NCBI GenBank assembly: GCA_016875225.1
Contig: VGRW01000004.1
Location: 7,111 to 71,110 of the forward strand
From: Deltaproteobacteria bacterium
Lineage (GTDB): Bacteria; Myxococcota_A; UBA9160; SZUA-336
Direction: 5' to 3'
Length of the DNA: 64,000 nt
Both the position numbers and the translations under genes were made by a program. Positions within the stretch are counted from its first letter, which is position 1, and each line of letters starts with the position of its first letter. Positions 1 through 64,000 of this stretch are shown here, piece by piece. The notes below the pieces were generated by a model. It saw nothing but the letters and a program-made list of their open reading frames with translations. It made no database searches and was not told the DNA's origin.

Positions 1-572
1 GCGTCCCCCGCAAGCGAGCCGAGGTAGACGTACAGCAGGGTTCCGGGGAGCATGCCCAGACACGCGAGTGCGTAGTCGCGGAAGCGAAGCTTGGTCAGGC
101 CGAGCGCGTAGTTCAGCAGGCTGAACGGAAACGCCGGAGAGAGCCGCAGCAGGAAGGCGATCTTCCGGCCCTCGGCCGCGATGGCGCGATCGATCGCCGC
201 GAAGCGCGCGTTTCCCTCGAGCCGGCGCTCGATCGCGCCCCGCGCGACGGTCCGCGCCAGCGCGAAGGCCCCGCACGCGCCGAGGCTCGCGGCGGCGAAG
301 ACGTAGATCGTCCCGGCCGCCAGGCCGAAGATGCCGCCGGCCGCGAGCGTGAGCACCGAGCCCGGTACGAACGCGACCACCGCGAGCGCGTAGCCTGCAA
401 TGAACGCGACCGGCCCCCAGGGGCCGAGCGTCGGCACCCAGCGCAGGAAGGCCTGCACGCTCGACGTCACCGCCTCGCCGAGCCCGGTGCTCCGAGCCAG
501 CGCCACCGTGGTGATGGCGAGCGCTGCGAGCGCGAGCCCGCGCAGCCATCGTCCTCGCGCGGTCGGCGTCAT
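1..572 (-). CDS. TVP38/TMEM64 (DedA-related) family membrane protein, C-terminus cut by window edge
   Basis: Absent from the ORF track because it runs off the window. My reverse-strand translation from the ATG at 572 gives MTPTARGRWLRGLALAALAITT...RLSPAFPFSLLNYALGLTKLRFRDYALACLGMLPGTLLYVYLGSLAGD. This carries the RLxPxxPFxLxNYxxGLT signature of TVP38/TMEM64 proteins. The ATG overlaps the TGA of the upstream gene (ATGA). Confidence 0.75.
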   Translation of the reverse strand, partial: MTPTARGRWLRGLALAALAITTVALARSTGLGEAVTSSVQAFLRWVPTLGPWGPVAFIAGYALAVVAFVPGSVLTLAAGGIFGLAAGTIYVFAAASLGACGAFALARTVARGAIERRLEGNARFAAIDRAIAAEGRKIAFLLRLSPAFPFSLLNYALGLTKLRFRDYALACLGMLPGTLLYVYLGSLAGD

Positions 573-1123
573 CCGACCCGCCTGCTTCGCCACAGGTAGC
601 GGCTTCGCGTGGGCGCCCAGCCGGCCGCGACGAACCTTGCGCGCCACCAGCTTCGCGGCCGCAGCGTCACGCGCTGCGGGTCTTCGGGCTCGTGGTCCTC
701 GCTCGTGCTGCTGTAGAAGTGGAACAGCTCGCCGACGCGGCTGGCGGCCGCGAGCACGGTCGGCACATCTCGCGCCGCCAGGTAGACCAGCGCGTTCGAG
801 AAGATCAGGTCGAAACGCCGTCCCGCGCGCTCGAGGCGAGGCAGGTAGTGCCGCAGGTCGGCGCGCTCGATGCTGCGGCGGTGGCGAGGCGGGATCCGAG
901 CGTGGGCCCACGCGCTGATCTCGCAGCCGTGCGGGCGAACGCCGAGCGCCCTTTCGAGGTGCGCGAGGATCTGTCCCGTGGCCGCGCCGAGCACGAGCGC
1001 CGAGCCGATCGGTGCGCGCATGCGGCGCAACGTGGCGACGCAGTTTTCCGCCCCGCTGTGCTCGAGCCAGATCTGCTCGTACGGGGCGCGCCCGCAGTAG
1101 CGGGTGAAGTATTCGCGATTCAC
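569..1123 (-). CDS. class I SAM-dependent methyltransferase
   Basis: 184-aa ORF with a GTG start. It has a glycine-rich SAM motif (LVLGAATGQ) and a DLIFSNALVYL post-I/II pattern. It is translationally coupled to the TVP38 gene. Confidence 0.7.
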   Translation of the reverse strand: MNREYFTRYCGRAPYEQIWLEHSGAENCVATLRRMRAPIGSALVLGAATGQILAHLERALGVRPHGCEISAWAHARIPPRHRRSIERADLRHYLPRLERAGRRFDLIFSNALVYLAARDVPTVLAAASRVGELFHFYSSTSEDHEPEDPQRVTLRPRSWWRARFVAAGWAPTRSRYLWRSRRVG

Positions 1124-1297
1124 GGCGCCTGTAGATGCCAGCTGCGACCCGGGGGCGCAAAAATTTCCCTAAAGGAGTTGGCGGCCGTGTCGAAACGAAG
1201 TCATCTGGGGCGGGGCTGGCCGGGACTGGACGGTGGTGCTGGCGAAACGACCCGCAAAGCCTGAAATGGCCCGAAGGGGCCGGAAAGTGGGGGGATC

Positions 1298-1513
1298 ATG
1301 GGAATGGCGGAGAATCTGATCACGGTTCGCGAGGCGGCCAACTTCCTGCGCATCTCGGCGCGAACGGTCTACCGGCTGATCGAGTCGGGCCAGATCGGCG
1401 CGGTGCGGATCGGCAAGCAGTGGCGCATTCCGGCGAACGATCTTCCGGGCGTGACGATCGTCGAGGGTCCGAACGGCCCGCAGCTTCAGACCCAGGCGAC
1501 GTCGAACGCCTGA
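1298..1513 (+). CDS. excisionase-family (MerR-like) helix-turn-helix DNA-binding protein
   Basis: 71 aa. LITVREAANFLRISARTVYRLIESGQIGAVRIGKQWRI matches the classic excisionase/HTH_17 pattern. Confidence 0.85.
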   Translation: MGMAENLITVREAANFLRISARTVYRLIESGQIGAVRIGKQWRIPANDLPGVTIVEGPNGPQLQTQATSNA

Positions 1514-1535
1514 GCATTTCGAGGTTGGGCGTAGC

Positions 1536-1563
1536 GCGCCGGCTCTCGCGAGAGGGCCGGCGC
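1536..1563. terminator. GC-rich hairpin between convergent genes (putative bidirectional terminator)
   Basis: GCGCCGGC...GCCGGCGC forms an 8-bp outer stem enclosing the palindrome TCTCGCGAGA. A pyrimidine/T-rich run (CTTGCCTTCTTCT) follows on the + strand. It lies between the stop at 1513 (+) and the stop at 1575 (-). Confidence 0.5.
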
Positions 1564-1574
1564 CTTGCCTTCTT

Positions 1575-3443
1575 CTAGCGCGGCTCCGTCCGGCGGGGAC
1601 GCCCCGGAAAGAGCTGGCTCGCTTCCTCGGCCAGCTTGGTCACGCCCTCGAGCTCCTCGCGCAGCTCGAAGCAGATCGCGTGGATCGCGCGGCGCTCGTC
1701 CTCGGGCTCGAGCAGATCCTGCGCGCGCAGGCGCGAGAGCGAGGCGGCGAACTCGAGCACGGCCTGCACGAGCCGGCTGCGCGCGCTCTGGTAGAGCGAC
1801 CGGCTCTCGATCAGCCCGGGCGGCGGCTCGTTGCGGTGCTCGCCGTGGAGCTCGAGCGCGTCGAGCATGCCGTCCTCGCGCGCGAGCTCGGTCGCGGCGT
1901 CGCAGGCGCAGAGCAGCGCGGCGACGAGCTCGGAACGCGCGCCGTCGGAGGCCTCGCCGGCGCAGAGTCGCAGCCAGAGATCGCGGCCGAGGCGAAGGAT
2001 CTCGACCAGCAGCTTGCGGGCCTGGCCGGCCTGGAGCATCGGCATCGCCTCCGAGACCGCGCGAACCAGCGCGCCCGGCGGAGGCACGTCCGTGCCGTCA
2101 CCGATCAGTGTCTCGCGCTGGATCCAGGTCCAGCCGGAGTAGATCGCCACCGACGCCGGGATCAGGCTGGCGCCGAGCAGCGGCAGGAATCCGGCCGCGG
2201 CCGCGGCCGCGCCCGCGCCCAGCGTCGCGACCGCCAGCCAGAGGCTCCAGTGGGGCAGGGCTGCCCAGGCGCGCTCGAGCGGCAGAGCCCGCGCTTCGAT
2301 TCCACGGCTGCGCAGGCGCCGCGCGAGCACCTCCGCGTGCGAAGCCGACACGCGCACGAGCGCGCGCTGCGCGCGCGCCGCGCTGCGCAGCGCGTGGACC
2401 TCGGGGGGAATGCTGGTCAGCTCCGAGAGCAGCCGCAGCTGGTTGGCGCGGCCCTCGCGACCGTGCGCGGGAACGACCAGAAGCAGCGTGTTGGCCTCGC
2501 CGCCGTCCACGTCCTCGCAGTGCGGACAGACCGCGCGCCCCAGCGTTCCGGGCCGCCGGCAGAGCACGCAGACCCGCAGCGCCTGGCCGGAGTGCGACTC
2601 GTCGGATCGGCTCTCGAGCGAGCGCTCCGCGAGCGCCCGCGCGAAGCGCGACGCGGTCTCGAGTCGGTGGCTCGCCTCCGCGCGCGTCGCCCGCGCGATG
2701 ATCTCGTCGATCCACTCGGGCAGATCCGGGCGCTTCTCGCGCGGGTGGTGCCCGTTGGGAAGTGGATCGGGCGGAAGCTTCGGATCCGCGCCCTTCGGCA
2801 CGTAGCCGACCAGTGCGAAGAAGAGCGTCATGCCCAGCGCGTACACGTCGCTGCGCGGGTCGGCGATCTGCCCCTCGACCAGCTCGGGCGAGAGGAAGCC
2901 GACCGCCTGCAGGGGATCTTCGGGCTGCAGGAGCAGCGCCTGGCTCTCCAGGTGCACGCTGCCGAAATCGGAGAGGCGAGCGCGGCCGCCTTCGTCGAGC
3001 AGGACGTTCTGGGGCTTCACGTCCCGGTGGACCACACCGCAGCGGTGCACGGCCGAGAGCGCCGCGGCGAGCTCGGTGCCGATGCGCGCGACGGCCTCGG
3101 GGTGGAACGGCCCGTCCTCCGCCACCGCGCTCGCGAGCGACCGGCCGGTGACCCGCTCCATCGCGATCAGGCTCCAGGTTCCGTGTTCCAGGATCTCGAT
3201 CGGCCGCACGATTCCGGGGTGTGCGAGCGCGCGCACGAGCTCGGCCTCGCGGCGCAGCCGCTCTCGGGCGAAGTGCGCGGTCGCGGGAGCGAGCATCACG
3301 AGCTTGAGCGCGATCTCCGCACCGGTCGATCGATCCCGGGCAGCGTAGACGATCGACCGCTCGCCGCGTCCGAGCTCGTCTCCGATCTCGTAGCGCTCCG
3401 CGATCACCGATCCAGATGGTAGGCCGAGGGGTGCCTGCATCAC
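1575..3443 (-). CDS. Ser/Thr protein kinase with zinc-ribbon, transmembrane and helical C-terminal regions
   Basis: Hanks kinase motifs are present: GRGERSIVY (G-loop), IALK (Lys), HRDVKPQNVLL, SDFG and LSPE. Downstream are CVLCx11CPHC (a CxxC...CxxC ribbon) and hydrophobic segments (WSLWLAVATLGAGAAAAAAGFLPLLGASLIPASVAIY). Confidence 0.9.
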   Translation of the reverse strand: MMQAPLGLPSGSVIAERYEIGDELGRGERSIVYAARDRSTGAEIALKLVMLAPATAHFARERLRREAELVRALAHPGIVRPIEILEHGTWSLIAMERVTGRSLASAVAEDGPFHPEAVARIGTELAAALSAVHRCGVVHRDVKPQNVLLDEGGRARLSDFGSVHLESQALLLQPEDPLQAVGFLSPELVEGQIADPRSDVYALGMTLFFALVGYVPKGADPKLPPDPLPNGHHPREKRPDLPEWIDEIIARATRAEASHRLETASRFARALAERSLESRSDESHSGQALRVCVLCRRPGTLGRAVCPHCEDVDGGEANTLLLVVPAHGREGRANQLRLLSELTSIPPEVHALRSAARAQRALVRVSASHAEVLARRLRSRGIEARALPLERAWAALPHWSLWLAVATLGAGAAAAAAGFLPLLGASLIPASVAIYSGWTWIQRETLIGDGTDVPPPGALVRAVSEAMPMLQAGQARKLLVEILRLGRDLWLRLCAGEASDGARSELVAALLCACDAATELAREDGMLDALELHGEHRNEPPPGLIESRSLYQSARSRLVQAVLEFAASLSRLRAQDLLEPEDERRAIHAICFELREELEGVTKLAEEASQLFPGRPRRTEPR

Positions 3444-3534
3444 GCGCTCGATTCGGCGCGCGTGCGGCGAAGCTTGACCCAGGGGCGGTCAGCTGGGGTC
3501 AGACGCGCAGGGCAGCGGCAGCTCTCGCGCAAGC

Positions 3535-4716
3535 CTATCCGCCCGAGGCGGGGTCCTCCGCGTCGGCGCCCGGAGGCGTGTCGTCGTCCAGGCTCTCCAG
3601 GTAGCCGTCCGGGAGCGACACGGGCCGCGTGCCCCCGCTCTTGCCGCGCGGAACGCGCATCGCGAGCGGCGAGAACGGCTCGTCGCGATCGATTCCCGCC
3701 AGGATCTGCTCCAGCTCCGCGAGGCCAGCCACCTCGCAGAGCCGCACGCGCAGCGTCTTGCTGTCGCGGAAGCCCTTCGTGTACCAGGTCGCCTGCTTGC
3801 GAAAGCCGCGCACTCCGTAGGACTCGCCGAACCAGCCCGCGAGCAGCCGCGCGTGCTCCAGCATGGTGTCGGCGACCGCGCCGAAGCGCGGCGGATCCTG
3901 TGGCTCGCGGCCCGCGAAGACGTCGGCCAGGTCCCGGAACAGCCAGGGACGGCCCAGGCAGCCGCGGCCGACCACGACACCGTCGCAGCCGGTCCTGCGC
4001 ATCATGCGCAGCGCGTCCTCCGCCTCCCAGATGTCGCCGTTTCCGAGCACCGGAATTCCGCGCACCAGCGCCTTCAGCTCGCCGATCGCCTCCCAGCGCG
4101 CCTGGCCGTCGTAATGCTGCTCGGCCGTGCGCGCGTGCAGCGCGACCGCCGCGCAGCCCTCGTCCTCGGCGATGCGCCCGGTGTCCCGGAAGGTGGTGTG
4201 CGCGTCGTCGGTGCCGATGCGGAACTTCAGCGTCACCGGTACGCCCTGCGCGCGGCCGACCGCCGCGCGCACGATGTTGCGCAGCAGGCGGGGCTTGAGC
4301 GGCAGCGCCGCGCCGCCACCGCGCCGTGTCACCTTTCGCACCGGGCAGCCGAAGTTCATGTCCAGGTGGTCCACGTGCCCCTCGCCGACCAGCCAGGCCA
4401 CGGCCTCGCCGACCCAGCGAGGATCGACGCCGTAGAGCTGCAGCGAGCGGGGCTTCTCCTCGGGGCTGAAGCCGGCCAGGCGCAGCGTCTTCTCGTTCCC
4501 CTCGACGAGCGCCCGCGCGGTGATCATCTCCGAGACGAACAGACCCGCGCCGAAGCGCCGGCAAAGCGTCCGGAACGGCGCGTTGGTGACACCCGCCATC
4601 GGCGCGAGCACGACCGGCGGCCAGACGTCGATGGCGCCGATCCGCAGCGTGCCGAACTCGCCCGGTCGCGCGGGCTCGACGTCGCGATTGATCGCGCTGC
4701 GGTAGATCGGGTTCAT
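3535..4716 (-). CDS. dus: tRNA-dihydrouridine synthase
   Basis: LAPMAGVTNAPFR, HLDMNFGCPVRKV and the TIM-barrel flavoenzyme pattern of the Dus family. The start ATG overlaps the upstream stop (ATGA). Confidence 0.9.
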   Translation of the reverse strand: MNPIYRSAINRDVEPARPGEFGTLRIGAIDVWPPVVLAPMAGVTNAPFRTLCRRFGAGLFVSEMITARALVEGNEKTLRLAGFSPEEKPRSLQLYGVDPRWVGEAVAWLVGEGHVDHLDMNFGCPVRKVTRRGGGAALPLKPRLLRNIVRAAVGRAQGVPVTLKFRIGTDDAHTTFRDTGRIAEDEGCAAVALHARTAEQHYDGQARWEAIGELKALVRGIPVLGNGDIWEAEDALRMMRRTGCDGVVVGRGCLGRPWLFRDLADVFAGREPQDPPRFGAVADTMLEHARLLAGWFGESYGVRGFRKQATWYTKGFRDSKTLRVRLCEVAGLAELEQILAGIDRDEPFSPLAMRVPRGKSGGTRPVSLPDGYLESLDDDTPPGADAEDPASGG

Positions 4717-5468
4717 CGGAACATCTCGTCGGCGCCGAGGTTCACGTGCAGGTGGCCGGGGTCGAGCACCGCGAGCGCCTCACCGTACTCGAAGCCGCGC
4801 CCGCTCGCCCAGGCTCGCTCCTTGTGCTCGAGCGCCGCGTGCAGGAGCCCAAGCTGCTCCGGCGAGAACTGCGCGGTGTAGGCGTCGAGCGCGCGGTGCT
4901 TGCGCTCGCGCGTCGCGCCGATGTCGACCACCGTGTTCGCGCGCGCGCTCGCGTAGAAGGCGATCCCGCGCAGGCGGAACGGCTCGAACGCCTCGTCGAG
5001 CCCCGGGTCGCCGCTCGCAAAGCGCGGCAGCCCGAAGAGCAGGCACGCCTCGGCTGTGGCGAGACCCGTGCGCACGTGGTCCTGGTGCGCCTCGTACGGG
5101 AGCCAGGGATCGACGGTGAGCACGAAGTCCGGCCGGATCCGGCGCAGGTGTCGGACGACCTCGCGGCGCAGCGCGAACGCGCTCCACTCGCCGGCGTCGG
5201 GAAAGCCGAGCCGGTGCTGCGCGCGCACGCCGACCTCCCGCCCGGCCCGATCCTGCTCCTCCGCGAGCCGGGCGCGCGCGGCTTCGTCGGAGAGCCGGCG
5301 ATCGAGCACACCCACCAGGTCGTCGGTCACCGTCAGGTAGTGCACCTCGGCGCCGGCGAGCGCGAGCCGCGCGATCGTGCCTCCGGCGCAGATGTCGTTG
5401 TCGTCGTAGTGGGGCTGCACGCAGAGCAGGCGCCTGGCGCGCAGCAGGTCTGGAATCGGGATCAGCAT
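4713..5468 (-). CDS. PIG-L/LmbE family deacetylase
   Basis: VQPHYDDNDICAGGT (PIG-L PHxDD motif) and HQDH near the middle of the protein. Confidence 0.8.
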   Translation of the reverse strand: MLIPIPDLLRARRLLCVQPHYDDNDICAGGTIARLALAGAEVHYLTVTDDLVGVLDRRLSDEAARARLAEEQDRAGREVGVRAQHRLGFPDAGEWSAFALRREVVRHLRRIRPDFVLTVDPWLPYEAHQDHVRTGLATAEACLLFGLPRFASGDPGLDEAFEPFRLRGIAFYASARANTVVDIGATRERKHRALDAYTAQFSPEQLGLLHAALEHKERAWASGRGFEYGEALAVLDPGHLHVNLGADEMFR

Positions 5469-5536
5469 CGCGAGGCGGAGCGTAGCCGCAGTCGATCGTC
5501 TATGCTGCGCGGCGCCGCCGGGGGTTCGCGCCTGCG

Positions 5537-7201
5537 ATGAGCGCTGCTTGGAGAGAAGTCGGTTGGCTTGCCGCGCTCGGGCTGCTCGGGCTCGTCGGGC
5601 TCGGCTCGATCGGGCTCGTCGATTACGACGAGGCGGCGTACGCCGAGGTCGCGCGCGCGATGTTCGAGAGCGGCGATTGGCTCGTGCCGCACCTCTGCGG
5701 CGCGGTGTTCTTCGAGAAGCCGCCGCTCCTCTACTGGCTTCAGGCGTCGGGCTTCGCGGTCTTCGGCGTGGGCGAAATCGGCGCGAGGATCGGCACTGCT
5801 CTGGCGGGGGCGGCGACCCCGATCGCGCTGTGGGCGTTCGCGCGCCGGCCGCTCGGCGCGCGCGCGGCGCTTCTCTCGGCGCTCGTGCTCGCGACTTCGC
5901 TCGAATTCTTCGCGCTCACGAGAATCGCCTTCACCGACATGCTCCTCGTGCTCTGGTTCACGATCTGTCTGGGCGCGCTGTCGCGCGCGATCCGGTCGCC
6001 GGAGCGCGGCGTCGGCTGGTTCGCGCTGGCCTGCACGGCCGCGGCGCTCGCGGTGTTGACGAAAGGCGCGATCGGCATCCTGCTTCCGGGCGCGGTCGCG
6101 CTCGCGCAGCTGCTCGTCCTGGGACGTCTGCGCGCGGCGCTGCGCCCGGCCTGGCTGCTTCTGGCGCTCGCGATCGTGCCCGCGCTCGGGTTCTCCTGGT
6201 ACCTGCTGCTCGGATTCACGCAGCCCGGCGGCTTCGGCTTCATGCGCGATCTGTTCCTGGAGCACCACGTCGGCCGCTTCGCGGCGCCGATGCAGGGGCA
6301 CTCCGGCTCGCCGCTCTTCTACGTCCCCGTGCTCGCGATCGGGATGCTGCCGTGGAGCCCGTTCCTTTTTCTCGCCATCGCTCGCGCGGAGCTGCGCGGA
6401 GCCGGCGAGCGCGCGGAGCTCCTGCGCGGCTTCGCGCTCTTCAGCGGGCTCGTCTTCGTGTTCTTCTCGATCGCCGCGACCAAGCTCCCCAACTACCTGG
6501 CGCCCGCGCTGCCGGGATTCGCGCTTCTGGTCGGCGATCTGTTCGCGCGCCTCGACCTGCGCGCGCGGGATCGCGCCTTCGAGACCTCGCTCGGCGTTGC
6601 GCTCGCGGCCGCGCTGCTCGTCGCGCTGGCGCTCGCGCTCCTGCCGCTCGCGGCCGCGCTGCTTCCGATGCTGCTCTCGGAGCGCGCGGCGGAGCAATCC
6701 GGACTCGCGCAGCCGCTGGCGATCGGCGCCGCCGGAGGCCTCGGATCGGCGGCGCTGATCGCGGCGTCGGCGCTCGCGGTCGCAGGCTTTCGCAAGCGCA
6801 GACCCGATCGGAGCTTCGCGGCGCTCGCGGTCGGGTTCGTCTGCACCTACACGATCGTGTTTCACCTGGCCCTGCCGCGGTTCGACGCCCGCTTCGGGGC
6901 GCCGCTGCGCAGGCTGGCCGAGCTCGCCGCGGAGCGGCTTCCGGAATCCGAGCCGATCCTCCTGCTCGGGCTCCGCAACCGACCCAGCGTCTGCTTCTAC
7001 GCCGAGCGCGCTGCCGAGTACGTCCGCCCGACCTCCGGACCGACGGCGACGGCGCAGCTCTTCGGATCGCCGAGCCCGCGGATCGGAATCACGAGCGATC
7101 CGATCCTTTCGCGCTTCCCGGCTCGGGAGCGGCTGGAGATCCTGGTCCGCGACTCCGACTACGCGCTGTTCCGCTCCCGGCCCGAACCCGGCGCGCGGTG
7201 A
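5537..7201 (+). CDS. GT39/ArnT-like glycosyltransferase (polyprenyl-phosphate sugar transferase), polytopic membrane protein
   Basis: YDEAAYAEVARAMFESGDWLVPHLCGAVFFEKPPLLYWL is the hallmark N-terminal loop of the PMT/ArnT family. Many hydrophobic segments follow. Confidence 0.85.
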   Translation: MSAAWREVGWLAALGLLGLVGLGSIGLVDYDEAAYAEVARAMFESGDWLVPHLCGAVFFEKPPLLYWLQASGFAVFGVGEIGARIGTALAGAATPIALWAFARRPLGARAALLSALVLATSLEFFALTRIAFTDMLLVLWFTICLGALSRAIRSPERGVGWFALACTAAALAVLTKGAIGILLPGAVALAQLLVLGRLRAALRPAWLLLALAIVPALGFSWYLLLGFTQPGGFGFMRDLFLEHHVGRFAAPMQGHSGSPLFYVPVLAIGMLPWSPFLFLAIARAELRGAGERAELLRGFALFSGLVFVFFSIAATKLPNYLAPALPGFALLVGDLFARLDLRARDRAFETSLGVALAAALLVALALALLPLAAALLPMLLSERAAEQSGLAQPLAIGAAGGLGSAALIAASALAVAGFRKRRPDRSFAALAVGFVCTYTIVFHLALPRFDARFGAPLRRLAELAAERLPESEPILLLGLRNRPSVCFYAERAAEYVRPTSGPTATAQLFGSPSPRIGITSDPILSRFPARERLEILVRDSDYALFRSRPEPGAR

Positions 7202-8297
7202 CCCGGACCAGGAGCGCGAGCGCGAGCGCGCCGAGCACGCGCACGGTCCAGGTCGGCAGCGGCCGCGCCCGTGCGCGAACGTCCGGGAGCGCGACTCCGT
7301 CCCAGCGCAGCAGCGGATTGGTGAAGAGCAGCGCGCCGCGCGCGTGCACCTCGACGCGAAGGTACGGATCGGCGGCGTCCGGGCGGTAGCGCGCTTCTTC
7401 GGTGCCGCGCGCCTCGTGGCGCAGCGCGCCGCGCGCGGAGACGAAGCGGATCGCGTCCGCGATCTCGCCGACCTTCACCACCAGCTCGCCGTCCTCGAGC
7501 TCGCAGCGGACCAGCGCGATCGGCGCCTGGTTCTTTCGCATGTAGATGGCGTGGAAGCGGCCCGCGCGAAGCGCGCGGAGCGCGGCCTCGGGCGTCCTTT
7601 CTTCCGCGTCGATCAGAACCGCGCCGATTCCGACGTGGCTGGGCCTCGAGCGCTGGGTGTGGCCGTCGTCGCTGGCCATGCCCCAGACCGGGCGACCCGC
7701 GGAGAGCGCCGCGTCCCAGAACTCGGTCGAGATTCCGTACTTGCTCGCGACCTCGATCGCGTCGTAACCGGTGAGTCGGGCCAGGTCGGCGGGAGCGTAC
7801 GAGCCGGCCTTGTCCAGGTGGTTCAGGACCAGGAGCTCCGCCCCGGGTCGGAGCACGTCGATCACGTGCTGCTTGTGGCGCACGCCGCCGCCGAGCGGAT
7901 AGTCGAACCAGTGCACGCGAGACGCGCCGATCACCGTCTGGTGGCGACGCCCGATGGTGTAGCCGTGCTCGTAGGTCGGCAGGTAGAGCGCGGCGCCGGG
8001 CGGCTTCGGAGCGATGCTCATGTAGTCGCTGATCCCGACCAGGTCGTATCCGCGGGCCGAGTAGATCTCGAAGAGCTCCTCGCGCGAGACCTCGCCGAAG
8101 GTGAGCCCTCCCCAGGCGTTCGCGTGGGCGTGGAAAAAAGCCAGAAGCCCGCCCCCCCGATGGCCCGCGTACGGCTGGTACCAGTGCTCGCCGCGGAAGG
8201 GCTGCTCGCCGGGAAAGTCGTAGAAGGGCGGCCAGGCGAGCTCCAGATAGCTCGCGAGCGCGAGCAGGAGCGCCGCGATCGAGGTCAGCCGTCTCAC
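7089..8297 (-). CDS. hypothetical membrane-anchored PHP-like metal-dependent phosphoesterase-like protein
   Basis: Real start is probably the GTG at 8297, in frame with the long 7089..9839 ORF and overlapping the TGA of the helicase gene (GTGA). It has an N-terminal anchor (LTSIAALLLALASYL) and His/Asp-rich motifs (FFHAHANAW, ISDYM, YEHGY, LNHLD, SDDGH) reminiscent of the PHP fold. A second hydrophobic segment lies near the C-terminus. Confidence 0.5.
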   Translation of the reverse strand: MRRLTSIAALLLALASYLELAWPPFYDFPGEQPFRGEHWYQPYAGHRGGGLLAFFHAHANAWGGLTFGEVSREELFEIYSARGYDLVGISDYMSIAPKPPGAALYLPTYEHGYTIGRRHQTVIGASRVHWFDYPLGGGVRHKQHVIDVLRPGAELLVLNHLDKAGSYAPADLARLTGYDAIEVASKYGISTEFWDAALSAGRPVWGMASDDGHTQRSRPSHVGIGAVLIDAEERTPEAALRALRAGRFHAIYMRKNQAPIALVRCELEDGELVVKVGEIADAIRFVSARGALRHEARGTEEARYRPDAADPYLRVEVHARGALLFTNPLLRWDGVALPDVRARARPLPTWTVRVLGALALALLVRVTARRVRAGSGTARSRSRGPGSPAAPEPGSAKGSDRS

Positions 8298-10699
8298 GCG
8301 CCCGAGGATGGCGAATCGCCGGACGCCTGGCCGCAGCGGAGCCAGAATGCTTCGAGCGCGGGAACCGGATCCGAGGCCTGCACTAGATCGTCGCGGATCC
8401 AGCCCGGCAGCCGATCGCGGTAGCGCGGCTCGCAGAAGCGCCGGTCGACCAGCACGATCGCAGCCACGTCGTCGGCCGAGCGCAGCACGCGGCCGGCCGA
8501 CTGCACCGCGCGCGCGAGCCCCGGCAGAAGGTAGGCGTGGTCGAAGCCGCTCTCGAGCTCGGCGTCGAAGAAGGCGCGCACGAGCTCGCGTTCGCGCTCC
8601 ACCTTCGGAAGCGCGGGGCCGACGACGAAGACGCCGATCGCGGTGTCGCCCGGGTAATCGACGCCTTCCGAGAGAAGCCCGCCGTGCACCGCGCAGACGA
8701 GCAGCGTCTCGCTGCGGTTCGCGCGCAGCTTGGCGAGGATCGGCTCGATCGGCATTCCGGCCAGCTGCAGCAGCACGCGGTGCTCTCCGGGCGGGAGCTT
8801 CGCGACGACCTCGTCGCGGAAGCCGAAGCTCGGGAAGAACGCGAGCCAGTTGCCGCGCCGCGTGCGCACACCGCGCGCGATCAGGTCCGCGATCCAAGCC
8901 GCGTGCTCGGAGCGGACGCGGAAGCGCGTGTCGACCGAGTCGACCGCGACGACCAGCCGGTTCGCGCGCGGAAACGGCGACGGCAGGTCGAGCATGACCG
9001 TGCTCGGCGAGTCGACGCCGAGCGATCGGGCGTGGAAGTCGAGCGGCGCGAGCGTCGCGCTCATCAGCACTGCGGAGTGGAACGAGCGGATGCGCTGGCC
9101 GAGCCACGGCGCCGGGTCGAGGCAGAGCCGCTTGGCGCGATCGGGCGACCAGAGGGCGGCGAAGCGCTCCGGGTCGTCGCTCTCGCAGCCGTGCGCGAAC
9201 TCGCGCACGAGCGCAAGCGCCGAGCGCAGCGGATCGCGCAGCCGGCGATCCCGCCCCTCGCGAGCCGGCGCGAGACCGTCGGGCCGGCACGACTCGGAAG
9301 CCGCCTGCGTCTGGGTCTCGAGCAGCGCGGCGCACGCGGCCTCCTCGATCGGCTCCCAGAATCCCCGCGCCGGCGCCTCGACCCAGGGCGCGTCGTCGGG
9401 ACGCTCCTCGGCCAGGCGCAGCGCGATCCCGCGACAGTGCGCCGAGACCTCGCGGAGCAGATCGCCCGCGCGCCGATAGGCGCGCTCCGGAAGCGCTGAG
9501 CAGCGCTCGGCGAGCGAATCGAGCCGAGCCAGCTCGAGCTCCGGAGAGAAGTAGCCCTGCGCGCGCTCTGCGAGGTTGTGCGCCTCGTCGACGATCAGCA
9601 GATCGCGCCCGTCCGAGGCGTCGAAGAAGCGCCGCAGGTAGACGCGCGGATCGAAGACGTAGTTGAAGTCGCAGACCACGGCGCTCGCGCGCATTGCGAG
9701 CGCCAGGCTGGTCTCGAACGGGCAGAGCTCGTGATGGCTTGCGCGCTCGGCGATGCGCTCGGCCGAGAGCACGCCCTCGTCGGCCAACGCGTCCGCGAGG
9801 CCGGTGGCCGCGAGGCGCTCGGCGAAGCCGCGCTGCCACGGGCAGCGGCCTTCCGCGCAGCCGAGCTCGGCCTGCGGACAGACGCGGTCCTTCGCCGAGA
9901 TCTGCACCGCGAGCGCGCCGCAGCCCGGCGGAAGCATGCTCCGCAGCGTCTCGAGCGCGAGCTCCTGCTGCGAGGTCTTCGAGGTGACGAAGAAGACGCG
10001 GCGGTCGTCGCGGAGCGCGTGCGCGAGGAACGGGTGGAGCGCGGCCGCGGTCTTTCCGACGCCGGTCGGCGCCGAGCAGAGCAGGGTGAGGCCGGAGGCC
10101 GCGGCGCCGTCGACCTCGCGCAGAAGCTCGGCCTGCACCGGGCGCACCGACGCGAACGGGAACGCCGGCGCGAGCTCGCGGCGGGCGCTGCCGCGCGCCG
10201 CCTCGAGCTCGGCGGACCGCGCGATGCGCTCGATTCGCTCGTCGAGCTTCGCGGCCCAGGCCTCGGGAGCGACGGATACGCGGGTTCGTCTGGCGGGAGC
10301 TCCGATCAGCGAGAGAGCGACGGCGGACGCGCCGGCCACCCGCGCGCCGCCGAGCGCGAGCAGAAGCGATGCGAATCCGGCGCGCTCGACCGCGCGCGCG
10401 GCACTCGTCGCCTCGTCTTCGTCGGGCACGAAGCGCAGAGTTTCGAGGCGCGTGCCGCGCGGGCCGTCGCGAAGCACGTCGGCGCAGCCGTCGAGCGCGA
10501 TGCGGAAGCCGCGCCAGTCGAGCTCGGCGCGAAGCGGCACCGCCGCGCGCGCGGAGCCCACCCAGGCTTCTCGCACACGCGCCTCGAGCCGCCCGCGCAC
10601 GGGGTCGACGCCCCGATACGCGGCGGCCGCGGAGCCCGCGTCGATCAGATCTTCGACACCGAGCGCGAGCGTTCGCGCCCGTTCATCGATCAGGATCAA
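8294..10699 (-). CDS. XPD/DinG (Rad3-related) family ATP-dependent DNA helicase with about 190-aa N-terminal extension
   Basis: Walker A (CSAPTGVGKT), DEAH box (LIVDEAHNL), and four Cys between them (CPQAELGCAEGRCPW...ELCPF) as in the XPD/DinG 4Fe-4S domain. The C-terminal helicase_C_2-like end reads GRVLRSADDVAAIVLVDRRF. TTG start. Confidence 0.85.
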   Translation of the reverse strand: MILIDERARTLALGVEDLIDAGSAAAAYRGVDPVRGRLEARVREAWVGSARAAVPLRAELDWRGFRIALDGCADVLRDGPRGTRLETLRFVPDEDEATSAARAVERAGFASLLLALGGARVAGASAVALSLIGAPARRTRVSVAPEAWAAKLDERIERIARSAELEAARGSARRELAPAFPFASVRPVQAELLREVDGAAASGLTLLCSAPTGVGKTAAALHPFLAHALRDDRRVFFVTSKTSQQELALETLRSMLPPGCGALAVQISAKDRVCPQAELGCAEGRCPWQRGFAERLAATGLADALADEGVLSAERIAERASHHELCPFETSLALAMRASAVVCDFNYVFDPRVYLRRFFDASDGRDLLIVDEAHNLAERAQGYFSPELELARLDSLAERCSALPERAYRRAGDLLREVSAHCRGIALRLAEERPDDAPWVEAPARGFWEPIEEAACAALLETQTQAASESCRPDGLAPAREGRDRRLRDPLRSALALVREFAHGCESDDPERFAALWSPDRAKRLCLDPAPWLGQRIRSFHSAVLMSATLAPLDFHARSLGVDSPSTVMLDLPSPFPRANRLVVAVDSVDTRFRVRSEHAAWIADLIARGVRTRRGNWLAFFPSFGFRDEVVAKLPPGEHRVLLQLAGMPIEPILAKLRANRSETLLVCAVHGGLLSEGVDYPGDTAIGVFVVGPALPKVERERELVRAFFDAELESGFDHAYLLPGLARAVQSAGRVLRSADDVAAIVLVDRRFCEPRYRDRLPGWIRDDLVQASDPVPALEAFWLRCGQASGDSPSSGA

Positions 10700-10712
10700 G
10701 CGGAGCGCGCGC

Positions 10713-11933
10713 TCACTTCGAAGGCGGTCCCGTCGGGATGTCGCGGAAGGCCGTGTCCTTGTCGAGCCTCGGCTCCGGCGGCAGCCGCAGCACGCGCTCG
10801 GCGAGGATGTTGCGCAGGATCTCGTCGGTGCCGCCGGCGATGCGCAGGCCTGGCGAGCCCAGGTAGGCCTCCTGCGGGTCGCCCTGTGCGGAGCCCGCGA
10901 AGCCCTGCAGCTCGATCGCGAACGACGCGAGCTTCTGGTTCAGCGGCGCGCCGACGAGCTTGCCGATCGAGCTCTCCGGTCCCGGCGTGGTGCCCTTCGA
11001 GAGCGCCGTGAGCGTCCGGTAGCCGGTGTACTTCAGGCCCGAGGCGCGGATGTAGAAGTCCGCGATCTGCTGTCGCACCGAGCCGTCCTCGATCGCGGGC
11101 CGGCCGTGCAGCTCCGCCTCGCGCGCGAGCCGGATCAGGTCCTCGGCGCGGAAGCCGCCGCCGCCGCCGCCGATCGAAGCGCGCTCGTTCATGAGCGTGG
11201 TCAGCGCGACCCGCCAGCCGTCGCCGACCCGACCGACGCGGTCGGAATCGGGAACCTTCACGTCGCTGAAGAACACCTCGTTGAAGGCCTTGCCGCCGTT
11301 GATCTGCTTGATCGGGCGGATCTCGACGCCGGGCGCCTTCATGTCGACGATGAAGTAGGTGAGCCCGGCGTGCTTGGCGACGGTCGGATCGGTGCGGGTC
11401 ACGATCATTCCCCAGCGGCTGAAGTGCGCGCCGGTGGTCCAGATCTTCTGGCCGTTGATCGTCCAGGTGTCGCCGCTCTTCACGGCCGAGGTGCGAAGGC
11501 CCGCCAGATCGGAGCCGGCCGCCGGCTCGCTGAAGAGCTGGCACCAGATCTCGTCGCCGCGCGCCATCTTCTCGAGGTGCTTCGACTTCTGCTCCGGCGT
11601 GCCGTGCGCCATCAGGGTGGGGCCGAGCATGCCGATGCCGATGCCGAAGACGTTCGGCGGAACCTGGAACTTCGCCTCTTCCTGGTTCCAGATCACCGAC
11701 TGGATCGCCGTCGCGTCGCGTCCGCCGTATTCCTTCGGCCAGGTGAGGCAGGCCCAGCCGTTGTCCTTCTTGCACGCCTGCCAGGCCTGCGAGGCCTTGA
11801 TCGTGTCCGGGTCGTCGCGCTCGGAAAGCATGGAGTTGGATTCGCCCGGCGCGAGCAGCTTGCGGTGCTTCGAGAGGAACGCGCGTGCTGCGGCGCGGAA
11901 CTCGGCCTCTTGCGGGGTATCGTTGAAGTCCAT
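10713..11933 (-). CDS. acyl-CoA dehydrogenase family protein
   Basis: Start ATG at 11933 (MDFNDTPQEAEFR...) is preceded by GGAAGGAG and is in frame with the long 10713..12734 ORF. ACAD pattern: EPAAGSDLAGL, WTINGQKIWTTGA, IAGGTDEILRNILAERVL. Confidence 0.9.
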   Translation of the reverse strand: MDFNDTPQEAEFRAAARAFLSKHRKLLAPGESNSMLSERDDPDTIKASQAWQACKKDNGWACLTWPKEYGGRDATAIQSVIWNQEEAKFQVPPNVFGIGIGMLGPTLMAHGTPEQKSKHLEKMARGDEIWCQLFSEPAAGSDLAGLRTSAVKSGDTWTINGQKIWTTGAHFSRWGMIVTRTDPTVAKHAGLTYFIVDMKAPGVEIRPIKQINGGKAFNEVFFSDVKVPDSDRVGRVGDGWRVALTTLMNERASIGGGGGGFRAEDLIRLAREAELHGRPAIEDGSVRQQIADFYIRASGLKYTGYRTLTALSKGTTPGPESSIGKLVGAPLNQKLASFAIELQGFAGSAQGDPQEAYLGSPGLRIAGGTDEILRNILAERVLRLPPEPRLDKDTAFRDIPTGPPSK

Positions 11934-11947
11934 CTGAATTCTCCTTC

Positions 11948-13060
11948 CTAGGCCGCTTGCTTCGCGATCAGACGCTGAATCAGCTTCTCTCGCCAGTGCG
12001 TGGGGGATCCGAGCGCGACCGCCTGGTGCTTCGCGCGCCGGTAGAAGAGATGGCAGTCGTACTCCCAGGTGAAGCCGACGCCGCCGTGCATCTGCACCAT
12101 CTCGACCGCGTTGGTGTCGAACGCCTCGGTCGCCGACACGCGCGCGGCGGGCGCCGCGATCGCGAGCTCCGGGTTGTCCTCCGAGAGCGCCCAGGCGGCC
12201 CAGTAGCAGTTCGACTTGGCCAGCTCGATCAAGACGTACAGATCGGCCATGCGGTGCTTCAGCCCCTGGAACGAAGCGATCGGCCGGCCGAACGCGTAGC
12301 GCCCCATCGTGAAGTCGCGCGTGATCTCGAAGGCGCGCTCGGCGCCGCCGAGCTGCTCGAAGGCCTGGATCACCGCGGCGCGGTCGAGCACGCGCTCCAG
12401 CAGTTCCCAGCCGCGGCCCTCGTCGCCGAGCAGCTCCGCAGGCGCGTCCTTGAAGCTGATCTCGGCCGACGCGCGGGTCGGGTCGATCGACTCGGTCGCC
12501 TTGCGCGTGACGCCCGGACCCGCCAGGTCGACCAGTGCCAGCGAGATGCCCGCGTTCGAGCGCGCGGCGACCACAGCGAAGGTCGCGACGTTTCCGTCGG
12601 GCACGGCGATTTTCGTTCCGCTGAGCTTTCCGCCCGCGAGCGTCGCCTTCAGGCTGGCCTGGGACGGGAAGCCCGGAGCCTCGGCGAACGCGAGCGTTCC
12701 CACGGCCGAGCCGTTCGCGAGCGCCGAGAGCCACTTCTTGCGCTGCGTGTCGCTCCCCGCGAGCAGGATCGCCTCGGTGGCCAGGTAGACCGACGAGCCG
12801 AAGGGGATCGGCGACAGCGCCCGGCCGAGCTCCTGCGCGATCAGGACCAGCTCGAGGTAGCCGAAGCCCGCCCCGCCGTACTCCTCGGGAATCACGGCGC
12901 CCTGCCAGCCCATCTCTGCGGCGGCCTTCCAGAGCTCGGCATTCCAGTGGGTGCCCTTCTCGAGCACGTCGCGATCGACCTGCAGCGGCGAGCGTTCCGC
13001 GAGGAAGTCGCGCGCGGTCTTCTGCAGGAGCTTCTGGTCCTCGGAAAAGTCGAGATTCAT
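11948..13060 (-). CDS. acyl-CoA dehydrogenase family protein (second, divergent paralog)
   Basis: MNLDFSEDQKLLQKTARDFL..., IPEEYGGAGFGYLE and QMHGGVGFTWEYDCHLFYRRAK are typical ACAD N-terminal and C-terminal helical-domain motifs. Confidence 0.85.
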   Translation of the reverse strand: MNLDFSEDQKLLQKTARDFLAERSPLQVDRDVLEKGTHWNAELWKAAAEMGWQGAVIPEEYGGAGFGYLELVLIAQELGRALSPIPFGSSVYLATEAILLAGSDTQRKKWLSALANGSAVGTLAFAEAPGFPSQASLKATLAGGKLSGTKIAVPDGNVATFAVVAARSNAGISLALVDLAGPGVTRKATESIDPTRASAEISFKDAPAELLGDEGRGWELLERVLDRAAVIQAFEQLGGAERAFEITRDFTMGRYAFGRPIASFQGLKHRMADLYVLIELAKSNCYWAAWALSEDNPELAIAAPAARVSATEAFDTNAVEMVQMHGGVGFTWEYDCHLFYRRAKHQAVALGSPTHWREKLIQRLIAKQAA

Positions 13061-13102
13061 TCGGGAGGTCTCCGTATGCGGGCCGCTCTGTCGGCCGCGC
13101 GG

Positions 13103-13133
13103 ATTATACGCAGGTACTCCCGGGGTGAATCAA
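13103..13133 (-). promoter_or_regulatory. putative sigma70-type promoter for the ACAD genes
   Basis: On the minus strand there is a perfect TATAAT (13108..13103), about 43 nt upstream of the ATG at 13060. TTGATT (13133..13128) lies 19 nt further upstream. This is an AT-rich patch in otherwise very GC-rich DNA. The spacer is longer than optimal. Confidence 0.35.
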
Positions 13134-13136
13134 ACC

Positions 13137-13162
13137 GGCTCGAGGGCCGATCGGCCCGAGCC
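13137..13162 (-). terminator. imperfect GC hairpin downstream of mlaC
   Basis: GGCTCGAGGGCC-GATC-GGCCCGAGCC forms a stem with one bulge, immediately after the mlaC stop (13169). No U-tract. Confidence 0.35.
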
Positions 13163-13168
13163 GCAGCG

Positions 13169-13828
13169 CTACTTCGCGGCGGTGGCCTGCTTGTCCGCGG
13201 CCTCGTTCTTCTCGTGCAGCGTCTTGATCAGCGCGCCCACGCCCTTCTGTGTGACGATCTCCTGGACCTGCGAGCGGAAGTTCTGGATCAGCGAGACGCC
13301 CGCCGGCGTGACGTCGATGATCAGCCAGTCGCCGCCCTCGATCTCGCGCAGTCGGTAGTCGATCGACACGCCGTCGCCGGCTTCGCCGCCGACCACGCGC
13401 GTCTTCACGGTCACGTCCTTGTTCGACTCGAGCCGCGCGTCGCCCATCTCGATCTTCTCGTTCGAGGTGTAGCGGTCGAGCTTCTTGCCGTAGGTGTTCG
13501 AGAGGCTGCGCTTGAACTCGACCTGGAACTGCTCGAGCTGCGCGTCGTCGAGCTTGCGCCGGTTCTTGCCCAGCACCAGCAGGGCCATGCGCGGAAAGTC
13601 GAAACGCTCCAGCGCGATCGACTCGAGCTTCGAGAGCCGCACGTCGGGCGCGAGCTGCTTGTCGTCGAGGATGGCGAGCACGTCGCTCACGGTCTTCGAC
13701 ATGAAGCCGCGCGCCGACTCGACGCGCTCGTCCGCATGCGCGGGAAGCGCGACGGCCAGAAGCAGCGCGCAGAGCGCGAGCCAGCTACTCGGGAAGAGAA
13801 TCGCTCTCGTCGAGCTCGTAGAGATCAT
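13169..13828 (-). CDS. mlaC: periplasmic phospholipid-binding protein MlaC (Ttg2D/toluene-tolerance family)
   Basis: Family pattern: FDFPRMALLVLGKNRRKL..QL..F...F...L..TYGKKLDRY, IDYRLRE..GDWLIIDV...GVSLIQNFRSQ. I prefer the ATG at 13828 (MISTSSTRAILFPSSWLALCALLLAVALPAHA signal peptide). The track ORF extends to 13858. Confidence 0.8.
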   Translation of the reverse strand: MISTSSTRAILFPSSWLALCALLLAVALPAHADERVESARGFMSKTVSDVLAILDDKQLAPDVRLSKLESIALERFDFPRMALLVLGKNRRKLDDAQLEQFQVEFKRSLSNTYGKKLDRYTSNEKIEMGDARLESNKDVTVKTRVVGGEAGDGVSIDYRLREIEGGDWLIIDVTPAGVSLIQNFRSQVQEIVTQKGVGALIKTLHEKNEAADKQATAAK

Positions 13829-14561
13829 CGGAAGGCGCCTCCTCGGAATCGTCTCCATCGTTTCGGATCAACACTTCGCGTCGCTGGAGGTACCCGTCGC
13901 GCACGGCGGAGTACCAGTCGAAGGACGCCTCGCGAAGCTCGCGCAGGTCCTCGTCCGCCAGCGCCCGGCGATTGATGGTTCGAAGCAGCGTCGCCGGCCA
14001 GATCCCCGGAACGACCCATGAGATGAGCGCGGAGTCCCCGATGTTCAGCGCCGAATCGATCGGGAAGCCCGCCGCGTCGCGCGCGCTCGAGGCCGGCAGC
14101 AGGAACGGCAGGACCAGGTACGGCCCCGGTCCCGACCCCCAGACGCCGAACGTCTGTCCCATGTCCTCCGGCCTTCGCGCCAGACCGAGCCAGTGGTTCG
14201 CCGGATCGAAGAAGCCGGCGAGCCCGGCGGTGCTGTTCACGCCGAAGCGCGCCAGCGCGATCCCCGACTGTTTGGGGTCTCCCTGCAGCAACGGCTGCAC
14301 GAAGTAGCCCGGGAAGTTCAGGTTGTCGTAGAACTGCTCGAGGTGGACGCGGACCGTCTCCGGGGTGACGAAGATCCAGCCCTTCGCGACCGGCCCGACC
14401 AGGAAGCGATCGAGTGCGTCGTTCACGCTGAACATCGCGTGGTTGAACGGCCGCCACGGATCGGGCTCCGGCGTCGGCTCGGGCTCCGGACCGCGGGCCG
14501 ATGCGCAGGCGAGAAGCGACGCGGCGAGCGCGGCGTGCAGGAGCGTGCGGGCGCCGAGCAT
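13785..14561 (-). CDS. mlaA: MlaA/VacJ family outer-membrane lipoprotein
   Basis: Lipobox (SLLAC), then RPFNHAMFSVNDALDRFLVGPVAKGW...FYDNLNFP...FGVNSTAGLAGFFDPA..., as in the VacJ family. Acidic C-terminal tail. Confidence 0.85.
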   Translation of the reverse strand: MLGARTLLHAALAASLLACASARGPEPEPTPEPDPWRPFNHAMFSVNDALDRFLVGPVAKGWIFVTPETVRVHLEQFYDNLNFPGYFVQPLLQGDPKQSGIALARFGVNSTAGLAGFFDPANHWLGLARRPEDMGQTFGVWGSGPGPYLVLPFLLPASSARDAAGFPIDSALNIGDSALISWVVPGIWPATLLRTINRRALADEDLRELREASFDWYSAVRDGYLQRREVLIRNDGDDSEEAPSDDLYELDESDSLPE

Positions 14562-15067
14562 CAGCCGTCGTCGCCCGGCTCGGAGCGCGACTCCTTGTCG
14601 TCGCCGTCGGAGGAGTTCCCGAGGCTCTGGATCACGCGGCCGATCAGACGCTCGATCACGATCGCGCTCTGCGTGTAGGTGATCTCGGCCCGGTCGCCGA
14701 GCATCGTCTCGGAGCCGCCCGGCTCGAGCCCGACGTACTGGCTGCCCAGCACGCCCTGCGTGAGGATCGAGGCCGCCGTGTCGTCGGGCAGCTTCAGGTT
14801 CTCGTCCACGTCCATCAGCACGCGCGCGCGGAAATCGCCGTCCGGCGAGAGCTCGATCGCCTTCACCTGCCCGACCTTCACGCCGCCGATCACGACCGGC
14901 GAACGCGCCGCCAGGCCGCCCACCTCGTCGAAGCTCGCGTAGAGCAGGAGCCCGCCTGGACCCGAGTAGGTCGAGCCGCCGAGCTGGATCGAGAGGTAGG
15001 CGAGCGCGGCGAAGCCGGAGAGCACGAAGACTCCCACCAGGAGATCGCGGATCGGCGAACGGCTCAC
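14561..15067 (-). CDS. mlaD: MlaD (MCE-domain) protein
   Basis: GTG at 15067, in frame with the 14561..15736 ORF and preceded by GGGGAGG. N-terminal TM (LLVGVFVLSGFAALAYL) and MCE core (VGGLAARSPVVIGGVKVGQVKAIEL...DDTAASILTQGVLGSQYVGLEPG). Confidence 0.85.
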   Translation of the reverse strand: MSRSPIRDLLVGVFVLSGFAALAYLSIQLGGSTYSGPGGLLLYASFDEVGGLAARSPVVIGGVKVGQVKAIELSPDGDFRARVLMDVDENLKLPDDTAASILTQGVLGSQYVGLEPGGSETMLGDRAEITYTQSAIVIERLIGRVIQSLGNSSDGDDKESRSEPGDDG

Positions 15068-15069
15068 TC

Positions 15070-15846
15070 TCAGCCTCCCCACAGAGCGGTGATGATGTAG
15101 TCGAAGACGAGCGTCGCGACCGACGCCTGTACCACGGCGCCGGTCGTCGCGCGACTCACGCCGGCGGAGTTCGGCGCGGACGTGAAGCCGCGCCAGGTCG
15201 AGATCAACGCGACCAGCGCGCCGAAGACCACGGATTTCAGCACGCTGCCCACGACCTCGTCCCTGAAGGTGATGCTGGTCTCCAGGTTGGTGATGTAGGT
15301 GCCGCCGTCGATTCCGAGCAGGCCGACGCCGACCACGTAGCCGCCCGCGAGCCCGAAGACGATGAACAGCGCCGAGAGGAGCGGCATCGAGATCAGCAGC
15401 GCGAGCGCCTTGGGCTGCGCGACGAAGTCGACCGGATCGACCGACATCATGCGCAGGCCGTCGAGCTGCTCGGTCGCGACCATCGCGCCGATCTCCGCCG
15501 CGACCGCGGACCCAGCCCGGCCGGCGACCAGAAGCGCGGTCAGCACGGGCCCGAACTCGCGCACGAGCGAGAGTCCGACCACGCTGCCCAGGCTCTGCTC
15601 CGCGCCGAAGCGCACCAGCGTGATGTAGCCCTGCAGCCCGAGCACGCTGCCGACCACCGCGCCGGAGAGAAGCACGATCGCCAGCGACAGAACCCCGGTG
15701 GTGTAGATCTCGTCGACCAGGCGCCGCAGTCGCCACGGCGGGCTGAACGTCTGGTAGACCATTCGCCCGCCGAAGACCGCGATCCCTCCGAGCTCGAAGA
15801 CGTTCGAGACCGTGCGCCAGCCGGTGTGGCGGATCAGCGCGAGCAT
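15070..15846 (-). CDS. mlaE: MlaE ABC-transporter permease
   Basis: VREFGPVLTALLVAGRAGSAVAAEIGAMVATEQLDGLRMMSVDP is the conserved MlaE/Ttg2B signature. Confidence 0.9.
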   Translation of the reverse strand: MLALIRHTGWRTVSNVFELGGIAVFGGRMVYQTFSPPWRLRRLVDEIYTTGVLSLAIVLLSGAVVGSVLGLQGYITLVRFGAEQSLGSVVGLSLVREFGPVLTALLVAGRAGSAVAAEIGAMVATEQLDGLRMMSVDPVDFVAQPKALALLISMPLLSALFIVFGLAGGYVVGVGLLGIDGGTYITNLETSITFRDEVVGSVLKSVVFGALVALISTWRGFTSAPNSAGVSRATTGAVVQASVATLVFDYIITALWGG

Positions 15847-16649
15847 CAGCTCGCCTCCTCGAGGGCCGGCCCGGTGCCCGCAGCCTGGAAGAAGCGCTGG
15901 ATGCGCGGATCCGTGCTCGCCTTCATCTCCTCGACGGAGCCGGTCACGGCGATTCCGTCGACGAGAAACACGATCTCGTCGGCCATCCGCATGGTCGAGC
16001 CGATGTGGTGATTCGTGAGGACCATCGTGAGTCCCTTGGTGTGATTCACCTCGACCAGCAGCGCCTCGATCAGCCGCACCGCGAGCGGGTCGAGGCCCGA
16101 GAACGGCTCGTCGATCAGCAGCACCGACGGCTCCATGATCATCGCGCGCGCGAGCGCCACGCGCTTCTTCATGCCGCCCGAGATCTGGCCAGGGAGCAGC
16201 TCGTCCACCTTCTTAAGGCCCACGGCCTCGAACTGCGCGTGGACGCGGTCCGCGATCTCGCTCTCGCGGAGCTTGGTGTGCTCGCGGAGCGCGAGCGCCA
16301 CGTTTTCGAAGACGCTGAGCGAATCGAGCAGCGCGCCGCCCTGGAACATCATGCCGAGCCCGTGCCGCAGGTTGCGCAGTCGCCGCTCGGACAGCCGCGA
16401 GATCTCCTCGTCACCGACCCAGATCTCGCCGTAGTCCGGCCGGAGCAGGCCCGCGCCAAGGCGGAGCAGCGTGCTCTTGCCGACGCCGCTCGCGCCGAGG
16501 ATCACGGAGATCCGGCCCTTCGGAAACCCGCACGACAGCCCGTCGAAGACGCGCCGCTCGCCGAAGGCGAGGCGCACGCTCACCATCTCGACGTGCGCCC
16601 GGCCCTCGATCCGACGCTCGACGGCGGTCTCCGACACCGTTCCCCTCAT
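15846..16649 (-). CDS. mlaF: MlaF ABC-transporter ATPase
   Basis: Walker A (GASGVGKST), ABC signature (ISGGMKKRVALARA) and Walker B (LLIDEPFSGLD). Its stop shares one nucleotide with the mlaE start. Confidence 0.9.
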   Translation of the reverse strand: MRGTVSETAVERRIEGRAHVEMVSVRLAFGERRVFDGLSCGFPKGRISVILGASGVGKSTLLRLGAGLLRPDYGEIWVGDEEISRLSERRLRNLRHGLGMMFQGGALLDSLSVFENVALALREHTKLRESEIADRVHAQFEAVGLKKVDELLPGQISGGMKKRVALARAMIMEPSVLLIDEPFSGLDPLAVRLIEALLVEVNHTKGLTMVLTNHHIGSTMRMADEIVFLVDGIAVTGSVEEMKASTDPRIQRFFQAAGTGPALEEAS

Positions 16650-16684
16650 CCAGCCCCGCCCGGCTTTATCGCGGTTGTCCGAGA

Positions 16685-16701
16685 GCGCGTCAACGACGCG
16701 C
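16685..16701. terminator. short perfect hairpin between asnB and mlaF
   Basis: GCGCGTC-AAC-GACGCGC (7-bp stem) sits 6 nt after the asnB stop. No U-tract. Confidence 0.3.
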
Positions 16702-16706
16702 CGGGA

Positions 16707-18590
16707 TCAATTCGCGATCGGCGCGATCGCGGTGTGGCTGCGGACCGCCGTGACGAGCGAAGGCTCCTTGACGTCGCGGAAGAACAGCTGGCCCCAGCCC
16801 TCGAGCATCAGCAGCCGCACCTTGAAGGCGGGACCGGACGCCGATAGCAGGTGGCGGAGCGCCGGGTCGCTCAGCCGGTACAGGTCCGCGACGAAGCCCC
16901 GTCGGAAGAGCTCGGGCGCAACGGTCATGCGCTCGTAGGCATTCACCGGAAAGCCCCGCTTTCGCCTGCGGCTCAAGCTGCGCGGCAGGTAGCGGTCCGC
17001 CACCCGGCGAAGGATCCACTTGTCGCGCAGAAAAGGGTGAGCCTTGTCGAGCACGGTCGGGGAGGGCCGGATCTTGTAGCGGTGCGGCAGATTCACAGCT
17101 CGGCGCACGACCGGATGATCCAGGTACGGAAAGCGCGCCTCGACGCTCGCAGCCATCCCCAGTGCGTCGTTGCGGTGCAGCAGGGTCCGCAGGTGGTAGC
17201 CGAGCCAGCCGAGCGAGCGATAGTCGCGTGGGCTCACCATCGAACCGGACTCGCGGATCCGCTGCTCGATCTGCTCGCGATCCAGCACCGTCTCGAAATT
17301 CTGCTCCATGCCCTGGACCAGGCTCCCGAAGCCGACCTCCGCCGGCCAGATCTCCTTGCCAAGGAGGGGAATGCGGTGGACCAGCTCGCGCAGCCCCGAG
17401 ATCGCGGCGCGGTAGCGCTGTCGCAGGTCCTCGAACGGGATCTCGCGGTAGCCGAGAAAGCACTCGTCGGCGCCCTCTCCGGAGAGGATCGCCTTCACTC
17501 CGCTCTCACGGACCAAGCGCGACACCCGCAGGAAAGGAATCGAGTTCGGGTGGTATGCGAAGGGGTACTCGTAGTGCCAGAGCGCCGCGGGCAGCTGCTC
17601 GCAGAAGTCCTCGTCGCGCACCTCCACCGACTTCATGTCGAGGCGCAGGTGCTTCGCGAGCATCCGGGCTGCATCGGACTCGCTCTCGGGGCCCACCACG
17701 TCTGCGTGGAAGATCGCGAGATTCGTGTGGGAGCGGCTGGCCATCGCCATGATCAGCGACGAATCGAGCCCTCCGCTGCAGAGCGCTCCCACCGGCGCGT
17801 CCGCGATCAGGTGCTTCTCGACGCTCGCGAGCAGCAGGCCTTCGAGCTGGTCGATCGACTGCGTCGGTCCCATCGCGGTGAGGCGATCGTGCTCGTCCGG
17901 ATCCCAGAAGTCTCCGATCGAGCGGAAGCAGCGCTCGTGGGGGCGCTGGCCGAAGTGGCTCTCGCGGATCGTGCCGGGAGAGAGGATCGAGACATCGCGG
18001 AAGAACGAGCGGATCCGCGTACTGCCGCCGAATCCGGCCAGGAAGGCCGAGGCCATCTGAGGGTCCGGCTCGAGCGCGACCCAAGGGCGGATCGCCTTGA
18101 TCTCGGAGGCGAAGACCAGCAGCCGCTCGTCCTCGTAGAACGACAGCGGCTTGATTCCGAAGCGATCGCGGACCAGCGTCAGGCTGCGCTGCTCGGCGTC
18201 CCAGAGACCGAACGCGAACATCCCCTCGAGTCGAGGCAGCAGCGCGTCGAGACCGTACTCGACCAGGCCGTTCAGCAGGACTTCAGTGTCGGACGAGGTG
18301 CGGAACGCGACGCCGCGCTGCTCGAGCTCGGCGCGGATCTCGCGGTAGTTGTAGATCTCGCCGTTGTAGACCAGCGCGAAGCGCCCGTTCTCGTCCCAGA
18401 AAGGCCGGTCGCTCCGGCTGGAGAGATCGACGAGCGACAGCCGCGTGTGCACCAGACCGATTCCCTCGGCCCGATGCACGCCCAGGCTGTCCGGACCCCG
18501 GTGGCCGAGCAGCCGGCCGGTCTCGCGGAGCAGCTCCTCGTTGGGGACCGTCCTCCCGTCCCGGTAGACGATCCCGAAGATTCCGCACAC
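16707..18590 (-). CDS. asnB: asparagine synthase (glutamine-hydrolysing) family amidotransferase
   Basis: Ntn-amidotransferase N-terminus (CGIFGIV...) and an ATP-pyrophosphatase motif (LCSGGLDSS). The nucleophile Cys must be residue 2, so the start is the GTG at 18590 (GTG TGC GGA ATC), not the track's 18668. Confidence 0.85.
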   Translation of the reverse strand: MCGIFGIVYRDGRTVPNEELLRETGRLLGHRGPDSLGVHRAEGIGLVHTRLSLVDLSSRSDRPFWDENGRFALVYNGEIYNYREIRAELEQRGVAFRTSSDTEVLLNGLVEYGLDALLPRLEGMFAFGLWDAEQRSLTLVRDRFGIKPLSFYEDERLLVFASEIKAIRPWVALEPDPQMASAFLAGFGGSTRIRSFFRDVSILSPGTIRESHFGQRPHERCFRSIGDFWDPDEHDRLTAMGPTQSIDQLEGLLLASVEKHLIADAPVGALCSGGLDSSLIMAMASRSHTNLAIFHADVVGPESESDAARMLAKHLRLDMKSVEVRDEDFCEQLPAALWHYEYPFAYHPNSIPFLRVSRLVRESGVKAILSGEGADECFLGYREIPFEDLRQRYRAAISGLRELVHRIPLLGKEIWPAEVGFGSLVQGMEQNFETVLDREQIEQRIRESGSMVSPRDYRSLGWLGYHLRTLLHRNDALGMAASVEARFPYLDHPVVRRAVNLPHRYKIRPSPTVLDKAHPFLRDKWILRRVADRYLPRSLSRRRKRGFPVNAYERMTVAPELFRRGFVADLYRLSDPALRHLLSASGPAFKVRLLMLEGWGQLFFRDVKEPSLVTAVRSHTAIAPIAN

Positions 18591-18719
18591 CGACCGTTCC
18601 CGTCTCTGCCATCTAAATCGGCCGAAGAATGAGTGGAAATGATCCCACCCGGTTTCGGTTGCGGACAAGAGGAATGCTGGAGCGGGGCCGCCTGCGCCGC
18701 AATCTCCCTTGCGGGCTCG

Positions 18720-19424
18720 CTACTCGCCGAGCGCGTCCTCGACCGAGTCGGTCGCGATCGGCCCCATCTCGCTGGACAGGGTCTGGACGTGCTTGAGGAC
18801 GGAGACCAGGTACGCGGGCCTGGGGTGGTGGCCTCGTGCGACCAGCCTGCGGACGCGGTAGGGGCCCATGTTGTAGGCCGCGATCGCGAGCGCCGGGTCA
18901 GGGAACATCTCGAGCATCTCGCCGAGATAGCAGGCGCCGATCTGCACGTTTGCCGCCGGATCGAGAAGAGTCTTGGCGCCCGCCCAGGGGATGTTGTGCC
19001 GGCGCGCGACGTCCGCGGCCACGAACGGGCGGACCTGCATCAGGCCGAGCGAGCCTCGCGGCCCGCGGGCATCCGCTCGAAATCGGCTCTCCTGGTGGAT
19101 CACCGCCAGCACGAGCACGGGGTCGACCCGGTGGCTGTGCCGCGCGTCCTCGATCGCCTTGGCCACGCGCGCCCGGTCGACCGGCCGCATGGTCGGGGCG
19201 CGCTGCAGGAGCACGGCCGCGATCCGCGCGCCCATGGAATGATCCGGAGCCGGCTCCTGCTGCGGAGCAGGAGCGGCCTGGGTCGCGAGCGCCGCGGCGG
19301 GCGGATCGATCGGAAGCTCGGAGACGGGCCCGGTCCACGGCGTCTGGCAGGCCGAGAGGGCGAGCGCGAACGCGGCGCCGAGCACCGTCCGCGCGATCCC
19401 CAGTCGAGCGCCAACTCTCTTCAA
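18720..19424 (-). CDS. lytic transglycosylase (SLT domain) lipoprotein
   Basis: SLT motifs: VIHQESRF (catalytic Glu), GLMQV, AYNMG. Probable TTG start at 19424 (preceded by AGGAG) gives the lipoprotein signal (M)KRVGARLGIARTVLGAAFALALSAC. The track ORF extends to 19532. Confidence 0.8.
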   Translation of the reverse strand: MKRVGARLGIARTVLGAAFALALSACQTPWTGPVSELPIDPPAAALATQAAPAPQQEPAPDHSMGARIAAVLLQRAPTMRPVDRARVAKAIEDARHSHRVDPVLVLAVIHQESRFRADARGPRGSLGLMQVRPFVAADVARRHNIPWAGAKTLLDPAANVQIGACYLGEMLEMFPDPALAIAAYNMGPYRVRRLVARGHHPRPAYLVSVLKHVQTLSSEMGPIATDSVEDALGE

Positions 19425-19556
19425 GCCCGGCTCCTGCCGTCCGCGGTCCACCGGTCCCGGAACGGGTCGGTGGCCTTCGGATCGGGTCGGAGTCCACCAA
19501 AGGCTCTCCATGGCTGCTGTGATCGACGTCACCCGGCCCCTGCTTTGTGACGCGCC

Positions 19557-22457
19557 TCACTCGAGCAGGCCGAGCAGGTCCTCGCGGGTGATCGCGGCCG
19601 CCCGATCCGCGCCGGACAGCGCCGCCTCGGCGAGGGCGCGCTTGCGCTCCTGCAGCTCCAGGATCCGCTCCTCGACCGTCTCGCGCGCGACCAGCCGGTA
19701 GACCGAGACCGGCCGGTCCTGGCCGATCCGGTGCGCCCGGTCAGCTGCCTGCTCTTCGACGGCGGGGTTCCACCACGGGTCGAGCAGGAAGACGTGGTCG
19801 GCCGCGGTGAGGTTCAGGCCGGTGCCGCCCGCCCGGAGCGAGATCAGAAGGACCGGCGGCCCCGCCTCCGATTGAAACTCCTCGACCACCGCCTGCCGGT
19901 CGGGCGTGCGGCCATCCAGGCGGGTGAAGCGGATGCCGGCCGCGCGCAGGTGCGGCTCGACCAGGTCGAGGAGCCCGGTCCACTGTGAGAAGACCAGCGC
20001 CTTGTGACCCTCCGCCGCCGCCTCGTCGAGGGCCTCGAGCAGCACCTCGACCTTGGATGAGCTCGGAGCGCTCTGGCCGGGAACCAGCGCGCGGTGGCAG
20101 GACGCCTGGCGCAGGCGAAGCAGGAGCTCGAGCGCCTCGATCACGCTGCCGCCTTGCTGCAGGCGCTCCACCACCTGCCGCTGCGAAGCCGCGCGGACCG
20201 CGTCGTACACCGAGCGCTCGTCCGGGTCGAGCTCGCAGTGGAGCGTCGCGTCGGTGCGCGGCGGCAGCTCCGCCGCCACGACCGACTTCATCCTCCGCAG
20301 CACGAAGGGCGCGATTCGCGCTCGCAGGTGCGCGGCCGCGCCGGGCTCCCCCGACGCGATCGGCCTCGCGTAGCGCTCGCGGAAGTCGCGCAGCGATCCG
20401 AGCAGGCCCGGATTGGCGAAGTGAAGCTGGGACCAGAGCTCGTCGAGCCGGTTCTCGACCGGCGTTCCGGTCAGGGTCAGGCGGAACGTGCCGCGGAGCG
20501 AGAACGCCGCGCGCGCGATCTGGCTGTCGGGGTTCTTGATCGCCTGCGCCTCGTCGAGCGCGATCGTGTCCCACGCCTCGCGCGCAAGGGTCTCGGCGTC
20601 GAGGCGCAGAATTGCGTAGCTCGTGAGCGTCAGGTCCGCATCGCGATCGAGCGCGCGCTTCGGTCCGTGGTAGACGCTGCAGCGAAGCCCGGGCCGGAAC
20701 TGGCCCGCCTGCTGCGCCCAGCCGAAGATCACGCTGGTCGGCGCCACCACGAGCGTGCGTCCGCGCAGGGCGCAGAGCGCCTGGAGCGTCTTGCCGAGCC
20801 CCATGTCGTCGGCCAGCAGACCGCCGAGTCCCGCCTCGGCGAGGAACTGCAGCCAGGCGACGCCCTGGCGCTGGTAGCTGCGCAGCTCGGCTCGGAGATC
20901 CCGAGGCAGCCGCGGCTCCGGCAGGCCGGCGAAATCGCCGACCAGCGCCCGCAGCCGCTCGAACCCGGGCGGGGCGGGCTCGCCGAGCTCCTCGCAGAGT
21001 CGGGCCAGATCGGGCACGGCGCAGGTCGGAAGGCGGCCGTCGGCGTCGCTGGCAGCGAGCAGGTCCAGAACACGCCGACCGTGCCTCTCGAGCCAGTCCG
21101 TCGGCAGCTCCGCGAAGCCCCCGCCGAGGAGCGGCACCAGGGATTCGCCTTCCTGCCATGCGCTCAGAACGCTCGCGGCATTCACCCGGCCCCCGCCGCC
21201 GCGCGGCTCGAAGGCGAGCTCGAAGCGGTCGGAGCCGGTCGAGAGCCGGGGCTCGAGCGCGGCCTCGAGCCGGAACTGCTCGTGCGCGCGCCCGACGATC
21301 TCGCCGGAGAAGCGCTCGAGCTGTGCGCGAAAGGGGATCGCCTGCGCCGCGGGAAGCGTGAGGGAGGCTCCCGGCGCGAGCCCGAGCTCGTGCTCGAGCC
21401 GCGTCGACAGCGCGGCTTCCGCGTTCTCGATCCGGCGCGGGACCGAGCTTGCACCGAGCGCCACGAGCCGTCCGTTCTCGACCTTTGCTACGGGCGGGTC
21501 GCCGTAGACGAGCTCCGCGCGCACGCAGAGCGCATCGCCCTCGCGAGCGACGAGCGCGCGCAGCCGCGGGCGTTCGGCCTGCTCGCGCGGCAGGCGGCGG
21601 CTTCGCACCTCGACCGGGAGCCGGGCGCGGAGATCCGGAATCACCTCCGAGACCAGCCGACCTGCGGCATCGGGCGGGTAATGGCGACCGCGCGGCAGCT
21701 CCTCGCGCTCGCGCGAGGAGAGGTGCGGATCGCCGAGAGGCCGCAGCACCGAGCCGCAGCGCGCGACGCCGTTCGCGAAGCTCTCGTCGTGCCGGGGATC
21801 GGGCACGACGCGAAGCTCGAATCCATCGCCGCGATCCTCGACGAGCGCGATCGGCAGCACCGGCTCGAGCGAAACCGAGACGGGAGCGCCTTCGAGCGAG
21901 ACGTCGTCGCAGCCGAGCAGCGCCACTAGCAGCCGCTGCATCGCCGGAGCCGGCGGCGCACCGGAGCGACGCGGATCGATCAGCCGTTCGACCGCGAGGT
22001 CCGCGGCGCTCGCCAGCGGCACCGGGCCGCTGGCGCGTCCCGCGGCGAAGGCGGCGAGCGTCGCGGGCAGCGGCTCCTCGCGGCCATCGCGCACGAGCAC
22101 GCGCGCGAGCTCGAGCCCGCCCTTCGCGCGCGCGAGCCGGTAGCCGATCCGCGCGCTCGACTCGTTCGGTCGCGGCACCGCGTCGCCGCCCTCGCGCGCG
22201 CGCCGCCAGGCGATCACCGCCGCGGCGACGTGCTCGCACGGATCGTCCGGCCCGTCGCAGTCGCACTCCCAGGCCGTGTCGCGCGGGCGCAGTCGAACCG
22301 CCGGGGCGGCGCGGCCGGCGCGCGTCTCCACGCGCATCACCACCTCGTCCGCCGAGCTCGACTGCGCGTGCACCGCGCCGCTGCGCACCAGCTCCACGCC
22401 GCGCGACCAGACGCTGCGCGCGCATTCCTCGCGCACGGCCTCGAAGAGCTCGTCCAT
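19557..22457 (-). CDS. SNF2-family helicase with N-terminal SWIM zinc finger
   Basis: SWIM CxCx6CxH ([14 protein letters not shown]). SNF2 motifs: [72 protein letters not shown]. Confidence 0.9.
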
Positions 22458-22496
22458 CGCCGGCGGAACCTAGCCCGGTCGGGCATCCTCCCGCAC

Positions 22497-23405
22497 GTGA
22501 CTGCGACTCGCGCGACGGATCGGCGCATTCCCGCGCTGCTCGTCTCGGGCTTTCTCGGCTCGGGCAAGACCACGCTCGTGCGAAATCTTCTCGCCGACGC
22601 GCGCGAGCGGGGGCTGCGCCTGGCGATCGTGTCGAACGAGTTCGGCGAGCTCGGGATCGACCGCGCGCTTCTGGGCGGAGGCGACGAGACCTTCGTGGAG
22701 CTCGGCGGGGGCTGCGTCTGCTGCCAGCTCTCCGACGAGCTGGTGGTCACGCTCGAGCGGCTGCGCGAGCGGATCGACCCGGATCGGATCGTGATCGAGA
22801 CCTCGGGCGTCGCGCTGCCCTACGACATCCAGCTCAACTTCTGGCGCGAGCCGGTGTCGCGCTGGATCGGCGACGACGTGACGGTGATCGTGGTGAACGC
22901 CGAGCAGCTCGAGAGCGGTCGCGATCTGGTCGGGACGTTCGAGGACCAGGTCTCGTCTGCGGATCTGATCGTGCTGAACAAGCTGGACCTCGTGCCCGAG
23001 GCGATCGTGCCCGAGCTCGAGGCCCGGCTCCGCGAGATCGAGCCCGACGCGCCGATCCTGCGCACGCGTCACGCAGCGGTGTCGCCCGAGCTGCTCTTCC
23101 CGCCCGAGCTCGAGCAGGCCGCGCGGGCGCGGCGAGCGCGCGCTTCCGGCGCCGCCCACAGCCACGAGGCGTTCGAGACCGACGTGATCGAGATCGAGCG
23201 CGGCCTGGGGCACGACGCGATCCTGCGCCGGATCGCCGCCGAGGGGGCGCTGCGCGCGAAGGGCTTCGTCGCGAGCGACGTCGGCCTTCGCGTCGTTCAG
23301 GGCGTGGGTGCGCGGATCGAGCTCTCGACCCCGCACTCGGCTCCTCCGGCCGAGCTGGTCGGGCGCGTGGTCGTGATCCGAAGAGGGCGCGCAGAGCGTG
23401 GCTAG
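22497..23405 (+). CDS. COG0523 (CobW/YjiA/ZigA-like) metallochaperone GTPase
   Basis: GFLGSGKTTL (Walker A), GGGCVCCQ (CxCC metal motif), ETSG, LNKLD. Start is the GTG at 22497, in frame with the 22230..23405 ORF. Upstream of that point the translation is Arg/Ala shadow sequence. Confidence 0.85.
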   Translation: MTATRATDRRIPALLVSGFLGSGKTTLVRNLLADARERGLRLAIVSNEFGELGIDRALLGGGDETFVELGGGCVCCQLSDELVVTLERLRERIDPDRIVIETSGVALPYDIQLNFWREPVSRWIGDDVTVIVVNAEQLESGRDLVGTFEDQVSSADLIVLNKLDLVPEAIVPELEARLREIEPDAPILRTRHAAVSPELLFPPELEQAARARRARASGAAHSHEAFETDVIEIERGLGHDAILRRIAAEGALRAKGFVASDVGLRVVQGVGARIELSTPHSAPPAELVGRVVVIRRGRAERG

Positions 23406-25965
23406 AGCCGCAGCGTCGATGCGCCTGGTCGATCTGGCCAGCCCGATCGGACGTCTGGACGCGGACGAGATCCTGGCCCGTTTCGTGGACTGGTCGAGCG
23501 AGCGCGGTCTGGTGCCGTACCCCGCGCAGGAGGAGGCGTTCCTGGAGCTCGTCGCGGGCAAGCACGTCGTGCTCTCGACGCCGACCGGCTCCGGCAAATC
23601 GCTCGTCGCAACGCTCCTCCACTTCAAGGCGATGTGCGAGGGGCGGCGCTCGTTCTACACCTCGCCCGTGAAGGCGCTGGTCAGCGAGAAGTTCTTCGCG
23701 CTCTGCCAGGACTTCGGGCCCGAGAACGTCGGCATGCTGACCGGCGACGCGAGCATCAACCCGGCCGCGCCGATCATCTGCTGCACGGCCGAGGTGCTCG
23801 CGAACATGGCGCTGCGCTCGGGCCCGGCGCTCGACGCCCCCTACGTGGTGATGGACGAGTTCCACTTCTACTCCGACGCGCAGCGCGGCGCGGCCTGGCA
23901 GGTGCCGCTTCTGCTGCTGCCGGACACCACGTTCCTGCTGATGTCGGCGACGCTCGGCGACACCCGCGAGATCCGGCGCGACCTCGAGCTGCGAAGCGGC
24001 CGCCCGGTCGCGCTGGTCGCCTCGAGCGAGCGGCCGGTGCCGCTCGACTACGCCTGGTGCGAGACTCCGCTGCACGAGACCGTGCAAGCGCTGCTCGAGT
24101 CGGGCAAGGCGCCGATCTACGTGGTCTCGTTCACGCAGCGCGAGGCAGCGGAGCTCGCGCAGGCGCTGACCAGCCTGAACGTGACCTCGCGCGCGGAGCG
24201 ACTCGAGATCGGCGCGGCACTCGGAGACTTCGAGTTCGACACCGCCTACGGCAAGGAGCTGTCGCGGATCGTGCGCGCGGGCATCGGGATCCACCACGCG
24301 GGTCTGCTGCCGAAGTACCGCCTGCGGGTCGAGCAGCTGGCGCAGCAGGGGCTGCTCAAGGTCATCTCCGGCACCGACACGCTCGGCGTCGGCGTGAACA
24401 TCCCGATCCGGACCGTGCTCTTCACCAAGCTCGCCAAGTTCGACGGGCGGCGCGTCGGCGCGCTCTCGGTGCGCGAGTTCCGGCAGATCAGCGGTCGAGC
24501 CGGACGCAAGGGCTTCGACGAGCACGGCAGCGTCGTGTGTCAGGCGCCGGAGCACGTGATCGAGAACAAGCGCATGCGCGAGCGCTCGTCGAAGCCGGGC
24601 GGAAAGAAGCGCAAGCGCGAGGTGACCCGGAAGCCGCCGCCCGGCTTCGTCGGCTGGAGCGAGGAGAGCTTCGAGCGGCTGATCGAGCGCGTCCCGGAGC
24701 CGCTCGTCTCGCGCTTCCGCGTCAGTCACGGGATGATCCTGCTCCTGCTGCGCCGGGCCGAGGACGACCCCGATCCGCGCGGCGGCTGGCGCGCGGTCGC
24801 GGACCTGATCGCCCGCAGCCACGAGAGCGAGGCTCGCAAGCGGCGCATCCTGCGCGAGGCCGCGCAGCTGTTTCGGGGCCTGCGCGCTGCGGACATCGTG
24901 AGGGTCGAGCGCGACGCGGCGACGGGGCGACGCCGGGTCCGCGTCGCCGACGATCTGCAGTGGGGTTTCTCGCTCCACCACGCGCTCTCGCTCTACGTGG
25001 TCGAGGCGATCTCGTACATCGAGGCGCGCGACGAGGCGTTCGCGTTCGAGGTGCTCTCGCTCGTCGAAGCCGTGCTCGAGGATCCCCGCGCGATCCTGTT
25101 TCGGCAGCTCGACCGGGTCAAGAGCGAGCTCTTCGCTCGGCTCAAGGCGGAGGGCGTGCCCTACGAGGAGCGCATTCGCAGGCTCGAGGAGGTGCAGCCG
25201 CCCGCGCCGAGTCGAGACTTCATCGAGCAGACCTTCGACCTCTTCGCGCGCCGCCACCCCTGGGTGCGCCACCAGGACGTCCACCCGAAGTCGATCGCGC
25301 GCGAGATGTACGAGGGATATTTCAGCTTCGACCACTACGTGCGCTTCTACGGGCTGCAGCGCAGCGAAGGGCTGCTGCTTCGCTACGTCTCGCAGGTCTA
25401 CGACACGATCGTGCAGACGGTTCCCGAGGGCGCGAAGACCGAGGCCGTTCACGACCTGATCGCGTACTTCCGGACCATGCTCGAGCGCGTCGACTCGAGC
25501 CTGGTCGACGAGTGGGAGCGGCTCCTGAATCCCGCCGCGCGCACGGCCGACGCCGCGCCGGCTCCCATGCCGACGCGCGTCTACGACCTCGCGCGGGACG
25601 AGCGGGCGCTTCGCGCACGGGCTCGCGCCGAGCTGCACCGACTGGTCCGCGCGCTCGCCGAGCGCGACTGGGCGGAGGCGTGCGCGTGCGTGCGCGCGGA
25701 TCCCGAAGACCCGTGGACTCCCGAGCGCTTCGAGCGCGCGCTGGCGGCCTTCTTCGCGCAGCACGGCGAGCTCGTGTTCTCGCAGGCGGCGCGCCACTCC
25801 GAGTGGACCCGGATCCGCCCGGATGGCCCGCGCCGCTGGGCCGTCACGCAGGTCCTGCTCGACCCCTCCGACGAGAACGACTGGTTCATCGCGGGCGAGA
25901 TCGACCTCGCGCTCGAGACCGAGCCGGTCGGCCCGCTGCTTCGGCTGCGGACGATCGGGAGCTAG
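23398..25965 (+). CDS. Ski2-like DEAD/DEAH-box helicase with long C-terminal domain (DUF3516-type architecture)
   Basis: STPTGSGKS, MDEFHF, MSATLG, HHAGLLPKYR, GTDTLGVGVNIP, QISGRAGRKG. About 400 aa of helical C-terminal region. The GTG start overlaps the COG0523 gene by 8 nt. An ATG at 23419 is an alternative start. Confidence 0.85.
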   Translation: MARAAASMRLVDLASPIGRLDADEILARFVDWSSERGLVPYPAQEEAFLELVAGKHVVLSTPTGSGKSLVATLLHFKAMCEGRRSFYTSPVKALVSEKFFALCQDFGPENVGMLTGDASINPAAPIICCTAEVLANMALRSGPALDAPYVVMDEFHFYSDAQRGAAWQVPLLLLPDTTFLLMSATLGDTREIRRDLELRSGRPVALVASSERPVPLDYAWCETPLHETVQALLESGKAPIYVVSFTQREAAELAQALTSLNVTSRAERLEIGAALGDFEFDTAYGKELSRIVRAGIGIHHAGLLPKYRLRVEQLAQQGLLKVISGTDTLGVGVNIPIRTVLFTKLAKFDGRRVGALSVREFRQISGRAGRKGFDEHGSVVCQAPEHVIENKRMRERSSKPGGKKRKREVTRKPPPGFVGWSEESFERLIERVPEPLVSRFRVSHGMILLLLRRAEDDPDPRGGWRAVADLIARSHESEARKRRILREAAQLFRGLRAADIVRVERDAATGRRRVRVADDLQWGFSLHHALSLYVVEAISYIEARDEAFAFEVLSLVEAVLEDPRAILFRQLDRVKSELFARLKAEGVPYEERIRRLEEVQPPAPSRDFIEQTFDLFARRHPWVRHQDVHPKSIAREMYEGYFSFDHYVRFYGLQRSEGLLLRYVSQVYDTIVQTVPEGAKTEAVHDLIAYFRTMLERVDSSLVDEWERLLNPAARTADAAPAPMPTRVYDLARDERALRARARAELHRLVRALAERDWAEACACVRADPEDPWTPERFERALAAFFAQHGELVFSQAARHSEWTRIRPDGPRRWAVTQVLLDPSDENDWFIAGEIDLALETEPVGPLLRLRTIGS

Positions 25966-26590
25966 CCTGCTTCGCTCCCGCCCAGCTGCAGATCGGGCAG
26001 ATCGCGGGGTCGTGCCCGCGCGCGGGACAGTGCTCGCGCCCGAAATGGACCAGCTGGAGATGGCGGCGGATCCAATCCTTCTCGGGAAAGACCGCCTTCA
26101 GGTCGCGCTCGGTCTCCACCACGTTCCTGCCGCTCGACAGGCCGAAGCGCTCGGCCAGGCGGTGGATGTGCGTGTCGACCGCGAACGCGGGCACGCCGAA
26201 GCCCTGCGACATCACGATGCTCGCGGACTTGTGGCCGACGCCGGGCAGGGCCTCGAGCGCCGCGAAATCCCTCGGCACCTCTCCCGCGTGGCGCTCGATC
26301 AGGAGCTTCGAGAGCTCGTGGATGTTCCGCGACTTCGCCGGGGCCAGCCCGCAGGAGCGGATGATCTCGTAGATCGCGGGGACGCCGAGCGCGAGCATCG
26401 CCTGTGGGGTGCGCGCGCGCGCGAACAGCACTCGCGTCACCTGGTTCACGCGCACGTCCGTGCACTGCGCGGAGAGCACGACCGCGATCAGCAGCGTGTA
26501 CGGATCGCGGTACGAGAGCGGGACCTCCGGCATCGGGTAGAGCGAGTCGAGGATCTCGCCGATCCGCTTCGCCTTCTCGGCGCGCGTCAT
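25886..26590 (-). CDS. nth: endonuclease III family DNA glycosylase with atypical Fe-S loop
   Basis: MTRAEKAKRIGEILDSLYP..., SAQCTDVRVN, HhH-GPD (LPGVGHKSASIVM...VDTHIHR). The start was set by frame arithmetic (234 aa plus stop) and overlaps the hemH stop (ATGA). The C-terminal cluster loop reads HCPARGHDPAICPIC, with only 3 Cys. Confidence 0.85.
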   Translation of the reverse strand: MTRAEKAKRIGEILDSLYPMPEVPLSYRDPYTLLIAVVLSAQCTDVRVNQVTRVLFARARTPQAMLALGVPAIYEIIRSCGLAPAKSRNIHELSKLLIERHAGEVPRDFAALEALPGVGHKSASIVMSQGFGVPAFAVDTHIHRLAERFGLSSGRNVVETERDLKAVFPEKDWIRRHLQLVHFGREHCPARGHDPAICPICSWAGAKQASSRSSAAEAAGRPARSRARGRSRPR

Positions 26591-27624
26591 CGCGAAGCGC
26601 CCCGGACCCGGGACGCGACGTAGCGCACGAACGCCGGATGCGCGTTCGCGCACGGCACCAGCTCCAAGGCCTCGCCTCCGAGCGAGCGCCACTGCGCGGC
26701 TCCGCGCAGCCCGATCTCCTCCAGCGTCTCGAGGCAGTCGGCGACGAAGGACGGGCAGAGTACCGCCAGCCGCGCAACACCGGCACGTGCCAGCTCCGGC
26801 AGCGCGGCGTCGGTGTGCGGCGTGATCCACGGCGTGCGGCCGAGCCGCGACTGGAACGAGGTCGAGCAGCCCTCGGGCCGAAGCGCGAGCGCCGCGGCGA
26901 GCGCCCGCGAGGTCGCGTAGCACTGCGCGCGGTAGCAGTGGCGATTGGCGGCGCCGATCGCGTCGCAGCAGCTGGCCGACGCCAGACAGTGTCGTCCGCT
27001 CGTGTCGCTCTTCCGCACCTGCCGCTCCGGCAGGCCGTGATAGCTGAACAGCACGTGGTCGGGGCGAAACGCGTCGAGCCGCGGCTTCGCGATCTCGGCG
27101 AGCGCCGCGATGAATCCGGGCTCGTCGAAGAACTCGGGCAGTGTCTCGAGTGCGGGCACGTTCCAGCGCTCGGCGACGAGCCCGTGAATTCGCGCGAGCG
27201 CGGAGCCGGTCGACGACGATGCGTACTGCGGAAAGAGCGGCACGACCAGGATCCGCGCCAGATCGTGGCGCAGCAGCTCGTCCAGCGCGCGCGGCAGAGA
27301 CGGCTCGCCGTAACGCATTCCGAGCGCGACTTCGAAGTCGGCCCCGAGCTCGGCCGCGACCGCCGCGCGCAGATCCTGGCCGTTCGAGAGCAGCGGAGAG
27401 CCTCGCTTGGTCCAGACTGCTCGGTACGCCTCGGCCGAGCGCGGCGCCCGAAACGGCGCGATCACCGCGTTCACGAGCAGAAAGCGCGGCAGCGCGGGGA
27501 TGTCCAGCACGCGCGGATCGGAGAGGAACTCGCGCAGATACCGCCGCACGTCTCGCGAGGAGGGCGATCTCGGCGTGCCAAGATTCACGAGCAGCACGCC
27601 CGACCGCGTCGTCGCTTGATCCAC
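26587..27624 (-). CDS. hemH: ferrochelatase with internal Cys-rich insert
   Basis: GVLLVNLGTP, YLREFLSDPRV, LFPQYASSSTGS, FSYHGLP and the C-terminal CPSFVADCLETLEEI pattern. Internal insert: CLASASCCDAIGAANRHCYRAQC. Confidence 0.9.
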   Translation of the reverse strand: MDQATTRSGVLLVNLGTPRSPSSRDVRRYLREFLSDPRVLDIPALPRFLLVNAVIAPFRAPRSAEAYRAVWTKRGSPLLSNGQDLRAAVAAELGADFEVALGMRYGEPSLPRALDELLRHDLARILVVPLFPQYASSSTGSALARIHGLVAERWNVPALETLPEFFDEPGFIAALAEIAKPRLDAFRPDHVLFSYHGLPERQVRKSDTSGRHCLASASCCDAIGAANRHCYRAQCYATSRALAAALALRPEGCSTSFQSRLGRTPWITPHTDAALPELARAGVARLAVLCPSFVADCLETLEEIGLRGAAQWRSLGGEALELVPCANAHPAFVRYVASRVRGASR

Positions 27625-27668
27625 GTCCGAAGTAGAACCCCAACGCGCGCGGGCTGTCGAGCGGGGGA

Positions 27669-27926
27669 TCAGGGCGCGAGCGTCTCGAGCTCGTCGATCG
27701 CGTGAACGGGCGCGTCGTCGCCCTTCATCAGATGGGCGATCGCGCTGAAGACGAGCCGCTGCTTCGCGAGCGTGTTCTTGCCGGCGAAGGCGCTCGAGAC
27801 CACGCGGATCGAGAAGTGCCCGCCGCTGCCGCGGACCTCGAGCGAGTCGCAGGGCAGGGCGGCCGAGAGCGCCTGGCGGATCTTCTCGATCACCTCGCTC
27901 GGGGGCGCATGGATCTGCAGGGCCAC
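27669..27926 (-). CDS. bolA: BolA-family protein
   Basis: 85 aa with a GTG start. GSGGHFSIRVVSSAFAGKNTLAKQRLV...VHAIDEL matches the BolA fold, with the loop His and the C-terminal (I/V)HA motif. Confidence 0.8.
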   Translation of the reverse strand: MALQIHAPPSEVIEKIRQALSAALPCDSLEVRGSGGHFSIRVVSSAFAGKNTLAKQRLVFSAIAHLMKGDDAPVHAIDELETLAP

Positions 27927-27942
27927 GTCTCGCGCTCCGGGC

Positions 27943-28872
27943 TCAGTACCGCGGCACGGACGCGTCGACCTCGCGCGACCACGCGTCGATTCCGCCCGCC
28001 AGGTTGTGGACGTTGGTGAAGCCGCGACTCGCGAAATGCTCGGCCGCCGCCTGGCTTCGGCCGCCGTGGTGGCAGTGGAAGACGATCAGCGCGTCCTTCG
28101 GGAGGCGCTCGATCTGCTCGGCGACCCGGGCATCGACCAGCGTCGCCTGGGCGATGCGCGCCTTCTGGTGCTCCTCTGGCGTGCGCACGTCGTAGAGGTG
28201 CAGGTCTCGTCCCGAGGCGATCAGGGCCTGGAGCTGGCTCGCGGAGAGCTGATTCACCTCGGCCGCGCGCGGCGCGTTCGGGTTCTCGACGGTGAGCGCC
28301 TGGCTGCCGCCCGAGTCGGCCGCGCCGATCACGAGCCCGTTGGCTCGTCGTGCAGAATCGCGATCGAAGAGAATCGTGAGGCCGTTGCTCGTGGCCGCGA
28401 CCTCGTGCCCCGCGCGCGGCCCGAGCGAGAGCGAGTGCTGGAACGACGCGTCGATCGAGACGTGCAGCTCGCCTCCCTCGCTCGCGATCACTCCGCGCAA
28501 GAGCTCCGCGGCAGCGTCTGTCACGGTCACCGCGGGCGGCTCGACGGTCTCCACCTCGACACCCAGGAGCTTTTGCAGGTCACCGCTGGCGTAGAGCTCC
28601 TTCACGATGTCGCAGCCGCCCTGGAACTCGCCCTCGACGTAGAGCTGCGGAATGGTCGGCCAGCTCGAGAACTCCTTGATCGCCTCGCGCACCTCGCGGT
28701 CCGAGAGCACGTCGAAGCTTCCGTATTCGGGAAGCAGCTGGCCGAGGATTCCGACGACCTGGGCCGAGAAGCCGCACTGGGGGGCGTCGGGCGTGCCCTT
28801 CATGAATAGAACCACGCGGTCCGAGCGGATGATCGATTCGATTCGCTCGCGCAGCGCAGGGTCGAGGCTCAT
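27943..28872 (-). CDS. tri-domain fusion: monothiol glutaredoxin (CGFS) / Cys-less A-type-carrier-like domain / rhodanese
   Basis: Start is the ATG at 28872 (MSLDPALRERI..., RBS GAGGGAGA). The track's upstream extension overlaps tRNA-Glu and two promoter-like sites. Grx4 motifs: VVLFMKGTPDAPQCGFS, WPTIPQLYVEGEFQGGCDI. Middle domain, HesB/IscA-like but without Cys: VTVTDAAAELLRGV...LHVSID...GLTILFDRDSARRANGLVI...ENPNA. Rhodanese loop: FHCHHGGRS. Confidence 0.85.
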   Translation of the reverse strand: MSLDPALRERIESIIRSDRVVLFMKGTPDAPQCGFSAQVVGILGQLLPEYGSFDVLSDREVREAIKEFSSWPTIPQLYVEGEFQGGCDIVKELYASGDLQKLLGVEVETVEPPAVTVTDAAAELLRGVIASEGGELHVSIDASFQHSLSLGPRAGHEVAATSNGLTILFDRDSARRANGLVIGAADSGGSQALTVENPNAPRAAEVNQLSASQLQALIASGRDLHLYDVRTPEEHQKARIAQATLVDARVAEQIERLPKDALIVFHCHHGGRSQAAAEHFASRGFTNVHNLAGGIDAWSREVDASVPRY

Positions 28873-28900
28873 GGGTTCGTCTCCCTCGATGAAGTTCCGC

Positions 28901-28928
28901 ACGATACGATTCCGTACGAAGCGGTCAA
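28901..28928 (-). promoter_or_regulatory. putative sigma70-type promoter of the grx-fusion operon
   Basis: On the minus strand: TTGACC (28928..28923), 16-nt spacer, TATCGT (28906..28901). It sits about 30 nt upstream of the ATG at 28872. Confidence 0.45.
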
Positions 28929-28963
28929 GATTCGCCCGGACCCAGGATCGAGCGCCCGAAGGT

Positions 28964-28992
28964 TTGACCCCCCTCCGACCCACGGCTAGGCT
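28964..28992 (+). promoter_or_regulatory. putative sigma70-type promoter of tRNA-Glu
   Basis: TTGACC (28964..28969), 17-nt spacer, TAGGCT (28987..28992). It sits about 25 nt upstream of the mature tRNA 5' end. Confidence 0.5.
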
Positions 28993-29017
28993 ACGCGCCG
29001 CCGGCCGACCGGCACCC

Positions 29018-29095
29018 GACCCCATCGTCTAGCTTGGCCCAGGACACCGGCCTTTCACGCCGAGAACGCGGGTTCGAATCCCGCTGGGGTCGCCA
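29018..29095 (+). tRNA. tRNA-Glu: tRNA-Glu (anticodon UUC), CCA encoded
   Basis: Hand-folded cloverleaf: acceptor GACCCCA/TGGGGTC (7 bp), D arm GTCT...GGAC, anticodon stem CCGGC/GCCGA (one C-A mismatch) with loop CTTTCAC, T arm GCGGG-TTCGAAT-CCCGC, discriminator G plus CCA. As I recall it, closely resembles E. coli tRNA-Glu. Confidence 0.9.
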
Positions 29096-29395
29096 GCGCG
29101 CAGGACCGAAAGAAAAGTCGCGCAAAAGCTCAAGTCAGGGTCGCCATTCCCGGATGACCGGGCTAGACTGCGGCACGATTGGCGTCGATCGGTCGACGCA
29201 CCGCTCTGGTTGATCCCTAAGCAGTGATTCGAACCGCTCGTCGGCCCGTCCTGCCGCATGTCGGGGCCCGATCCCCCGTGTGTCGTGCAGCAACAGTAAT
29301 CGCATCTCTTCAGCGCCGGAACGTGTCCGGCTCGAAGCGGGGCGAGGGACGTGCCCGAGGACGGAATTGAACGGGTCACGTACGGGAACCATCAG

Positions 29396-29743
29396 TTGGG
29401 TAAGAAGCTTTACGTAGGGAACCTTCCATTCTCCACCGACGAGGCCGAGCTCCGCGAGCTCTTCGAGCCGCATGGGGAGCTGGCTTCGGTCAGTGTGATC
29501 ATGGACCGCGACACGGGTCGCCCGCGCGGATTCGCGTTCGTCGAGTTCGAGGACGCGAACAGCGCCGCGAAGGCGCGCCAAGCTCTCGACGGGCGTGAGC
29601 TCGGCGGTCGCACGATGCGCGTCAGCGAGGCCAACGAGCGCGGCCCCGGTGGCGGCGGCGGCGGTGGGCGCAGCGGCGGCGGTGGCGGCGGTGGCGGTGG
29701 CGGCGGTGGCCGCGGCGGCTACGGCGGCGGGGGCCGGCGCTAA
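29396..29743 (+). CDS. glycine-rich RRM-type RNA-binding protein
   Basis: RNP2 (KLYVGNL) and RNP1 (RGFAFVEF), with a C-terminal RGG/poly-Gly tail. I prefer the TTG at 29396 ((M)GKKLYVGNL, the usual N-terminus for this family). The track ORF starts at the GTG at 29351. Confidence 0.85.
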   Translation: MGKKLYVGNLPFSTDEAELRELFEPHGELASVSVIMDRDTGRPRGFAFVEFEDANSAAKARQALDGRELGGRTMRVSEANERGPGGGGGGGRSGGGGGGGGGGGGRGGYGGGGRR

Positions 29744-29764
29744 GAGCACCTGATCGCGATCGAT

Positions 29765-29794
29765 CTGGAGGGCTCGGGGTTCCGGGCCCTCCAG
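29765..29794 (+). terminator. hairpin downstream of the RRM gene
   Basis: CTGGAGGGC...GCCCTCCAG forms a 9-bp stem with a 12-nt loop, starting 22 nt after the stop codon. Confidence 0.45.
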
Positions 29795-29822
29795 ATCGGC
29801 CGCTGATCGACCTTCGATCCGC

Positions 29823-29850
29823 GATCGCCGCGCCCGAGGGCGCGGCGATC
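29823..29850. terminator. strong hairpin between convergent RRM and GST genes
   Basis: GATCGCCGCGCC-CGAG-GGCGCGGCGATC is a perfect 12-bp stem. It lies 14 nt beyond the GST stop (29864) on the minus strand. Confidence 0.5.
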
Positions 29851-29863
29851 GGGTATCGTGTGC

Positions 29864-30514
29864 CTAGGCGCGCATTCCTCCGGCCTTCGCTACCGGGTGC
29901 AGGCTGGACTCGGCGCTCGGCCGCTTGCCGACGCGCTCGAACCAGGCCAACACGTTCTTGTGTTCGGCCTTGAGCGGCTGCCCCACGGCCGCGCCGAAAT
30001 CCGTGAGCGCGTAGAGGACGATGTCGGCCAGCGAGAACCGGCTGCCGCAGATCCACTGCTTGCCGTCGAGCTGGGCATCCAGCCAGCCCAGGCCCTCCTG
30101 CGCGAGCAGCTTCAGGTCGGCGGCGGCGTGCGGGATCGTGCGCATGCGGTCCTTGAACATCGCCAGCCCCTCGGCGAAGCGGAAGCCGTCGGCGAGCGGG
30201 ACCGTGATCTTCAGCTCGACGCGGCGCGTCCACATCCGCGTCTCCGCCTTCTCCTCGGCGGTTCGCCCGATCAGCGGCGGATTCGGGTTCTTGTCTTCCA
30301 GGTACTCGCAGATCGGAACCGTCTCCGCGAGGACGAAGCCGTTGTCGAGCTCGAGCGCGGGCAGCTGTCCGGCCGGGTTCTTGTCGGTGTAGGGCGGGCG
30401 CCGGTTCGCTCCGCTCATCAGGTCGACCTGCTCCGCAGGGATCGTGATTCCCTTCTCGATCATGAACATGCGGACCAGACGGGGATTCGGACCAAGTGAG
30501 TCGTAGAACTTCAC
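29864..30514 (-). CDS. glutathione S-transferase family protein
   Basis: GTG at 30514, preceded by AGGAGA. N-terminal thioredoxin-like KFYDSLGPNPRLVRMFMIEKGI...NPAGQLPALELDNGFVLAETVPICEYLE, and a C-terminal helical domain (FSLADIVLYALTDF). Confidence 0.8.
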   Translation of the reverse strand: MKFYDSLGPNPRLVRMFMIEKGITIPAEQVDLMSGANRRPPYTDKNPAGQLPALELDNGFVLAETVPICEYLEDKNPNPPLIGRTAEEKAETRMWTRRVELKITVPLADGFRFAEGLAMFKDRMRTIPHAAADLKLLAQEGLGWLDAQLDGKQWICGSRFSLADIVLYALTDFGAAVGQPLKAEHKNVLAWFERVGKRPSAESSLHPVAKAGGMRA

Positions 30515-30678
30515 GGGGATCTCCTGTTCGAGGTCCGCGCAGCATATCACGCAGACCCCCGCCGACCCCCGGCTCTGCCGTGTGAATCCCGAGCTCCGAG
30601 GACGCGCTGCGGAGTCTGTGTATGATACGCGCGCGGAGGGGCCCCGATGGACGACTGGCGCATGCGTAGGCCGCGCGC

Positions 30679-33024
30679 GTGAGCGCGCTCGTCACGATCG
30701 TCGCCGCGCCGTTCGTCGCAGCTCTCGCGATCGCGCTGCTCGGTCGTGCGCTCGGGCGCTGGTCGGCGCTGCTGATGGTCGCAGCAGCGGGTGTCTCGTT
30801 TGCGACGGCGCTGCCACTTCTCGGCGCCGAGACCGCGCCGGTATCGAGCCACGAATGGATTCCGTCGCTCGGCGTGGCCTTCCTGCTGCGCGCCGACGGG
30901 TTCGGGGCGTTCTTCGCGCTGCTCGTGTCGGGGATCGGAGTTCTCGTCGGCGTGTATTCGCTCGGCTACATCGGGGCCGAGCTCGGTCGGGCGCGCATCG
31001 GCCGCTACTACGCGGCACTCACCGCTTTCATGGGCGCGATGCTCGGGATCGCCCTCGCGGACGACTTGATCCTGCTGTTCCTGTTCTGGGAGATCACCAG
31101 CGTCACGTCGTACCTCCTGATCGGCTTCTGGTACGAGCGCGAGGCCGCGCGTGCGGGCGCGCTGACCGCACTTCTCGTCACGGCGATGGGCGGCCTTGCG
31201 ATGCTGGCCGGGTTCATCTTGATCGGGCTGGCGACGGGGTCGTTCGCGCTCGGCGAGATCGTCGCGGACGAAGCGCGCCGCTCTGCGCTCGCGAGCTCGC
31301 CCATGTTCCTGCCCGCGCTTCTGCTCGTCCTGGCGGGAGCCTTCACCAAGTCGGCGCAGGTCCCGTTCCACTTCTGGCTGCCCGGCGCGATGGTCGCGCC
31401 GACGCCGATCTCGACTTACCTGCACTCCGCGACCATGGTGAAGGCGGGCATCTTCCTGCTCGCGCGCGTCACGCCGCTCTTTGCCGACTCGGCCGCCTGG
31501 CCGCTGCTCGTGGCGCCGGTCGGACTCGCGACCTTCTTGCTGGGCGCCTGGCACGCATTCCGCCAGAACGATCTGAAGGCGCTGCTCGCGTACAGCACGG
31601 TCTCGACGCTGGGGCTGGTCACGCTCGCCTACGGCCTGCGCATGCCCGAGCAGGACGCGCTGCAGATCCTCTCGCATGCCGGCTACAAGGGGGGGCTGTT
31701 CATGATCGCGGGCATCGTCGAACACGCGACCGGCACGCGCGATCTGCGCGAGCTCGGCGGGCTGCGCCGGCGGCTTCCGATCAGCTTCGCGCTCTGCTTG
31801 CTCTTCGCGCTCTCGATGGGCGGAATTCCGCCGCTGTTCGGTTTCGTCACGAAGGAGGCGCTCTACGCATCGCTGATCGAGAGCCCCACGCTTGCGGGAT
31901 CGCCGCTCGCGCACGGGGCGGTGATCGCGGCGGTGGTGGTCGGAAACGCATTCCTGCTCGCGGCCGTGCTGAAGCTGCTGATCGGGACGTTCCTCGGCAG
32001 CGAGCCCGCGGCCCATTCCCACGACGCGCACGGCGCGCATTCCGGCCACGGAGAGAGCGCGGCGCTCTGGCTGCCTCCCGCAGTGCTCGCGCTCGGCAGT
32101 CTCGTTCTCGGCCTGCTGGGCGAGAGCAGCGCGATCGAGCGCGCGGCGAATCTGCTCTCGTCGGCGCCGGACGCGGGGCTCGAGGTCTCGCTGCTGCCGG
32201 CGCATCTCGGTCCGGTGCTGCTCTCACTGGCCGGGATCGGGCTCGGCGTGGCGCTGTACCGCGGACGGTCGCGCGTCGAGGCGCTCCAGCGCGGCCTCGG
32301 CATGTTTCCCGACGCGCAGGCGGTCTGGAACCGCTGCGTCGCGAGCGTGACCGGCTTTGCCGAGGCCTACAGCGAATGGTGGCAGGACGGGTCGCTGCGC
32401 TGGTACTTTTCGGTGATCCTGCTCTTCGCGGCGGGGATCAGCCTGTTCGCGCTCGAGGCCGGTGGGGTGTCGCTCGCTCACGTGGAGGTCGAGCTCGGCA
32501 ACCTCGGCTGGCCCGCGATCGGGCTGGCGGCGCTCATCCTCGCCTCGACCATCGCGGTCGTCCGCTCCGAGACGCGTCTGGGTGCCGCGCTCGCGCTCAC
32601 CGCCAGCGGCTTCCTGGTGGCGCTGGTCTACGCCGTCTACCAATCGCCCGACATCCTGCTGACCCAGATTCTGATCGAGACCGTGTCGACGGTCGTGATC
32701 CTGCTGGTGCTCTACTACATGCCCACCTTCCGGCGCGATGGCCTGTCGCCGGCGCAGAGCGCCTGGAACCTGGCGGTCTCGGGCGCGATCGGCTTCGTGG
32801 TGTTCCTCTTCGTGCTGCTCGCGACCAGCCCGAGCTTCAAGGAGACGCGAAACCTCGGCTTGGACTACCTCGCGCGCAGCGTGGGCGAGGCCGGCGGTCG
32901 CAATGCGGTGAACGTCATCATCGTCGACTTCCGCGCCATCGACACGCTCGGTGAAGTCACCGTTCTGGTCGTGGTCGGACTCTGCGTCTTCGGACTGCTT
33001 CGCGCGCGCAGGGTGGACGGCTGA
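30679..33024 (+). CDS. mrpA: Na+/H+ antiporter Mrp/Mnh subunit A (NuoL-like)
   Basis: 781 aa and polytopic. NuoL/MnhA motifs: WEITSVTSYLLIGFW, SAQVPFHFWLPGAMVAPTPISTYLHSATMVKAGIFLLAR. Confidence 0.9.
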   Translation: MSALVTIVAAPFVAALAIALLGRALGRWSALLMVAAAGVSFATALPLLGAETAPVSSHEWIPSLGVAFLLRADGFGAFFALLVSGIGVLVGVYSLGYIGAELGRARIGRYYAALTAFMGAMLGIALADDLILLFLFWEITSVTSYLLIGFWYEREAARAGALTALLVTAMGGLAMLAGFILIGLATGSFALGEIVADEARRSALASSPMFLPALLLVLAGAFTKSAQVPFHFWLPGAMVAPTPISTYLHSATMVKAGIFLLARVTPLFADSAAWPLLVAPVGLATFLLGAWHAFRQNDLKALLAYSTVSTLGLVTLAYGLRMPEQDALQILSHAGYKGGLFMIAGIVEHATGTRDLRELGGLRRRLPISFALCLLFALSMGGIPPLFGFVTKEALYASLIESPTLAGSPLAHGAVIAAVVVGNAFLLAAVLKLLIGTFLGSEPAAHSHDAHGAHSGHGESAALWLPPAVLALGSLVLGLLGESSAIERAANLLSSAPDAGLEVSLLPAHLGPVLLSLAGIGLGVALYRGRSRVEALQRGLGMFPDAQAVWNRCVASVTGFAEAYSEWWQDGSLRWYFSVILLFAAGISLFALEAGGVSLAHVEVELGNLGWPAIGLAALILASTIAVVRSETRLGAALALTASGFLVALVYAVYQSPDILLTQILIETVSTVVILLVLYYMPTFRRDGLSPAQSAWNLAVSGAIGFVVFLFVLLATSPSFKETRNLGLDYLARSVGEAGGRNAVNVIIVDFRAIDTLGEVTVLVVVGLCVFGLLRARRVDG

Positions 33025-33449
33025 TGCACGAGTCTCCAATCCTGCGCACGATCTCGCGCTTCGCGATCCCGCTCGCGGTGTTCCTGTCGTTCCGGATCTT
33101 CATGCAGGGTCACGATCTGCCCGGCGGCGGTTTCATCGCGGGCGTGATCGCCGCCGCGGCCGGCGCCATGTATCTGCTCGCGTTCGGAATCGGCCGCCTC
33201 GCGCGCTTTCCCTGGTGGCGCCTCTCGGTGCTCGGTCTGCTCTGCGCGCTCGCGAGCGGGTTCGTCCCGCTGCTGCAGGGCTCGACGTTCATGGACCACG
33301 TGGTCCTGGACTACGAGCTGCCGCTGCTCGGACACGGACACCTGCCCAGCGCCACGTTCTTCGACCTCGGCGTGTACATGATCGTGCTCGGGACGCTGAT
33401 GACGCTCTTCGTCGAGCTCGGCCTGGAGGATCGACCGTGGAGCTCCTGA
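33024..33449 (+). CDS. mrpB: Mrp/Mnh subunit B
   Basis: GHDLPGGGFIAGVIAAAA is the MnhB signature. The start shares one nucleotide with the mrpA stop. Confidence 0.85.
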   Translation: MHESPILRTISRFAIPLAVFLSFRIFMQGHDLPGGGFIAGVIAAAAGAMYLLAFGIGRLARFPWWRLSVLGLLCALASGFVPLLQGSTFMDHVVLDYELPLLGHGHLPSATFFDLGVYMIVLGTLMTLFVELGLEDRPWSS

Positions 33450-33778
33450 TGGCGCTGGTGATCGGCTCGATGTTCGCGGCCGGCACCTACATGATCCTGC
33501 GGCCCAGCCTGATCCGCGTGGTCCTGGGCTTCGGGCTCTACTCGAACGCGGCGAACCTGCTCCTGATCGCCTGCGGAGGCTACTCGGACGCCCTCCAGGC
33601 GCCATTCCTGCGGGATGGAGCCGATGGCTACATGGATCCACTCCCGCCCGACATCATCCTGACCGCGATCGTGATCAGCTTCGCGGTCGGGGCGCTGCTT
33701 CTCATCGTCTCGTATCAGGTCTACGTCGATCACGGCACGGACGACCCCGAGAACCTGCCGCGGGATCCGCTCTCGTGA
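33449..33778 (+). CDS. mrpC: Mrp/Mnh subunit C (NuoK-like)
   Basis: ATG at 33449 (a GTG at 33437 is also in frame). MALVIGSMFAAGTYMILRPSLIRVVLGFGLYSNAANLLLI...ILTAIVISFAVGALLL. Confidence 0.85.
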   Translation: MALVIGSMFAAGTYMILRPSLIRVVLGFGLYSNAANLLLIACGGYSDALQAPFLRDGADGYMDPLPPDIILTAIVISFAVGALLLIVSYQVYVDHGTDDPENLPRDPLS

Positions 33779-35325
33779 ACCGCTGGCTGATCCTTCCCGT
33801 GCTCGTGCCGTTCCTCACGGCCGTGCTGCTCGCGCTGCTGAACGGCCATCCGCGGCTCGAGCGTGCAGTGAATCTGGTCTCCTGCGCGGGGCTCACGGTC
33901 TTCGTCTACTGGCTGCTCGGCCACGTCGATGCCCACGGGATCCAGGCGATGGTGATCGGCGGCTGGTTCGCGCCTTGGGGCGTTGCCTTCGTAGCGGATC
34001 GCCTGGCCGCGATCATGCTCTGTCTGTCGATGTCGGTGGGCACGGTGGTGCTCGTCTACACGTTCTTCACCGTCGAGCCGCGCCAGGAGCGGTACTTCTT
34101 CCACCCGCTCTTGCAGGTCCTGCTGCTCGGCGTGAACTGGTCGTTCATCACCGGCGACCTCTTCAACTTGTTCGTCGCATACGAGGTCATGCTGCTCGGC
34201 TCCTATGGCGTGATGATGGTCGGCGCGAGCAAGCCGCAGGTGCGCCAGACCATGGCGTACATCGCGATCAACTCGATCGGATCGACGCTCTTCGTCATGG
34301 GCTGCGGTCTGGTCTACGCGACGCTCGGCACGCTGAACATGGCCGACATCGCGCAGCGCTCGGCGCAGCTCACGGGCGAGCGGGCGGCGCTGGTCACCGC
34401 CGTCTCGATGCTGCTCATGGTGGTGTTCGCGCTCAAGGCCGCGGCCTTCCCGGTCTTCTTCTGGCTGCCGGATTCGTACCCGATCGTGCCGGCGGGGATG
34501 AACGGCTACTTCGCAGGCATGCTGACGAAGGTGGGCGTGTACTCGTTGATGCGGCTCTTCGTGCTCTGCTTCCGTCAGCCGGGCGCGGAGCTCGTCCTCG
34601 AGGTTCTGCTGGTGCTCTCGGGCCTCTCGATGCTCTTCGGCGTGCTCGGAGCGCTCTGCCAGTGGGAGGTCCGCAAGATCCTCTCCTGGCACATCATCAG
34701 TCAGGTCGGGTACATGTTGATGGGGATCGGGCTCGCGGCCAGCGGCGCCGACGTCGCGCAGGCGGGCGTGGTCGCGAGCATCTTCTGCGTGGTCCACAAC
34801 ATGGTGGTGAAGTCGAGCCTGTTCCTGATCGGCGGCATCGCTGGACGGATCTCGGGCTCGCAAAAGCTGTCCGAGATGGGCGGCATCGCAGGGCTCGCGC
34901 CGGGCGTCTCGATCCTGTTCCTGGTCGCCGCCTTTTCGCTGGCCGGGATGCCGCCGTTCTCCGGCTTCATCGCGAAATTCGTGCTGATCCGCGCGGGTCT
35001 AGCCGGCGGCCACGGCGTGGTCGTGTTCGTCTCGGTCGTCACCAGCCTGTGTACTCTCTACTCGATGAGCAAGATCTGGAACTACGCGTTCTGGCACGCG
35101 CCGTCGGTTTCGGCGCCTCTCGGCCGCTACCGCGCGATGATGCTGCCTACGGCGGTCCTGGTGCTCTCGAGCGTTCTGATGGGCGTCGTGGCCGAGCCCT
35201 TCCTTCGGCTCGCGAACGACGCGGCGCGCGACCTGCTCGATCCCCGCGCGTACCAGGAGGCCGTGCTGCTGCCGATTCCAGAGCCCACGACGGCGCAGAC
35301 GTCGAGGCTCGGAGGCGTGCCGTGA
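33775..35325 (+). CDS. mrpD: Mrp/Mnh subunit D (NuoN/NuoM-like)
   Basis: LFNLFVAYEVMLLGSY and AAFPVFFWLPDSYP fit the proton-pumping antiporter-like subunit pattern. GTGA overlap with mrpC. Confidence 0.9.
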   Translation: MNRWLILPVLVPFLTAVLLALLNGHPRLERAVNLVSCAGLTVFVYWLLGHVDAHGIQAMVIGGWFAPWGVAFVADRLAAIMLCLSMSVGTVVLVYTFFTVEPRQERYFFHPLLQVLLLGVNWSFITGDLFNLFVAYEVMLLGSYGVMMVGASKPQVRQTMAYIAINSIGSTLFVMGCGLVYATLGTLNMADIAQRSAQLTGERAALVTAVSMLLMVVFALKAAAFPVFFWLPDSYPIVPAGMNGYFAGMLTKVGVYSLMRLFVLCFRQPGAELVLEVLLVLSGLSMLFGVLGALCQWEVRKILSWHIISQVGYMLMGIGLAASGADVAQAGVVASIFCVVHNMVVKSSLFLIGGIAGRISGSQKLSEMGGIAGLAPGVSILFLVAAFSLAGMPPFSGFIAKFVLIRAGLAGGHGVVVFVSVVTSLCTLYSMSKIWNYAFWHAPSVSAPLGRYRAMMLPTAVLVLSSVLMGVVAEPFLRLANDAARDLLDPRAYQEAVLLPIPEPTTAQTSRLGGVP

Positions 35326-35687
35326 CCCTGGTGCGTCTCTGGTACCTGATTCGCTACTGCGTGATCTTCGCGAAGGCGCTCACTCTCTCGACGATCGAGG
35401 TCGCCAAGGCGGTGCTCCGGCGCGAGCTCGATTTCCGACCCGGTTTTCTCGCCGTCGACATGGACTGCGAGACCGATTTCGAGATCACGGTGCTGGCGAA
35501 CTCGATCACGCTCACGCCGGGAACGATCACCGTTCACGTGGAACAGGACCAGCGCAAGATCATCATCCACGCGTTGAGCGTCGGCGAAGACCCCGACGCC
35601 GTGCGCCGAGACATCCGGCAGACGCTCGAGGCGAACATCCTCAAGTTCACGCGGCCCGGGGGCTGGCCGCCGAGCGCGAGCTCATGA
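35322..35687 (+). CDS. mrpE: Mrp/Mnh subunit E
   Basis: GTG at 35322 (GTGA overlap with mrpD). VLANSITLTPGTITVHV is the MnhE signature. Confidence 0.8.
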   Translation: MTLVRLWYLIRYCVIFAKALTLSTIEVAKAVLRRELDFRPGFLAVDMDCETDFEITVLANSITLTPGTITVHVEQDQRKIIIHALSVGEDPDAVRRDIRQTLEANILKFTRPGGWPPSASS

Positions 35688-35959
35688 GTCCGTTCCTCTA
35701 CGTGGTCTCCCTGGCGTGTCTCGCTTCGCTCTTCGGCGGCGCCGCGCTCTGTATCCACCGGCTGGTGATCGGCCCGAGTCCCGCGGATCGTGCCGTGGCG
35801 CTCGACACGCTCACCATGGTCTTCATCGGTCTGATCTGCATCCTCTGCATCCTCGGGGAGACTTCGCTGTACTTCGATGCGGTCTGGATCCTGACGCTGC
35901 TCGGCTATCTCGGATCCGTCGCGATCGCGCGCTACCTCGAGAAGGGGAAGCTGTTCTGA
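35684..35959 (+). CDS. mrpF: Mrp/Mnh subunit F
   Basis: 91 aa. RLVIGPSPADRAVALDTLT...LGYLGSVAIARYLEKG is the MnhF pattern. ATGA overlap with mrpE. Confidence 0.85.
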   Translation: MSPFLYVVSLACLASLFGGAALCIHRLVIGPSPADRAVALDTLTMVFIGLICILCILGETSLYFDAVWILTLLGYLGSVAIARYLEKGKLF

Positions 35960-36330
35960 TGCCGACCTCGCTAGAGCTCCTCGTGACCGTGATGATGGTT
36001 CTCGGCACGTTCCTCACCGTGGTGGCCTGCGTCGGCCTGCTGCGCTTCCCCGACGTCTACTGCAGGCTCCATGCCGCAGGAAAGGCCGGAACGCTCGGCG
36101 TGTCGCTGCTGATCCTGGCGCCGATGCTCTACTTCGTGTCGAGCGAGGCGTGGGTCTTCGTGCGCGGGGCGTTCGGCATCTACTTCCAGTTCCTGACCAC
36201 GCCCGCCGCGACCCACATCCTCGCGCGCGCGAGCTACGTCTCGGACTACGCGCTCCACGAGCGGACCGCCGTCGACGACCTGCGCGCGTTCCTGCCCTCC
36301 CGGCCGCACGAGACCTACGGGCGCGAGTAG
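35959..36330 (+). CDS. mrpG: Mrp/Mnh subunit G
   Basis: ATG at 35959, in frame with the 35716..36330 ORF. GLLRFPDVYCRLHAAGKAGTLGV is the MnhG signature. Confidence 0.85.
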   Translation: MPTSLELLVTVMMVLGTFLTVVACVGLLRFPDVYCRLHAAGKAGTLGVSLLILAPMLYFVSSEAWVFVRGAFGIYFQFLTTPAATHILARASYVSDYALHERTAVDDLRAFLPSRPHETYGRE

Positions 36331-36338
36331 GAGGGCCC

Positions 36339-37511
36339 GTGCTCTTCGATCCAGCGCGCCACGGGCCGCTGCGCGAGAGCCGTTGGGACGAGGCGCGCGC
36401 GCGCGATACGATCGGGCGGATCGTCGCGGAGGCCGAGCGGGTCTTCGATCCCGAGACGCTGTGGCCAGAGCATCCGCTCGATCGCCTCCCTTCGAGGTCT
36501 CTATACTACGGCGCGGCGGGCGTGATCTGGGCGATCGACTTCCTCTTCGAGCAGTCGGCGGCGCGGTCGACGCGCGACTGGAATCCGATCGTCGAGGCGC
36601 TCCACTCGCGTCCGCACGTCGGAGCCGAAGCGGATCCGCTCGCGCGGGACGGGTACCTGCACGGCGCCGCGGGGCTCGCGCTCGTCGGCCATCGCGTGAC
36701 TCGATCCGCCGTCTGGGTCGAGCGAGCCTTGGCCTCCGCAAGATCGAACCTGGAGCACCCGTCGAACGAGCTCGCGATCGGCACGCCGGGAACGCTCCTC
36801 GCGGCGGTCGCGCTGCACGAGGCCTCGGGCGACCCGCGGCTGCACGAGGTCGCCGCGCGGAGCCGGGCGAGCGTGCTCGCGCGACTCCGCTTCGAGCCCG
36901 AGCACGGCTGCAAGCTCTGGACGCAGGCCTTCGGCGCGACGACGCAGATGCTCGGGCTGGCGCACGGCTTCGCGGGAAACGCCTGCGCTCTGATTCGCGC
37001 CGGCGTTTCGGCGCAGCTCGCGGGCGACGTGGAGCGTACGCTCGACGCGACGGCGCGGATCGAGGACGGGCTCGCGAACTGGCCGCAGAGCGTCGGACCT
37101 CCGCGCCCCGGTCGCGACGCGATGCGGGTCCAGATCTGCCACGGCGCGCCGGGCGTGATCGTCGCGCTGGCTCGCCTGGAGCCGCGCCCGGGCTCGCGGC
37201 TGGACGAGCTGCTGCGCATGGGCGGCGAGCTCGTCTTTCGCGCGGGTCCGCTGGCGAAGGGTTCGAACCTCTGCCACGGCACCGCCGGCAACGGCTACGC
37301 GTTCCTGTGTCTGTACCGGCGCACCGGCGAGCGCGTCTGGCTCGAGCGCGCGCGGAGCTTCGCGATGCACGCGATCGGGCAGTGGGAGGACGAGCGCGAG
37401 GTCCATGGCCGCGGCCGCTACTCGCTCTGGACCGGCGACGTGGGTCTCGCCTGCTTCCTCTGGGACTGCGTTCGAGAGCGCGACGAGTTCCCGACCGTTC
37501 ACGCCTTCTGA
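36339..37511 (+). CDS. LanC-like (lanthionine synthetase C-like) protein, stand-alone
   Basis: GTG at 36339, 8 nt after the mrpG stop and preceded by AGGAGGG. LanC repeats and Zn-site motifs: GAAGVIWA, GLAHGFAGN, QICHGAPGV, NLCHGTAGNGYAF, SLWTGDVGLACFL. Confidence 0.8.
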   Translation: MLFDPARHGPLRESRWDEARARDTIGRIVAEAERVFDPETLWPEHPLDRLPSRSLYYGAAGVIWAIDFLFEQSAARSTRDWNPIVEALHSRPHVGAEADPLARDGYLHGAAGLALVGHRVTRSAVWVERALASARSNLEHPSNELAIGTPGTLLAAVALHEASGDPRLHEVAARSRASVLARLRFEPEHGCKLWTQAFGATTQMLGLAHGFAGNACALIRAGVSAQLAGDVERTLDATARIEDGLANWPQSVGPPRPGRDAMRVQICHGAPGVIVALARLEPRPGSRLDELLRMGGELVFRAGPLAKGSNLCHGTAGNGYAFLCLYRRTGERVWLERARSFAMHAIGQWEDEREVHGRGRYSLWTGDVGLACFLWDCVRERDEFPTVHAF

Positions 37512-38236
37512 GCTGCGCGCGAGAGCGCGACGAAGACCTCCCGCGCATCGCGCGCCTCGATCTCGCGGCCGAACCCGACGTAGCGCAGCTCGTCCGGGGA
37601 CTCGGTGCGGACCAGGAAGCCGGCGCGATCGATCGCCGTCATCCGCGCGCGCGCGGGTGTCACGCCGCTCGCGGCCACGACGATCCGGCGCATCGCGTCC
37701 TCGTGGTCGGCGTTCATGTGCGAGAGGATTCCGCTCGCGGCCTCGCGAAGCCCCGCGCCGAGCGGGTCGCGGCCGATCGCGGCCGGGTCGATCCAGCCGA
37801 TCGCCCCGAAGCCGCCGATCGCGCGCACGCGCACGGGCGCGAGCTCGAAATAGCTGAAGTCGTGGGTCTCCAGGTAGGACGTCGCCGCGGGCACGCGCTC
37901 GCGATAACGCGCGTGGACCTCCTCGAACTCGTCGCCTTCGGATGCGAGCGCGCGCGCCCGCGCCAGAATCGTCACGCGCCAGCTCCCTTGCGCGTCGCCG
38001 CTCGCGCTCGGATCGCGCACGAAGAGCGAGACGCGCGGATCGCGGCGCAGGTTGCGCGTGTGGAGCGCGATCTCGGACAGGAGCACGATCGGCGTTCCGT
38101 CCGCGCGCAGCGCGAACGGCGCGAGCGAGCCGAACGGCCAGCCGGCGATGTCGTCTTCGGCGGCGAGCGTACAGAGGGTGGCCGTCGTCGCCGTGAGCAG
38201 CCAGTGTCGGATCTCGGAGCCGGCGTCGGTACTCAT
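37499..38236 (-). CDS. HugZ-like / PNPOx-fold protein with DUF2470-like C-terminal domain
   Basis: ATG at 38236 (MSTDAGSEIRHWLL...), 1 nt after the sulfatase stop. Split-barrel pattern: ATLCTLAAEDDIAGWPFGSLAPFAL..DGTPIVLLSEIALHTRNL..DPRVSLFV. C-terminal: HMNADHEDAM...VTPARARMTAIDRAGF. Confidence 0.6.
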   Translation of the reverse strand: MSTDAGSEIRHWLLTATTATLCTLAAEDDIAGWPFGSLAPFALRADGTPIVLLSEIALHTRNLRRDPRVSLFVRDPSASGDAQGSWRVTILARARALASEGDEFEEVHARYRERVPAATSYLETHDFSYFELAPVRVRAIGGFGAIGWIDPAAIGRDPLGAGLREAASGILSHMNADHEDAMRRIVVAASGVTPARARMTAIDRAGFLVRTESPDELRYVGFGREIEARDAREVFVALSRAAQKA

Positions 38237-38237
38237 C

Positions 38238-39794
38238 CTACGCGAGCCCCAGCCGCGCGAGCTGATCCTCGGGCGCCTCGATCTCGACGAGCGCCGCGCG
38301 AAGCCGCTCCTCGGCGCGCTTCTCCGCGGCGGTTCCGGCCAGGTCGCGCTCCTCGCCGGGATCCTCGCGCAGGTCCCAGAGGTGGCTGCCGCTGAACTGG
38401 CCGATCCCCCAGAAGGGCAGGCGGTCGCCAAGGACGAAGGGCTGGCGGATCACCGGGACCTTCGATCCCGGCATGCGATCGAGACGCGCGCGCTCGTCGG
38501 GAAGCGGCATGCGCAGCTGCGGCAGGCGCGCGACCGGCATGGTCGACCAGCGATTGGAGAAGACCGAGAGCGGCGAGTTCGCGCCGACCGGACCGCGCGC
38601 GTACTTCTCGCGGCCGTCGAGCACGTGGACCTCCCGGCCCCAGTAGCCGGAGAGCGCCCATTCGCGCACGCGATCGGTCTCGCCGCGCAGAAGCGGCGCG
38701 AGCGAGCGTCCGTGCGTGCGCTGTCGGGCCGTGACGCCGAACAGGTCGAGGAGCGTCGCGTGCACGTCCACGTTCGTCGTCAGAGCCGCACGGCTCCCCG
38801 GCACGACCCCCGGCCACGCGATCATGAGCGGGATGTGTCCGAGCGGCTCGTAGACGGGAACGGCGGGCTTACCGAACGCGTCCTTCTCGCCGAGATAGTG
38901 GCCGTGGTCGGAGCAGACGATCACCGCGGTCGAGTCCCAGAGCCCGCTTCGGTCGAGCGCGTCGAGGATCCGGCCGAACCAGTGATCGATCATCGTGAGT
39001 TTCGCGCCGTAGCAGGCCCGCACCTGTCGCGCCTCGCGCTCGGTCAGCACCCCCTCGCCGATCGCGGCGCGGGAATAGGGCGGCCAGATCAGGTGCGGCC
39101 CGCGCCAGTCGGGGTCGTAGAGCGACGCGTACGGCTCGGGCGTGTCGAACGGCTCGTGCGGATCGAACTCGTCGACGAAGAGCAGGAAGCGCTCGTGGTG
39201 CGGAGCGTCGTGCTCGAGCCAGCGCGAAGCGGTCGAAAGCGTGCGCGGGCCGGGAAAGTCGGCCTCGCCGCGAAAGTAACCGCGCGAGTCGTCGTAGTGC
39301 GTGTGTCCGCGGCCGAACGACGGCGCCCCGATCCAGCTCGGGTCCGGACGCGTGCGCCACGGATCGCTCTCGTGACCGCGTTGGTAGTCCCAGGCGGTGA
39401 AATCGCAGTGGTAGTTCTCGCCGCCGACCTCGAAGAGGTGCGGGTGGTCCGAGACCAGCATGGTCGTGACGCCTGCGCGCCGCAGCTCCACCGTGATCGG
39501 ATCCTCCCAGATCTCGATCGAGCCCCACGGCTTCCACAGGAAGTCGAGCGCGCCGCAGAGCAGGTCGTGCCGCGCGGGCATGCAGGGAAGCGAGCCGGCG
39601 TAGTGCGTGTCGAAGCGGACCGCTCGCTTCGCGAAGCGATCCAGGTTCGGCGTCTGGAACTCGCGCGAGCCGTAGGCGCCGAGCAGGTGCCGGTTCAAGC
39701 TGTCGAGTAGCACGACGACCGCGTTCGAGGGCGAGTTCGCAGCAGCCCGGCCGTTGGCGGAGGCGCGCTCGTTCATGACAGGATTCTCGCACAT
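38238..39794 (-). CDS. Cys-type sulfatase (alkaline-phosphatase superfamily), no signal peptide
   Basis: LLDSLNRH, formylglycine motif SLPCMPARH (CxPxR), and SDHGHYLGE. The ATG at 39794 is preceded by GGAG. An ATG at 39776 is an alternative start. Confidence 0.85.
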   Translation of the reverse strand: MCENPVMNERASANGRAAANSPSNAVVVLLDSLNRHLLGAYGSREFQTPNLDRFAKRAVRFDTHYAGSLPCMPARHDLLCGALDFLWKPWGSIEIWEDPITVELRRAGVTTMLVSDHPHLFEVGGENYHCDFTAWDYQRGHESDPWRTRPDPSWIGAPSFGRGHTHYDDSRGYFRGEADFPGPRTLSTASRWLEHDAPHHERFLLFVDEFDPHEPFDTPEPYASLYDPDWRGPHLIWPPYSRAAIGEGVLTEREARQVRACYGAKLTMIDHWFGRILDALDRSGLWDSTAVIVCSDHGHYLGEKDAFGKPAVPVYEPLGHIPLMIAWPGVVPGSRAALTTNVDVHATLLDLFGVTARQRTHGRSLAPLLRGETDRVREWALSGYWGREVHVLDGREKYARGPVGANSPLSVFSNRWSTMPVARLPQLRMPLPDERARLDRMPGSKVPVIRQPFVLGDRLPFWGIGQFSGSHLWDLREDPGEERDLAGTAAEKRAEERLRAALVEIEAPEDQLARLGLA

Positions 39795-40758
39795 GCAAAT
39801 CTCCGTCGCGTTTCCGCCGGGCCGGGATCTGGTCGACTACGCGCTGCTCGCGGAGTCGCTCGGCTACACGCGGGTCTGGGTCTGCGATTCGCCCGCGCTC
39901 TACGAGGACGTCTGGATCGCGCTCGGCGCGATCGCGGAGAACACGGACGAGATCGGCTTCGGACCCGCGGTGCTGGTGCCGAGCCTGCGGCACGTTCTGG
40001 TGACGGCCTCCGCGATCGCGACGCTCGAGGCGCAGGCGCCGGGCCGGCTCGCGGTGGCGATCGGAACCGGATTCACCGGGCGCCGGGCGCTCGGAAAGAA
40101 GCCGCTCTCGTTCGCCGTGCTCGAACGCTACGTCCGCGAGCTCCGCGGGCTGCTCGCCGGCGAGACGGTGCGGGTCGACGGCGCGAAGGTCGCGCTCCTG
40201 CAGCCGGACGGCTTCGGAGCGCCGCGGCCGATCCCCACGCCGATCCTGATCGCGGCCAACGGGCCGAAGGGCCTCGCGGTCGCGCGCGAGCTCGGCGACG
40301 GGGTGATGTGCGTGGGCCGGCCACAGCCGGGCTTCGCGTGGTGCGCCGCGCTCGCAGTCGGCACCGTGCTCGAGGAGGACGAGACGTTCGCCTCGCCGCG
40401 CGTCTTCGACGCGCTCGCTCCCGCGATCGCCATGATCTACCACGCGGCCTGGGAGGCGTCACCAGAGAGTGTAGATGCGCTTCCCGGCGGGGCCGCCTGG
40501 CGCGCCGAGATCGAGGCGCTGCCCGCGGACGAGCGCCACCTCGCCGTCCACGCCGGGCACGGGGTCGCGGTCTCCGAGCTCGACCTACGGCACGTCTCGA
40601 GCCAGCTCGGCGCGCTCACCTTCTCGGGCACGCAGGCGCAGCTCCGCGAGCGGCTGGCGCGCCTCGCCGACGAGGGGCTGACTGAAATCGTCTACCAGCC
40701 GCTCGGCTCGGACATCCCGAGCGAGCTCGACGCGTTCGCCAGGATGGCGAGGCCGTGA
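39793..40758 (+). CDS. LLM-class (luciferase-like) flavin/F420-dependent oxidoreductase
   Basis: ATG at 39793 (MQISVAFPPGRDLVDYALLAESLGYTRVWVCDSPALYEDVW...). TIM-barrel LLM pattern. The track ORF starts at 39754. Confidence 0.75.
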   Translation: MQISVAFPPGRDLVDYALLAESLGYTRVWVCDSPALYEDVWIALGAIAENTDEIGFGPAVLVPSLRHVLVTASAIATLEAQAPGRLAVAIGTGFTGRRALGKKPLSFAVLERYVRELRGLLAGETVRVDGAKVALLQPDGFGAPRPIPTPILIAANGPKGLAVARELGDGVMCVGRPQPGFAWCAALAVGTVLEEDETFASPRVFDALAPAIAMIYHAAWEASPESVDALPGGAAWRAEIEALPADERHLAVHAGHGVAVSELDLRHVSSQLGALTFSGTQAQLRERLARLADEGLTEIVYQPLGSDIPSELDAFARMARP

Positions 40759-42704
40759 GGCGCGCGATCGCGGTCGCGCTGCTCGGCGCCGCGTTCGCGA
40801 GTCCGCCGGCCGCAGCCTCCGAGCTCGCGCTCGGGAGCTCGGAGCAGAGCGCGCCCTGCGCGCACCGAGAGAGCCTGCGGCGTCCGCTCTTCGGCGACCT
40901 GCACGTCCACACCGCGCTCTCGCTCGACGCCGGCACGCAGGGCACGCGAAATCGACCCGCCGACGCCTATCGCTTCGCGCGCGGCGAGCGCATCGGCGTC
41001 CAGCCGTACGACGCGCAGGGCAGACCCATGCGCGAGATGCAGCTCGAGCGTCCCCTCGACTTCGCGGCCGTGACCGATCACGCCGAGATGCTCGGCGAGG
41101 CCCACATCTGCGGCACCCCGGGGATCGATGGCTACGATTCGTGGATCTGCCGCGTCTATCGCGGCTACCCGCGCCTCGCGTTCTTCGTGATGAACTACCG
41201 CGCCTCGCGCGGCGACGCGGTCGAGCCTCCGACGCGCTTCGACTTCTGCGGCGCGGGCGGGCAGCGCTGCAAGGAGGCCGCGATCGGGCCCTGGCGCGAG
41301 ATCGTGGAAGCCGCCGAGGCGGCGAACGATCGCAGTGCGGAGTGCCGCTTCGCGACCTTGATCGGCTACGAGTGGACGGGCGCGGCCGGGCCCGGAAACA
41401 ACTTGCACCGCAACGTGATCTTCCGGAACTCGGTGGTGCCGGAGCTGCCGTCGAGCTTCATCGACACGCCGGCGCCGGAGCTCTTGTGGCGCAAGCTCCG
41501 CGAGACCTGTCTCGACGCGGGGACCGGCTGCGACGCGCTCGTGATTCCGCACAACTCCAACCTCTCCGCCGGGCGCATGTTCGCGACCGTGCACGCCGAC
41601 GGCTCGCCGATGTCGGCGGAAGAGGCGAGCTTGAATGCAGAGCTCGAGCCGCTGGTCGAGATCATGCAGCACAAGGGCTCGTCGGAGTGCATGCGTGGCG
41701 TCGACACGGCCGACGAGCTCTGCTCCTTCGAGACGCTCGCGATGAGCAACTTCAACGGGCGCTACGTGCCGTACCTGGCCGAGACCCCGCTGCCGCGCCA
41801 GTTCGTGCGCCACATCCTGCGCGAGGGACTGGTGCAGGAGGAGAAGCTCGGCGTGAACCCGTTCAAGTACGGCATCGTCGCGGGGAGCGACACGCACCTG
41901 GGCGCGTCCGGGGCCGTCGACGAGGACGTGGACTTCAAGGGCCACGGCGGCGCGGGCAATCCGGCGCGCGACGAGATCCCCAAGGGGCTGCCGGACGCCT
42001 GGGATCTGAACCCGGGCGGACTTGCGGTGGTCTGGGCCGAGGAGAACTCGCGCGAGGCGATCTTCTCGGCGCTGCGACGCAAGGAAGTGTACGGCACGAG
42101 CGGCCCGCGCCACGTCGTGCGCTTCTTCGCCGGCTACGACTATCCCGAGGATCTGTGCGAGACCGGCGAGTTCGCGGCGCGCGGCTACGCGGGCGGGGTG
42201 CCGATGGGCGCGGACCTTCCGGCCGCGCCCGCCGGCCGAGCGCCGCGCTTCGTCGTCTCGGCGCTTCGCGATCCGGGGACCGAGACGCGGCCGGGCGCAA
42301 AGCTCTCGCGGCTGCAGGTCGTGAAAGGCTGGCTCGACCGGGAGGGTCGGACGCACGAGCGGGTGTTCGACGTCGCGGGCGACCCGAAGAGCGGAGCCGA
42401 CGTCGATCTCGCCAGCTGCGAGCCCCGCGGCCCGGGAGCGGACGCGCTCTGCGCGGTCTGGGCCGATCCGGATTTCGATCCTGCCGAGCGCGCCGTCTGG
42501 TACGCGCGCGTGATCGAGAATCCGACCTGCCGCTGGACCACCCGGGTCTGCAATGCCGGCGGCGTGCGCTGCGACGACCCGTCGCAGCTGGAAGAGGGGT
42601 TCGAGCCGTGCTGCGACGCGCAAGTCCCGAAGACGGTTCAGGAGCGGTCCTGGACCTCGCCGATCTGGTACTCGCCCGCCCGCGCCGGAAAGGGAGCGCC
42701 ATGA
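40755..42704 (+). CDS. DUF3604-family secreted metalloprotein (PHP-like)
   Basis: Signal peptide (MRRAIAVALLGAAFASPPAAASE). GDLHVHTALSLDA, AVTDHAEMLGE, GYEWTG, IPHNSNLSAG and VEIMQHKGSSEC are as I remember for DUF3604. GTGA overlap with the LLM gene. Confidence 0.75.
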   Translation: MRRAIAVALLGAAFASPPAAASELALGSSEQSAPCAHRESLRRPLFGDLHVHTALSLDAGTQGTRNRPADAYRFARGERIGVQPYDAQGRPMREMQLERPLDFAAVTDHAEMLGEAHICGTPGIDGYDSWICRVYRGYPRLAFFVMNYRASRGDAVEPPTRFDFCGAGGQRCKEAAIGPWREIVEAAEAANDRSAECRFATLIGYEWTGAAGPGNNLHRNVIFRNSVVPELPSSFIDTPAPELLWRKLRETCLDAGTGCDALVIPHNSNLSAGRMFATVHADGSPMSAEEASLNAELEPLVEIMQHKGSSECMRGVDTADELCSFETLAMSNFNGRYVPYLAETPLPRQFVRHILREGLVQEEKLGVNPFKYGIVAGSDTHLGASGAVDEDVDFKGHGGAGNPARDEIPKGLPDAWDLNPGGLAVVWAEENSREAIFSALRRKEVYGTSGPRHVVRFFAGYDYPEDLCETGEFAARGYAGGVPMGADLPAAPAGRAPRFVVSALRDPGTETRPGAKLSRLQVVKGWLDREGRTHERVFDVAGDPKSGADVDLASCEPRGPGADALCAVWADPDFDPAERAVWYARVIENPTCRWTTRVCNAGGVRCDDPSQLEEGFEPCCDAQVPKTVQERSWTSPIWYSPARAGKGAP

Positions 42705-44026
42705 GACGCATCTCGGTGTTGGCTCTGCTGGGTTGCGCGCTGCTCGCCCGCACGGCCGCGGCGGACGTGGCCCCGGGCGACGTGATCCGGGCCGCGAACC
42801 GGGAGCAGGTGCGCGAGCTCGTGCCCGCGGAGTTCTACAGCTACGCGATCGAGCCGTTTGCCGAGCTCGAGATGCGGATCGTCGCGACGGAGTCCTACCC
42901 GCCCCACCCGAAGTACGTCGAGGCGACGGTGAAGTTCGCCTGCCAGGCCTCGCTCGACGCCGAGGGCCGGCTCTCGAACTACGGCGCGGGACAGCCGTTC
43001 CCGTACTCGGAATGGGCCAAGGAGGCGACCGGGCACCGCTGCGACCTCACCCCCGACGATCCGCAGTTCGCGACGAAGCTGGCCTGGAACGTGAACCAGC
43101 GCTGGCAGGGCGGCTCGGGCTTCAACATTCCGCACTGGGGCTTCGCGAACATGCGCAACGCGGGCCGCGAGATCTGGCGCATCTCGCAGGGCGAGTACCG
43201 CCGCACCTACTTCAGCGGCCGCGCGGATCTGCTTCCAGCGACGACGGAGCTCGAGCCCGGGACCAACACGGAGTGGGCCGAGTACTTCGACGTGAAGTCG
43301 CCGTTCGACCTGCGCGGAACCATGTTCCTGCTCTATCGCTACCGGAACGGCCAGGAGGACGACACCTGGGCGTACATCCCGGCGCTGCGGCGCGTGCGCC
43401 GCATCGCCGCGACGCAGAAGAGTGACTCGCTGCTGGGAACCGAGTTCACGCTGGAGGATTTCTACCTGTTCTCGGGCTACGTCTGGGATCACGTCTGGGA
43501 GTTCCAGGGCGAGAGCGAGCAGCTCGCGGTGTCGAACAGCGTCCGCACCTGCTTCCCGCGCGTGCTGGGCGCGATCTCGCCGACCAGCATGGTTCGGCTC
43601 GGCACCGACGCGGAGTGGGGCACGTGTCGCTTCGATCCCTATGGCGCGCTGCCGATGATCGGCGAGAGCTGGCAGAAGCGGAGGAGCTTCGAGCTCGACG
43701 ACATCCCGCGCCAGAAGGGCCACCCCTACAGCCGCAAGAAGATCTGGTACGACAAGGAGACGATGTCGCCCGGGCTCGCCGTCGCCTACGACCGCGCTGG
43801 CAAGCCCTACAAGCTGATCGGCGGCGTGGGGAAGTGGAGCGAGTCGACGGACCTGCCCGAGAACCAGGGGCGCTTCGTGCTGCTCGGCACCTCCGTGATG
43901 ATCGTGAACGTGCAGAGCGGCGCGTCGAACCTGGGCCAGTTCGACGGCATGAACGCGATGGAGTTCGACGTCGGCGCGAGCCGCAAGTACTACGACACCA
44001 CCAAGCTCAAGACCGCGGGGCGCTAG
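42701..44026 (+). CDS. DUF1329-family (LolA-like fold) periplasmic protein
   Basis: ATG at 42701 (ATGA overlap). Signal peptide (MRRISVLALLGCALLARTAAADV). GAGQPFP and WAYIPALRRVRRIAATQKSDSLLGTEFTLEDFYLFSG are typical of DUF1329. Confidence 0.75.
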   Translation: MRRISVLALLGCALLARTAAADVAPGDVIRAANREQVRELVPAEFYSYAIEPFAELEMRIVATESYPPHPKYVEATVKFACQASLDAEGRLSNYGAGQPFPYSEWAKEATGHRCDLTPDDPQFATKLAWNVNQRWQGGSGFNIPHWGFANMRNAGREIWRISQGEYRRTYFSGRADLLPATTELEPGTNTEWAEYFDVKSPFDLRGTMFLLYRYRNGQEDDTWAYIPALRRVRRIAATQKSDSLLGTEFTLEDFYLFSGYVWDHVWEFQGESEQLAVSNSVRTCFPRVLGAISPTSMVRLGTDAEWGTCRFDPYGALPMIGESWQKRRSFELDDIPRQKGHPYSRKKIWYDKETMSPGLAVAYDRAGKPYKLIGGVGKWSESTDLPENQGRFVLLGTSVMIVNVQSGASNLGQFDGMNAMEFDVGASRKYYDTTKLKTAGR

Positions 44027-44032
44027 AGGGGG

Positions 44033-45007
44033 ATGCGGCCGGGGATCGTCTCGCACGCGCTCCGCTTCCTGTGCCTCGGCGCGCTCCTGGTCGCGGCGGA
44101 TCGCGTTCTGCTGCGGAGATCGAGCGCAGGCGAATCGGAGCGGGGCGCGATCGAGATCGACGCCGAGCGGATCGACGCGCTCCGCAAGGGCTGGATCGCG
44201 CGAGGCGGCACGGCTCCCGACCATGCCGTGCTCGCCGCGCTGATCGAAGCCGAGATCGACGACGAGATCCTGCTGCGCGAGGCGCGCAAGCGCGGTTTCG
44301 AGAGCGAGGACCCCGTGGTTCGCGCGCGGCTGGCGAGGAACGTCGGCTTCATCTCCGGCGCGGACGAGCGAGCGGGCCGCGCCGGCGATTCCGCGCGCGT
44401 CGATCTCGCGCTCGCGCTCGGGATCGCGCGCGGCGACCTGGTGGTGCGAAGGCGGCTGATCGAGCGCATGCGCGCGGAGCTCGGGGCAGGGGAGCACGAA
44501 CCGCCGAGCGAGCGCGAGATCGACGCACGGTTCGCTCGCGATCGGGAGCTGTGGCTCGGCTCGCCGCGACTCCGTCTCTCCCATGTGTTCCTGTCGCGCG
44601 ATCGCCGCGGAGCAGCGCTCGTCTCGGACGCCCTCGCGCTCCGGCGCGAGATCGCGGCAGGCCGGCTCGAATTCGCGGACGCGATCGCGCGCGGCGATCC
44701 GTTCCTGCTCGGTCACTCGCCGTCGGATCGGTCGCAAGCGGAGCTGTCGCGGAGCTTCGGCGCGGCCTTCGCGATCGCGGTCTTCGCGCTCGAGCCGGGG
44801 CAGGTCTCGGAGCCGATCGAGTCGCCCTACGGGCTGCATCTGGTTCGGGTTCACGAGCGGACCCTTGCTCGGCCCGCCGAGCTCGAAGCGGCGCGCGCGC
44901 GGATCGCGGCGGAGCTCGCGCGCGAGCGCGCGGACGGGTCGCTGCGCGTCGCGCTCTCTCGACTGCGCGACGGCTACGAGATCCGCATCGCCAAGGTCGA
45001 GCGGTGA
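44033..45007 (+). CDS. PpiC/parvulin-type peptidyl-prolyl isomerase, membrane-anchored
   Basis: N-terminal anchor (LRFLCLGALLVAA). Parvulin core: LRLSHVFL...FADAIARGDPF...FGAAFAIAVFALEPGQVSEPIESPYGLHLVRV. Confidence 0.7.
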   Translation: MRPGIVSHALRFLCLGALLVAADRVLLRRSSAGESERGAIEIDAERIDALRKGWIARGGTAPDHAVLAALIEAEIDDEILLREARKRGFESEDPVVRARLARNVGFISGADERAGRAGDSARVDLALALGIARGDLVVRRRLIERMRAELGAGEHEPPSEREIDARFARDRELWLGSPRLRLSHVFLSRDRRGAALVSDALALRREIAAGRLEFADAIARGDPFLLGHSPSDRSQAELSRSFGAAFAIAVFALEPGQVSEPIESPYGLHLVRVHERTLARPAELEAARARIAAELARERADGSLRVALSRLRDGYEIRIAKVER

Positions 45008-45969
45008 AGTTCGCACGGTTCGCGGCGCTCGTTGCCATCGCCGCGCTCTTCGCCGCACGCGCGCACGCGCACCCGCTCGCGCCATCTCTTCTGGAGCTGC
45101 GCGAGCACGGGGGCGGACGCGTGAGCCTGGTCTTCCGCACGCCTCGTGTCGGCGCGGCGGGAGCGACGCCGGCTCCGATCCTGCCGGCGGGCTGCCGCGA
45201 GGCCGAGCCCCCGCGGCTCGAACGCGACGAACGGGCTCAGACGCTCTCGGCCGTGCTCGATTGCGGCGAGCAGCCACTCGCCGGCCGCTCGGTCGGCCTC
45301 GATGGGCTTCGCGACACCGCGACCAACGCGCTGGTGCGCTTCGAGGCCGCGGACGGCACGGTCGCGCAGGGCGTGATCGACGCCGATCGGCCTCGCTTCG
45401 AGCTTCCCGCGCGGCGCGGGCGCGCGGCCACGATCTACGCCTATCTGAGACTGGGCCTCGAGCACATCCTCGGCGGTCTGGACCATCTGCTCTTCGTCGC
45501 CGGGCTGGTTCTGCTGGTGCGAAGACCGCGCGCGCTCGTCGCCACGGTGACCTGCTTCACGCTCGGGCACGCGCTCACGCTCTGCGCCGCGGCGCTCGGC
45601 CTCGTGCAAGTGCCGGCCGCGCCGATCGAGGTCGCGATCGCGGCGAGCGTGTTCTGGCTCGCGCTCGAGCTCGCCTGCCCCGGCGGGCGGCGGCTCCGGC
45701 CCGCGCGAATGGCGGCGGCGTTCGGGCTGCTGCACGGCTTCGGCTTCGCCGCGGCGCTCTCCGAGGCCGGGCTTCCGGCGCGCGACGTTCCGCTCGCGCT
45801 CGCGAGCTTCAACGTCGGAATCGAGCTCGGCCAGCTCGCCTTCGTGGCGGCGCTGCGGCTCTGCATCCGGCCGCTCCGCGCCGCCGAGCGGCCGATCGCG
45901 TACGCGTTCGGCGCGATGGCCGGCTTCTGGCTGATCGAGCGCACGCTCGCCGCGCTCGGGCTGGGCTGA
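45004..45969 (+). CDS. HupE/UreJ-family membrane protein (putative Ni/Co or other metal transporter)
   Basis: GTG at 45004 (GTGA overlap). Signal peptide ends AHA followed by His (AHAHPL). LEHILGGLDHLLFVAGL, LGHALTL, LLHGFGFA and NVGIELGQL match the HupE/UreJ pattern. Confidence 0.7.
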   Translation: MKFARFAALVAIAALFAARAHAHPLAPSLLELREHGGGRVSLVFRTPRVGAAGATPAPILPAGCREAEPPRLERDERAQTLSAVLDCGEQPLAGRSVGLDGLRDTATNALVRFEAADGTVAQGVIDADRPRFELPARRGRAATIYAYLRLGLEHILGGLDHLLFVAGLVLLVRRPRALVATVTCFTLGHALTLCAAALGLVQVPAAPIEVAIAASVFWLALELACPGGRRLRPARMAAAFGLLHGFGFAAALSEAGLPARDVPLALASFNVGIELGQLAFVAALRLCIRPLRAAERPIAYAFGAMAGFWLIERTLAALGLG

Positions 45970-46836
45970 TCAGCGGATCTTCGCGAGCACCTCGCCGGCG
46001 AAGCGGTCGAGCGCGTCGTCGGAGCTGCCGCCGATCGCGAAGGTCGGCACCACGAGTCGCGAGACGCCGAGATCCGCGTAGCGCTTCACCGCGTCGATCC
46101 CCTCCGCCGCGGGAATCCACATCGCCGAGATCTCGACGCTCGCCGGGTCGCGTCCGATCGCGGCGCACGCCTTGCGCAGCGGCGCGAGCAGCTCCGCGAG
46201 CTGCGCCACGTTCCCGCTCGGCGCGTACCAGCCGTCGCCGAGCTTCGCGATCCGCTCGAAGACCTTCCCCTTCGATCCGCCGACGATGATCGGCACGCCC
46301 GGGCGCTGGACCGGAATCGGGTAGCTCTTGAAGCCGGACCAATTCAGGAACTCGCTGCGGTGCTCGACGACCTCGCCCGACCAGACCTTGCGCATCGCCG
46401 CGACGTAGTCGTCGAAGCGGGCGCCGCGGTGCTCGAACGGAACGCCGAGCGCGTCGAACTCCTCGCGCAGCCAGCCGATCCCCACGCCGAGCATGAAGCG
46501 GCCGTTCGAGACGAAGTCGAGGCTCGCGGCCTGCTTGGCCAGGTACAGCGGGTTGGTCTGCGACAGGATGTTCACGCCGGTCGCGAGGCGGATCTTCGAG
46601 GTGCAGGACGCGATCGCCGCCAGCGCGATCAGCGGGTCGACCAGGTTCGTCTCGGGCGGCGCACCCATCTTCCCGGTCGCGTTGTACGGGTACTTCGACG
46701 AGTAGTCGATCGGGATCATCACGTGCTCGAAGGTCCAGAGCGACTCGATTCCGATCGCCTCGGCCTTGCGCGCGGCAGCGAGCAGCTGCCGGGAATCCGC
46801 GACGGCCATGTTGACGGGGATCAGGCCGATCTTCAT
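45970..46836 (-). CDS. LLM-class flavin/F420-dependent oxidoreductase
   Basis: ATG at 46836 (MKIGLIPVNMAV...), in frame with the 45970..46998 ORF and sharing one nucleotide with the MOSC stop. ESLWTFEHV, GVGIGWLREEFDALGV, RGARFDDYVAAMRKVW. Confidence 0.8.
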   Translation of the reverse strand: MKIGLIPVNMAVADSRQLLAAARKAEAIGIESLWTFEHVMIPIDYSSKYPYNATGKMGAPPETNLVDPLIALAAIASCTSKIRLATGVNILSQTNPLYLAKQAASLDFVSNGRFMLGVGIGWLREEFDALGVPFEHRGARFDDYVAAMRKVWSGEVVEHRSEFLNWSGFKSYPIPVQRPGVPIIVGGSKGKVFERIAKLGDGWYAPSGNVAQLAELLAPLRKACAAIGRDPASVEISAMWIPAAEGIDAVKRYADLGVSRLVVPTFAIGGSSDDALDRFAGEVLAKIR

Positions 46837-47696
46837 CAGAGCAGCTCCACCGCGTCGCCGACCGCGATCCGGCCGGCGCGCTCGATGCTTCCGTAGACGC
46901 CGACGTTCTGGTTCGCCTCGCGCACGACGGTGCGGATCAGACCCGGGTCCTTGGGCAGATCGTCGAAGCCGTGCGAGATCATCACGCAGCGCGGGCAAGC
47001 CGCAGGCACCGAGATCTCCACGTCTCCGATCCGCAGGCGCTTGCCGATCCAGCCGAGCTCCGCGAAATCCTCGACGCCGTCCGGTGTCGTGATCAGGAGA
47101 TTCGGACGGAAGCGGCGCACGTCCACGCGCGACGCGGGCGCCAGCTTCTGCAGCCGCCCGAGCGTGGCGCTGGTGAGCAGGAGCAGCGGAAACGCGTCGA
47201 AGTAGGTGCCGGGCGGCGACTCGAACTCGAAGAGCACCGGAGGGAAGACCGAGAAATCCGGCAGCGGCTCGTCCGGCGCGCGGCCGAAGACCGCGCGCAT
47301 CTCCTGGTCGAAATCGGCGTGGGTCGGGGCGCCGCGCCGGTAGTGATCGAGCTTCTCGGCCGGAAGCAGCGGCCAGAGCGTGACCTCGTTGCGAAGCGCC
47401 TGGCTCAGTCGCTTCGAGGCTTCGGCGTCCGACGCGCGCAGACGCGCGCCGTCGGGAAGCGTGATCTCGGGCGCCGGCACGCGTCCCGGCTCGGGCTCCT
47501 CGAGGTAGCGCGCTCCGCAGCGCATCAGCTCGGCGAGTTTCTTCGCGCCGCGAATGCCGCCGCGCACCTCGTCCCGCCCCGCCCAGCCGCGATCTCCGGG
47601 GATGCCGTTCGTGCCGAGCTTCGCGGCGTCGATCCGCTCGCCCTTCATGGATTTCACGGGATACCGCCAGAGCTCACCGATCCGACCGACGATCAT
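46836..47696 (-). CDS. MOSC domain-containing protein
   Basis: MIVGRIGELWRYPVKSMKGE (MOSC_N beta-barrel), RRFRPNLLI, and the conserved Cys in PAACPRCVMI. Confidence 0.85.
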   Translation of the reverse strand: MIVGRIGELWRYPVKSMKGERIDAAKLGTNGIPGDRGWAGRDEVRGGIRGAKKLAELMRCGARYLEEPEPGRVPAPEITLPDGARLRASDAEASKRLSQALRNEVTLWPLLPAEKLDHYRRGAPTHADFDQEMRAVFGRAPDEPLPDFSVFPPVLFEFESPPGTYFDAFPLLLLTSATLGRLQKLAPASRVDVRRFRPNLLITTPDGVEDFAELGWIGKRLRIGDVEISVPAACPRCVMISHGFDDLPKDPGLIRTVVREANQNVGVYGSIERAGRIAVGDAVELL

Positions 47697-47785
47697 CGCG
47701 TCCCGACCTCCGCTTCGAATCGTTCGAGGGTATCACGCCGGATCCCTTCTTCGTGTACCGTCACCGGCCACGACGGGAGGATCGC

Positions 47786-48703
47786 GTGGCGACGAGAGCG
47801 AGGACGGGGCCGAAGACGCTGCGCACCCACGTCGAGGAGGGCGTCTTCGTGATCACGCTCTCGCGCGCGGCTGAGTACAACACCATCACGCCGCAGCTGC
47901 GCGACGAGCTGGCCGCCGCGATCGACGCCGGCGATGCCGAGTCCGCCGCGCACGTGATCCTGCTCCGCGCCGAGGGCCCGGCCTTCTGTGCCGGTTACGC
48001 GCTCGACTGGGGAACTGCGGCTCAGGACGCGGAATCCGGAGCGACGCGAAGGCGTGTATGGGATTCGGTCTCCGACCTGCGCATGATGGGCCGCTTCGTC
48101 GACACCTACATGAAGCTCTGGTACGCGAAGAAGCCGACGATCGCGGCCGTGCAGGGTTGGTGCATCGGCGGCGGCACCGACCTGGTCCTGTGCGCGGACC
48201 TGATCGTGGCCGGCGAGGGCGCGCGCTTCGGCTACCCGCCCTCGCGCGTCTGGGGCACGCCGACCACGGCGATGTGGGTCTACCGAATGGGGCTCGAGCA
48301 GGCCAAGCGCTACATGCTGACGGGGGACGAGATCTCCGCGCGAAAGGCGGTCGAGATCGGGTTGATCCTGGAAGCCGTTCCCGACGCGGAGCTCTCGGAT
48401 CACGCCCTGGCGCTGGCCAGGCGCATGGCGCGCGTGCCGACGAATCAGCTCGTGATGCTGAAGCTGCTCTGCAACCAGACGGCCGAGAACATGGGGCTCG
48501 CCTCGAGCCGTCTGCTCGGCACGCTCTTCGACGGCGTCGCGCGCCACACGCAAGAGGGGATCGACTTCGTCGCGAGCGCGCGAAGCAAGGGCTTCCGAGA
48601 GGCGGTGCGCGATCGCGACGATCCGTTCGGCGACTACGGCAGCCGGGCGGGCACGCGGCGCAAGGCAGGCGCGAAGCCGAAGCCGAAGCCGAGGCGGAGC
48701 TAG
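47786..48703 (+). CDS. crotonase/enoyl-CoA hydratase superfamily protein with basic KP-rich tail
   Basis: GTG at 47786, preceded by GGGAGGA (the track start is 47753). FCAGYAL, PTIAAVQGWCIGGGTDLVLCADLIV. The C-terminal KAGAKPKPKPRRS is encoded by (AAGCCG)3. Confidence 0.8.
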   Translation: MATRARTGPKTLRTHVEEGVFVITLSRAAEYNTITPQLRDELAAAIDAGDAESAAHVILLRAEGPAFCAGYALDWGTAAQDAESGATRRRVWDSVSDLRMMGRFVDTYMKLWYAKKPTIAAVQGWCIGGGTDLVLCADLIVAGEGARFGYPPSRVWGTPTTAMWVYRMGLEQAKRYMLTGDEISARKAVEIGLILEAVPDAELSDHALALARRMARVPTNQLVMLKLLCNQTAENMGLASSRLLGTLFDGVARHTQEGIDFVASARSKGFREAVRDRDDPFGDYGSRAGTRRKAGAKPKPKPRRS

Positions 48704-48708
48704 CGCCG

Positions 48709-49563
48709 ATGCGGACCCGAGACGTACGACGGCTGATCTCCTGCCTGATCCTGCTCCTGGCCGCCACGGCACAGGCCCAGGACGACGCGCTGCCGAACGG
48801 CGCCGGACCGAGCGGCCGCGAGATCTACCAGCGCGTGATCGACAACAAGCTCGAGACCGCGTACTTCGAGCACCGCATGAGCTCGACCGATCCCGGTGGG
48901 AGCGTGCAGAACCTGGCGTTCTGGTCGCGCTTCAAGGATCTGCGCGCGCCGGGATCCGCGCCGAAGGGCGCCGTCATCTCGAAGACGGTGATGAAGTTCA
49001 CCGACCCGTACGACAAGCGAGACACGGCCTACCTCTTCATCGAGCGGAAGGGCACCGAGGACGAGGGCTTCCACTACTCGCGAAAGCGCGAGCGAGTCAC
49101 CCGGATCGCGCCGGCGAAGGAATCGATCTTCGGCAGTGACTTCAGTCTGGACGACCTCGCGGTGGTGAGCCACATCGACGACGCGACCTACCAGCGGCTT
49201 CCCGACGAGGAGCTCCAGGGAGTGTCCGTCTGGGTCGTCGACGTGAGCCACAAGCCGGAGACCGATCCGGCCTACGCGCGCAGCCTGCTGTACGTGGACA
49301 AGGTGTACAACGTGCCGCTGCGCACGCGGCACTGGGACGACGCGGGGGTCGAGGTGAAGCAGCTCGAGATCCCGCGCGGCAGGATCGAGTCGTACTCCGG
49401 GGTCTGGATCCCGCGCGAGAGCACGATGTACGACCTGTCCGAGAAGACGCAGTCGGTGCTCACCATCGAGCGCGTGGTCGACAACCCGGTGATCTCGGAC
49501 GCGATCTTCTCGCCCCAGAGCCTGAAGACCGTCGACTCGCTACGCGCGGGCGCGCGCGAGTAG
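48709..49563 (+). CDS. LolA-like outer-membrane lipoprotein-sorting family protein (secreted)
   Basis: ATG at 48709, 5 nt after the crotonase stop. Signal peptide (LISCLILLLAATAQAQ). RVTRIAPAKESIFGSDFSLDDL resembles the LolA_like/DUF1329 core. Confidence 0.7.
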   Translation: MRTRDVRRLISCLILLLAATAQAQDDALPNGAGPSGREIYQRVIDNKLETAYFEHRMSSTDPGGSVQNLAFWSRFKDLRAPGSAPKGAVISKTVMKFTDPYDKRDTAYLFIERKGTEDEGFHYSRKRERVTRIAPAKESIFGSDFSLDDLAVVSHIDDATYQRLPDEELQGVSVWVVDVSHKPETDPAYARSLLYVDKVYNVPLRTRHWDDAGVEVKQLEIPRGRIESYSGVWIPRESTMYDLSEKTQSVLTIERVVDNPVISDAIFSPQSLKTVDSLRAGARE

Positions 49564-51918
49564 CGCCGGGAGCATGACCAGATCGGCGGCCAGGCAGATC
49601 AGCAGGGTCAGCGCCGACAGGTAGCCGAACTCCACGATCGTCGCGAAGCCCGAGACCGTGATCGTGAGGAAGCCGGCGATCAGCATCAGCGCGGAGATCG
49701 CCATCGGCCGGCCGACGCGGCGCATGCTGTGCAGCACCGCGGCCTCCGGCGAGTTGCCTCGCTCGCGCAGGCGCCGGTAGGTCACGAGCATGTGCACCGT
49801 GTCGTCGACCGCCACGCCGAGCACCACGCAGCCGATCATGCTGGTCGGTAGCGAGAGCGGCGCGATGCCGAAGCCGAGCATTCCGAAGAACAGGATCACC
49901 GGCGTCAGGTTCGGGGCCATCACCAGCAGGCTGATGCGCAGCGAGCGGAACACGTAATAGACCAGCAGCAGCACGGTCGCGCTCGCGAGCGCGATGCTCG
50001 AGACCTGGTTGCCCGCGAGCGCGTCGGCGCTGCGGTTCAGCACCACGGCGTTGCCCGTCACTTCGACGCGCAGCGCGGGCGAAAGATCGAGCCGCTCCAC
50101 CACCGCTTCGATGCGCGCGACCAGCGTGCGCACCGCGCGCGAGCCGAGCTCGCCGGTGCGCACCAGCACGTTCGCGGCGCTGTGATTGGAGTTCGCGAAG
50201 CGGCGCAGCTCCGCCTTCGGAACCATGAAGATCAGGTCGCTCACCTCCTCGCGCGAGTTGGGAATGCGCTCCTGCGCCGGGTCGCCGTGCTCGAGGGCGC
50301 GGTTCAGCAGCCGCAACGGATCGGCCATCGAGACCGCGGCCGAAACGCCTGGCAGGAGCTCGAGCTCGCGCTGCAGCGCTTCCAGCTTGCGCAGGTTCGC
50401 CGGCTCGCGGAAGGCTCCCTCGTCGCGGCCGAAGAGCGCCACGTACAGAGGCACCGGCCCGATCAGCCGCTCGTTCACCGCGGCGAAGTCGCGCCGCACC
50501 GGCGAGTCGGCCTTGAAGTAGGTGAGATAGTCGGTGTCGACGACGATCCGCGGCAGCGCGATCAGCGCGCACACCGTGACCAGGGCCCAGCCGAGCAGGA
50601 CCGGCGTCGCGTGCGCGGTGCAGACCCGCGCGAGCGCGACGAGCGCGTCGTCGAGCCTGCGGCCGAAGGCCTCCCCGATCCTCGTGGTCGCCTGCCGGCC
50701 CGTGCGGTGCGGCAGCAGCGCGAGCGCCGCCGGAATTCCGGCCAGCGAGATGGCCGTCAGCATCGAGCAGCCGAAGAACGCGAACAGCCCCAGCTCCTCG
50801 ATGCCCGGAATCCCGCTCGGGACGAGCGCCGCGAAGCCGACCGTGGTCGTCACCCCCGAGAGGACCTCCGGCAGGAACACCTCGTTCAGCGTCGCGAGCG
50901 CGGCGTCGCGCGCGTTGTCGGCGTGCTCTCGCTCCAGCTCCCAGCGCGCGACGATGTGCACGCCGTAGAGCCCGCCGAGCGAGATCAGGATCGGCGCGAG
51001 CACGATCGTGAGCAGGTTGATCGGCGTGCCCGTCGCCGCGAGCAGCCCGAACGTCCACAGCACCGACATCAGACAGCCGAGCAGCGGCAGCAGCACGCAG
51101 CGCGCCGAGCCGGTGGTGACGAAGACCACGAGCGTCGCGACCACGACCGCGAGGGGGATCAGGCGCGCGAGGTCCTCGGCCATGATCACGGCGGTGCGAG
51201 ACTTCACGTGCGGACGGCCCGCGAAGCGGAACTCCCGGCCGGGCGCCGCCTCGGCATTGGCGATGGTGCGGATCGCCTCGTCGAGGCCGAGATCTACGAA
51301 GGCGCGATCGCCGATCTCGTGGAAGGACAGGTTGATCGCGGCGGCCGATCCGTCGCGCGAGACGATCAGCTCGGGGTAGATCGGGTCCGCGAGCGCACGT
51401 GCGCGCAGGTCGGCGAGCGCGGCGGGGTCGCTCGGCACCTCGTCGATGAAGCGCGAGACGTCCAGCCAGTCCTTCTCCGCGTCCCAACGGTACGTCGGCA
51501 CGTCGACCAGGCTCTCCGCGCGCCGCACCCCGGGAAGCTTCAGCACGGCGTGGCTGATCCGGCGCAGCGCCGCGAGGTTCTCTTGCGTGAACACGTCGTC
51601 GGCCAGCATCGCGATCACGTAGACGTCGTCGTTTCCGAAGCTGCGCGTCGCCTCGCGGTAGACCTCGCGAGCGGGATCCCTTCGCAGCATCAGCGGCTCC
51701 TCGGACGCGTCGAGGCGGACGCGCACGGCGAGATTGCGCACGTCGAAGAGGAGGAGCGCCGCGACCAGCGAGATCGCGCCGAGCCCGCCGAGCACGAGCC
51801 CGGCGCGATCGACGACCCACTCCGGCCGCGCGCGTACGAAGGCGAGCGCCGCGTAGGCGAGCGCGACGCCGACAGCGACCAGGACGAGCGGCGGGATCGG
51901 CGTTCCGGTGGAGTCCAT
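49540..51918 (-). CDS. RND-superfamily exporter of the MMPL/HpnN-like type
   Basis: ATG at 51918 (MDSTGTPIPPLVLVAVGVALAY...), in frame with the 49540..52743 ORF. 792 aa with two repeats, each a large soluble loop followed by a cluster of hydrophobic segments (LIPLAVVVATLVVF..., LVMAPNLTPVILFFGMLGF...GVAVDDTVHML). Confidence 0.8.
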   Translation of the reverse strand: MDSTGTPIPPLVLVAVGVALAYAALAFVRARPEWVVDRAGLVLGGLGAISLVAALLLFDVRNLAVRVRLDASEEPLMLRRDPAREVYREATRSFGNDDVYVIAMLADDVFTQENLAALRRISHAVLKLPGVRRAESLVDVPTYRWDAEKDWLDVSRFIDEVPSDPAALADLRARALADPIYPELIVSRDGSAAAINLSFHEIGDRAFVDLGLDEAIRTIANAEAAPGREFRFAGRPHVKSRTAVIMAEDLARLIPLAVVVATLVVFVTTGSARCVLLPLLGCLMSVLWTFGLLAATGTPINLLTIVLAPILISLGGLYGVHIVARWELEREHADNARDAALATLNEVFLPEVLSGVTTTVGFAALVPSGIPGIEELGLFAFFGCSMLTAISLAGIPAALALLPHRTGRQATTRIGEAFGRRLDDALVALARVCTAHATPVLLGWALVTVCALIALPRIVVDTDYLTYFKADSPVRRDFAAVNERLIGPVPLYVALFGRDEGAFREPANLRKLEALQRELELLPGVSAAVSMADPLRLLNRALEHGDPAQERIPNSREEVSDLIFMVPKAELRRFANSNHSAANVLVRTGELGSRAVRTLVARIEAVVERLDLSPALRVEVTGNAVVLNRSADALAGNQVSSIALASATVLLLVYYVFRSLRISLLVMAPNLTPVILFFGMLGFGIAPLSLPTSMIGCVVLGVAVDDTVHMLVTYRRLRERGNSPEAAVLHSMRRVGRPMAISALMLIAGFLTITVSGFATIVEFGYLSALTLLICLAADLVMLPALLARARA

Positions 51919-51990
51919 GCAGGGCGGCGCAGGTACGCTAGCAGACGCGCTCGCGTGGTACGTTCGAGCGAAAGCTCGAGGAGGACGGCG

Positions 51991-52761
51991 ATGGCCAGCG
52001 TTCGCTACGAGACCGATGGCCCGGTCGCGATCGTCACGATCGACCGACCGGCCGTCCGAAACTGCGTCGATGGGCCCACCGCCGCGGAGCTTGCCGCCGC
52101 GTTCCTCCGCTTCGACGCCGATGCGTCCTCGAGCGTCGCCGTGCTCACGGGTGAGGGCGGCTGCTTTTGCGCCGGCGCGGATCTGAAGGGCGTCTCCGAG
52201 GGGCGCGGCAATCGGGTCCGCGAGGACGGCGACGGGCCGATGGGCCCGTCGCGAATGCTGCTCGGCAAGCCCGTGATCGCCGCGGTCGAGGGCTTCGCGG
52301 TGGCCGGGGGGCTCGAGCTCGCGCTCTGGTGCGACCTGCGCGTGGCGGCCCGCGACGCGGTCTTCGGCGTCTACTGCCGGCGCTGGGGCGTGCCGCTGAT
52401 CGACGGGGGCACGGTTCGCCTGCCGCGGCTGATCGGCCACTCGCACGCGCTCGACCTGATCCTGACCGGGCGGGGAGTGTCCGGAGACGAGGCGCAAATG
52501 ATGGGCCTGGCCAATCGCCTGGTCGATCCTGGGCGAGCCCTGCCCGAGGCGGTCGGGCTGGCCCGGCAGCTCGCCGCGTTCCCGCAGCGCTGCTTGCGCG
52601 GCGATCGGCTCTCGTCCTATCAGCAGTGGCCGCTCCCACTCGACGATGCGCTGCGCCTCGAGACGCGACTCGGGCTCGAGGTGATCGCCTCGGGCGAGAC
52701 CCTGGAAGGGGCGACGCGCTTCGCGCGCGGCGCCGGTCGCCACGGCTCGTTCGAGAGCTAG
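51991..52761 (+). CDS. enoyl-CoA hydratase/isomerase family protein
   Basis: ATG at 51991, preceded by GAGGAGGA. VAIVTIDRPAVRN, FCAGADLK, PVIAAVEGFAVAGGLELALWCDLRVAA. Confidence 0.9.
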   Translation: MASVRYETDGPVAIVTIDRPAVRNCVDGPTAAELAAAFLRFDADASSSVAVLTGEGGCFCAGADLKGVSEGRGNRVREDGDGPMGPSRMLLGKPVIAAVEGFAVAGGLELALWCDLRVAARDAVFGVYCRRWGVPLIDGGTVRLPRLIGHSHALDLILTGRGVSGDEAQMMGLANRLVDPGRALPEAVGLARQLAAFPQRCLRGDRLSSYQQWPLPLDDALRLETRLGLEVIASGETLEGATRFARGAGRHGSFES

Positions 52762-52783
52762 GAGCTTCGCGGCAAAGCACGGT

Positions 52784-52813
52784 TTGCCGGCGCGCGCTCG
52801 AGTGGTTTACATT
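52784..52813 (+). promoter_or_regulatory. putative sigma70-type promoter of the SCP2-like/ferritin-like trio
   Basis: TTGCCG (52784..52789), 18-nt spacer, TACATT (52808..52813), inside a conspicuous AT-rich patch (GTGGTTTACATTGATTTCAAGATTCC). GGAGG lies 6 nt before the ATG at 52840. A GGCAAA-GCACGG-TTTGCC hairpin sits just upstream. Confidence 0.4.
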
Positions 52814-52839
52814 GATTTCAAGATTCCGCGGAGGCATTC

Positions 52840-53262
52840 ATGACGATCCGATTCCCCTCGCTCGAGTTCTTCCAGGCGCTGCAGCAGCGCACCAAGGAGG
52901 ACAAGGCGGTCTTCGAGAAGCTCGGCACCTGCGACACGAATTTCGGCGTGAAGATCGGCAGCCAGCTGTACACGATCGACTTCGAGGTCTACGAGTGCGT
53001 GGACGTCCGGGAAGGCGGCGACCCGACGCGTCTCGACTTCGTGATCGGCGGTCCCACGGAGGTCTGGGGCGAGATGGTGAAGGCGATCCTCCAGCACGGC
53101 GGCGCCGACGCGAAGCACACCCTGAACACGCTCTCGCACGTCGGTGACGTGCTGCGGATCGAGACGAGCGACGCCGAGGGACACGACAAGTTCTACCGTT
53201 TCATGGCGTCGATCCAGGAGTTCTTCGACCAGGCCCGCCACCTCGACGTCAAGGTCGCCTAG
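52840..53262 (+). CDS. small SCP2-like (sterol-carrier-fold) protein, hypothetical
   Basis: 140 aa. The pattern F.V.I....Y.IDF......V.EG......DFVI.GP..VW.EMV.......L..L...G.LRIE..D resembles SCP2/alkyl-sulfatase C-terminal domains. The assignment is by pattern only. Confidence 0.45.
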   Translation: MTIRFPSLEFFQALQQRTKEDKAVFEKLGTCDTNFGVKIGSQLYTIDFEVYECVDVREGGDPTRLDFVIGGPTEVWGEMVKAILQHGGADAKHTLNTLSHVGDVLRIETSDAEGHDKFYRFMASIQEFFDQARHLDVKVA

Positions 53263-53270
53263 GAGCCCCG

Positions 53271-54353
53271 ATGTCTTACGTCGCCCCCAAGGACTACACG
53301 CAGGATCCAGAGATCGTCGCGAAGATCATGCGCACGATCTCGGGACAGCTCGAGCTCACCTGGATGAAGAACATCGGCGAGCGCGCGGCGTTCCGGCCCA
53401 GCCAGACGGCGCGCGGGCTCACGCTCGACGACATCAACCAGGGCTCGTACTCGCCCGATCACCTGCCCGAGATCGTGCGGCACAACTTCTCGATGGCGCC
53501 GCGCGGGGCGATCCTTCCCGCCGGGCTGCCGTCGCTGGGCTACCGCCTGAACCGCAAGAGCGACGTCTGGGCGGACATCGCGCCGCGGCTCTACGAGGAA
53601 GGGAAGTCGCGCCGCTGGGCGCCGGCGCACGACGTGCCCTGGGACGCGCTCGCCAAGCCCGGCCACTCCGAGGACGTCGCGATCGCGCTGCGGCAGCTCT
53701 CGACGAATCTCACCTCGGTCGGGCTGGTCGCCTGCGACACCGCCGCGTCGTTCGAGTACCGCATGAACCAGGAATTCCACGAGATCAAGTTCCTGATGTG
53801 CGTGCAGATGTACGACGCGGCGCGGATCGCCGAGGCGTTCCGGAAGCGCGCGCTCGCCGGCGACGGCCAGCTCGGCGTCGACTGTGCCGAGCTCGGCGAC
53901 TTCCTGAAGACGATCTTCGTGGCCGACTCCTACGCCGAGGCGTCGGTGTCGATGAACGTGCTGCTGTTCTCGTGGGTGCAGGCGCTCGGACGGCACATCG
54001 AGTACACGGCGACGAACCGGGCGGACACGTTCCTCGGCACGCGGCTCGCGCAGGACGCGAGCCGCTTCATCGCCTACGGCGTGGCGCACATCCGCAACCT
54101 GTTGCGCGTGCGCCCGATCGAGGTGGAGCGGCTCGACAATCACCTCGATCTGGCCGAGAACGCGCTGGTCGGCGCGCTCGGGGCGCCGGCGATGATCGAG
54201 CCGCTGGTGCTGATCTCGGGCGGATTCGAGCCCGTCGTCGGGCTCTACGAGCGAACCGTCGAGGAGTACTTCGGCCGCTGCCTGGCGGCCGGTCTGGGCG
54301 ATCGCAGCGCGCGCAGCCCGCTGCCCGAATTCCTGCGGATGCTCCGCAGCTGA
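53271..54353 (+). CDS. ferritin-like four-helix-bundle protein, metal-ligand-less paralog
   Basis: 360 aa. Clearly paralogous to the next gene: MSYxxPxDx, LNRKSDVW, DVPWxxL, RMNQEFHEIK / RMNNQFHEVK, AEAFRKRAL / AEVFRKRAL. It has DAARI and QDASRF where the paralog has DEARH and QDEARH. Confidence 0.75.
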   Translation: MSYVAPKDYTQDPEIVAKIMRTISGQLELTWMKNIGERAAFRPSQTARGLTLDDINQGSYSPDHLPEIVRHNFSMAPRGAILPAGLPSLGYRLNRKSDVWADIAPRLYEEGKSRRWAPAHDVPWDALAKPGHSEDVAIALRQLSTNLTSVGLVACDTAASFEYRMNQEFHEIKFLMCVQMYDAARIAEAFRKRALAGDGQLGVDCAELGDFLKTIFVADSYAEASVSMNVLLFSWVQALGRHIEYTATNRADTFLGTRLAQDASRFIAYGVAHIRNLLRVRPIEVERLDNHLDLAENALVGALGAPAMIEPLVLISGGFEPVVGLYERTVEEYFGRCLAAGLGDRSARSPLPEFLRMLRS

Positions 54354-54372
54354 TCCGAAGAAGGGGAACCCG

Positions 54373-55524
54373 ATGAGCTACTACGGACCCACCGACTGGC
54401 GCAGCAACTCCGATCTGGCGCTGCGCATGCGCGACATCCGCAAGGGCAACCTCGACCTCGGCTGGATGAAGGCCGGCACCGAGAAGCTGCGCTTCTCGCA
54501 GGAGAACCCCAAGCGCGGCTTCACCTACCTGGACGTGAACAAGGGCAGCTACGGCTACGACGATCTGCCCGAGGTTCCGCGCGGTCCGCGGGGCGCGGCG
54601 CCGCGCGGCGCGACCTACGACGTGAAGCACCAGGCCGACCTCGAGCCGGAGCTGAACCGCAAGTCGGACGTCTGGGCCTACAAGGTCGCGTCGTTCACGG
54701 AGGAGGCGGTCTCGCGCCAGTGGGACGCCACCACCGACGTTCCCTGGACCGACCTCGACAAGTACGAGCGAAGCGAGGAGCTCGAGGTCGCCTACGCGCA
54801 GCTCTGCACGTTCTTCACCGAGGTCGAGATGATCGCGACCGACCTGCCGGCGAAGTGGCTCTGGCGCATGAACAACCAGTTCCACGAGGTGAAGCACTTC
54901 ATCGCCACGCAGGCGATCGACGAGGCGCGACACGCCGAGGTGTTCCGCAAGCGCGCGCTGGTCGGCGGAGTCGGCCTGATGGAGGCGCTGCCGCAGGCCG
55001 AGCACTCGCTGAAGGCGATCCTCGACGGCGACACCTACGGCGACGCGTCGGCGTTCATGCACCTGCTGGCCGAGGGCAACATCCTGACTATGTTCCGCTT
55101 CAGCGAGTTCATCTCGCCCACGCCCGTCGACAAGCGCATCTTCCAGCTCGTGATGCAGGACGAGGCGCGCCACGTCTCGTACGGGATGCAGCACCTGAAG
55201 TGGACCATCGACCACACACCCGAGCGCAAGGAGCAGCTGCACAGCGCGCTCGACGAGGGCGAGTCGATCACGATCAACCAGTTCGACGCCGCGCTCACCG
55301 AGTGCATGATCGTGCTCGCGGGAAAGGGCACCAAGCCGGAGCAGATCGCCGAGGGCGTGAAGATCGTTGGCCAGCTGCAGGTGAAGCAGATGCAGGAGTA
55401 CTTCCACCGCCTGCGCCGCGCCGGCTTCGAGGACCGCATCGCGCGCTCGAAGTTCACGCCGATGCTGAGCCAGCTCGGGCTGACGCCGGAGTTCACCGCG
55501 AAGGCGGCCGCCGAGGTCAGCTGA
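54373..55524 (+). CDS. ferritin-like diiron-carboxylate protein (candidate oxygenase subunit)
   Basis: 383 aa. Complete E...ExxH x2 ligand pattern: TEVE (E150/E152), DEARH (E184, H187), LAEG (E234), QDEARH (E264, H267). Confidence 0.8.
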   Translation: MSYYGPTDWRSNSDLALRMRDIRKGNLDLGWMKAGTEKLRFSQENPKRGFTYLDVNKGSYGYDDLPEVPRGPRGAAPRGATYDVKHQADLEPELNRKSDVWAYKVASFTEEAVSRQWDATTDVPWTDLDKYERSEELEVAYAQLCTFFTEVEMIATDLPAKWLWRMNNQFHEVKHFIATQAIDEARHAEVFRKRALVGGVGLMEALPQAEHSLKAILDGDTYGDASAFMHLLAEGNILTMFRFSEFISPTPVDKRIFQLVMQDEARHVSYGMQHLKWTIDHTPERKEQLHSALDEGESITINQFDAALTECMIVLAGKGTKPEQIAEGVKIVGQLQVKQMQEYFHRLRRAGFEDRIARSKFTPMLSQLGLTPEFTAKAAAEVS

Positions 55525-56365
55525 GCGCGGAGAGTCCTCCGTCGACGACGAGCGACTGGCCGGTGACGTAGCTCGCCTCGCCGGAGAGCAGGAAGATCGT
55601 CGCGAACGCGACCTCCCAGCCGGTGCCCTGCCGGCCGAGCGGCACGGGCGTTCGCGCGCGCGATGGCCGCCCGCGCGTCGCGTTGCGGCCGAGCGGCGTG
55701 TCGATCAGCCCAGGGAGCACCAGGTTCGCGCGCACCGCGCGGCGCGCGCCCTCGAAGGCGACGTGGCGCATCAGCCCCGCGAGCCCCGCCTTCGACGAAT
55801 CGTAGGACGGAAGCTGCGAGCCGGGGCCGAGCGCCGCGACCGAGCTGATGAAGACGAGCGACGCGCCGGGCGCGAGCCGGGGCAGGGCCTCGCGCGCGAT
55901 CAGGAAGTGCGCGCGCAGGTTCACCGCGAAGGTGCGATCCCAGGCCGCCGCGTCGGTGCCGGCGAGCCTCGCTCCCGCGGCGATGCCGACGTTCAGGACC
56001 ACCCCGTCGAGGCCGCCGAGCGCCCGCTCGGCCTCCGCGACGATCCGCGCGCAGGCGTCGGGGTCGCTCACGTCGCCGACGACCACGCAGCCGCGGCCGC
56101 CTTCCTTCTCGATCTGCGCGAGCGTGTCGCGAGCCGAGCTCTCGTCGCGGTCGGCGCAGGCGACCGCCGCGCCCTCGCGCGCGGCGAGAAGCGCGATCGC
56201 GCGGCCGTTCCCGATCGGAGCGTCGGGCTCGGGGCTGGGCTGTGTGCCCGCGCCCACGACCAGAATCCTCCGCCCCGAAAGCCGCCCGCGACCCGGCGCC
56301 ATTCCGGCCGCCTCGGTCGGAATCGGCCCCACGATCCGATCTTCCCTGCGCGTTTGATCCGACAT
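55517..56365 (-). CDS. SDR-family oxidoreductase
   Basis: ATG at 56365 (MSDQTRRED...), in frame with the 55517..56542 ORF. VVGAG...IGNGRA (interrupted Gly motif), NVGI, YDSSKAG (YxxxK), PGLIDTP. Confidence 0.85.
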   Translation of the reverse strand: MSDQTRREDRIVGPIPTEAAGMAPGRGRLSGRRILVVGAGTQPSPEPDAPIGNGRAIALLAAREGAAVACADRDESSARDTLAQIEKEGGRGCVVVGDVSDPDACARIVAEAERALGGLDGVVLNVGIAAGARLAGTDAAAWDRTFAVNLRAHFLIAREALPRLAPGASLVFISSVAALGPGSQLPSYDSSKAGLAGLMRHVAFEGARRAVRANLVLPGLIDTPLGRNATRGRPSRARTPVPLGRQGTGWEVAFATIFLLSGEASYVTGQSLVVDGGLSALS

Positions 56366-56403
56366 GTCGCCATCATACCGATCGGATCGACTAGGATCGT
56401 GGC

Positions 56404-57045
56404 ATGGGGCCAGCCGACTTCGACCTCGCTTCGGTGGATCTGGTCCTGCGCACGACGCGCTCGGTGCGGCGCAAGCTCGACTACACCCGGCCGGTCGCGC
56501 CCGAGCTGATCGAGGAGTGCATCGAGATCGCGACGCAGGCACCGACCGGGCGGAACGCCCAGGCCTGGCGCTTCCTGGTCGTGACCGAGCCCGAGGCGAA
56601 GCGATGGCTCGGCGAACTGTACCGGCGCGCGTTCGAGCACTACGCGGCGCTTCGCGAGGCGGATCCGGACGCCGAGCCGATCAAGGCGACGCATCGGCTC
56701 CTCGCGGACCGCCTGCACGAGATGCCCGCGCTGATCCTGGTCTGCATCGAGGGCCGCCCGGAGCCGCTCTCGGTCGCGCAGCAGGTCGCGTTCTACGGCT
56801 CCGTGCTCCCCGCCGCGTGGTCGCTGATGCTCGCGCTTCGCGCGCGCGGCCTCGGCTCGACCTGGACCACGCTGCACCTGCTGCACGAGGACGAGGCGGC
56901 GCGCGCGCTGGGAATTCCCGAGGGCGTGACGCAGACGATCCTGCTCCCGGTCGGCTACACGCGCGACGCGGTGCTGCGTCCCGCCGCGCGCCGTGGTCCA
57001 CGCGAGGTCACCTATTGGAATCGCTGGGGAGAGAGACGGTCATGA
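56404..57045 (+). CDS. nitroreductase-family protein
   Basis: RSVRRKLDYTRPVAPELIEECIEIATQAPTGRNAQAWRFLVV is the classic nitroreductase N-terminus. Confidence 0.8.
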   Translation: MGPADFDLASVDLVLRTTRSVRRKLDYTRPVAPELIEECIEIATQAPTGRNAQAWRFLVVTEPEAKRWLGELYRRAFEHYAALREADPDAEPIKATHRLLADRLHEMPALILVCIEGRPEPLSVAQQVAFYGSVLPAAWSLMLALRARGLGSTWTTLHLLHEDEAARALGIPEGVTQTILLPVGYTRDAVLRPAARRGPREVTYWNRWGERRS

Positions 57046-57656
57046 AGGAACGGCGACTCTACGCGCGGAGCTTCGTCTTCGCGCTGCTCGCGCTCGCGCT
57101 GGCCTCGGGCTGCGGCACGCTCAAGCGCCTGGCCTACGAGGCTCCGGGTCGCGACGCGGCGCAGCAGCCGGATCGCGTGGTCGCGGCGCTGGCATTGCCG
57201 CCGGGAGCGCTCGTCGCGGATCTCGGCGCCGGCGGGGGCTACTTCACGTTCCGGCTCGCGAACGCGGTCGGGCCCGACGGGCGCGTCTACGCCGTCGACA
57301 TCGATCCGGACATGCTCGGCTACCTGCGCGACCGGGTGCGCGCGGAGAAGCGCGAGAACGTCGAGGTGATCGAGGCCGCAAGCGACGATCCCCGCCTGCC
57401 CGAGAGCGGCGTCGACCTGATCTTCCTCTGCAACACCTACCACCACCTCTCGGATCGGGTCGCCTACTTCAGCGCGCTGCACGACCGGCTGCGACACCGC
57501 GGGCGAATCGCGATCGTCGAGTACCGCTCGGGCCGGCACGGCACGCCCATGCACGTGATTCGCGAGGAGCTGCGCGAGGCGGGCTATCGGCTCGCCGACG
57601 AGCACGACTTCCTCGCGGACCAGACCTTCCAGATCTTCGTCCCGTCGCTCGACTAG
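57042..57656 (+). CDS. class I SAM-dependent methyltransferase with lipoprotein-type signal
   Basis: ATG at 57042 (ATGA overlap). Lipobox LASGC. VADLGAGGGYFT (motif I), DLIFLCNTYHHL. Confidence 0.75.
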   Translation: MKERRLYARSFVFALLALALASGCGTLKRLAYEAPGRDAAQQPDRVVAALALPPGALVADLGAGGGYFTFRLANAVGPDGRVYAVDIDPDMLGYLRDRVRAEKRENVEVIEAASDDPRLPESGVDLIFLCNTYHHLSDRVAYFSALHDRLRHRGRIAIVEYRSGRHGTPMHVIREELREAGYRLADEHDFLADQTFQIFVPSLD

Positions 57657-57659
57657 GCT

Positions 57660-58451
57660 TCAGGCCGTTCCGGTGACCAGGAACTGCGGCAGGATCAGCA
57701 GGAACGTTCCGTCGGAGAGGGACTTCTTCAGGTCCGCGGCGAGCGCCTCGAGCGTCGCCTTCGGCAGCCGTCCGGAGGCGCGCGCGTACGACATCATGTT
57801 GAAGACGATCGGCGCGGTGAAGCCCTTGGTGTCGGCGCTGGCGACGATCTTCACCTTCACGTCGGAGAAGCCCGCGCCGCGCATCGCGCCCCAGAGCTTG
57901 CGGCCGATCAGCGGGGTCTTGTAGGCGGGCTTCGCGGCCTCGAAGAGCTCGGCGATCCGCTCCGCGCCGATCGGCTCCACCGCGAGCAGGCCCCAGTCGC
58001 TGTCGATCACGTGCGCGAGCCCTCCCGGCGTAAGCACGCGGCGGAACTCCGCGAGCGTCGCGGCGACGTCGGGCACGTACTCCATCACGTTCTTGCACAC
58101 CAGCCGGTCGGCGATTCGCGCTTCGAGCGGGATGCGATCGCCGTCGGTCCGGTGCAGCTCGATCAGCGCCTCGACGCCGTCGCGCTTCGCTCGTTCGCGC
58201 GCTCGCTCCAGGAACAGCGCGTTCAGGTCCACGCCGTGCACGCGGCCGTTCGGCGCGACGCGCCGCGCCAGCTCGACCGCGAGTCCGCCGGGCCCGCAGC
58301 CGTAGTCGATCACCGTCTGTCCGGGCGCGAGCTCGGCCGGCTCGAGCAAGGGCGCGCTCTGCGGCCGCCATTCGAACATCTGCTCGTACGCGTCGATCCG
58401 CTCCGGCTCGATCTCGACCCAGTGGTCCTTGTAGTAGGTCTCGCGGTTCAT
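57660..58451 (-). CDS. class I SAM-dependent methyltransferase
   Basis: VIDYGCGPGGLA (motif I), RVHGVDL, DRLVCKNVMEYV, LTPGG. Confidence 0.8.
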   Translation of the reverse strand: MNRETYYKDHWVEIEPERIDAYEQMFEWRPQSAPLLEPAELAPGQTVIDYGCGPGGLAVELARRVAPNGRVHGVDLNALFLERARERAKRDGVEALIELHRTDGDRIPLEARIADRLVCKNVMEYVPDVAATLAEFRRVLTPGGLAHVIDSDWGLLAVEPIGAERIAELFEAAKPAYKTPLIGRKLWGAMRGAGFSDVKVKIVASADTKGFTAPIVFNMMSYARASGRLPKATLEALAADLKKSLSDGTFLLILPQFLVTGTA

Positions 58452-58475
58452 GGCCGGATTCTACGCGCCGCGCGC

Positions 58476-59906
58476 TCAGATCGCGTGGCGGCGCGCCCAG
58501 CGACCCGAGAGCAGCCAGCCGATCATCGCGCTCGCGTTCACCAGCGCGTAGACCAGGTTCGCGATCCACATCCCCGTTGCGCCCAGGTCGGTGCGCGTGG
58601 CGAGAAGCCAGCCGAGCGGGGCTCCGACGAGGACGGCCGTCGAGACGGAGATCAGCATCGGCGAGAGCATGTCGCCCGCGGCCTGAAGCGTGCGGAACGC
58701 CACGAAGTACAGGCCGTAGAAGGCGAGGATCCCGGAGGAGTAGACGAGATACTCCTCGGCCATCCGGGCCACCTCGGCGTCGTCGACGAAGAGCGCGACG
58801 AGCGCGTGGCGGAACAGGAACACGCCGAGCGCGAGCGGCCAGAGCGCCGCGAGCTCGACGAGGGCGCTGGCCCAGATCGCGCCCCAGGCGCGCGAGAGGC
58901 GCCGCGCGCCCAGGTTCTGGCCGACCAGCGTCGCGCAGGCGTTCGCGATCGGGAAGGCGAGCATGATCGCGAGCATCTCGAGCCGCAGCCCGACGGTGTA
59001 GGCCGCCTGCACCTTCCCGCCGAGGCGGCCCGCCATGATCATGAAGAACATCACCATCAGCGAGCGCGCGAGCATGTGCGCGGCCGGCATCAGGCTGGTG
59101 GTCAGGATCCGCGCCAGCGTGGGCAGGTCCGGCACGACGTGACGGGCGCGCAGGTGCACGCGGCAGCGGCCGCTAAAGAGCATGTAGAGCGAGACCGCCG
59201 CGCCGCAGGCCCCGCCGATCGCCGAGCCGGCCGGGATTCCCGCGATCCCGATCGCCGGCAGTCCGGCGTGCCCGAACGTGAGCGCCCACTGCGAGAAGAT
59301 CGAGACCGGCGTCACGATGAACGACGTGAGCATCGGCGTGGTCGCGTCGCCGGCGCCGTTCAGCACGGTCGAGAAGATCTGTCCCGAGATCATCACGAAG
59401 AAGCTCAGGAACACGATCCGCACGTAGACCGTGGCGAGCGCGATCACGTCGGGGTCGCTCGCGATCAGGCGCACGAGCGCCTCGGGAAACAGCCCGCCGG
59501 TCAGCGCCGCGACCAGCGCCAGGCCCGCGCCGAGCACGAAGCTCTGGCCCGCGACGTGCTCCGCGCCCTCGACCTGTCCGGAGCCGACGAGCCGCGAGAT
59601 CATCATCTGCGAGGCGACCGTCATGCCCATCACGAAGAGCATCAGGCCCTGGCGCAGCACCTGGTCGCTCGATCCCGCGGCCGCGAGCGCGTGCTCGCCG
59701 AGCCGCCCGAGGAAGGAGAGCTCGACCAGCTGGAAGACGCCGAACGAGAAGGTCGTGGTCAGGATCGACGGCAGTGCGAGCACGAGCACGGAGACGAGCA
59801 GGCTGCCGCGCGTGTGGTCGCGGTCGCGGAAGAACGCGATCAGCGACGGGCGGGCGAGCTTCGCGTCCGACCCGACCTCGACCTCGAGCTCGCCGATCTC
59901 CCGCAC
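58476..59906 (-). CDS. MATE-family efflux transporter
   Basis: 476 aa with a GTG start. About 12 hydrophobic segments in two halves, and a MatE-like N-terminus (LALPSILTTTFSFGVFQLVELSFLGRLGEHALAA). Confidence 0.8.
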   Translation of the reverse strand: MREIGELEVEVGSDAKLARPSLIAFFRDRDHTRGSLLVSVLVLALPSILTTTFSFGVFQLVELSFLGRLGEHALAAAGSSDQVLRQGLMLFVMGMTVASQMMISRLVGSGQVEGAEHVAGQSFVLGAGLALVAALTGGLFPEALVRLIASDPDVIALATVYVRIVFLSFFVMISGQIFSTVLNGAGDATTPMLTSFIVTPVSIFSQWALTFGHAGLPAIGIAGIPAGSAIGGACGAAVSLYMLFSGRCRVHLRARHVVPDLPTLARILTTSLMPAAHMLARSLMVMFFMIMAGRLGGKVQAAYTVGLRLEMLAIMLAFPIANACATLVGQNLGARRLSRAWGAIWASALVELAALWPLALGVFLFRHALVALFVDDAEVARMAEEYLVYSSGILAFYGLYFVAFRTLQAAGDMLSPMLISVSTAVLVGAPLGWLLATRTDLGATGMWIANLVYALVNASAMIGWLLSGRWARRHAI

Positions 59907-59966
59907 CCGTGCAGCCTACCACGCTGCGCCGGGCGGACTCCCGGGCCGCGGGGCTATGCTCGGGCG

Positions 59967-60356
59967 ATGACGGCGATGCGATTCGGGTGGGTGTGTCTCG
60001 CGGGCGGGCTCGGCTCGGGCCTGCGCTATCTGATCGGAAGCCTCGTCGCGGAGCGCATTCCGGTCCCGTTTCCGATCGGGACGCTGGCGGTGAACCTGCT
60101 CGGCTCCGCGCTGCTCGCGGCGCTGGTGTGCGCGTCGCTCGAGACCGACGCGGTCTCGCCCGAGCTGCGCATCGCGCTGGGCGCTGGATTTCTCGGCGGC
60201 TTCACGACCTACTCCGCGTTCAGCGTCGAGACGCTCGCCCTGCTGCAGGAGGGCGCGTGGGGGCTGGCTTCGGGATACGCCGCGGTCACGGTCTTCGGCT
60301 GTCTCGCGGCGTGTCTCTTGGGGCAGAGCGCCGCGCGCTGGCTCGTGGGCGGCTGA
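59967..60356 (+). CDS. crcB: fluoride channel CrcB/FluC
   Basis: ATG at 59967, in frame with the 58011..60356 ORF. GGLGSGLRYL, FPIGTLAVNLLGS, GFLGGFTTYSAFS. Confidence 0.85.
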   Translation: MTAMRFGWVCLAGGLGSGLRYLIGSLVAERIPVPFPIGTLAVNLLGSALLAALVCASLETDAVSPELRIALGAGFLGGFTTYSAFSVETLALLQEGAWGLASGYAAVTVFGCLAACLLGQSAARWLVGG

Positions 60357-60410
60357 CCCGCAGCGATTCGCTGCCTACTTCCGAGCGCGCCGCGAAGGCA
60401 AGCTCGGCGC

Positions 60411-60812
60411 GTGAGCATTCGAAGGCTCGCTTCGATCGCGCTCTCGGGTCTGTTCCTCCTGGCGCTCGGAACCTGGCTTGCCGGCGAGCGGACGGAGGTC
60501 GCCGAGCTGCGCACCTTCGACGCCGCGGGCCTCCCGCACGACACCAAGCTCTGGATCGTCGACAAAGACGGCCGGCCCTGGGTGCGGATCGCCCGTCCCG
60601 GTCGCAGCTGGGGCGAGCAGCTGCGGGCGAACCCCGAAGCCGAGCTCACACGCGGGGGCGTCACCACATTGTGTCGCGCGGTGTTCGTGACCGACGAGGC
60701 CGAGCGCCGCGCGATCGACCGGGCCTTCGCCGCGAAGTACGGCTGGGTCGACGGCTGGTACGGGCTCGTGCTGCGCCGAGACGCGGTTCCCGTGCGTCTC
60801 GATCCGCGCTAG
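60411..60812 (+). CDS. membrane-anchored Ddn/DUF385-like (split-barrel, deazaflavin-dependent nitroreductase family-like) protein
   Basis: N-terminal anchor (IALSGLFLLALGTWL). The pattern ...DGRPWV...PGRSWGEQLRANPEAEL..GG........V.DEAERRAIDRAFAAKY......RRDAVPVRLDP resembles the F420H2-quinone reductase family. By pattern only. Confidence 0.45.
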   Translation: MSIRRLASIALSGLFLLALGTWLAGERTEVAELRTFDAAGLPHDTKLWIVDKDGRPWVRIARPGRSWGEQLRANPEAELTRGGVTTLCRAVFVTDEAERRAIDRAFAAKYGWVDGWYGLVLRRDAVPVRLDPR

Positions 60813-61483
60813 CGGGCCGCGGCCGGCTCGTCCGAAGCGTAGAACTCCAGCGCCTGCTCGAGCTCGCAGGTCTCGACGCCGGGCTCCTCGACCACCGCGC
60901 GCAGCCAGTCGGGCCGCTCGAGCGTGCAGATGCTGATCGGGCGTTCCAGCCCCGACAAGTGCGTGGCCTGGCGGACGAACGAGGTCGCGTAGTCGGGCGG
61001 GCGAACGTCCGAGGCCAGCTCGACGAGCGCGAACGGATCCGGCGGCGTCACGGCGTTGGGGTCCGGCATCGGGATCAGCGGCGTTCCGGGTCGCGCGCTT
61101 CCGCCCGCGAGCCCGGGTCCGTCGAGCAGGATCGCGCCGCGCACGAGCCGCGGCCGCGCTCCGGCGCAGAGCAGGGCGATGTACGCGCCGAGCCCGCGCC
61201 CCACCAGCGTGGCGTGGCCGACGCGCGCGAGCGCGGCGTCGACGTCGCCGATCAGGATCTCGCTGGTGTAGCCACCGCCGCGAGGAACGCTGGAGCGGCC
61301 GTGACCGGTGAAGTCGAGCGCGAGGATCGGACCGGGCCAGCCCTCGAGCTCCGGCGGCATCCGCGATGGCGAGCGCTCGCCCAGCCCGTGCAGCAGCAGC
61401 AGGGCGCGGCCGTCGCCCGAGCGCAGCTCGTGCAGCGCGAGCTGCACGCGATTGTGCGAGAGCAGGACCGTCGCCGAGCTCAC
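60809..61483 (-). CDS. alpha/beta-fold protein lacking the nucleophile serine (GRGLG)
   Basis: GTG at 61483 (GTGA overlap with the upstream hydrolase), in frame with the 60809..62296 ORF. LLLHGLGERS and FTGHGRS are present, but the elbow reads LVGRGLGAY instead of GxSxG. Confidence 0.65.
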   Translation of the reverse strand: MSSATVLLSHNRVQLALHELRSGDGRALLLLHGLGERSPSRMPPELEGWPGPILALDFTGHGRSSVPRGGGYTSEILIGDVDAALARVGHATLVGRGLGAYIALLCAGARPRLVRGAILLDGPGLAGGSARPGTPLIPMPDPNAVTPPDPFALVELASDVRPPDYATSFVRQATHLSGLERPISICTLERPDWLRAVVEEPGVETCELEQALEFYASDEPAAAR

Positions 61484-62388
61484 GCCAGGAACTCCAGCAC
61501 CAGGTCGGCCACGCGCCGCGGGTGCTCGATGTGCACGAAGTGGCCGCAGTCCGGGAGCGTGACGATGCGCGTGCCGCGCGGCATGTACGGCGCGAGGAAC
61601 TCGGCCGAGGTCCCCCAGCCCATCTCCTCCTCGACCGAGCCGAGGATCGCCAGGAGCGGCGCCGGGAAGCCGCGCATGCGCTCGAGCGACCAGTCGGGTC
61701 GCCACGGACCGAAGCCGCCGAAACGCATCGACGGGTCGATCTTCCAGCGCCAGCCGTCCGCGTCGCGCCGCGCTCCGATCGTGACCAGATAGCGCAGCCA
61801 GTCGTGCGAGAGACGCGGGTTCATCCGGCCGCGGCGGCGCGCCAGCTCGTCGAGCGTGCCGGGCTTGCGCGCGAGGTCGGCCGCGCGCCTGCGCCAGTCG
61901 AGCCAGCTCGAGAGCTCGCTGTCGAGAAGCTTCGTGCGCTCGCGGTCCGCGACGTCGGGATGGCGCCACTTGCCGGGCATCCCGTCCAGGTTCGCGAAGC
62001 GCGACACGCGGTTCGGCCGCGCCTCGGTGAGCTGCATGCACACGCCGCCGCCCTTGGAGTGGCCGACGATCGGCATCGGCTCGTGCCCGACCGAGTCCAT
62101 CACGAGAAGCGCGTCGCGCAGGTCGGCCTGCCAGGAGTAGAGCGCGGCGTGGTCGGAGTCTCCGTGTCCGCGGTGATCCCAGGACACGACGCGCCAGCCG
62201 CCGTCGGCCAGCAGCGGCGCGAAGCCGTCGAAGGTGCCGGCGAAGTCGAAGCCGCCGTGCGCGAGCAGAAGCGGCCTCGCGTCGGGCGCGCCCCACTCGT
62301 AGACGGCGATGCCGACGCCGTAGGCGTCGACGCGGCGCGTCCGATCCGGGCGGCGCGCGCCGGGAAAGCGGATGACCTCTTCACTCAT
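61480..62388 (-). CDS. alpha/beta hydrolase
   Basis: LLLAHGGFDFAGTF, WDHRGHGDS, nucleophile elbow IVGHSKGGG, and C-terminal GHFVHIEHP (catalytic His region). Confidence 0.85.
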   Translation of the reverse strand: MSEEVIRFPGARRPDRTRRVDAYGVGIAVYEWGAPDARPLLLAHGGFDFAGTFDGFAPLLADGGWRVVSWDHRGHGDSDHAALYSWQADLRDALLVMDSVGHEPMPIVGHSKGGGVCMQLTEARPNRVSRFANLDGMPGKWRHPDVADRERTKLLDSELSSWLDWRRRAADLARKPGTLDELARRRGRMNPRLSHDWLRYLVTIGARRDADGWRWKIDPSMRFGGFGPWRPDWSLERMRGFPAPLLAILGSVEEEMGWGTSAEFLAPYMPRGTRIVTLPDCGHFVHIEHPRRVADLVLEFLA

Positions 62389-62400
62389 CGGGGTCGCGCG

Positions 62401-63246
62401 CTAGACCGCGAAGCGCCAGGCGTCACCATCGCGGACGATCCTGCCGGCCGTCGGCGTCGCAAAGTGAGTGCCGATCACGAGATACCCGCCCGCCGACCAG
62501 CGTTCTAGCGCGGAGCGCCGCGTCGCGCGGCCGGTGTCCTGGTTCCAGTCGAAGCTCGAGGCCCACTCGGGCTTCGCGATCTGCGAGGGGTGGTGCATCA
62601 TGTCGCCGGTGATCACGGCGTCCTCGCCCACCGACGAGATGCGCACGCTGACGTGACCCGGTGTATGGCCGTGCGTCGGCTCGAGCCAGACCTCGCTCGT
62701 GAGCTTGTGGTCGGTCTCGACCAGGTCCGCGAGCCCCGCGTCGATGATCGGGCGCACCGAGTCGTCCATGATCGGCTCGTCCGGATTCACCGGCTCCTTG
62801 CCCCAGTAGTCCCATTCCTTGCGGCCGATCAGGTAGCGGGCGTTCTCGAACGTCGGAACCCAGCGGCCGCCGACGAGCATCGTGTTCCAGCCGACGTGAT
62901 CGACGTGCAGGTGCGTGCAGACGACCGTGTCCACCGACTCGCGCGGGTGTCCCGCGTCGGCGAGCTGCTGCAGGAACGGACCGCTGCGCATGTTCCAGTC
63001 CGGAATCGGGCGCTTCTTGTCGTTTCCGAGGCAGGTGTCGACCAGGATCTTCCGGCCCTGCGACTCGACGATCAGCGCGTGGATGCTCATCCGGAGCATC
63101 CCGTCCGCGGTCACGAAGTGCGGCGCGAGCCAGGGGATCTTCGCCAGGTTCTCGGGCAGCGCGTCCGGGAGCACGAACCCGCCGGGCGTCGGCAGATCCA
63201 CCTCGATCACCCGCGTCACCGTCACGTTCCCGATCTTCCAGCGCAT
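62401..63246 (-). CDS. MBL-fold metallo-hydrolase (lactonase-like)
   Basis: ATG at 63246, preceded by GAGGAGG and in frame with the 62401..63867 ORF. HxHxDH motif (THLHVDHVGW), PTHGHTPGH, GDMMHH. Confidence 0.85.
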   Translation of the reverse strand: MRWKIGNVTVTRVIEVDLPTPGGFVLPDALPENLAKIPWLAPHFVTADGMLRMSIHALIVESQGRKILVDTCLGNDKKRPIPDWNMRSGPFLQQLADAGHPRESVDTVVCTHLHVDHVGWNTMLVGGRWVPTFENARYLIGRKEWDYWGKEPVNPDEPIMDDSVRPIIDAGLADLVETDHKLTSEVWLEPTHGHTPGHVSVRISSVGEDAVITGDMMHHPSQIAKPEWASSFDWNQDTGRATRRSALERWSAGGYLVIGTHFATPTAGRIVRDGDAWRFAV

Positions 63247-63335
63247 CGCGGACCTCCTCGGCTCGAGTCGGCGCATGATAGCCCGCGTCGTAGACTGGCG
63301 TCTCTCCGCGGAGGATCGCGGTGCAGCGACGGGTG

Positions 63336-64000
63336 CTACTCCGTCGAGCTGAGCTCGCGGGGCTCCGCAGGCCGCTCGATCGGGCTGTCCTCGCGGTCGG
63401 AGAGCACGGGCCGATCGATCGAGCCCGAGGACGGACGCGCCGCGAGGATCCCCACCGCGGGCGGCGCGGCCGTGGTCCGCAGGTCGGGAAGCCACGCGAG
63501 AAGCGGAAGCGTGAGCGCCCGCGCGCCCGCGCTGATCCAGAAGAGTGTCGCGTAGCCCGCCAGGTCGATGCCCTGCGTGCCGAGCAGCCAGCCCCCCGCC
63601 GCAGCTCCACTGACCATCGCCGTGGCGCTGGCCAGGTTGAACCAGGTCAGCACGCGAGTGCGCTCCTCGGGACGGATCGCGTCGAAGAAGAGCAGGAACG
63701 TGGCGAGCTCGTGCGCGCCCCAGGCCACGCCGCTGAAGAGCTGCACCGCGAGCAGATAGTTGAAGTCGTTCGAGAAGGTCCAGAGCGCGGGCAGCGGCAC
63801 GATCGAGAGCCCCGCCAGCCGCAGCAATCGCCGCGCGCCGTGCTTCGCCGAGAAGTGACCGAGCCACGGAAGCGCCAGGATCTTCGAGACGAACGACGCC
63901 GCGATCAGCGTCATGTACCCCACGTAGGAGAGCCCGAGCGCGACCTCGCCGAGCATGTACGGCGTGAAGAACGGCGCCGCGACGTGCACGCCCGTCTGCA
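63336..64000 (-). CDS. MFS transporter, N-terminal part beyond window edge
   Basis: C-terminal half of a polytopic protein (LIAASFVSKILALPWLG..., LAVQLFSGVAWGAHELATFLLFF..., ATAMVSGAAAGGWLLG). The frame stays open to position 64000. Confidence 0.65.
   Translation of the reverse strand, partial: QTGVHVAAPFFTPYMLGEVALGLSYVGYMTLIAASFVSKILALPWLGHFSAKHGARRLLRLAGLSIVPLPALWTFSNDFNYLLAVQLFSGVAWGAHELATFLLFFDAIRPEERTRVLTWFNLASATAMVSGAAAGGWLLGTQGIDLAGYATLFWISAGARALTLPLLAWLPDLRTTAAPPAVGILAARPSSGSIDRPVLSDREDSPIERPAEPRELSSTE

Follow-up and report, generated by a model that had tools for sequence, protein, structure and literature searches.

A bolA-linked fusion of a CGFS monothiol glutaredoxin, a cysteine-less A-type-carrier-like domain and a rhodanese: a candidate auxiliary Fe-S trafficking protein

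The window, by which we mean the whole 64,000-nucleotide stretch of contig VGRW01000004.1 that was analyzed, encodes a three-domain protein followed on the same strand by bolA, hemH and nth (Table 1). The translation of its gene agrees with the sequence given in a preliminary description of this DNA, which had placed the start at the ATG at 28872. A longer alternative open reading frame (ORF), beginning at an ATG at 29025, overlaps a tRNA-Glu gene on the opposite strand (29018..29095, +), and because all of the aligned homologs (25/25) share the common start MSLD..., we consider the ATG at 28872 to be the real one. The homologs match the protein in length as well. The sigma-70-like site preceding this start is the only promoter-like site between 25500 and 29600, a region for which shuffled sequences average 0.1 such sites. 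The preliminary description had also worried that a sequencing or assembly frameshift might have joined separate genes, which is now excluded. The gene is wholly covered by contigs from three independently assembled lake-water metagenome runs (17.3, 8.6, and 2.9 kb), with 0 differences and 0 gaps, and a single open frame is kept end to end across the aligned homologs. Moreover, clustering at 90% identity yields more than 120 protein clusters with the tri-domain architecture, at least 60 species-level genomes have it, and complete genomes, including Xanthomonas and Sorangium chromosomes, also carry the full-length fusion. An artefactual fusion is thus refuted, and we leave it virtually no probability. 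A foreign origin of the gene was rejected as well, the GC content being uniform at ~0.70 across 24-32 kb.

Table 1. Features of the fusion locus, in window coordinates
Feature	Position	Strand	Remarks
Grx-ATC*-Rhd fusion gene	27943..28872	-	309 aa; stop codon 27943..27945; ORF and translation
Class II (CGFS, Grx4/Grx5-type) monothiol glutaredoxin domain (Grx)	28561..28872	-	Residues 1-104
Cys33-Gly-Phe-Ser active site	28765..28776	-	Within the Grx domain
Putative degenerate, Cys-less A-type-carrier-like domain (ATC*)	28270..28536	-	Residues 113-201; ends ENPNAP
Single-domain rhodanese (Rhd)	27946..28257	-	Residues 206-309; conserved ...VPRY C terminus
Active-site loop Cys267-His-His-Gly-Gly-Arg-Ser	28054..28074	-	In the rhodanese domain
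bolA (IbaG/YrbA-like, 85 aa)	27669..27926	-	16 nt downstream of the fusion gene; Pfam BolA 42.7 bits
hemH (ferrochelatase)	26587..27624	-	44 nt after bolA; Pfam 313 bits, TIGR00109 230 bits
nth (endonuclease III family)	25886..26590	-	Overlaps the hemH stop by 4 nt; last of the same-strand run
Sigma-70-like promoter match TTGACC-16-TATCGT	28901..28928	-	29 nt upstream of the start codon; consensus match only

Profile and fold searches uphold the three-part layout that had been proposed for the protein, namely a complete Grx4/Grx5-type glutaredoxin, a carrier-like domain, and a rhodanese with an intact CHHGGRS loop. The N-terminal domain is a class II CGFS monothiol glutaredoxin. It is recognized both by the Pfam Glutaredoxin profile (residues 20-83, 59.6 bits against a cut-off of 22.9) and by the NCBIfam equivalog for the Grx4 family, TIGR00365 (residues 8-103, 130.5 bits against a cut-off of 117.1), and it displays the class II motifs KGTPDAPQC33GFS, WPTIPQ, and GGCD. 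Within these motifs, K25, C33, G34, F35, S36, W71, P72, T73, P75, G85, G86, C87, and D88 do not vary among 26 diverse homologs, in which Ile74 is nearly invariant. When submitted to Foldseek, the domain matched plant GrxS14, Grx5, GLRX5, and E. coli Grx4 (2mma, 3gx8, 3ipz, 2wul, and 2wci_B), with TMt values of 0.83-0.93 and an rmsd of 0.9-1.4 Å. Judging from its family, it would carry a [2Fe-2S] cluster ligated by glutathione. An AlphaFold2 (AF2) model of the full-length protein has a pLDDT of 91.9 and a pTM of 0.59, and it does not fix the mutual placement of Cys33 and Cys267.

As for the middle domain, the Pfam profile of A-type carriers, PF01521 (Fe-S_biosyn), aligns with residues 115-203 of the window protein over profile positions 3-105 of 110, but scores only 17.6-22 bits, under the Pfam cut-off of 26.3. 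While the assignment is thus sub-threshold for this one sequence, the profile matches 25 of 26 full-length family members and every excised middle domain (17/17, best E-value 1.3e-8). A profile of the middle domain in turn retrieves nothing but A-type carriers from the PDB sequences, with HI1723 first (6e-8), followed by Aq_1857 and IscA. The homology to A-type carriers is therefore convincing at the sequence level, and the AF2 model of the domain (pLDDT 85.9) predicts a HesB/IscA fold, its top 11 Foldseek matches all being IscA, SufA, HI1723, DsrR, Aq_1857, or HesB-like proteins, with best TM values of 0.73-0.77. Yet none of the three cysteines by which A-type carriers ligate a cluster (C-Xn-C-G-C) is present. 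There is no Cys at all between residues 105 and 205; in the alignment the GGCSG loop is missing by deletion, and the domain stops at NPNAP, before the CGC motif. The middle domain likewise lacks Cys in 39 of 45 tri-domain members. Since all three ligands are missing, the domain, hereafter ATC*, is predicted to be a degenerate relative rather than a functional A-type carrier, unable to bind a cluster by itself. It had been likened to the degenerate domain of NfuA, and the comparison stands as an analogy between Cys-less domains of IscA/ErpA fold, not as a line of descent. In hhalign comparisons the middle-domain profile matches ErpA far better (96%, E 1.4e-9) than it does the N-domain of NfuA (16%, E 1.6e-3), which suggests that an ErpA/IscA-type carrier degenerated independently.

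The C-terminal domain is recognizably a single-domain, GlpE-like rhodanese with a loop of the sulfurtransferase type, and such an activity is predicted for it. The Pfam Rhodanese profile (PF00581) aligns almost throughout, from positions 1 to 101 of 102, with residues 210-300 (62.4 bits against a cut-off of 22.2), and its matches among PDB sequences include 6mxv (7.8e-12) and GlpE (1.2e-7). Cys267 falls at the position of the active-site Cys in 6mxv and 3tp9, and the C-H-H-G-x-R-S signature, catalytic Cys included, is invariant in the 26 diverse homologs. NCBIfam profiles gave partial matches to the C-terminal rhodanese domain of MoeB/MoeZ, a class that accepts persulfide from cysteine desulfurases. 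In contrast to MoeB/MoeZ and Uba4, the fusion has no adenylyltransferase domain; its rhodanese, which shares with theirs and with GlpE a catalytic Cys in a loop of sulfurtransferase length as well as sequence and fold matches, sits instead behind Grx-ATC* and has its own CHHGxRS signature and ...VPRY end. The union of a glutaredoxin with a rhodanese fold also recalls the Acr2-type arsenate reductases, enzymes of rhodanese fold that work with Grx and GSH, and the protein could on these grounds be imagined as an arsenate reductase or phosphatase of the Acr2/Cdc25 type with a fused reductant. We regard this as very improbable. The six-residue loop C267-H-H-G-G-R(-S) is as long as the CYHGNS(S) of GlpE, not the longer, seven-residue CX5R of the Cdc25/Acr2 phosphatase type, and the glutaredoxin is of the CGFS class, not a dithiol or CPYC reductase; loop length and Grx class together led us to reject the idea. 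The sequence matches of the domain are, besides, to sulfurtransferases, and neither ars nor dsr genes lie near the fusion gene in the window or in close relatives.

A profile search of the whole library reveals that the middle domain is by no means confined to this protein. It occurs, at E <= 1e-10, in 169 representatives, with the architectures Grx-ATC*-Rhd, Grx-ATC*, ATC*-Rhd, ATC*-ATC-Nfu, Grx-ATC*-ATC-Nfu, and ATC*-DUF59 (FeS_assembly_P). Some lineages thus have no rhodanese (Grx-ATC*) and others no glutaredoxin, the ATC*-Rhd form numbering ~15 complete representatives, two of which (L085 and L087) have non-coding DNA upstream of the gene. In two sister proteins (P0126 and P0202) ATC* stands in front of an ATC-Nfu unit; an Nfu domain is present only in these and one other sister architecture (P0159), and Pfam finds no NifU/Nfu match in the window protein. 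What is new here is that the Cys-less ATC* is a recurring hub across several types of fusion, whose partner domains, rhodanese apart, are all known Fe-S trafficking modules. Several candidates were rejected along the way. P0141, P0160, and P0191 look like mis-called genes rather than new architectures, with Arg/Pro-rich, seemingly out-of-frame tails that contain no supported domains; the tail of P0141 gave one partial HSP70 match. P0189 starts at the edge of its contig and is probably fragmentary rather than an independent ATC*-Rhd gene, and L076 (Bosea) encodes a stand-alone Grx, the longer tblastn match being spurious.

The preliminary description had named a BolA next to the fusion gene, an assignment borne out by the Pfam score and by the best PDB matches of the product, Xanthomonas XC975 (1.2e-8) and YrbA/IbaG. 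The conserved C-terminal His is kept, the His of VHAI falling opposite that of "iHAl" in XC975 and BOLA1. In relatives at 73-83% identity, bolA follows the fusion gene by 9-16 nt, and at least 13 more distant myxobacterial-type loci, including those of two-domain Grx-ATC* genes, also have it as the next gene downstream. It is a likely co-transcribed partner. The Xanthomonadales gene, on the other hand, adjoins neither bolA nor any Fe-S gene. All-against-all neighbor clustering of 61 loci, with Pfam scans of the flanking ORFs, brought out no third conserved partner, so that bolA is the sole conserved neighbor, and no further Fe-S gene adjoins the fusion gene in these loci. The other recurring neighbors, a polysaccharide deacetylase and aminotransferases (both by Pfam) and a DUF924-like ORF (by eye), reflect lineage synteny. 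Glutathione S-transferase (GST) genes lie near the fusion gene at 29864..30550, and one also adjoins the ATC*-Rhd gene of L087; this adjacency is not conserved across the loci compared.

Farther downstream, the hemH product exhibits an internal Cys-rich insert (C213-X5-CC-X9-C-X4-C235) whose cysteines are invariant in relatives and which corresponds to a class of [2Fe-2S] motif that has been described (PMC8529089). On the strength of this motif, the ferrochelatase is a possible [2Fe-2S] client of the fusion protein. The nth product scores 218.9 bits against TIGR01083 (cut-off 211.7). In the window hemH comes directly after bolA, whereas in relatives two other genes stand between them; in close relatives hemH-nth lies within ~3 kb of the fusion locus, and hemH is absent from 80 more distant loci. 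We have therefore discarded hemH-nth as conserved operon partners, since outside the window they accompany the fusion only in close relatives, and there at a distance. The conserved Grx-BolA gene pair, together with the proximity of hemH, brings to mind an iron-status sensor or regulator of the Grx3/4-Fra2(BolA) type, which would report on Fe-S or iron availability and adjust heme synthesis (hemH) or some other target, the rhodanese providing a redox- or sulfur-sensing input. This seems improbable to us, as neither the protein nor its conserved neighbor has a DNA-binding or signaling output domain, hemH proximity is confined to one clade, and the Xanthomonadales members have neither neighbor.

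A different alternative starts from the rhodanese. Were this domain the catalytic core, the protein might be a sulfane-sulfur (persulfide) enzyme, such as a thiosulfate:glutathione or GSSH sulfurtransferase, in which the glutaredoxin would provide a glutathione site or resolve Cys267-SSG/-SSH, and ATC* would be a scaffold by analogy with DsrR. The latter, which belongs to the dsr sulfur-oxidation system and is itself IscA-like and Cys-less, also turned up in the fold search with ATC* (2k4z from Allochromatium vinosum, E 1e-4) and shares with it a Cys-less IscA fold and a sulfur-trafficking context, although DsrR is a stand-alone protein encoded in a dsr operon, a setting that the fusion locus lacks. 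The existence of the ATC*-Rhd cassette on its own, the non-coding DNA upstream of its genes in L085 and L087, and the nearby GST genes are all consistent with such an enzyme. We nevertheless deem it unlikely. The glutaredoxin has every feature of class II, the cluster-transfer type, and passes the Grx4 equivalog cut-off, while class II glutaredoxins are poor oxidoreductases. In addition, the only conserved neighbor is bolA and not a GST gene, and the same ATC* is also fused to Nfu and DUF59 modules.

The preliminary description knew of no earlier account of this architecture, and on this point it holds in part. The fusion is widespread, a survey of its phylogenetic distribution finding it common in Myxococcota, with Sorangium cellulosum also a carrier, and in Xanthomonadales (Xanthomonas, Stenotrophomonas, Lysobacter), where the Xanthomonas cluster alone comprises 345 member sequences. 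Databases name it only generically, as "Grx4 family monothiol glutaredoxin" or "Probable monothiol glutaredoxin 2," and in the open-access literature searched we found no functional study of the Grx-ATC*-Rhd family. It was, however, probably catalogued in 2009, when a survey of domain combinations by Alves et al. listed a bacterial triple fusion of a CGFS-Grx with "frataxin" and a rhodanese, in which the rhodanese active-site Cys is conserved and the pair of non-Grx domains was called a cassette (PMC2679010). Written in the order "frataxin-rhodanese-GRX," this fusion owed its frataxin label to the Domain Fishing server and PROSITE (PMC2679010). It resembles the present family in its CGFS Grx, its conserved-Cys rhodanese, and its two-domain cassette, comparable to ATC*-Rhd, and differs from it in domain order and in its frataxin. 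The latter identity can be excluded for the middle domain studied here: Pfam frataxin matches none of 26 members (0/26) at E <= 1, hhalign gives CyaY a probability of 0.2%, and no frataxin is among the 50 fold matches listed for the model. The 2009 entry is thus probably the present family with its middle domain mislabeled. Those supplements of that survey that were searched contain neither rhodanese or frataxin labels nor CHHGGRS or NPNAP strings, and their Xanthomonas and Sorangium entries are single-domain CGFS proteins only. All three domains are already known and the architecture is a catalogued one, not a new kind of system.

Our favored reading, which we hold with moderate confidence, is that the fusion would be an auxiliary Fe-S cluster trafficking protein, a GrxD/Grx4 paralog equipped with two accessory modules. 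We prefer it because the glutaredoxin passes the Grx4 equivalog, with class II motifs that are invariant or nearly so and the fold of the cluster-binding Grx5, GrxS14, and Grx4; because bolA is the sole conserved neighbor; because ATC* has an IscA/ErpA fold stripped of its Cys and, rhodanese apart, partners known Fe-S trafficking modules; because the rhodanese, with an invariant Cys in a loop as long as that of GlpE, resembles that of MoeB/MoeZ; and because the same-strand run goes on, in the window, to a ferrochelatase with a [2Fe-2S] motif and an Nth homolog. Counting against it are the Xanthomonadales gene, devoid of a bolA or Fe-S neighbor, and the restriction of the hemH-nth linkage to close relatives. 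As the protein might work, Cys33 of the glutaredoxin would hold the glutathione-ligated [2Fe-2S] cluster, and the domain would do so in a homodimer or in a heterodimer with the product of the downstream IbaG-type bolA, in keeping with GrxD-BolA/IbaG heterodimers, which share a [2Fe-2S] cluster (PMC8593673). ATC* would be a protein-protein adaptor, a role suggested by the module combinations in which it occurs. It could pair with a true A-type carrier, giving physical form to the route by which the A-type carrier ErpA receives clusters from GrxD (PMC11327457), or dock apo-clients in the manner of NfuA, whose degenerate A-type domain targets apo-proteins (PMC8593673). Cys267, finally, may carry a persulfide, for which a cysteine desulfurase, thiosulfate, or glutathione persulfide would be the source, and provide or replenish the sulfide needed to build or mend the cluster of the glutaredoxin or of a client. 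This sulfur relay is the least certain of the three steps. We know of no established role for a rhodanese in bacterial Fe-S carrier function, and because Grx-ATC* and ATC*-Rhd exist separately, the three activities need not share one substrate.

Bacterial Fe-S trafficking is known chiefly from E. coli, in which GrxD, BolA/IbaG, NfuA, and ErpA are separate proteins whose partnerships were worked out biochemically. The fusion has much in common with the GrxD (Grx4)-BolA/IbaG pair of this species, mitochondrial Grx5, and plant GrxS14, namely the Grx4 equivalog, the CGFS, WP, and GGCD motifs, the fold, and an adjacent bolA of IbaG/XC975 type. Unlike these proteins, it has ~205 additional C-terminal residues (ATC* and rhodanese) and, in Xanthomonas and Sorangium at least, occurs in genomes that also encode a stand-alone CGFS Grx, which makes it an extra, specialized Grx paralog. 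With IscA/SufA/ErpA it shares the fold and the sequence pattern up to NPNA, not the ligand cysteines. NfuA likewise joins a cluster-binding carrier domain to a Cys-less A-type targeting adaptor (PMC8593673), but in the fusion the cluster-binding partner is a Grx instead of an Nfu, ATC* is in the middle and nearer to ErpA, and a rhodanese has been added. A natural fusion of a GrxD-type carrier with an ErpA-like docking domain supports the GrxD-to-A-type-carrier route, and the rhodanese brings in a domain without an accepted place in bacterial Fe-S delivery. The fusion could help to establish if cluster repair draws sulfur from rhodaneses, and what the targets of degenerate A-type domains are. 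Its role is directly testable, since Xanthomonas and Stenotrophomonas are genetically tractable and also carry a normal stand-alone GrxD.

A bolder version of the Fe-S trafficking reading, which we offer as speculation and consider rather unlikely, is that Grx-ATC*-Rhd and BolA form a compact, partly self-sufficient device for [2Fe-2S] assembly or repair. Glutathione bound to the glutaredoxin would reduce the rhodanese persulfide to sulfide at the Grx cluster site, bypassing the ISC/SUF scaffolds, and ATC* would pass the cluster on to ErpA-type carriers or to clients such as the [2Fe-2S] ferrochelatase. More broadly, ATC* might be a general plug-in adaptor through which Grx, Nfu, DUF59/SufT-like, and rhodanese modules are connected to alternative routes of Fe-S delivery. 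Two residues of ATC* drew our attention. His137, invariant in 26 sequences, was dismissed as a conserved extra metal ligand when a wider sample showed H in 28/45 and R in 11/45. Asp141 tracks with the Grx-containing forms, being present in 41/45 and 7/9 of them against 4/15 in ATC*-Rhd.

The fusion gene is an intact open reading frame of 309 codons, and its translation is identical to the protein quoted in the preliminary description. A longer alternative frame, starting from the ATG at 29025, runs into a tRNA-Glu(UUC) gene. Since all aligned homologs begin at MSLD..., we take the ATG at 28872 to be the start. A single sigma-70-like promoter match, by consensus only, is present within 4 kb, and the GC content around the gene is uniform (~0.70). 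The possibility, raised at the outset, that a frameshift or misassembly across the domain junctions had created the fusion is ruled out by three lines of evidence. The gene is fully covered, with 0 differences and 0 gaps, by contigs (17.3, 8.6 and 2.9 kb; depth 5-23x) from three independently assembled lake-water metagenome runs. The best 120 homologs in a collection of 5.8 billion proteins are all 291-320 aa long, with query coverage of 95-100% and identity falling from 96% to 52%. Finally, when one genome of each species was scanned, the full-length architecture turned up at no fewer than 60 loci, some of them on complete chromosomes (Xanthomonas phaseoli, Sorangium cellulosum).

Features of the fusion gene, its product and its surroundings (window positions unless residues or another locus are indicated)
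Feature	Position	Strand	Evidence or remark
Fusion gene (Grx-ATC*-Rhd)	27943..28872	-	ORF call and translation
Class II monothiol glutaredoxin (Grx)	residues 1-104		Pfam, NCBIfam, motifs, fold
Degenerate A-type-carrier domain (ATC*)	residues ~113-201		profile and fold comparisons
Single-domain rhodanese (Rhd)	residues 206-309		Pfam Rhodanese 62.4 bits
Promoter match	28928..28901		sigma-70-like
tRNA-Glu(UUC)	29018..29095	+	directly upstream of fusion gene, opposite strand
bolA, 85 aa	16 nt downstream of fusion gene		Pfam BolA 42.7 bits
hemH (ferrochelatase)	26587..27624	-	same-strand run beyond bolA
nth (endonuclease III homolog)	25886..26590	-	TIGR01083 above cut-off; overlaps hemH stop by 4 nt
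855-aa ORF	23398..25965	+	counterpart of DEAD/DUF3516 helicase
Small RNA-binding protein	29351..29743	+	RRM_1 87.5 bits
GST gene	29864..30550	-	
Cation:proton antiporter subunit genes	30679..33024 onward	+	Mrp/Mnh type
Grx-ATC* gene, locus L059	5998..6615		two-domain
Grx-ATC* gene, locus L060	6001..6609		two-domain

The first domain scores 59.6 bits with Pfam Glutaredoxin and 130.5 bits with the NCBIfam Grx4 equivalog TIGR00365 (cut-off 117.1). Its KGTPDAPQC33GFS, WPTIPQ and GGCD motifs are invariant across 26 diverse homologs (Ile74 nearly so); residues are numbered on the full protein with Met1 counted, one higher than in the homolog alignment, which omits Met1. The full-length AF2 model (pLDDT 91.9, pTM 0.59) superposes on GrxS14, Grx5, GLRX5 and E. 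coli Grx4 with TMt values of 0.83-0.93. Judged from its sequence, this domain has every class II cluster- and GSH-binding feature.

As for the middle domain, its Pfam Fe-S_biosyn match in the window protein (17.6-22 bits) lies under the cut-off of 26.3, yet spans nearly the whole model. The assignment is firm all the same: PF01521 matches every one of the 17 excised middle domains (best E-value 1.3e-8) and, of 26 full-length family members, all but one. A middle-domain profile retrieved only A-type carriers from all PDB sequences, HI1723 (6e-8) being followed by Aq_1857 and IscA, and the top fold matches of the isolated-domain AF2 model (pLDDT 85.9) are IscA, SufA, HI1723, DsrR and Aq_1857 (best TM 0.73-0.77). 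The domain contains no cysteine at all: the GGCSG loop, which would supply the first ligand, is deleted, and the domain ends at ENPNAP, immediately ahead of where the CGC ligands would stand. ATC* is thus a carrier-fold domain predicted to be unable to ligate a cluster. In hhalign comparisons ErpA (96%, E = 1.4e-9) ranks well ahead of the N domain of NfuA (16%), an ordering that we treat as a lead only. A frataxin identity is excluded, with no Pfam frataxin match at E <= 1 among 26 members, an hhalign probability of 0.2% against CyaY, and no frataxin among the listed fold matches. The position of Asp141 (His137 and Asp141 are encoded at ~28450..28464) corresponds to the expected start of the first cysteine loop of IscA. 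It is Asp in 41 of 45 tri-domain and 7 of 9 Grx-ATC* proteins and in only 4 of 15 ATC*-Rhd proteins, correlating with the presence of Grx; position 137 holds His or Arg.

The rhodanese displays a C267-HHGGRS loop of the same length as CYHGNSS of GlpE, in which Cys267 is equivalent to the active-site Cys of rhodaneses with solved structures; C-H-H-G-x-R-S shows no variation in the 26-homolog alignment. Among the partial NCBIfam matches of this domain, the C-terminal rhodanese domain of MoeB/MoeZ ranks first. The catalytic Cys is intact. An Acr2-type arsenate reductase, a highly improbable identity, is rejected by the length of the active-site loop together with the class of the Grx. Each of the three parts of the anatomy first proposed, a CGFS glutaredoxin followed by a cysteine-less A-type-carrier-like domain and a rhodanese with an intact CHHGGRS loop, is correct.

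The tri-domain protein is found in Myxococcota (Polyangiaceae, Nannocystineae, Sorangium, Labilithrix, Sandaracinus), across the breadth of Xanthomonadales/Lysobacterales (Xanthomonas, Stenotrophomonas, Lysobacter, Luteimonas, Thermomonas, Arenimonas, Dyella, Rhodanobacter, Luteibacter and others) and in some other Gammaproteobacteria, such as Marinicella. The Xanthomonas cluster alone holds 345 member sequences, named "Grx4 family monothiol glutaredoxin," "Probable monothiol glutaredoxin 2" or plain "glutaredoxin." Alves et al. (2009) aligned separate single-domain CGFS Grx from Xanthomonas campestris (Q8P7V8) and Sorangium cellulosum (A9GFE2) (PMC2679010); the fusion is therefore an extra paralog in these species, not the sole monothiol Grx. 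Using the Domain Fishing server and PROSITE, the same authors reported a bacterial triple fusion of CGFS Grx, "frataxin" and rhodanese, in which the rhodanese Cys is conserved and the non-Grx pair behaves as a cassette (PMC2679010). This is probably the Grx-ATC*-Rhd family with its middle domain mislabelled. The architecture, initially thought undescribed, is thus common, catalogued under a generic name and probably noted in 2009, although we found no functional study of it in the open-access full-text literature searched.

Our main new result is that ATC* is a recurring hub. Searching 1.84 billion representatives exhaustively with an ATC* profile HMM yielded 603 proteins at E <= 1e-3, of which 169 reached E <= 1e-10, and architectures were assigned to the best 150 using family-specific HMMs, Pfam and end-of-protein checks. 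These comprise ~32 Grx-ATC*-Rhd representatives, ~9 complete Grx-ATC* proteins (204-212 aa, ending right after NPNAP) and ~15 complete ATC*-Rhd proteins (192-218 aa, ending ...PRY). Non-coding DNA upstream of two ATC*-Rhd genes (loci L085 and L087) indicates that they are truly Grx-less. Further architectures, all on short metagenomic contigs and with no description found in the literature searched, are ATC*-ATC-Nfu (library proteins P0126 and P0159), Grx-ATC*-ATC-Nfu with an N-terminal CGFS Grx (P0202, 427 aa) and ATC*-DUF59/FeS_assembly_P (P0161 and P0212). The partners other than rhodanese are all established Fe-S trafficking modules. Common to ATC* is the signature P113, A121, D170, G179 and N197-P198-N199-x-P201.

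The sole conserved neighbor of the fusion gene is bolA, whose presence had been noted from the sequence and agrees with both Pfam and PDB matches (best to Xanthomonas XC975, 1.2e-8, and YrbA/IbaG). In relatives at 73-83% identity the two genes stay together, 9-16 nt apart, and at least 13 more distant loci of myxobacterial type have bolA immediately downstream; the Xanthomonadales members have neither bolA nor an Fe-S gene in their ~6-kb flanks. In L059 and L060, from Polyangiaceae-type MAGs, the Grx-ATC* gene stops after the NPN(A/E)P equivalent and is followed by bolA; some myxobacterial lineages have therefore either lost the rhodanese or never acquired it, while retaining the link to BolA.

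GrxD carries a [2Fe-2S] cluster ligated by GSH and also shares one with BolA/IbaG. The degenerate A-type domain of NfuA targets apo-proteins (PMC8593673), and ErpA, an A-type carrier, receives clusters from GrxD (PMC11327457). The fusion amounts to a carrier of the GrxD type extended by ATC* and a rhodanese, and by analogy we lean toward a general role in auxiliary Fe-S trafficking. The Grx domain would hold a cluster, with or without BolA, ATC* would dock an A-type carrier or a client, and the rhodanese would carry a persulfide for cluster building or repair. This sulfur-relay role is much less certain because Grx-ATC* lineages do without the rhodanese and the AF2 model leaves the inter-domain geometry undefined. 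An enzyme built around the rhodanese that handles persulfide or GSSH, favored by the stand-alone ATC*-Rhd cassette and by the precedent of DsrR, seems unlikely given the class II Grx, the link to BolA and the fusion of ATC* to Nfu and DUF59. As an Fe-S trafficking protein, this natural fusion would support a Grx-to-A-type-carrier route, and Xanthomonas and Stenotrophomonas offer tractable hosts in which to ask if Fe-S cluster delivery or repair draws sulfur from rhodaneses.

Beyond bolA, two hydrolase genes separate it from hemH in relatives, and hemH is absent from distant fusion-gene loci; hemH and nth are consequently possible clients rather than parts of the system. A Grx-BolA iron-sensing complex tuning heme synthesis is more doubtful still, as no output domain is present and the association with hemH is not maintained across loci. 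The ferrochelatase insert C213-X5-C219C220-X9-C230-X4-C235, invariant in two relatives, fits the internal-insertion [2Fe-2S] motif class of Myxococcus xanthus-type ferrochelatases (PMC8529089). The C-terminal cluster loop of the nth product reads C186-X9-C196-X2-C199 with no fourth Cys downstream, as in the relatives L081 and L083. In E. coli Nth this loop is C-X6-C-X2-C-X5-C; the fourth ligand of the window homolog may be non-Cys or placed elsewhere. In relatives, genes for a cobW-family metallochaperone GTPase (L081 16112..16930; L083 16074..16927) and a DEAD/DUF3516 helicase lie on either side of the hemH-nth pair. On the other side, the RRM-domain protein carries a long Gly/Arg-rich C-terminal tail and has a counterpart at the same position in L081, where the antiporter run beyond the GST gene was identified as Proton_antipo_M, MnhB and Oxidored_q2.

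Follow-up and report, generated by a model that had tools for sequence, protein, structure and literature searches.

An SCP2-fold protein and two ferritin-like paralogs, one with and one without a complete dimetal-carboxylate site, encoded by a conserved three-gene module: a candidate oxygenase for hydrophobic substrates

The window analysed here, a 64,000-nucleotide stretch of contig VGRW01000004.1, contains three co-directional genes preceded by a short intergenic region. The gene coordinates are those of the ORF list, and the intergenic region was read from the sequence.

52762-52839, forward strand: upstream intergenic region, 78 nt
52840-53262, forward strand: gene for the putative small SCP2-fold subunit, 140 aa
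53271-54353, forward strand: gene for the ligand-less ferritin-like paralog (proximal protein), 360 aa
54373-55524, forward strand: gene for the ligand-complete ferritin-like dimetal-carboxylate protein (distal protein), 383 aa

The ORF coordinates bear out the description of three same-strand genes separated by gaps of 8 and 19 nt that had been given in the initial annotation of this DNA. The GGAG-type ribosome-binding site that it assigned to each gene is present before genes 1 and 2, as GGAGG located 6 nt 5' of the ATG and as (T)AGGAG, respectively, but not before gene 3, whose start is preceded by the purine-rich sequence GAAGGGGA with no clean GGAG. The patch gtggtttacattgatttcaagatt 5' of gene 1, described earlier as AT-rich and promoter-like, is AT-rich relative to the approximately 70% GC genome, but a scan of the patch did not find a sigma-70 consensus. 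The promoter presumably sits within the 78-nt region 5' of gene 1.

The AF2 model of the 140-aa protein (mean pLDDT 93.9, pTM 0.89) was compared with the PDB using Foldseek, and the best 19 matches were all SCP2-type proteins. The top match was 2cx7 (E=1e-5, TM 0.67/0.72, rmsd 2.9 Å, 136 columns), further matches were 1wfr, 3bn8, human SCP2, and UbiJ-SCP2, and an effector-protein fold was absent from the matches. The Pfam SCP2 model PF02036 did not match the window protein at E<=1 or five homologs from other clades at E<=5, and a PDB profile search with the alignment of the small protein gave no match. The proposal that the small partner is SCP2-like is supported by the model and its structural matches, whereas the sequence HMMs give it no support. 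The protein is predicted to have an SCP2 fold, and its ligand binding is putative. None of its 242 homologs has been named. The residues conserved in both clades are mostly aromatic or hydrophobic, in addition to D32, D66, N96, H100, D116, and R120, and its cysteine residues are not universally conserved.

The two large proteins share 35% identity over their full length (BLASTP, E=1e-66), and every common motif on which their paralogy had been proposed is present. The distal protein has the E...ExxH...E...ExxH pattern of a ferritin-like four-helix bundle, formed by E150/E152, E184/H187, E234, and E264/H267, and in its model (pLDDT about 90) these ligands lie on four long helices (residues 135-155, 171-197, 222-246, and 251-281). 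Each of the ligands is retained in at least 80 of 85 distal orthologs, in which H230 is also nearly invariant. The proximal protein is ferritin-like by its homology to the distal protein, but it lacks the ligand pattern, with S, G, A, I, F, A, and F at the seven aligned positions. This loss is family-wide: the position of E184 is occupied by alanine in 55 and that of H187 by leucine or isoleucine in 54 of the 74 proximal orthologs. Alignment and ortholog conservation therefore agree with the earlier reading that the site is complete in the distal protein and that all ligands are gone from the proximal one.

When the same loci are compared across type-1 species, proximal proteins are 53-82% and distal proteins 75-91% identical, so the proximal protein evolves faster, and its branches in the phylogeny are also longer. 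The proximal paralogs form their own clade, the topology of which mirrors that of the catalytic clade, and these mirrored phylogenies may reflect co-evolution. Ligand loss is partial in the P paralogs of loci L054, L058, and L076, which retain the site-1 half only. A single complete gene occurs in Acidimicrobiia, half-site paralogs in some Binatia, and fully ligand-less paralogs in Myxococcota, and the duplication in Dehalococcoidia is apparently independent. The family thus displays several stages of subunit degeneration in progress.

None of the three proteins falls under a Pfam or NCBIfam model, and homolog annotations yield no name, in agreement with the initial view that the trio belongs to no named family. 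Sub-threshold matches of the distal protein in Pfam and NCBIfam were limited to DUF455, AurF, RNR small chain, and R2lox. Its Foldseek matches were VlmB (6d9f and 8wvr), R2lox, ADO, RNR-R2, and acyl-ACP desaturase, and its profile matched a VlmB homolog (E=5e-10) and GkR2lox (E about 3e-8) in the PDB; both sets belong exclusively to the R2-like ferritin superfamily. Among the four-helix-bundle proteins that had been expected as relatives, acyl-ACP desaturase was recovered by Foldseek and AurF weakly by Pfam; PaaA/PaaC was not among the best 50 Foldseek matches listed or the Pfam matches at E<=1. [quoted passage not shown]

The VlmB-type azoxy synthase and 'Protein 60' structures (PDB 8wvr and 6d9f) gave the distal protein its best profile match (E=5e-10) and its best Foldseek match (E=1e-5). 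They share with it the motifs TQ-x-x-DEARH-x-x-FR and DE-x-RH, an identity of 18-20%, and a TM of about 0.5-0.6. According to the available part of a review, VlmB-type enzymes accept aliphatic substrates, VlmB works with VlmO inside azoxy natural-product gene clusters, and its chemistry is N-oxidation and not C-H hydroxylation; the same part makes no mention of an SCP2 or ligand-less partner (PMC11705231). No azoxy cluster or VlmO-like partner was seen in the recurrent neighbour clusters or called genes of 84 loci. With homology this remote and no azoxy-like context among these loci, the distal protein was not assigned to the VlmB-type azoxy synthases. That the closest solved relative performs N-oxidation counts against the reading that we prefer below.

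The R2lox references, GkR2loxI of Geobacillus kaustophilus (PDB 4hr0) and Rv0233 of M. tuberculosis (PDB 3ee4), have the same ferritin-like R2 fold and E...ExxH...E...ExxH site as the distal protein. Their DEAKH and DEGRH align with its DEARH and QDEARH, giving the shared motifs DEA(K/R)H-x-E-x-F and DE(G/A)RH. F191 in DEARHAEVF of the distal protein aligns with the phenylalanine of DEAKHVEMF in R2lox, at the radical-tyrosine position of R2. A phenylalanine at this position is the sole sequence hint toward a Mn/Fe cofactor in the distal protein. Identity to the R2lox structures is about 15-18%, and R2lox lacks the N-terminal region of about 100 residues carried by the window proteins, which is conserved and, in the distal protein, poorly modelled. 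The distal protein shows no evident counterpart of the Tyr-Val ether cross-link that R2lox carries next to its metal site, as judged from an HMM alignment in which V72 of GkR2lox aligns with I154 and which does not cover the Y162 region; five residues before E234, the spacing of Y162 and E167 in GkR2loxI, lies M229, followed by the conserved H230, with no tyrosine. Against the NCBIfam R2lox equivalogs NF006200 and NF006202, the distal protein scored 27.9 bits (cutoff 194) and 12.4 bits (cutoff 315), and the proximal protein scored 15.6 bits against a cutoff of 315. Both paralogs are thus far below the cutoffs and were rejected as members of the R2lox equivalogs. Long-chain (hydroxy) fatty acids are bound by R2lox. 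Its solved representatives form homodimers; the window module has a ligand-less paralog as an obligate genomic partner. In haloarchaea, hexadecane reportedly induces the R2lox genes, which are reported to lie in clusters with genes for ferredoxin and sterol carrier proteins (PMC9314684), and GkR2loxI is reported to consume alkanes, the claim of alkane hydroxylation being based on crude-lysate assays (PMC10867098). As late as 2022, R2lox was still reported to have no established physiological role (PMC9314684). As a related and tightly defined unit, the three-gene module offers a handle on R2lox, since it brings a clear hypothesis on substrate delivery.

The intact trio was found in 72 of 80 species-level genomes from Myxococcota and Binatia, in two gene orders, and in 72 of 76 loci once those truncated at a contig end are set aside, so the co-occurrence check proposed at the outset came out in favour of a linked unit. 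Genomes often carry two copies (L001 and L040, L024 and L043, L018 and L047). An SCP2-like partner also adjoins the relatives in Acidimicrobiia (HMM E=2e-36) and Dehalococcoidia (HMM E=6e-43). The relative in Acidimicrobiia is preceded by an acyl-CoA dehydrogenase gene, and its SCP2-like gene is followed directly downstream by a gene for a 4Fe-4S ferredoxin. Neither in the window nor at most loci of Myxococcota and Binatia is there a reductase or ferredoxin gene close to the trio; the gap pointed out earlier is partly narrowed by the ferredoxin gene of Acidimicrobiia.

An ECH gene lies directly upstream of the trio in the window, L001, L005, and L072, and an SDR gene lies downstream. The flanking crotonases and SDR had been taken as a clue to the substrate, but this clue is weak, as ECH is present in 7 and SDR in 11 of the 80 loci and both are conserved only among the closest relatives. 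Other neighbours in the window encode an MMPL/sterol-sensing-domain transporter, a LolA-like protein, and two class-I methyltransferases, and the transporter and methyltransferase genes are not conserved beyond the closest relative. Regulators of ligand-responsive types adjoin the trio, TetR in 12 loci and AraC-type in 4. Lipid-related neighbours are scattered, among them WS/DGAT directly downstream in L001, acyl-CoA synthetase, a thiolase-like gene, ECH, and SDR. Each is rare (at most 14 of 80 loci), and the association could be due to chance because such genes abound in the host genomes. Genes of isoprenoid or quinone pathways were not among the recurrent neighbours of the trio.

PaaABC joins a catalytic diiron subunit to a structural homolog deficient in ligands and to a small accessory protein, and in outline this logic matches the window trio. 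As a general idea, a catalytic subunit accompanied by a degenerate paralog and a small accessory partner makes sense, but the more specific relationship to PaaA/PaaC suggested initially was not borne out: the Pfam model PaaA_PaaC (PF05138) matched neither paralog at E<=1, and Paa chains were absent from the best 50 Foldseek PDB matches listed for the distal protein and from the PDB profile matches at E<=10. The small protein had also been compared to PaaB; it is predicted to have an SCP2 fold instead and would therefore be a counterpart neither of PaaB nor of a BMM effector protein. PaaABC(D)E furthermore has the reductase PaaE, whereas the window has no reductase in or beside the unit, and there are no conserved CoA-pathway neighbours around the trio. 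The trio was not assigned to the PaaABC(D)E complexes, given the SCP2 fold of its small protein and the lack of a PaaB-type subunit and a PaaE-type reductase; the likeness is best regarded as an analogy, in which the architectural logic stands. The only BMM match in the PDB profile search was a phenol hydroxylase alpha subunit (E=0.28-0.3, not significant), and the BMMs (sMMO, phenol/toluene hydroxylases) were rejected for want of significant homology, an effector fold, and a reductase. Yeast Rnr2-Rnr4 likewise consists of an R2-fold catalytic protein and a paralog in which metal ligands have been lost and which has a structural or assembly role. The window family resembles this pair in its R2-fold catalytic protein and ligand-losing paralog and includes half-loss intermediates too, but it differs in having F191 at the radical-tyrosine position and an SCP2 partner, and the context of an RNR large subunit is absent around the trio.

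We consider it probable that the trio forms one soluble multi-subunit Fe/Fe or Mn/Fe oxygenase/oxidase for a hydrophobic substrate. A dimetal oxygenase is suggested because the conserved site is complete and lies on the four core helices; a single module, because of the 8- and 19-nt gaps, the linkage in 72 of 80 genomes despite two gene orders and flanks that are not conserved, and the mirrored phylogenies of the two paralogs. The phenylalanine F191, the adjoining ligand-responsive regulators, and the SCP2-like partners in Dehalococcoidia and Acidimicrobiia, with the ferredoxin gene of the latter, also speak for this reading. The hydrophobic substrate is proposed because of the predicted SCP2 fold and the scattered lipid neighbours, and its aliphatic nature because the fold and profile relatives VlmB, R2lox, ADO, and acyl-ACP desaturase handle aliphatic ligands. 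The 140-aa protein would bind the water-insoluble substrate and hand it to the active-site channel of the 383-aa catalytic subunit, whose carboxylate/histidine site would bind two metal ions and, once reduced, activate O2. By analogy with Rnr4/Rnr2 and PaaC/PaaA, the 360-aa paralog, of the same fold but metal-free, may associate with the catalytic subunit in a structural role. Electrons would come from a ferredoxin, which in Acidimicrobiia is encoded next to the module and here is presumably a housekeeping one encoded elsewhere. As to the chemistry, a long aliphatic chain (that of an alkane, fatty acyl group, or similar lipid) is most likely hydroxylated or oxidised in some other two-electron reaction. 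The haloarchaeal R2lox-ferredoxin-sterol-carrier clusters (PMC9314684) and the alkane use reported for GkR2loxI (PMC10867098) provide a precedent for this reading. Counting against it are the lack of a reductase or ferredoxin gene close to the trio here and at most Myxococcota and Binatia loci, the rarity of each lipid-related neighbour, the origin of the SCP2 assignment in a predicted structure, the poorly modelled N-terminal region of the catalytic subunit, and the crude-lysate basis of the R2lox alkane claim.

The same proteins could instead act by hydroxylation or desaturation on a membrane lipid or isoprenoid of the cell itself (a quinone, carotenoid, hopanoid, or sterol intermediate). 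UbiJ/UbiT and COQ9 are lipid-presenting partners of soluble ubiquinone hydroxylases, and the SCP2-fold subunit would take a comparable role, presenting polyprenyl intermediates. UbiJ/UbiT have the SCP2 fold and UbiJ-SCP2 structures match the model of the small protein; many genomes carry the module as a stable element, frequently twice; and a sterol-sensing-domain transporter, a LolA-like protein, and two methyltransferases are encoded nearby. The precedents COQ7-COQ9 and UbiJ each fit in part, COQ7 being a diiron carboxylate hydroxylase, while COQ9 does not have the SCP2 fold and the partners of UbiJ are flavin monooxygenases. Since the transporter and methyltransferase neighbours are lost past the closest relative, genes of isoprenoid or quinone pathways do not recur beside the trio, and TetR and AraC-type regulators suit an inducible catabolic module better, we regard such a biosynthetic role as unlikely. 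A somewhat smaller chance is given to a non-turnover, lipid-binding R2lox-like complex for sensing, storage, or protection (for example, lipid peroxide or metal handling) or to a radical- or oxidant-generating subunit like RNR R2. The function of R2lox not having been established by 2022 (PMC9314684), the lack of a dedicated reductase at most loci, and the existence of non-enzymatic ferritin-like proteins are compatible with it. F191 argues against an R2-type radical generator. The strong conservation of ligands and second-sphere residues (75-91% identity across type-1 species) and the ferredoxin linked in Acidimicrobiia also speak against this explanation, and the adjoining regulators suggest a metabolic module.

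Two further enzymatic explanations are both very improbable. A PaaABC-like epoxidase or oxygenase acting on a CoA thioester, with the crotonases and SDR downstream in the pathway, would account for the comparable three-part architecture, the ECH and SDR genes flanking the trio, and the acyl-CoA dehydrogenase gene upstream of the Acidimicrobiia relative. It is opposed by the low frequency of ECH and SDR, the missing PaaE-type reductase, the lack of Pfam, PDB profile, and best-50 Foldseek matches to Paa proteins noted above, and the SCP2 fold, which points to a free hydrophobic ligand and differs from PaaB. The slimmest chance goes to a VlmB/AurF-like N-oxygenase or azoxy synthase tailoring a nitrogen-containing natural product, even though VlmB and its homolog head both the Foldseek and the profile matches, AurF is matched weakly in Pfam, and VlmB-type enzymes take aliphatic substrates according to the available part of the review (PMC11705231): the resemblance is distant (18-20% identity, TM about 0.5-0.6), no VlmO-like partner or biosynthetic cluster was seen in the 84 loci, the module contexts are variable and primary-metabolism-like, and neither an SCP2 partner nor a ligand-less paralog is described for VlmB in that part of the review.

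Returning to an oxygenase/oxidase for a hydrophobic substrate, we tentatively raise the possibility that the modules represent an unrecognised, widespread class of soluble hydroxylases with three subunits and a Mn/Fe or Fe/Fe site, acting on lipids or long-chain hydrocarbons, in which the SCP2 carrier is an obligate subunit for delivering the substrate and the degenerate paralog is structural. If so, the class would span uncultured Myxococcota, Binatia, Chloroflexota, and Acidimicrobiia from soil, groundwater, and marine habitats, and it would constitute a new way of oxidising alkanes or lipids aerobically that is absent from current marker-gene surveys of AlkB, CYP153, LadA, and AlmA. What the R2lox branch of the ferritin superfamily does would be illuminated as well, and an SCP2-assisted aliphatic hydroxylase would add an oxygenase class to abundant uncultured lineages.

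The three same-strand genes constitute an unnamed, widespread three-gene module of uncultured bacteria, combining two ferritin-like paralogs with a small protein of SCP2 type. In the window, the ORF calls bear out the tight spacing described in the initial annotation, with intergenic gaps of 8 and 19 nt:

52840-53262, + strand, small gene, ORF encoding 140 aa
53271-54353, + strand, gene for the proximal paralog (P), ORF encoding 360 aa
54373-55524, + strand, gene for the distal paralog (D), ORF encoding 383 aa

Shine-Dalgarno sequences of the GGAG type, which had been claimed for each gene, precede the small and P genes, but the D gene has the purine-rich sequence GAAGGGGA instead. The 78-nt spacer 5' of the small gene is indeed AT-rich against the genome of about 70% GC; a sequence scan, however, found no sigma-70 consensus in it, and no terminator around the unit either. 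Since the last 8 nt of the D gene (55517-55524) are shared with the 3' end of a convergent SDR gene, the operon ends there. No second copy of the module was found within the 64-kb window.

D and P match over their full length with 35% identity (E=1e-66), and all motifs previously quoted in favour of their paralogy are present. D carries the ligand set E150, E152, E184, H187, E234, E264, and H267, and the residues of P aligned to these are, in order, S, G, A, I, F, A, and F, so that the description of D as ligand-complete and P as ligand-less is exact at all aligned positions. Each ligand is kept in at least 80 of 85 D-type orthologs. Among 74 P-type orthologs, E184 is replaced by A in 55, H187 by L or I in 54, and E264 by A or V in 61. 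Within the same genomes P is more divergent than D (53-82% versus 75-91% identity), which fits a relaxed, non-catalytic role. In a neighbour-joining tree, all D sequences fall into one clade and all P sequences, on longer branches, into another. Since these separate clades have internal topologies that mirror each other, they indicate one old duplication followed by co-inheritance.

Three P-type paralogs (L054:2054-3145, L058:9069-10178, and L076:11166-12335, from MAGs titled Binatia, Margulisiibacteriota, and delta proteobacterium) place in a Binatia-like clade and retain the first half-site (EE…, DEARH); the second is lost, with E234 changed to A, E264 to T, and H267 to E or A. They look like a stage of degeneration midway from ligand-complete to wholly ligand-less proteins.

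Pfam and NCBIfam scans of the three proteins and ten distant relatives gave sub-threshold matches only, which rules out a curated family assignment; for D, the weak matches were to DUF455, AurF, RNR-small-chain, and R2lox (R2-like ligand-binding oxidases). Among the homologs listed, all named ones are called 'ferritin-like domain-containing protein' or hypothetical. An exhaustive search yielded 784 clusters at 50% identity, and the cluster members that were looked up came from Acidimicrobiia, other Actinomycetota, and Chloroflexota and had no functional names. The earlier impression that these proteins fit no named family was therefore correct. No description of the family turned up in searches for papers that bring diiron or ferritin-like terms together with SCP2 or 'sterol carrier protein'.

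The AF2 model of D (mean pLDDT 77.7, core about 90, N-terminal ~100 residues poorly modelled) places the ligands on four long helices. A Foldseek search of this model against the PDB ranked the azoxy synthase VlmB and 'protein 60' (6d9f, 8wvr) highest, then many R2lox entries, and then, in order, aldehyde-deformylating oxygenases, RNR R2, and acyl-ACP desaturases. Of the matches that had been anticipated, acyl-ACP desaturases thus appeared, but no chain of phenylacetyl-CoA epoxidase (Paa), nor of the bacterial multicomponent monooxygenases (BMMs), was among the best 50 listed. F191 of D lies four residues past H187, at the site of the radical tyrosine in class Ia R2, and R2lox likewise has Phe there. 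When 44 diverse relatives were combined into a profile, its PDB matches included a VlmB homolog (5e-10) and the R2lox of Geobacillus kaustophilus (GkR2lox, about 3e-8). The profile alignment pairs DEARH and QDEARH of D with DEAKH (E102/H105) and DEGRH (E202/H205) of R2lox; E202/H205 were the residues targeted by mutation in work on GK2771 (PMC10867098).

The nearest named enzymes do not accommodate the trio. The initial annotation had proposed a Paa-style oxygenase, and the working parallel to PaaAC, and to Rnr2/Rnr4, in which a catalytic subunit is joined by a degenerate paralog, still applies; homology to PaaA/PaaC or to BMMs, however, is rejected on the basis of the Pfam, Foldseek, and profile searches. 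The trio likewise falls outside R2lox, whose NCBIfam cutoffs were missed widely, and outside the VlmB-type azoxy clusters. BioE, a ferritin-like fatty-acyl cleaving oxygenase, is an analogue only: it is an ADO-like homodimer, and the BioE paper does not mention DUF455. D and P are members of the ferritin-like R2-type superfamily and of no narrower group.

The N-terminal ~100 residues of P and D (window 53271-53570 and 54373-54672) are poorly modelled in the monomer (pLDDT 37-68). Both paralog families share invariant residues there (G25, L29, W31, G49, T51, D54, N56, Y60, R70, P77-R78-G79, N95, and W101), and this region may fold only within the complex.

For the small protein, the SCP2-like fold suggested earlier is upheld by its predicted structure. 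Its AF2 model has very high confidence (mean pLDDT 93.9), and the best 19 PDB matches are SCP2-type proteins throughout, including Thermus SCP2 (2cx7, TM 0.67/0.72), AF1534, human SCP2/MFE-2, and UbiJ-SCP2. The relationship was undetected by sequence methods (Pfam scans and a PDB profile search). Conservation in both clades falls mainly on aromatic or hydrophobic residues, together with a few polar ones (D32, D66, N96, H100, D116, and R120). Close homologs all keep C31, C53, and H100, which raised the idea of a metal or Fe-S site; the replacement of both cysteines in the Binatia clade argues against it.

Gene neighbourhoods were compared across 80 species-level genome loci encoding relatives. 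The complete trio is present in 72 of them, which confirms its co-occurrence, and four of the eight remaining loci are cut by a contig end. The window's order, small-P-D, occurs in Myxococcota at 75-91% identity to D; small-D-P occurs in Binatia and in another Myxococcota clade, at 52-58%. In several MAGs both orders are represented, by one module each (loci L001+L040, L024+L043, and L018+L047).

At L047:10096-13400, 3' of a small-D-P trio, there are up to three distant ferritin-like ORFs (25-28% identical), including an overlapping minus-strand pair. Each has two DExRH motifs, so the locus holds a local cluster of ligand-complete paralogs. Eleven contigs with a module of the Myxococcota/Binatia type (L017, L023, L025, L026, L027, L029, L044, L057, L058, L062, and L071) have MAG titles naming Spirochaetales/Spirochaetaceae, Pseudomonadales, Margulisiibacteriota, and Klebsiella pneumoniae or Enterobacteriaceae, names that probably stem from wrongly assigned bins instead of the true hosts.

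When 931 ORFs from the 80 loci were clustered, no gene beyond the trio recurred in more than 14 loci, so a function cannot be read from conserved neighbours. The flanking crotonases and SDR had been taken to point to an acyl-CoA or lipid substrate, an argument that fails because this context recurs in the nearest relatives only (ECH near the trio in 7/80 loci, SDR in 11/80). Even so, the recurrent neighbours have a theme. A TetR regulator lies directly upstream of 12 small-D-P loci, and a divergent AraC-type regulator is found at four small-P-D loci. WS/DGAT is encoded in five loci, no more than about 3.5 kb from the trio, and other recurrent neighbours encode a GFO/IDH/MocA oxidoreductase, an acyl-CoA synthetase, and a thiolase-like protein. 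The closest relative, L001 (D 91% identical), has a WS/DGAT wax-ester synthase gene (9156-10631) directly downstream of the D gene, ahead of the convergent SDR gene; the window lacks it, and there the SDR gene overlaps the D gene.

Just 5' of the trio, two enoyl-CoA hydratase genes flank a gene pair that is conserved in L001 only (window 48709-51915): a LolA-like/DUF1329-type lipoprotein-sorting gene (+) and, convergent to it, an MMPL/RND transporter gene (-) with a sterol-sensing-domain match. Within about 16 kb upstream of the trio there are also genes for a LanC-like protein, two luciferase-like monooxygenases, and a DUF3604 protein (36150-37511, 39754-42704, and 45970-46998).

More distant relatives show other arrangements. 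In two Acidimicrobiia loci (L081:6001-7981 and L082:2572-4552), the ferritin-like gene is single and ligand-complete, with no adjoining ligand-less paralog. Next come an SCP2-like gene and the gene for a 4Fe-4S dicluster ferredoxin of 128 aa (L081:7595-7981 in the first locus), whose C-terminal part has a weak zinc-ribbon-like Pfam match; genes for an acyl-CoA dehydrogenase and an FAD oxidoreductase lie upstream. As this ferredoxin gene comes directly after the SCP2-like gene, a ferredoxin can belong to the unit. Outside Acidimicrobiia, a dedicated ferredoxin or Rieske gene near the trio is not supported, as motif scans found such motifs there only rarely. In Dehalococcoidia (L084:241-3361), a complete paralog is followed by a ligand-less one of 479 aa, with an N-terminal extension of ~100 aa, and by an SCP2-like gene. 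These two paralogs pair together in the neighbour-joining tree, outside the Myxococcota/Binatia D and P clades, which suggests that duplication and loss of ligands happened separately here, a long-branch artefact being possible. Because the relatives in both groups carry an SCP2-like gene, the ferritin-like/SCP2 pair is the old core. Several other distant relatives have N-terminal extensions of about 100 residues, and in one (P0393, 431 aa) a TusA sulfurtransferase-like domain is fused N-terminal to the ferritin-like domain.

From the initial Paa-style proposal, the subunit architecture and the SCP2 fold survive, but not the relationship to Paa or the acyl-CoA context. We propose that the trio could form a soluble heteromeric dimetal oxygenase in which D would bind Fe/Fe or Mn/Fe and activate O2, P would serve as structural partner, and the SCP2-fold subunit would solubilise and deliver a hydrophobic substrate, much as UbiJ or COQ9 act as lipid presenters serving a hydroxylase, with electrons coming from a ferredoxin. 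We infer the complex, its metals, and its electron donor, as well as the substrate. In PMC9314684, haloarchaeal R2lox genes are said to cluster with ferredoxin and sterol-carrier-protein genes and to be hexadecane-induced, a direct parallel, and modest evidence from crude lysates has GkR2loxI consuming C10-C22 alkanes in an E202/H205-dependent manner (PMC10867098). Given this parallel, hydroxylation of a long aliphatic chain is the favoured candidate reaction. The trio opens a way to test ideas about the R2lox-like branch, and about what is possibly an overlooked route of lipid or hydrocarbon oxidation.
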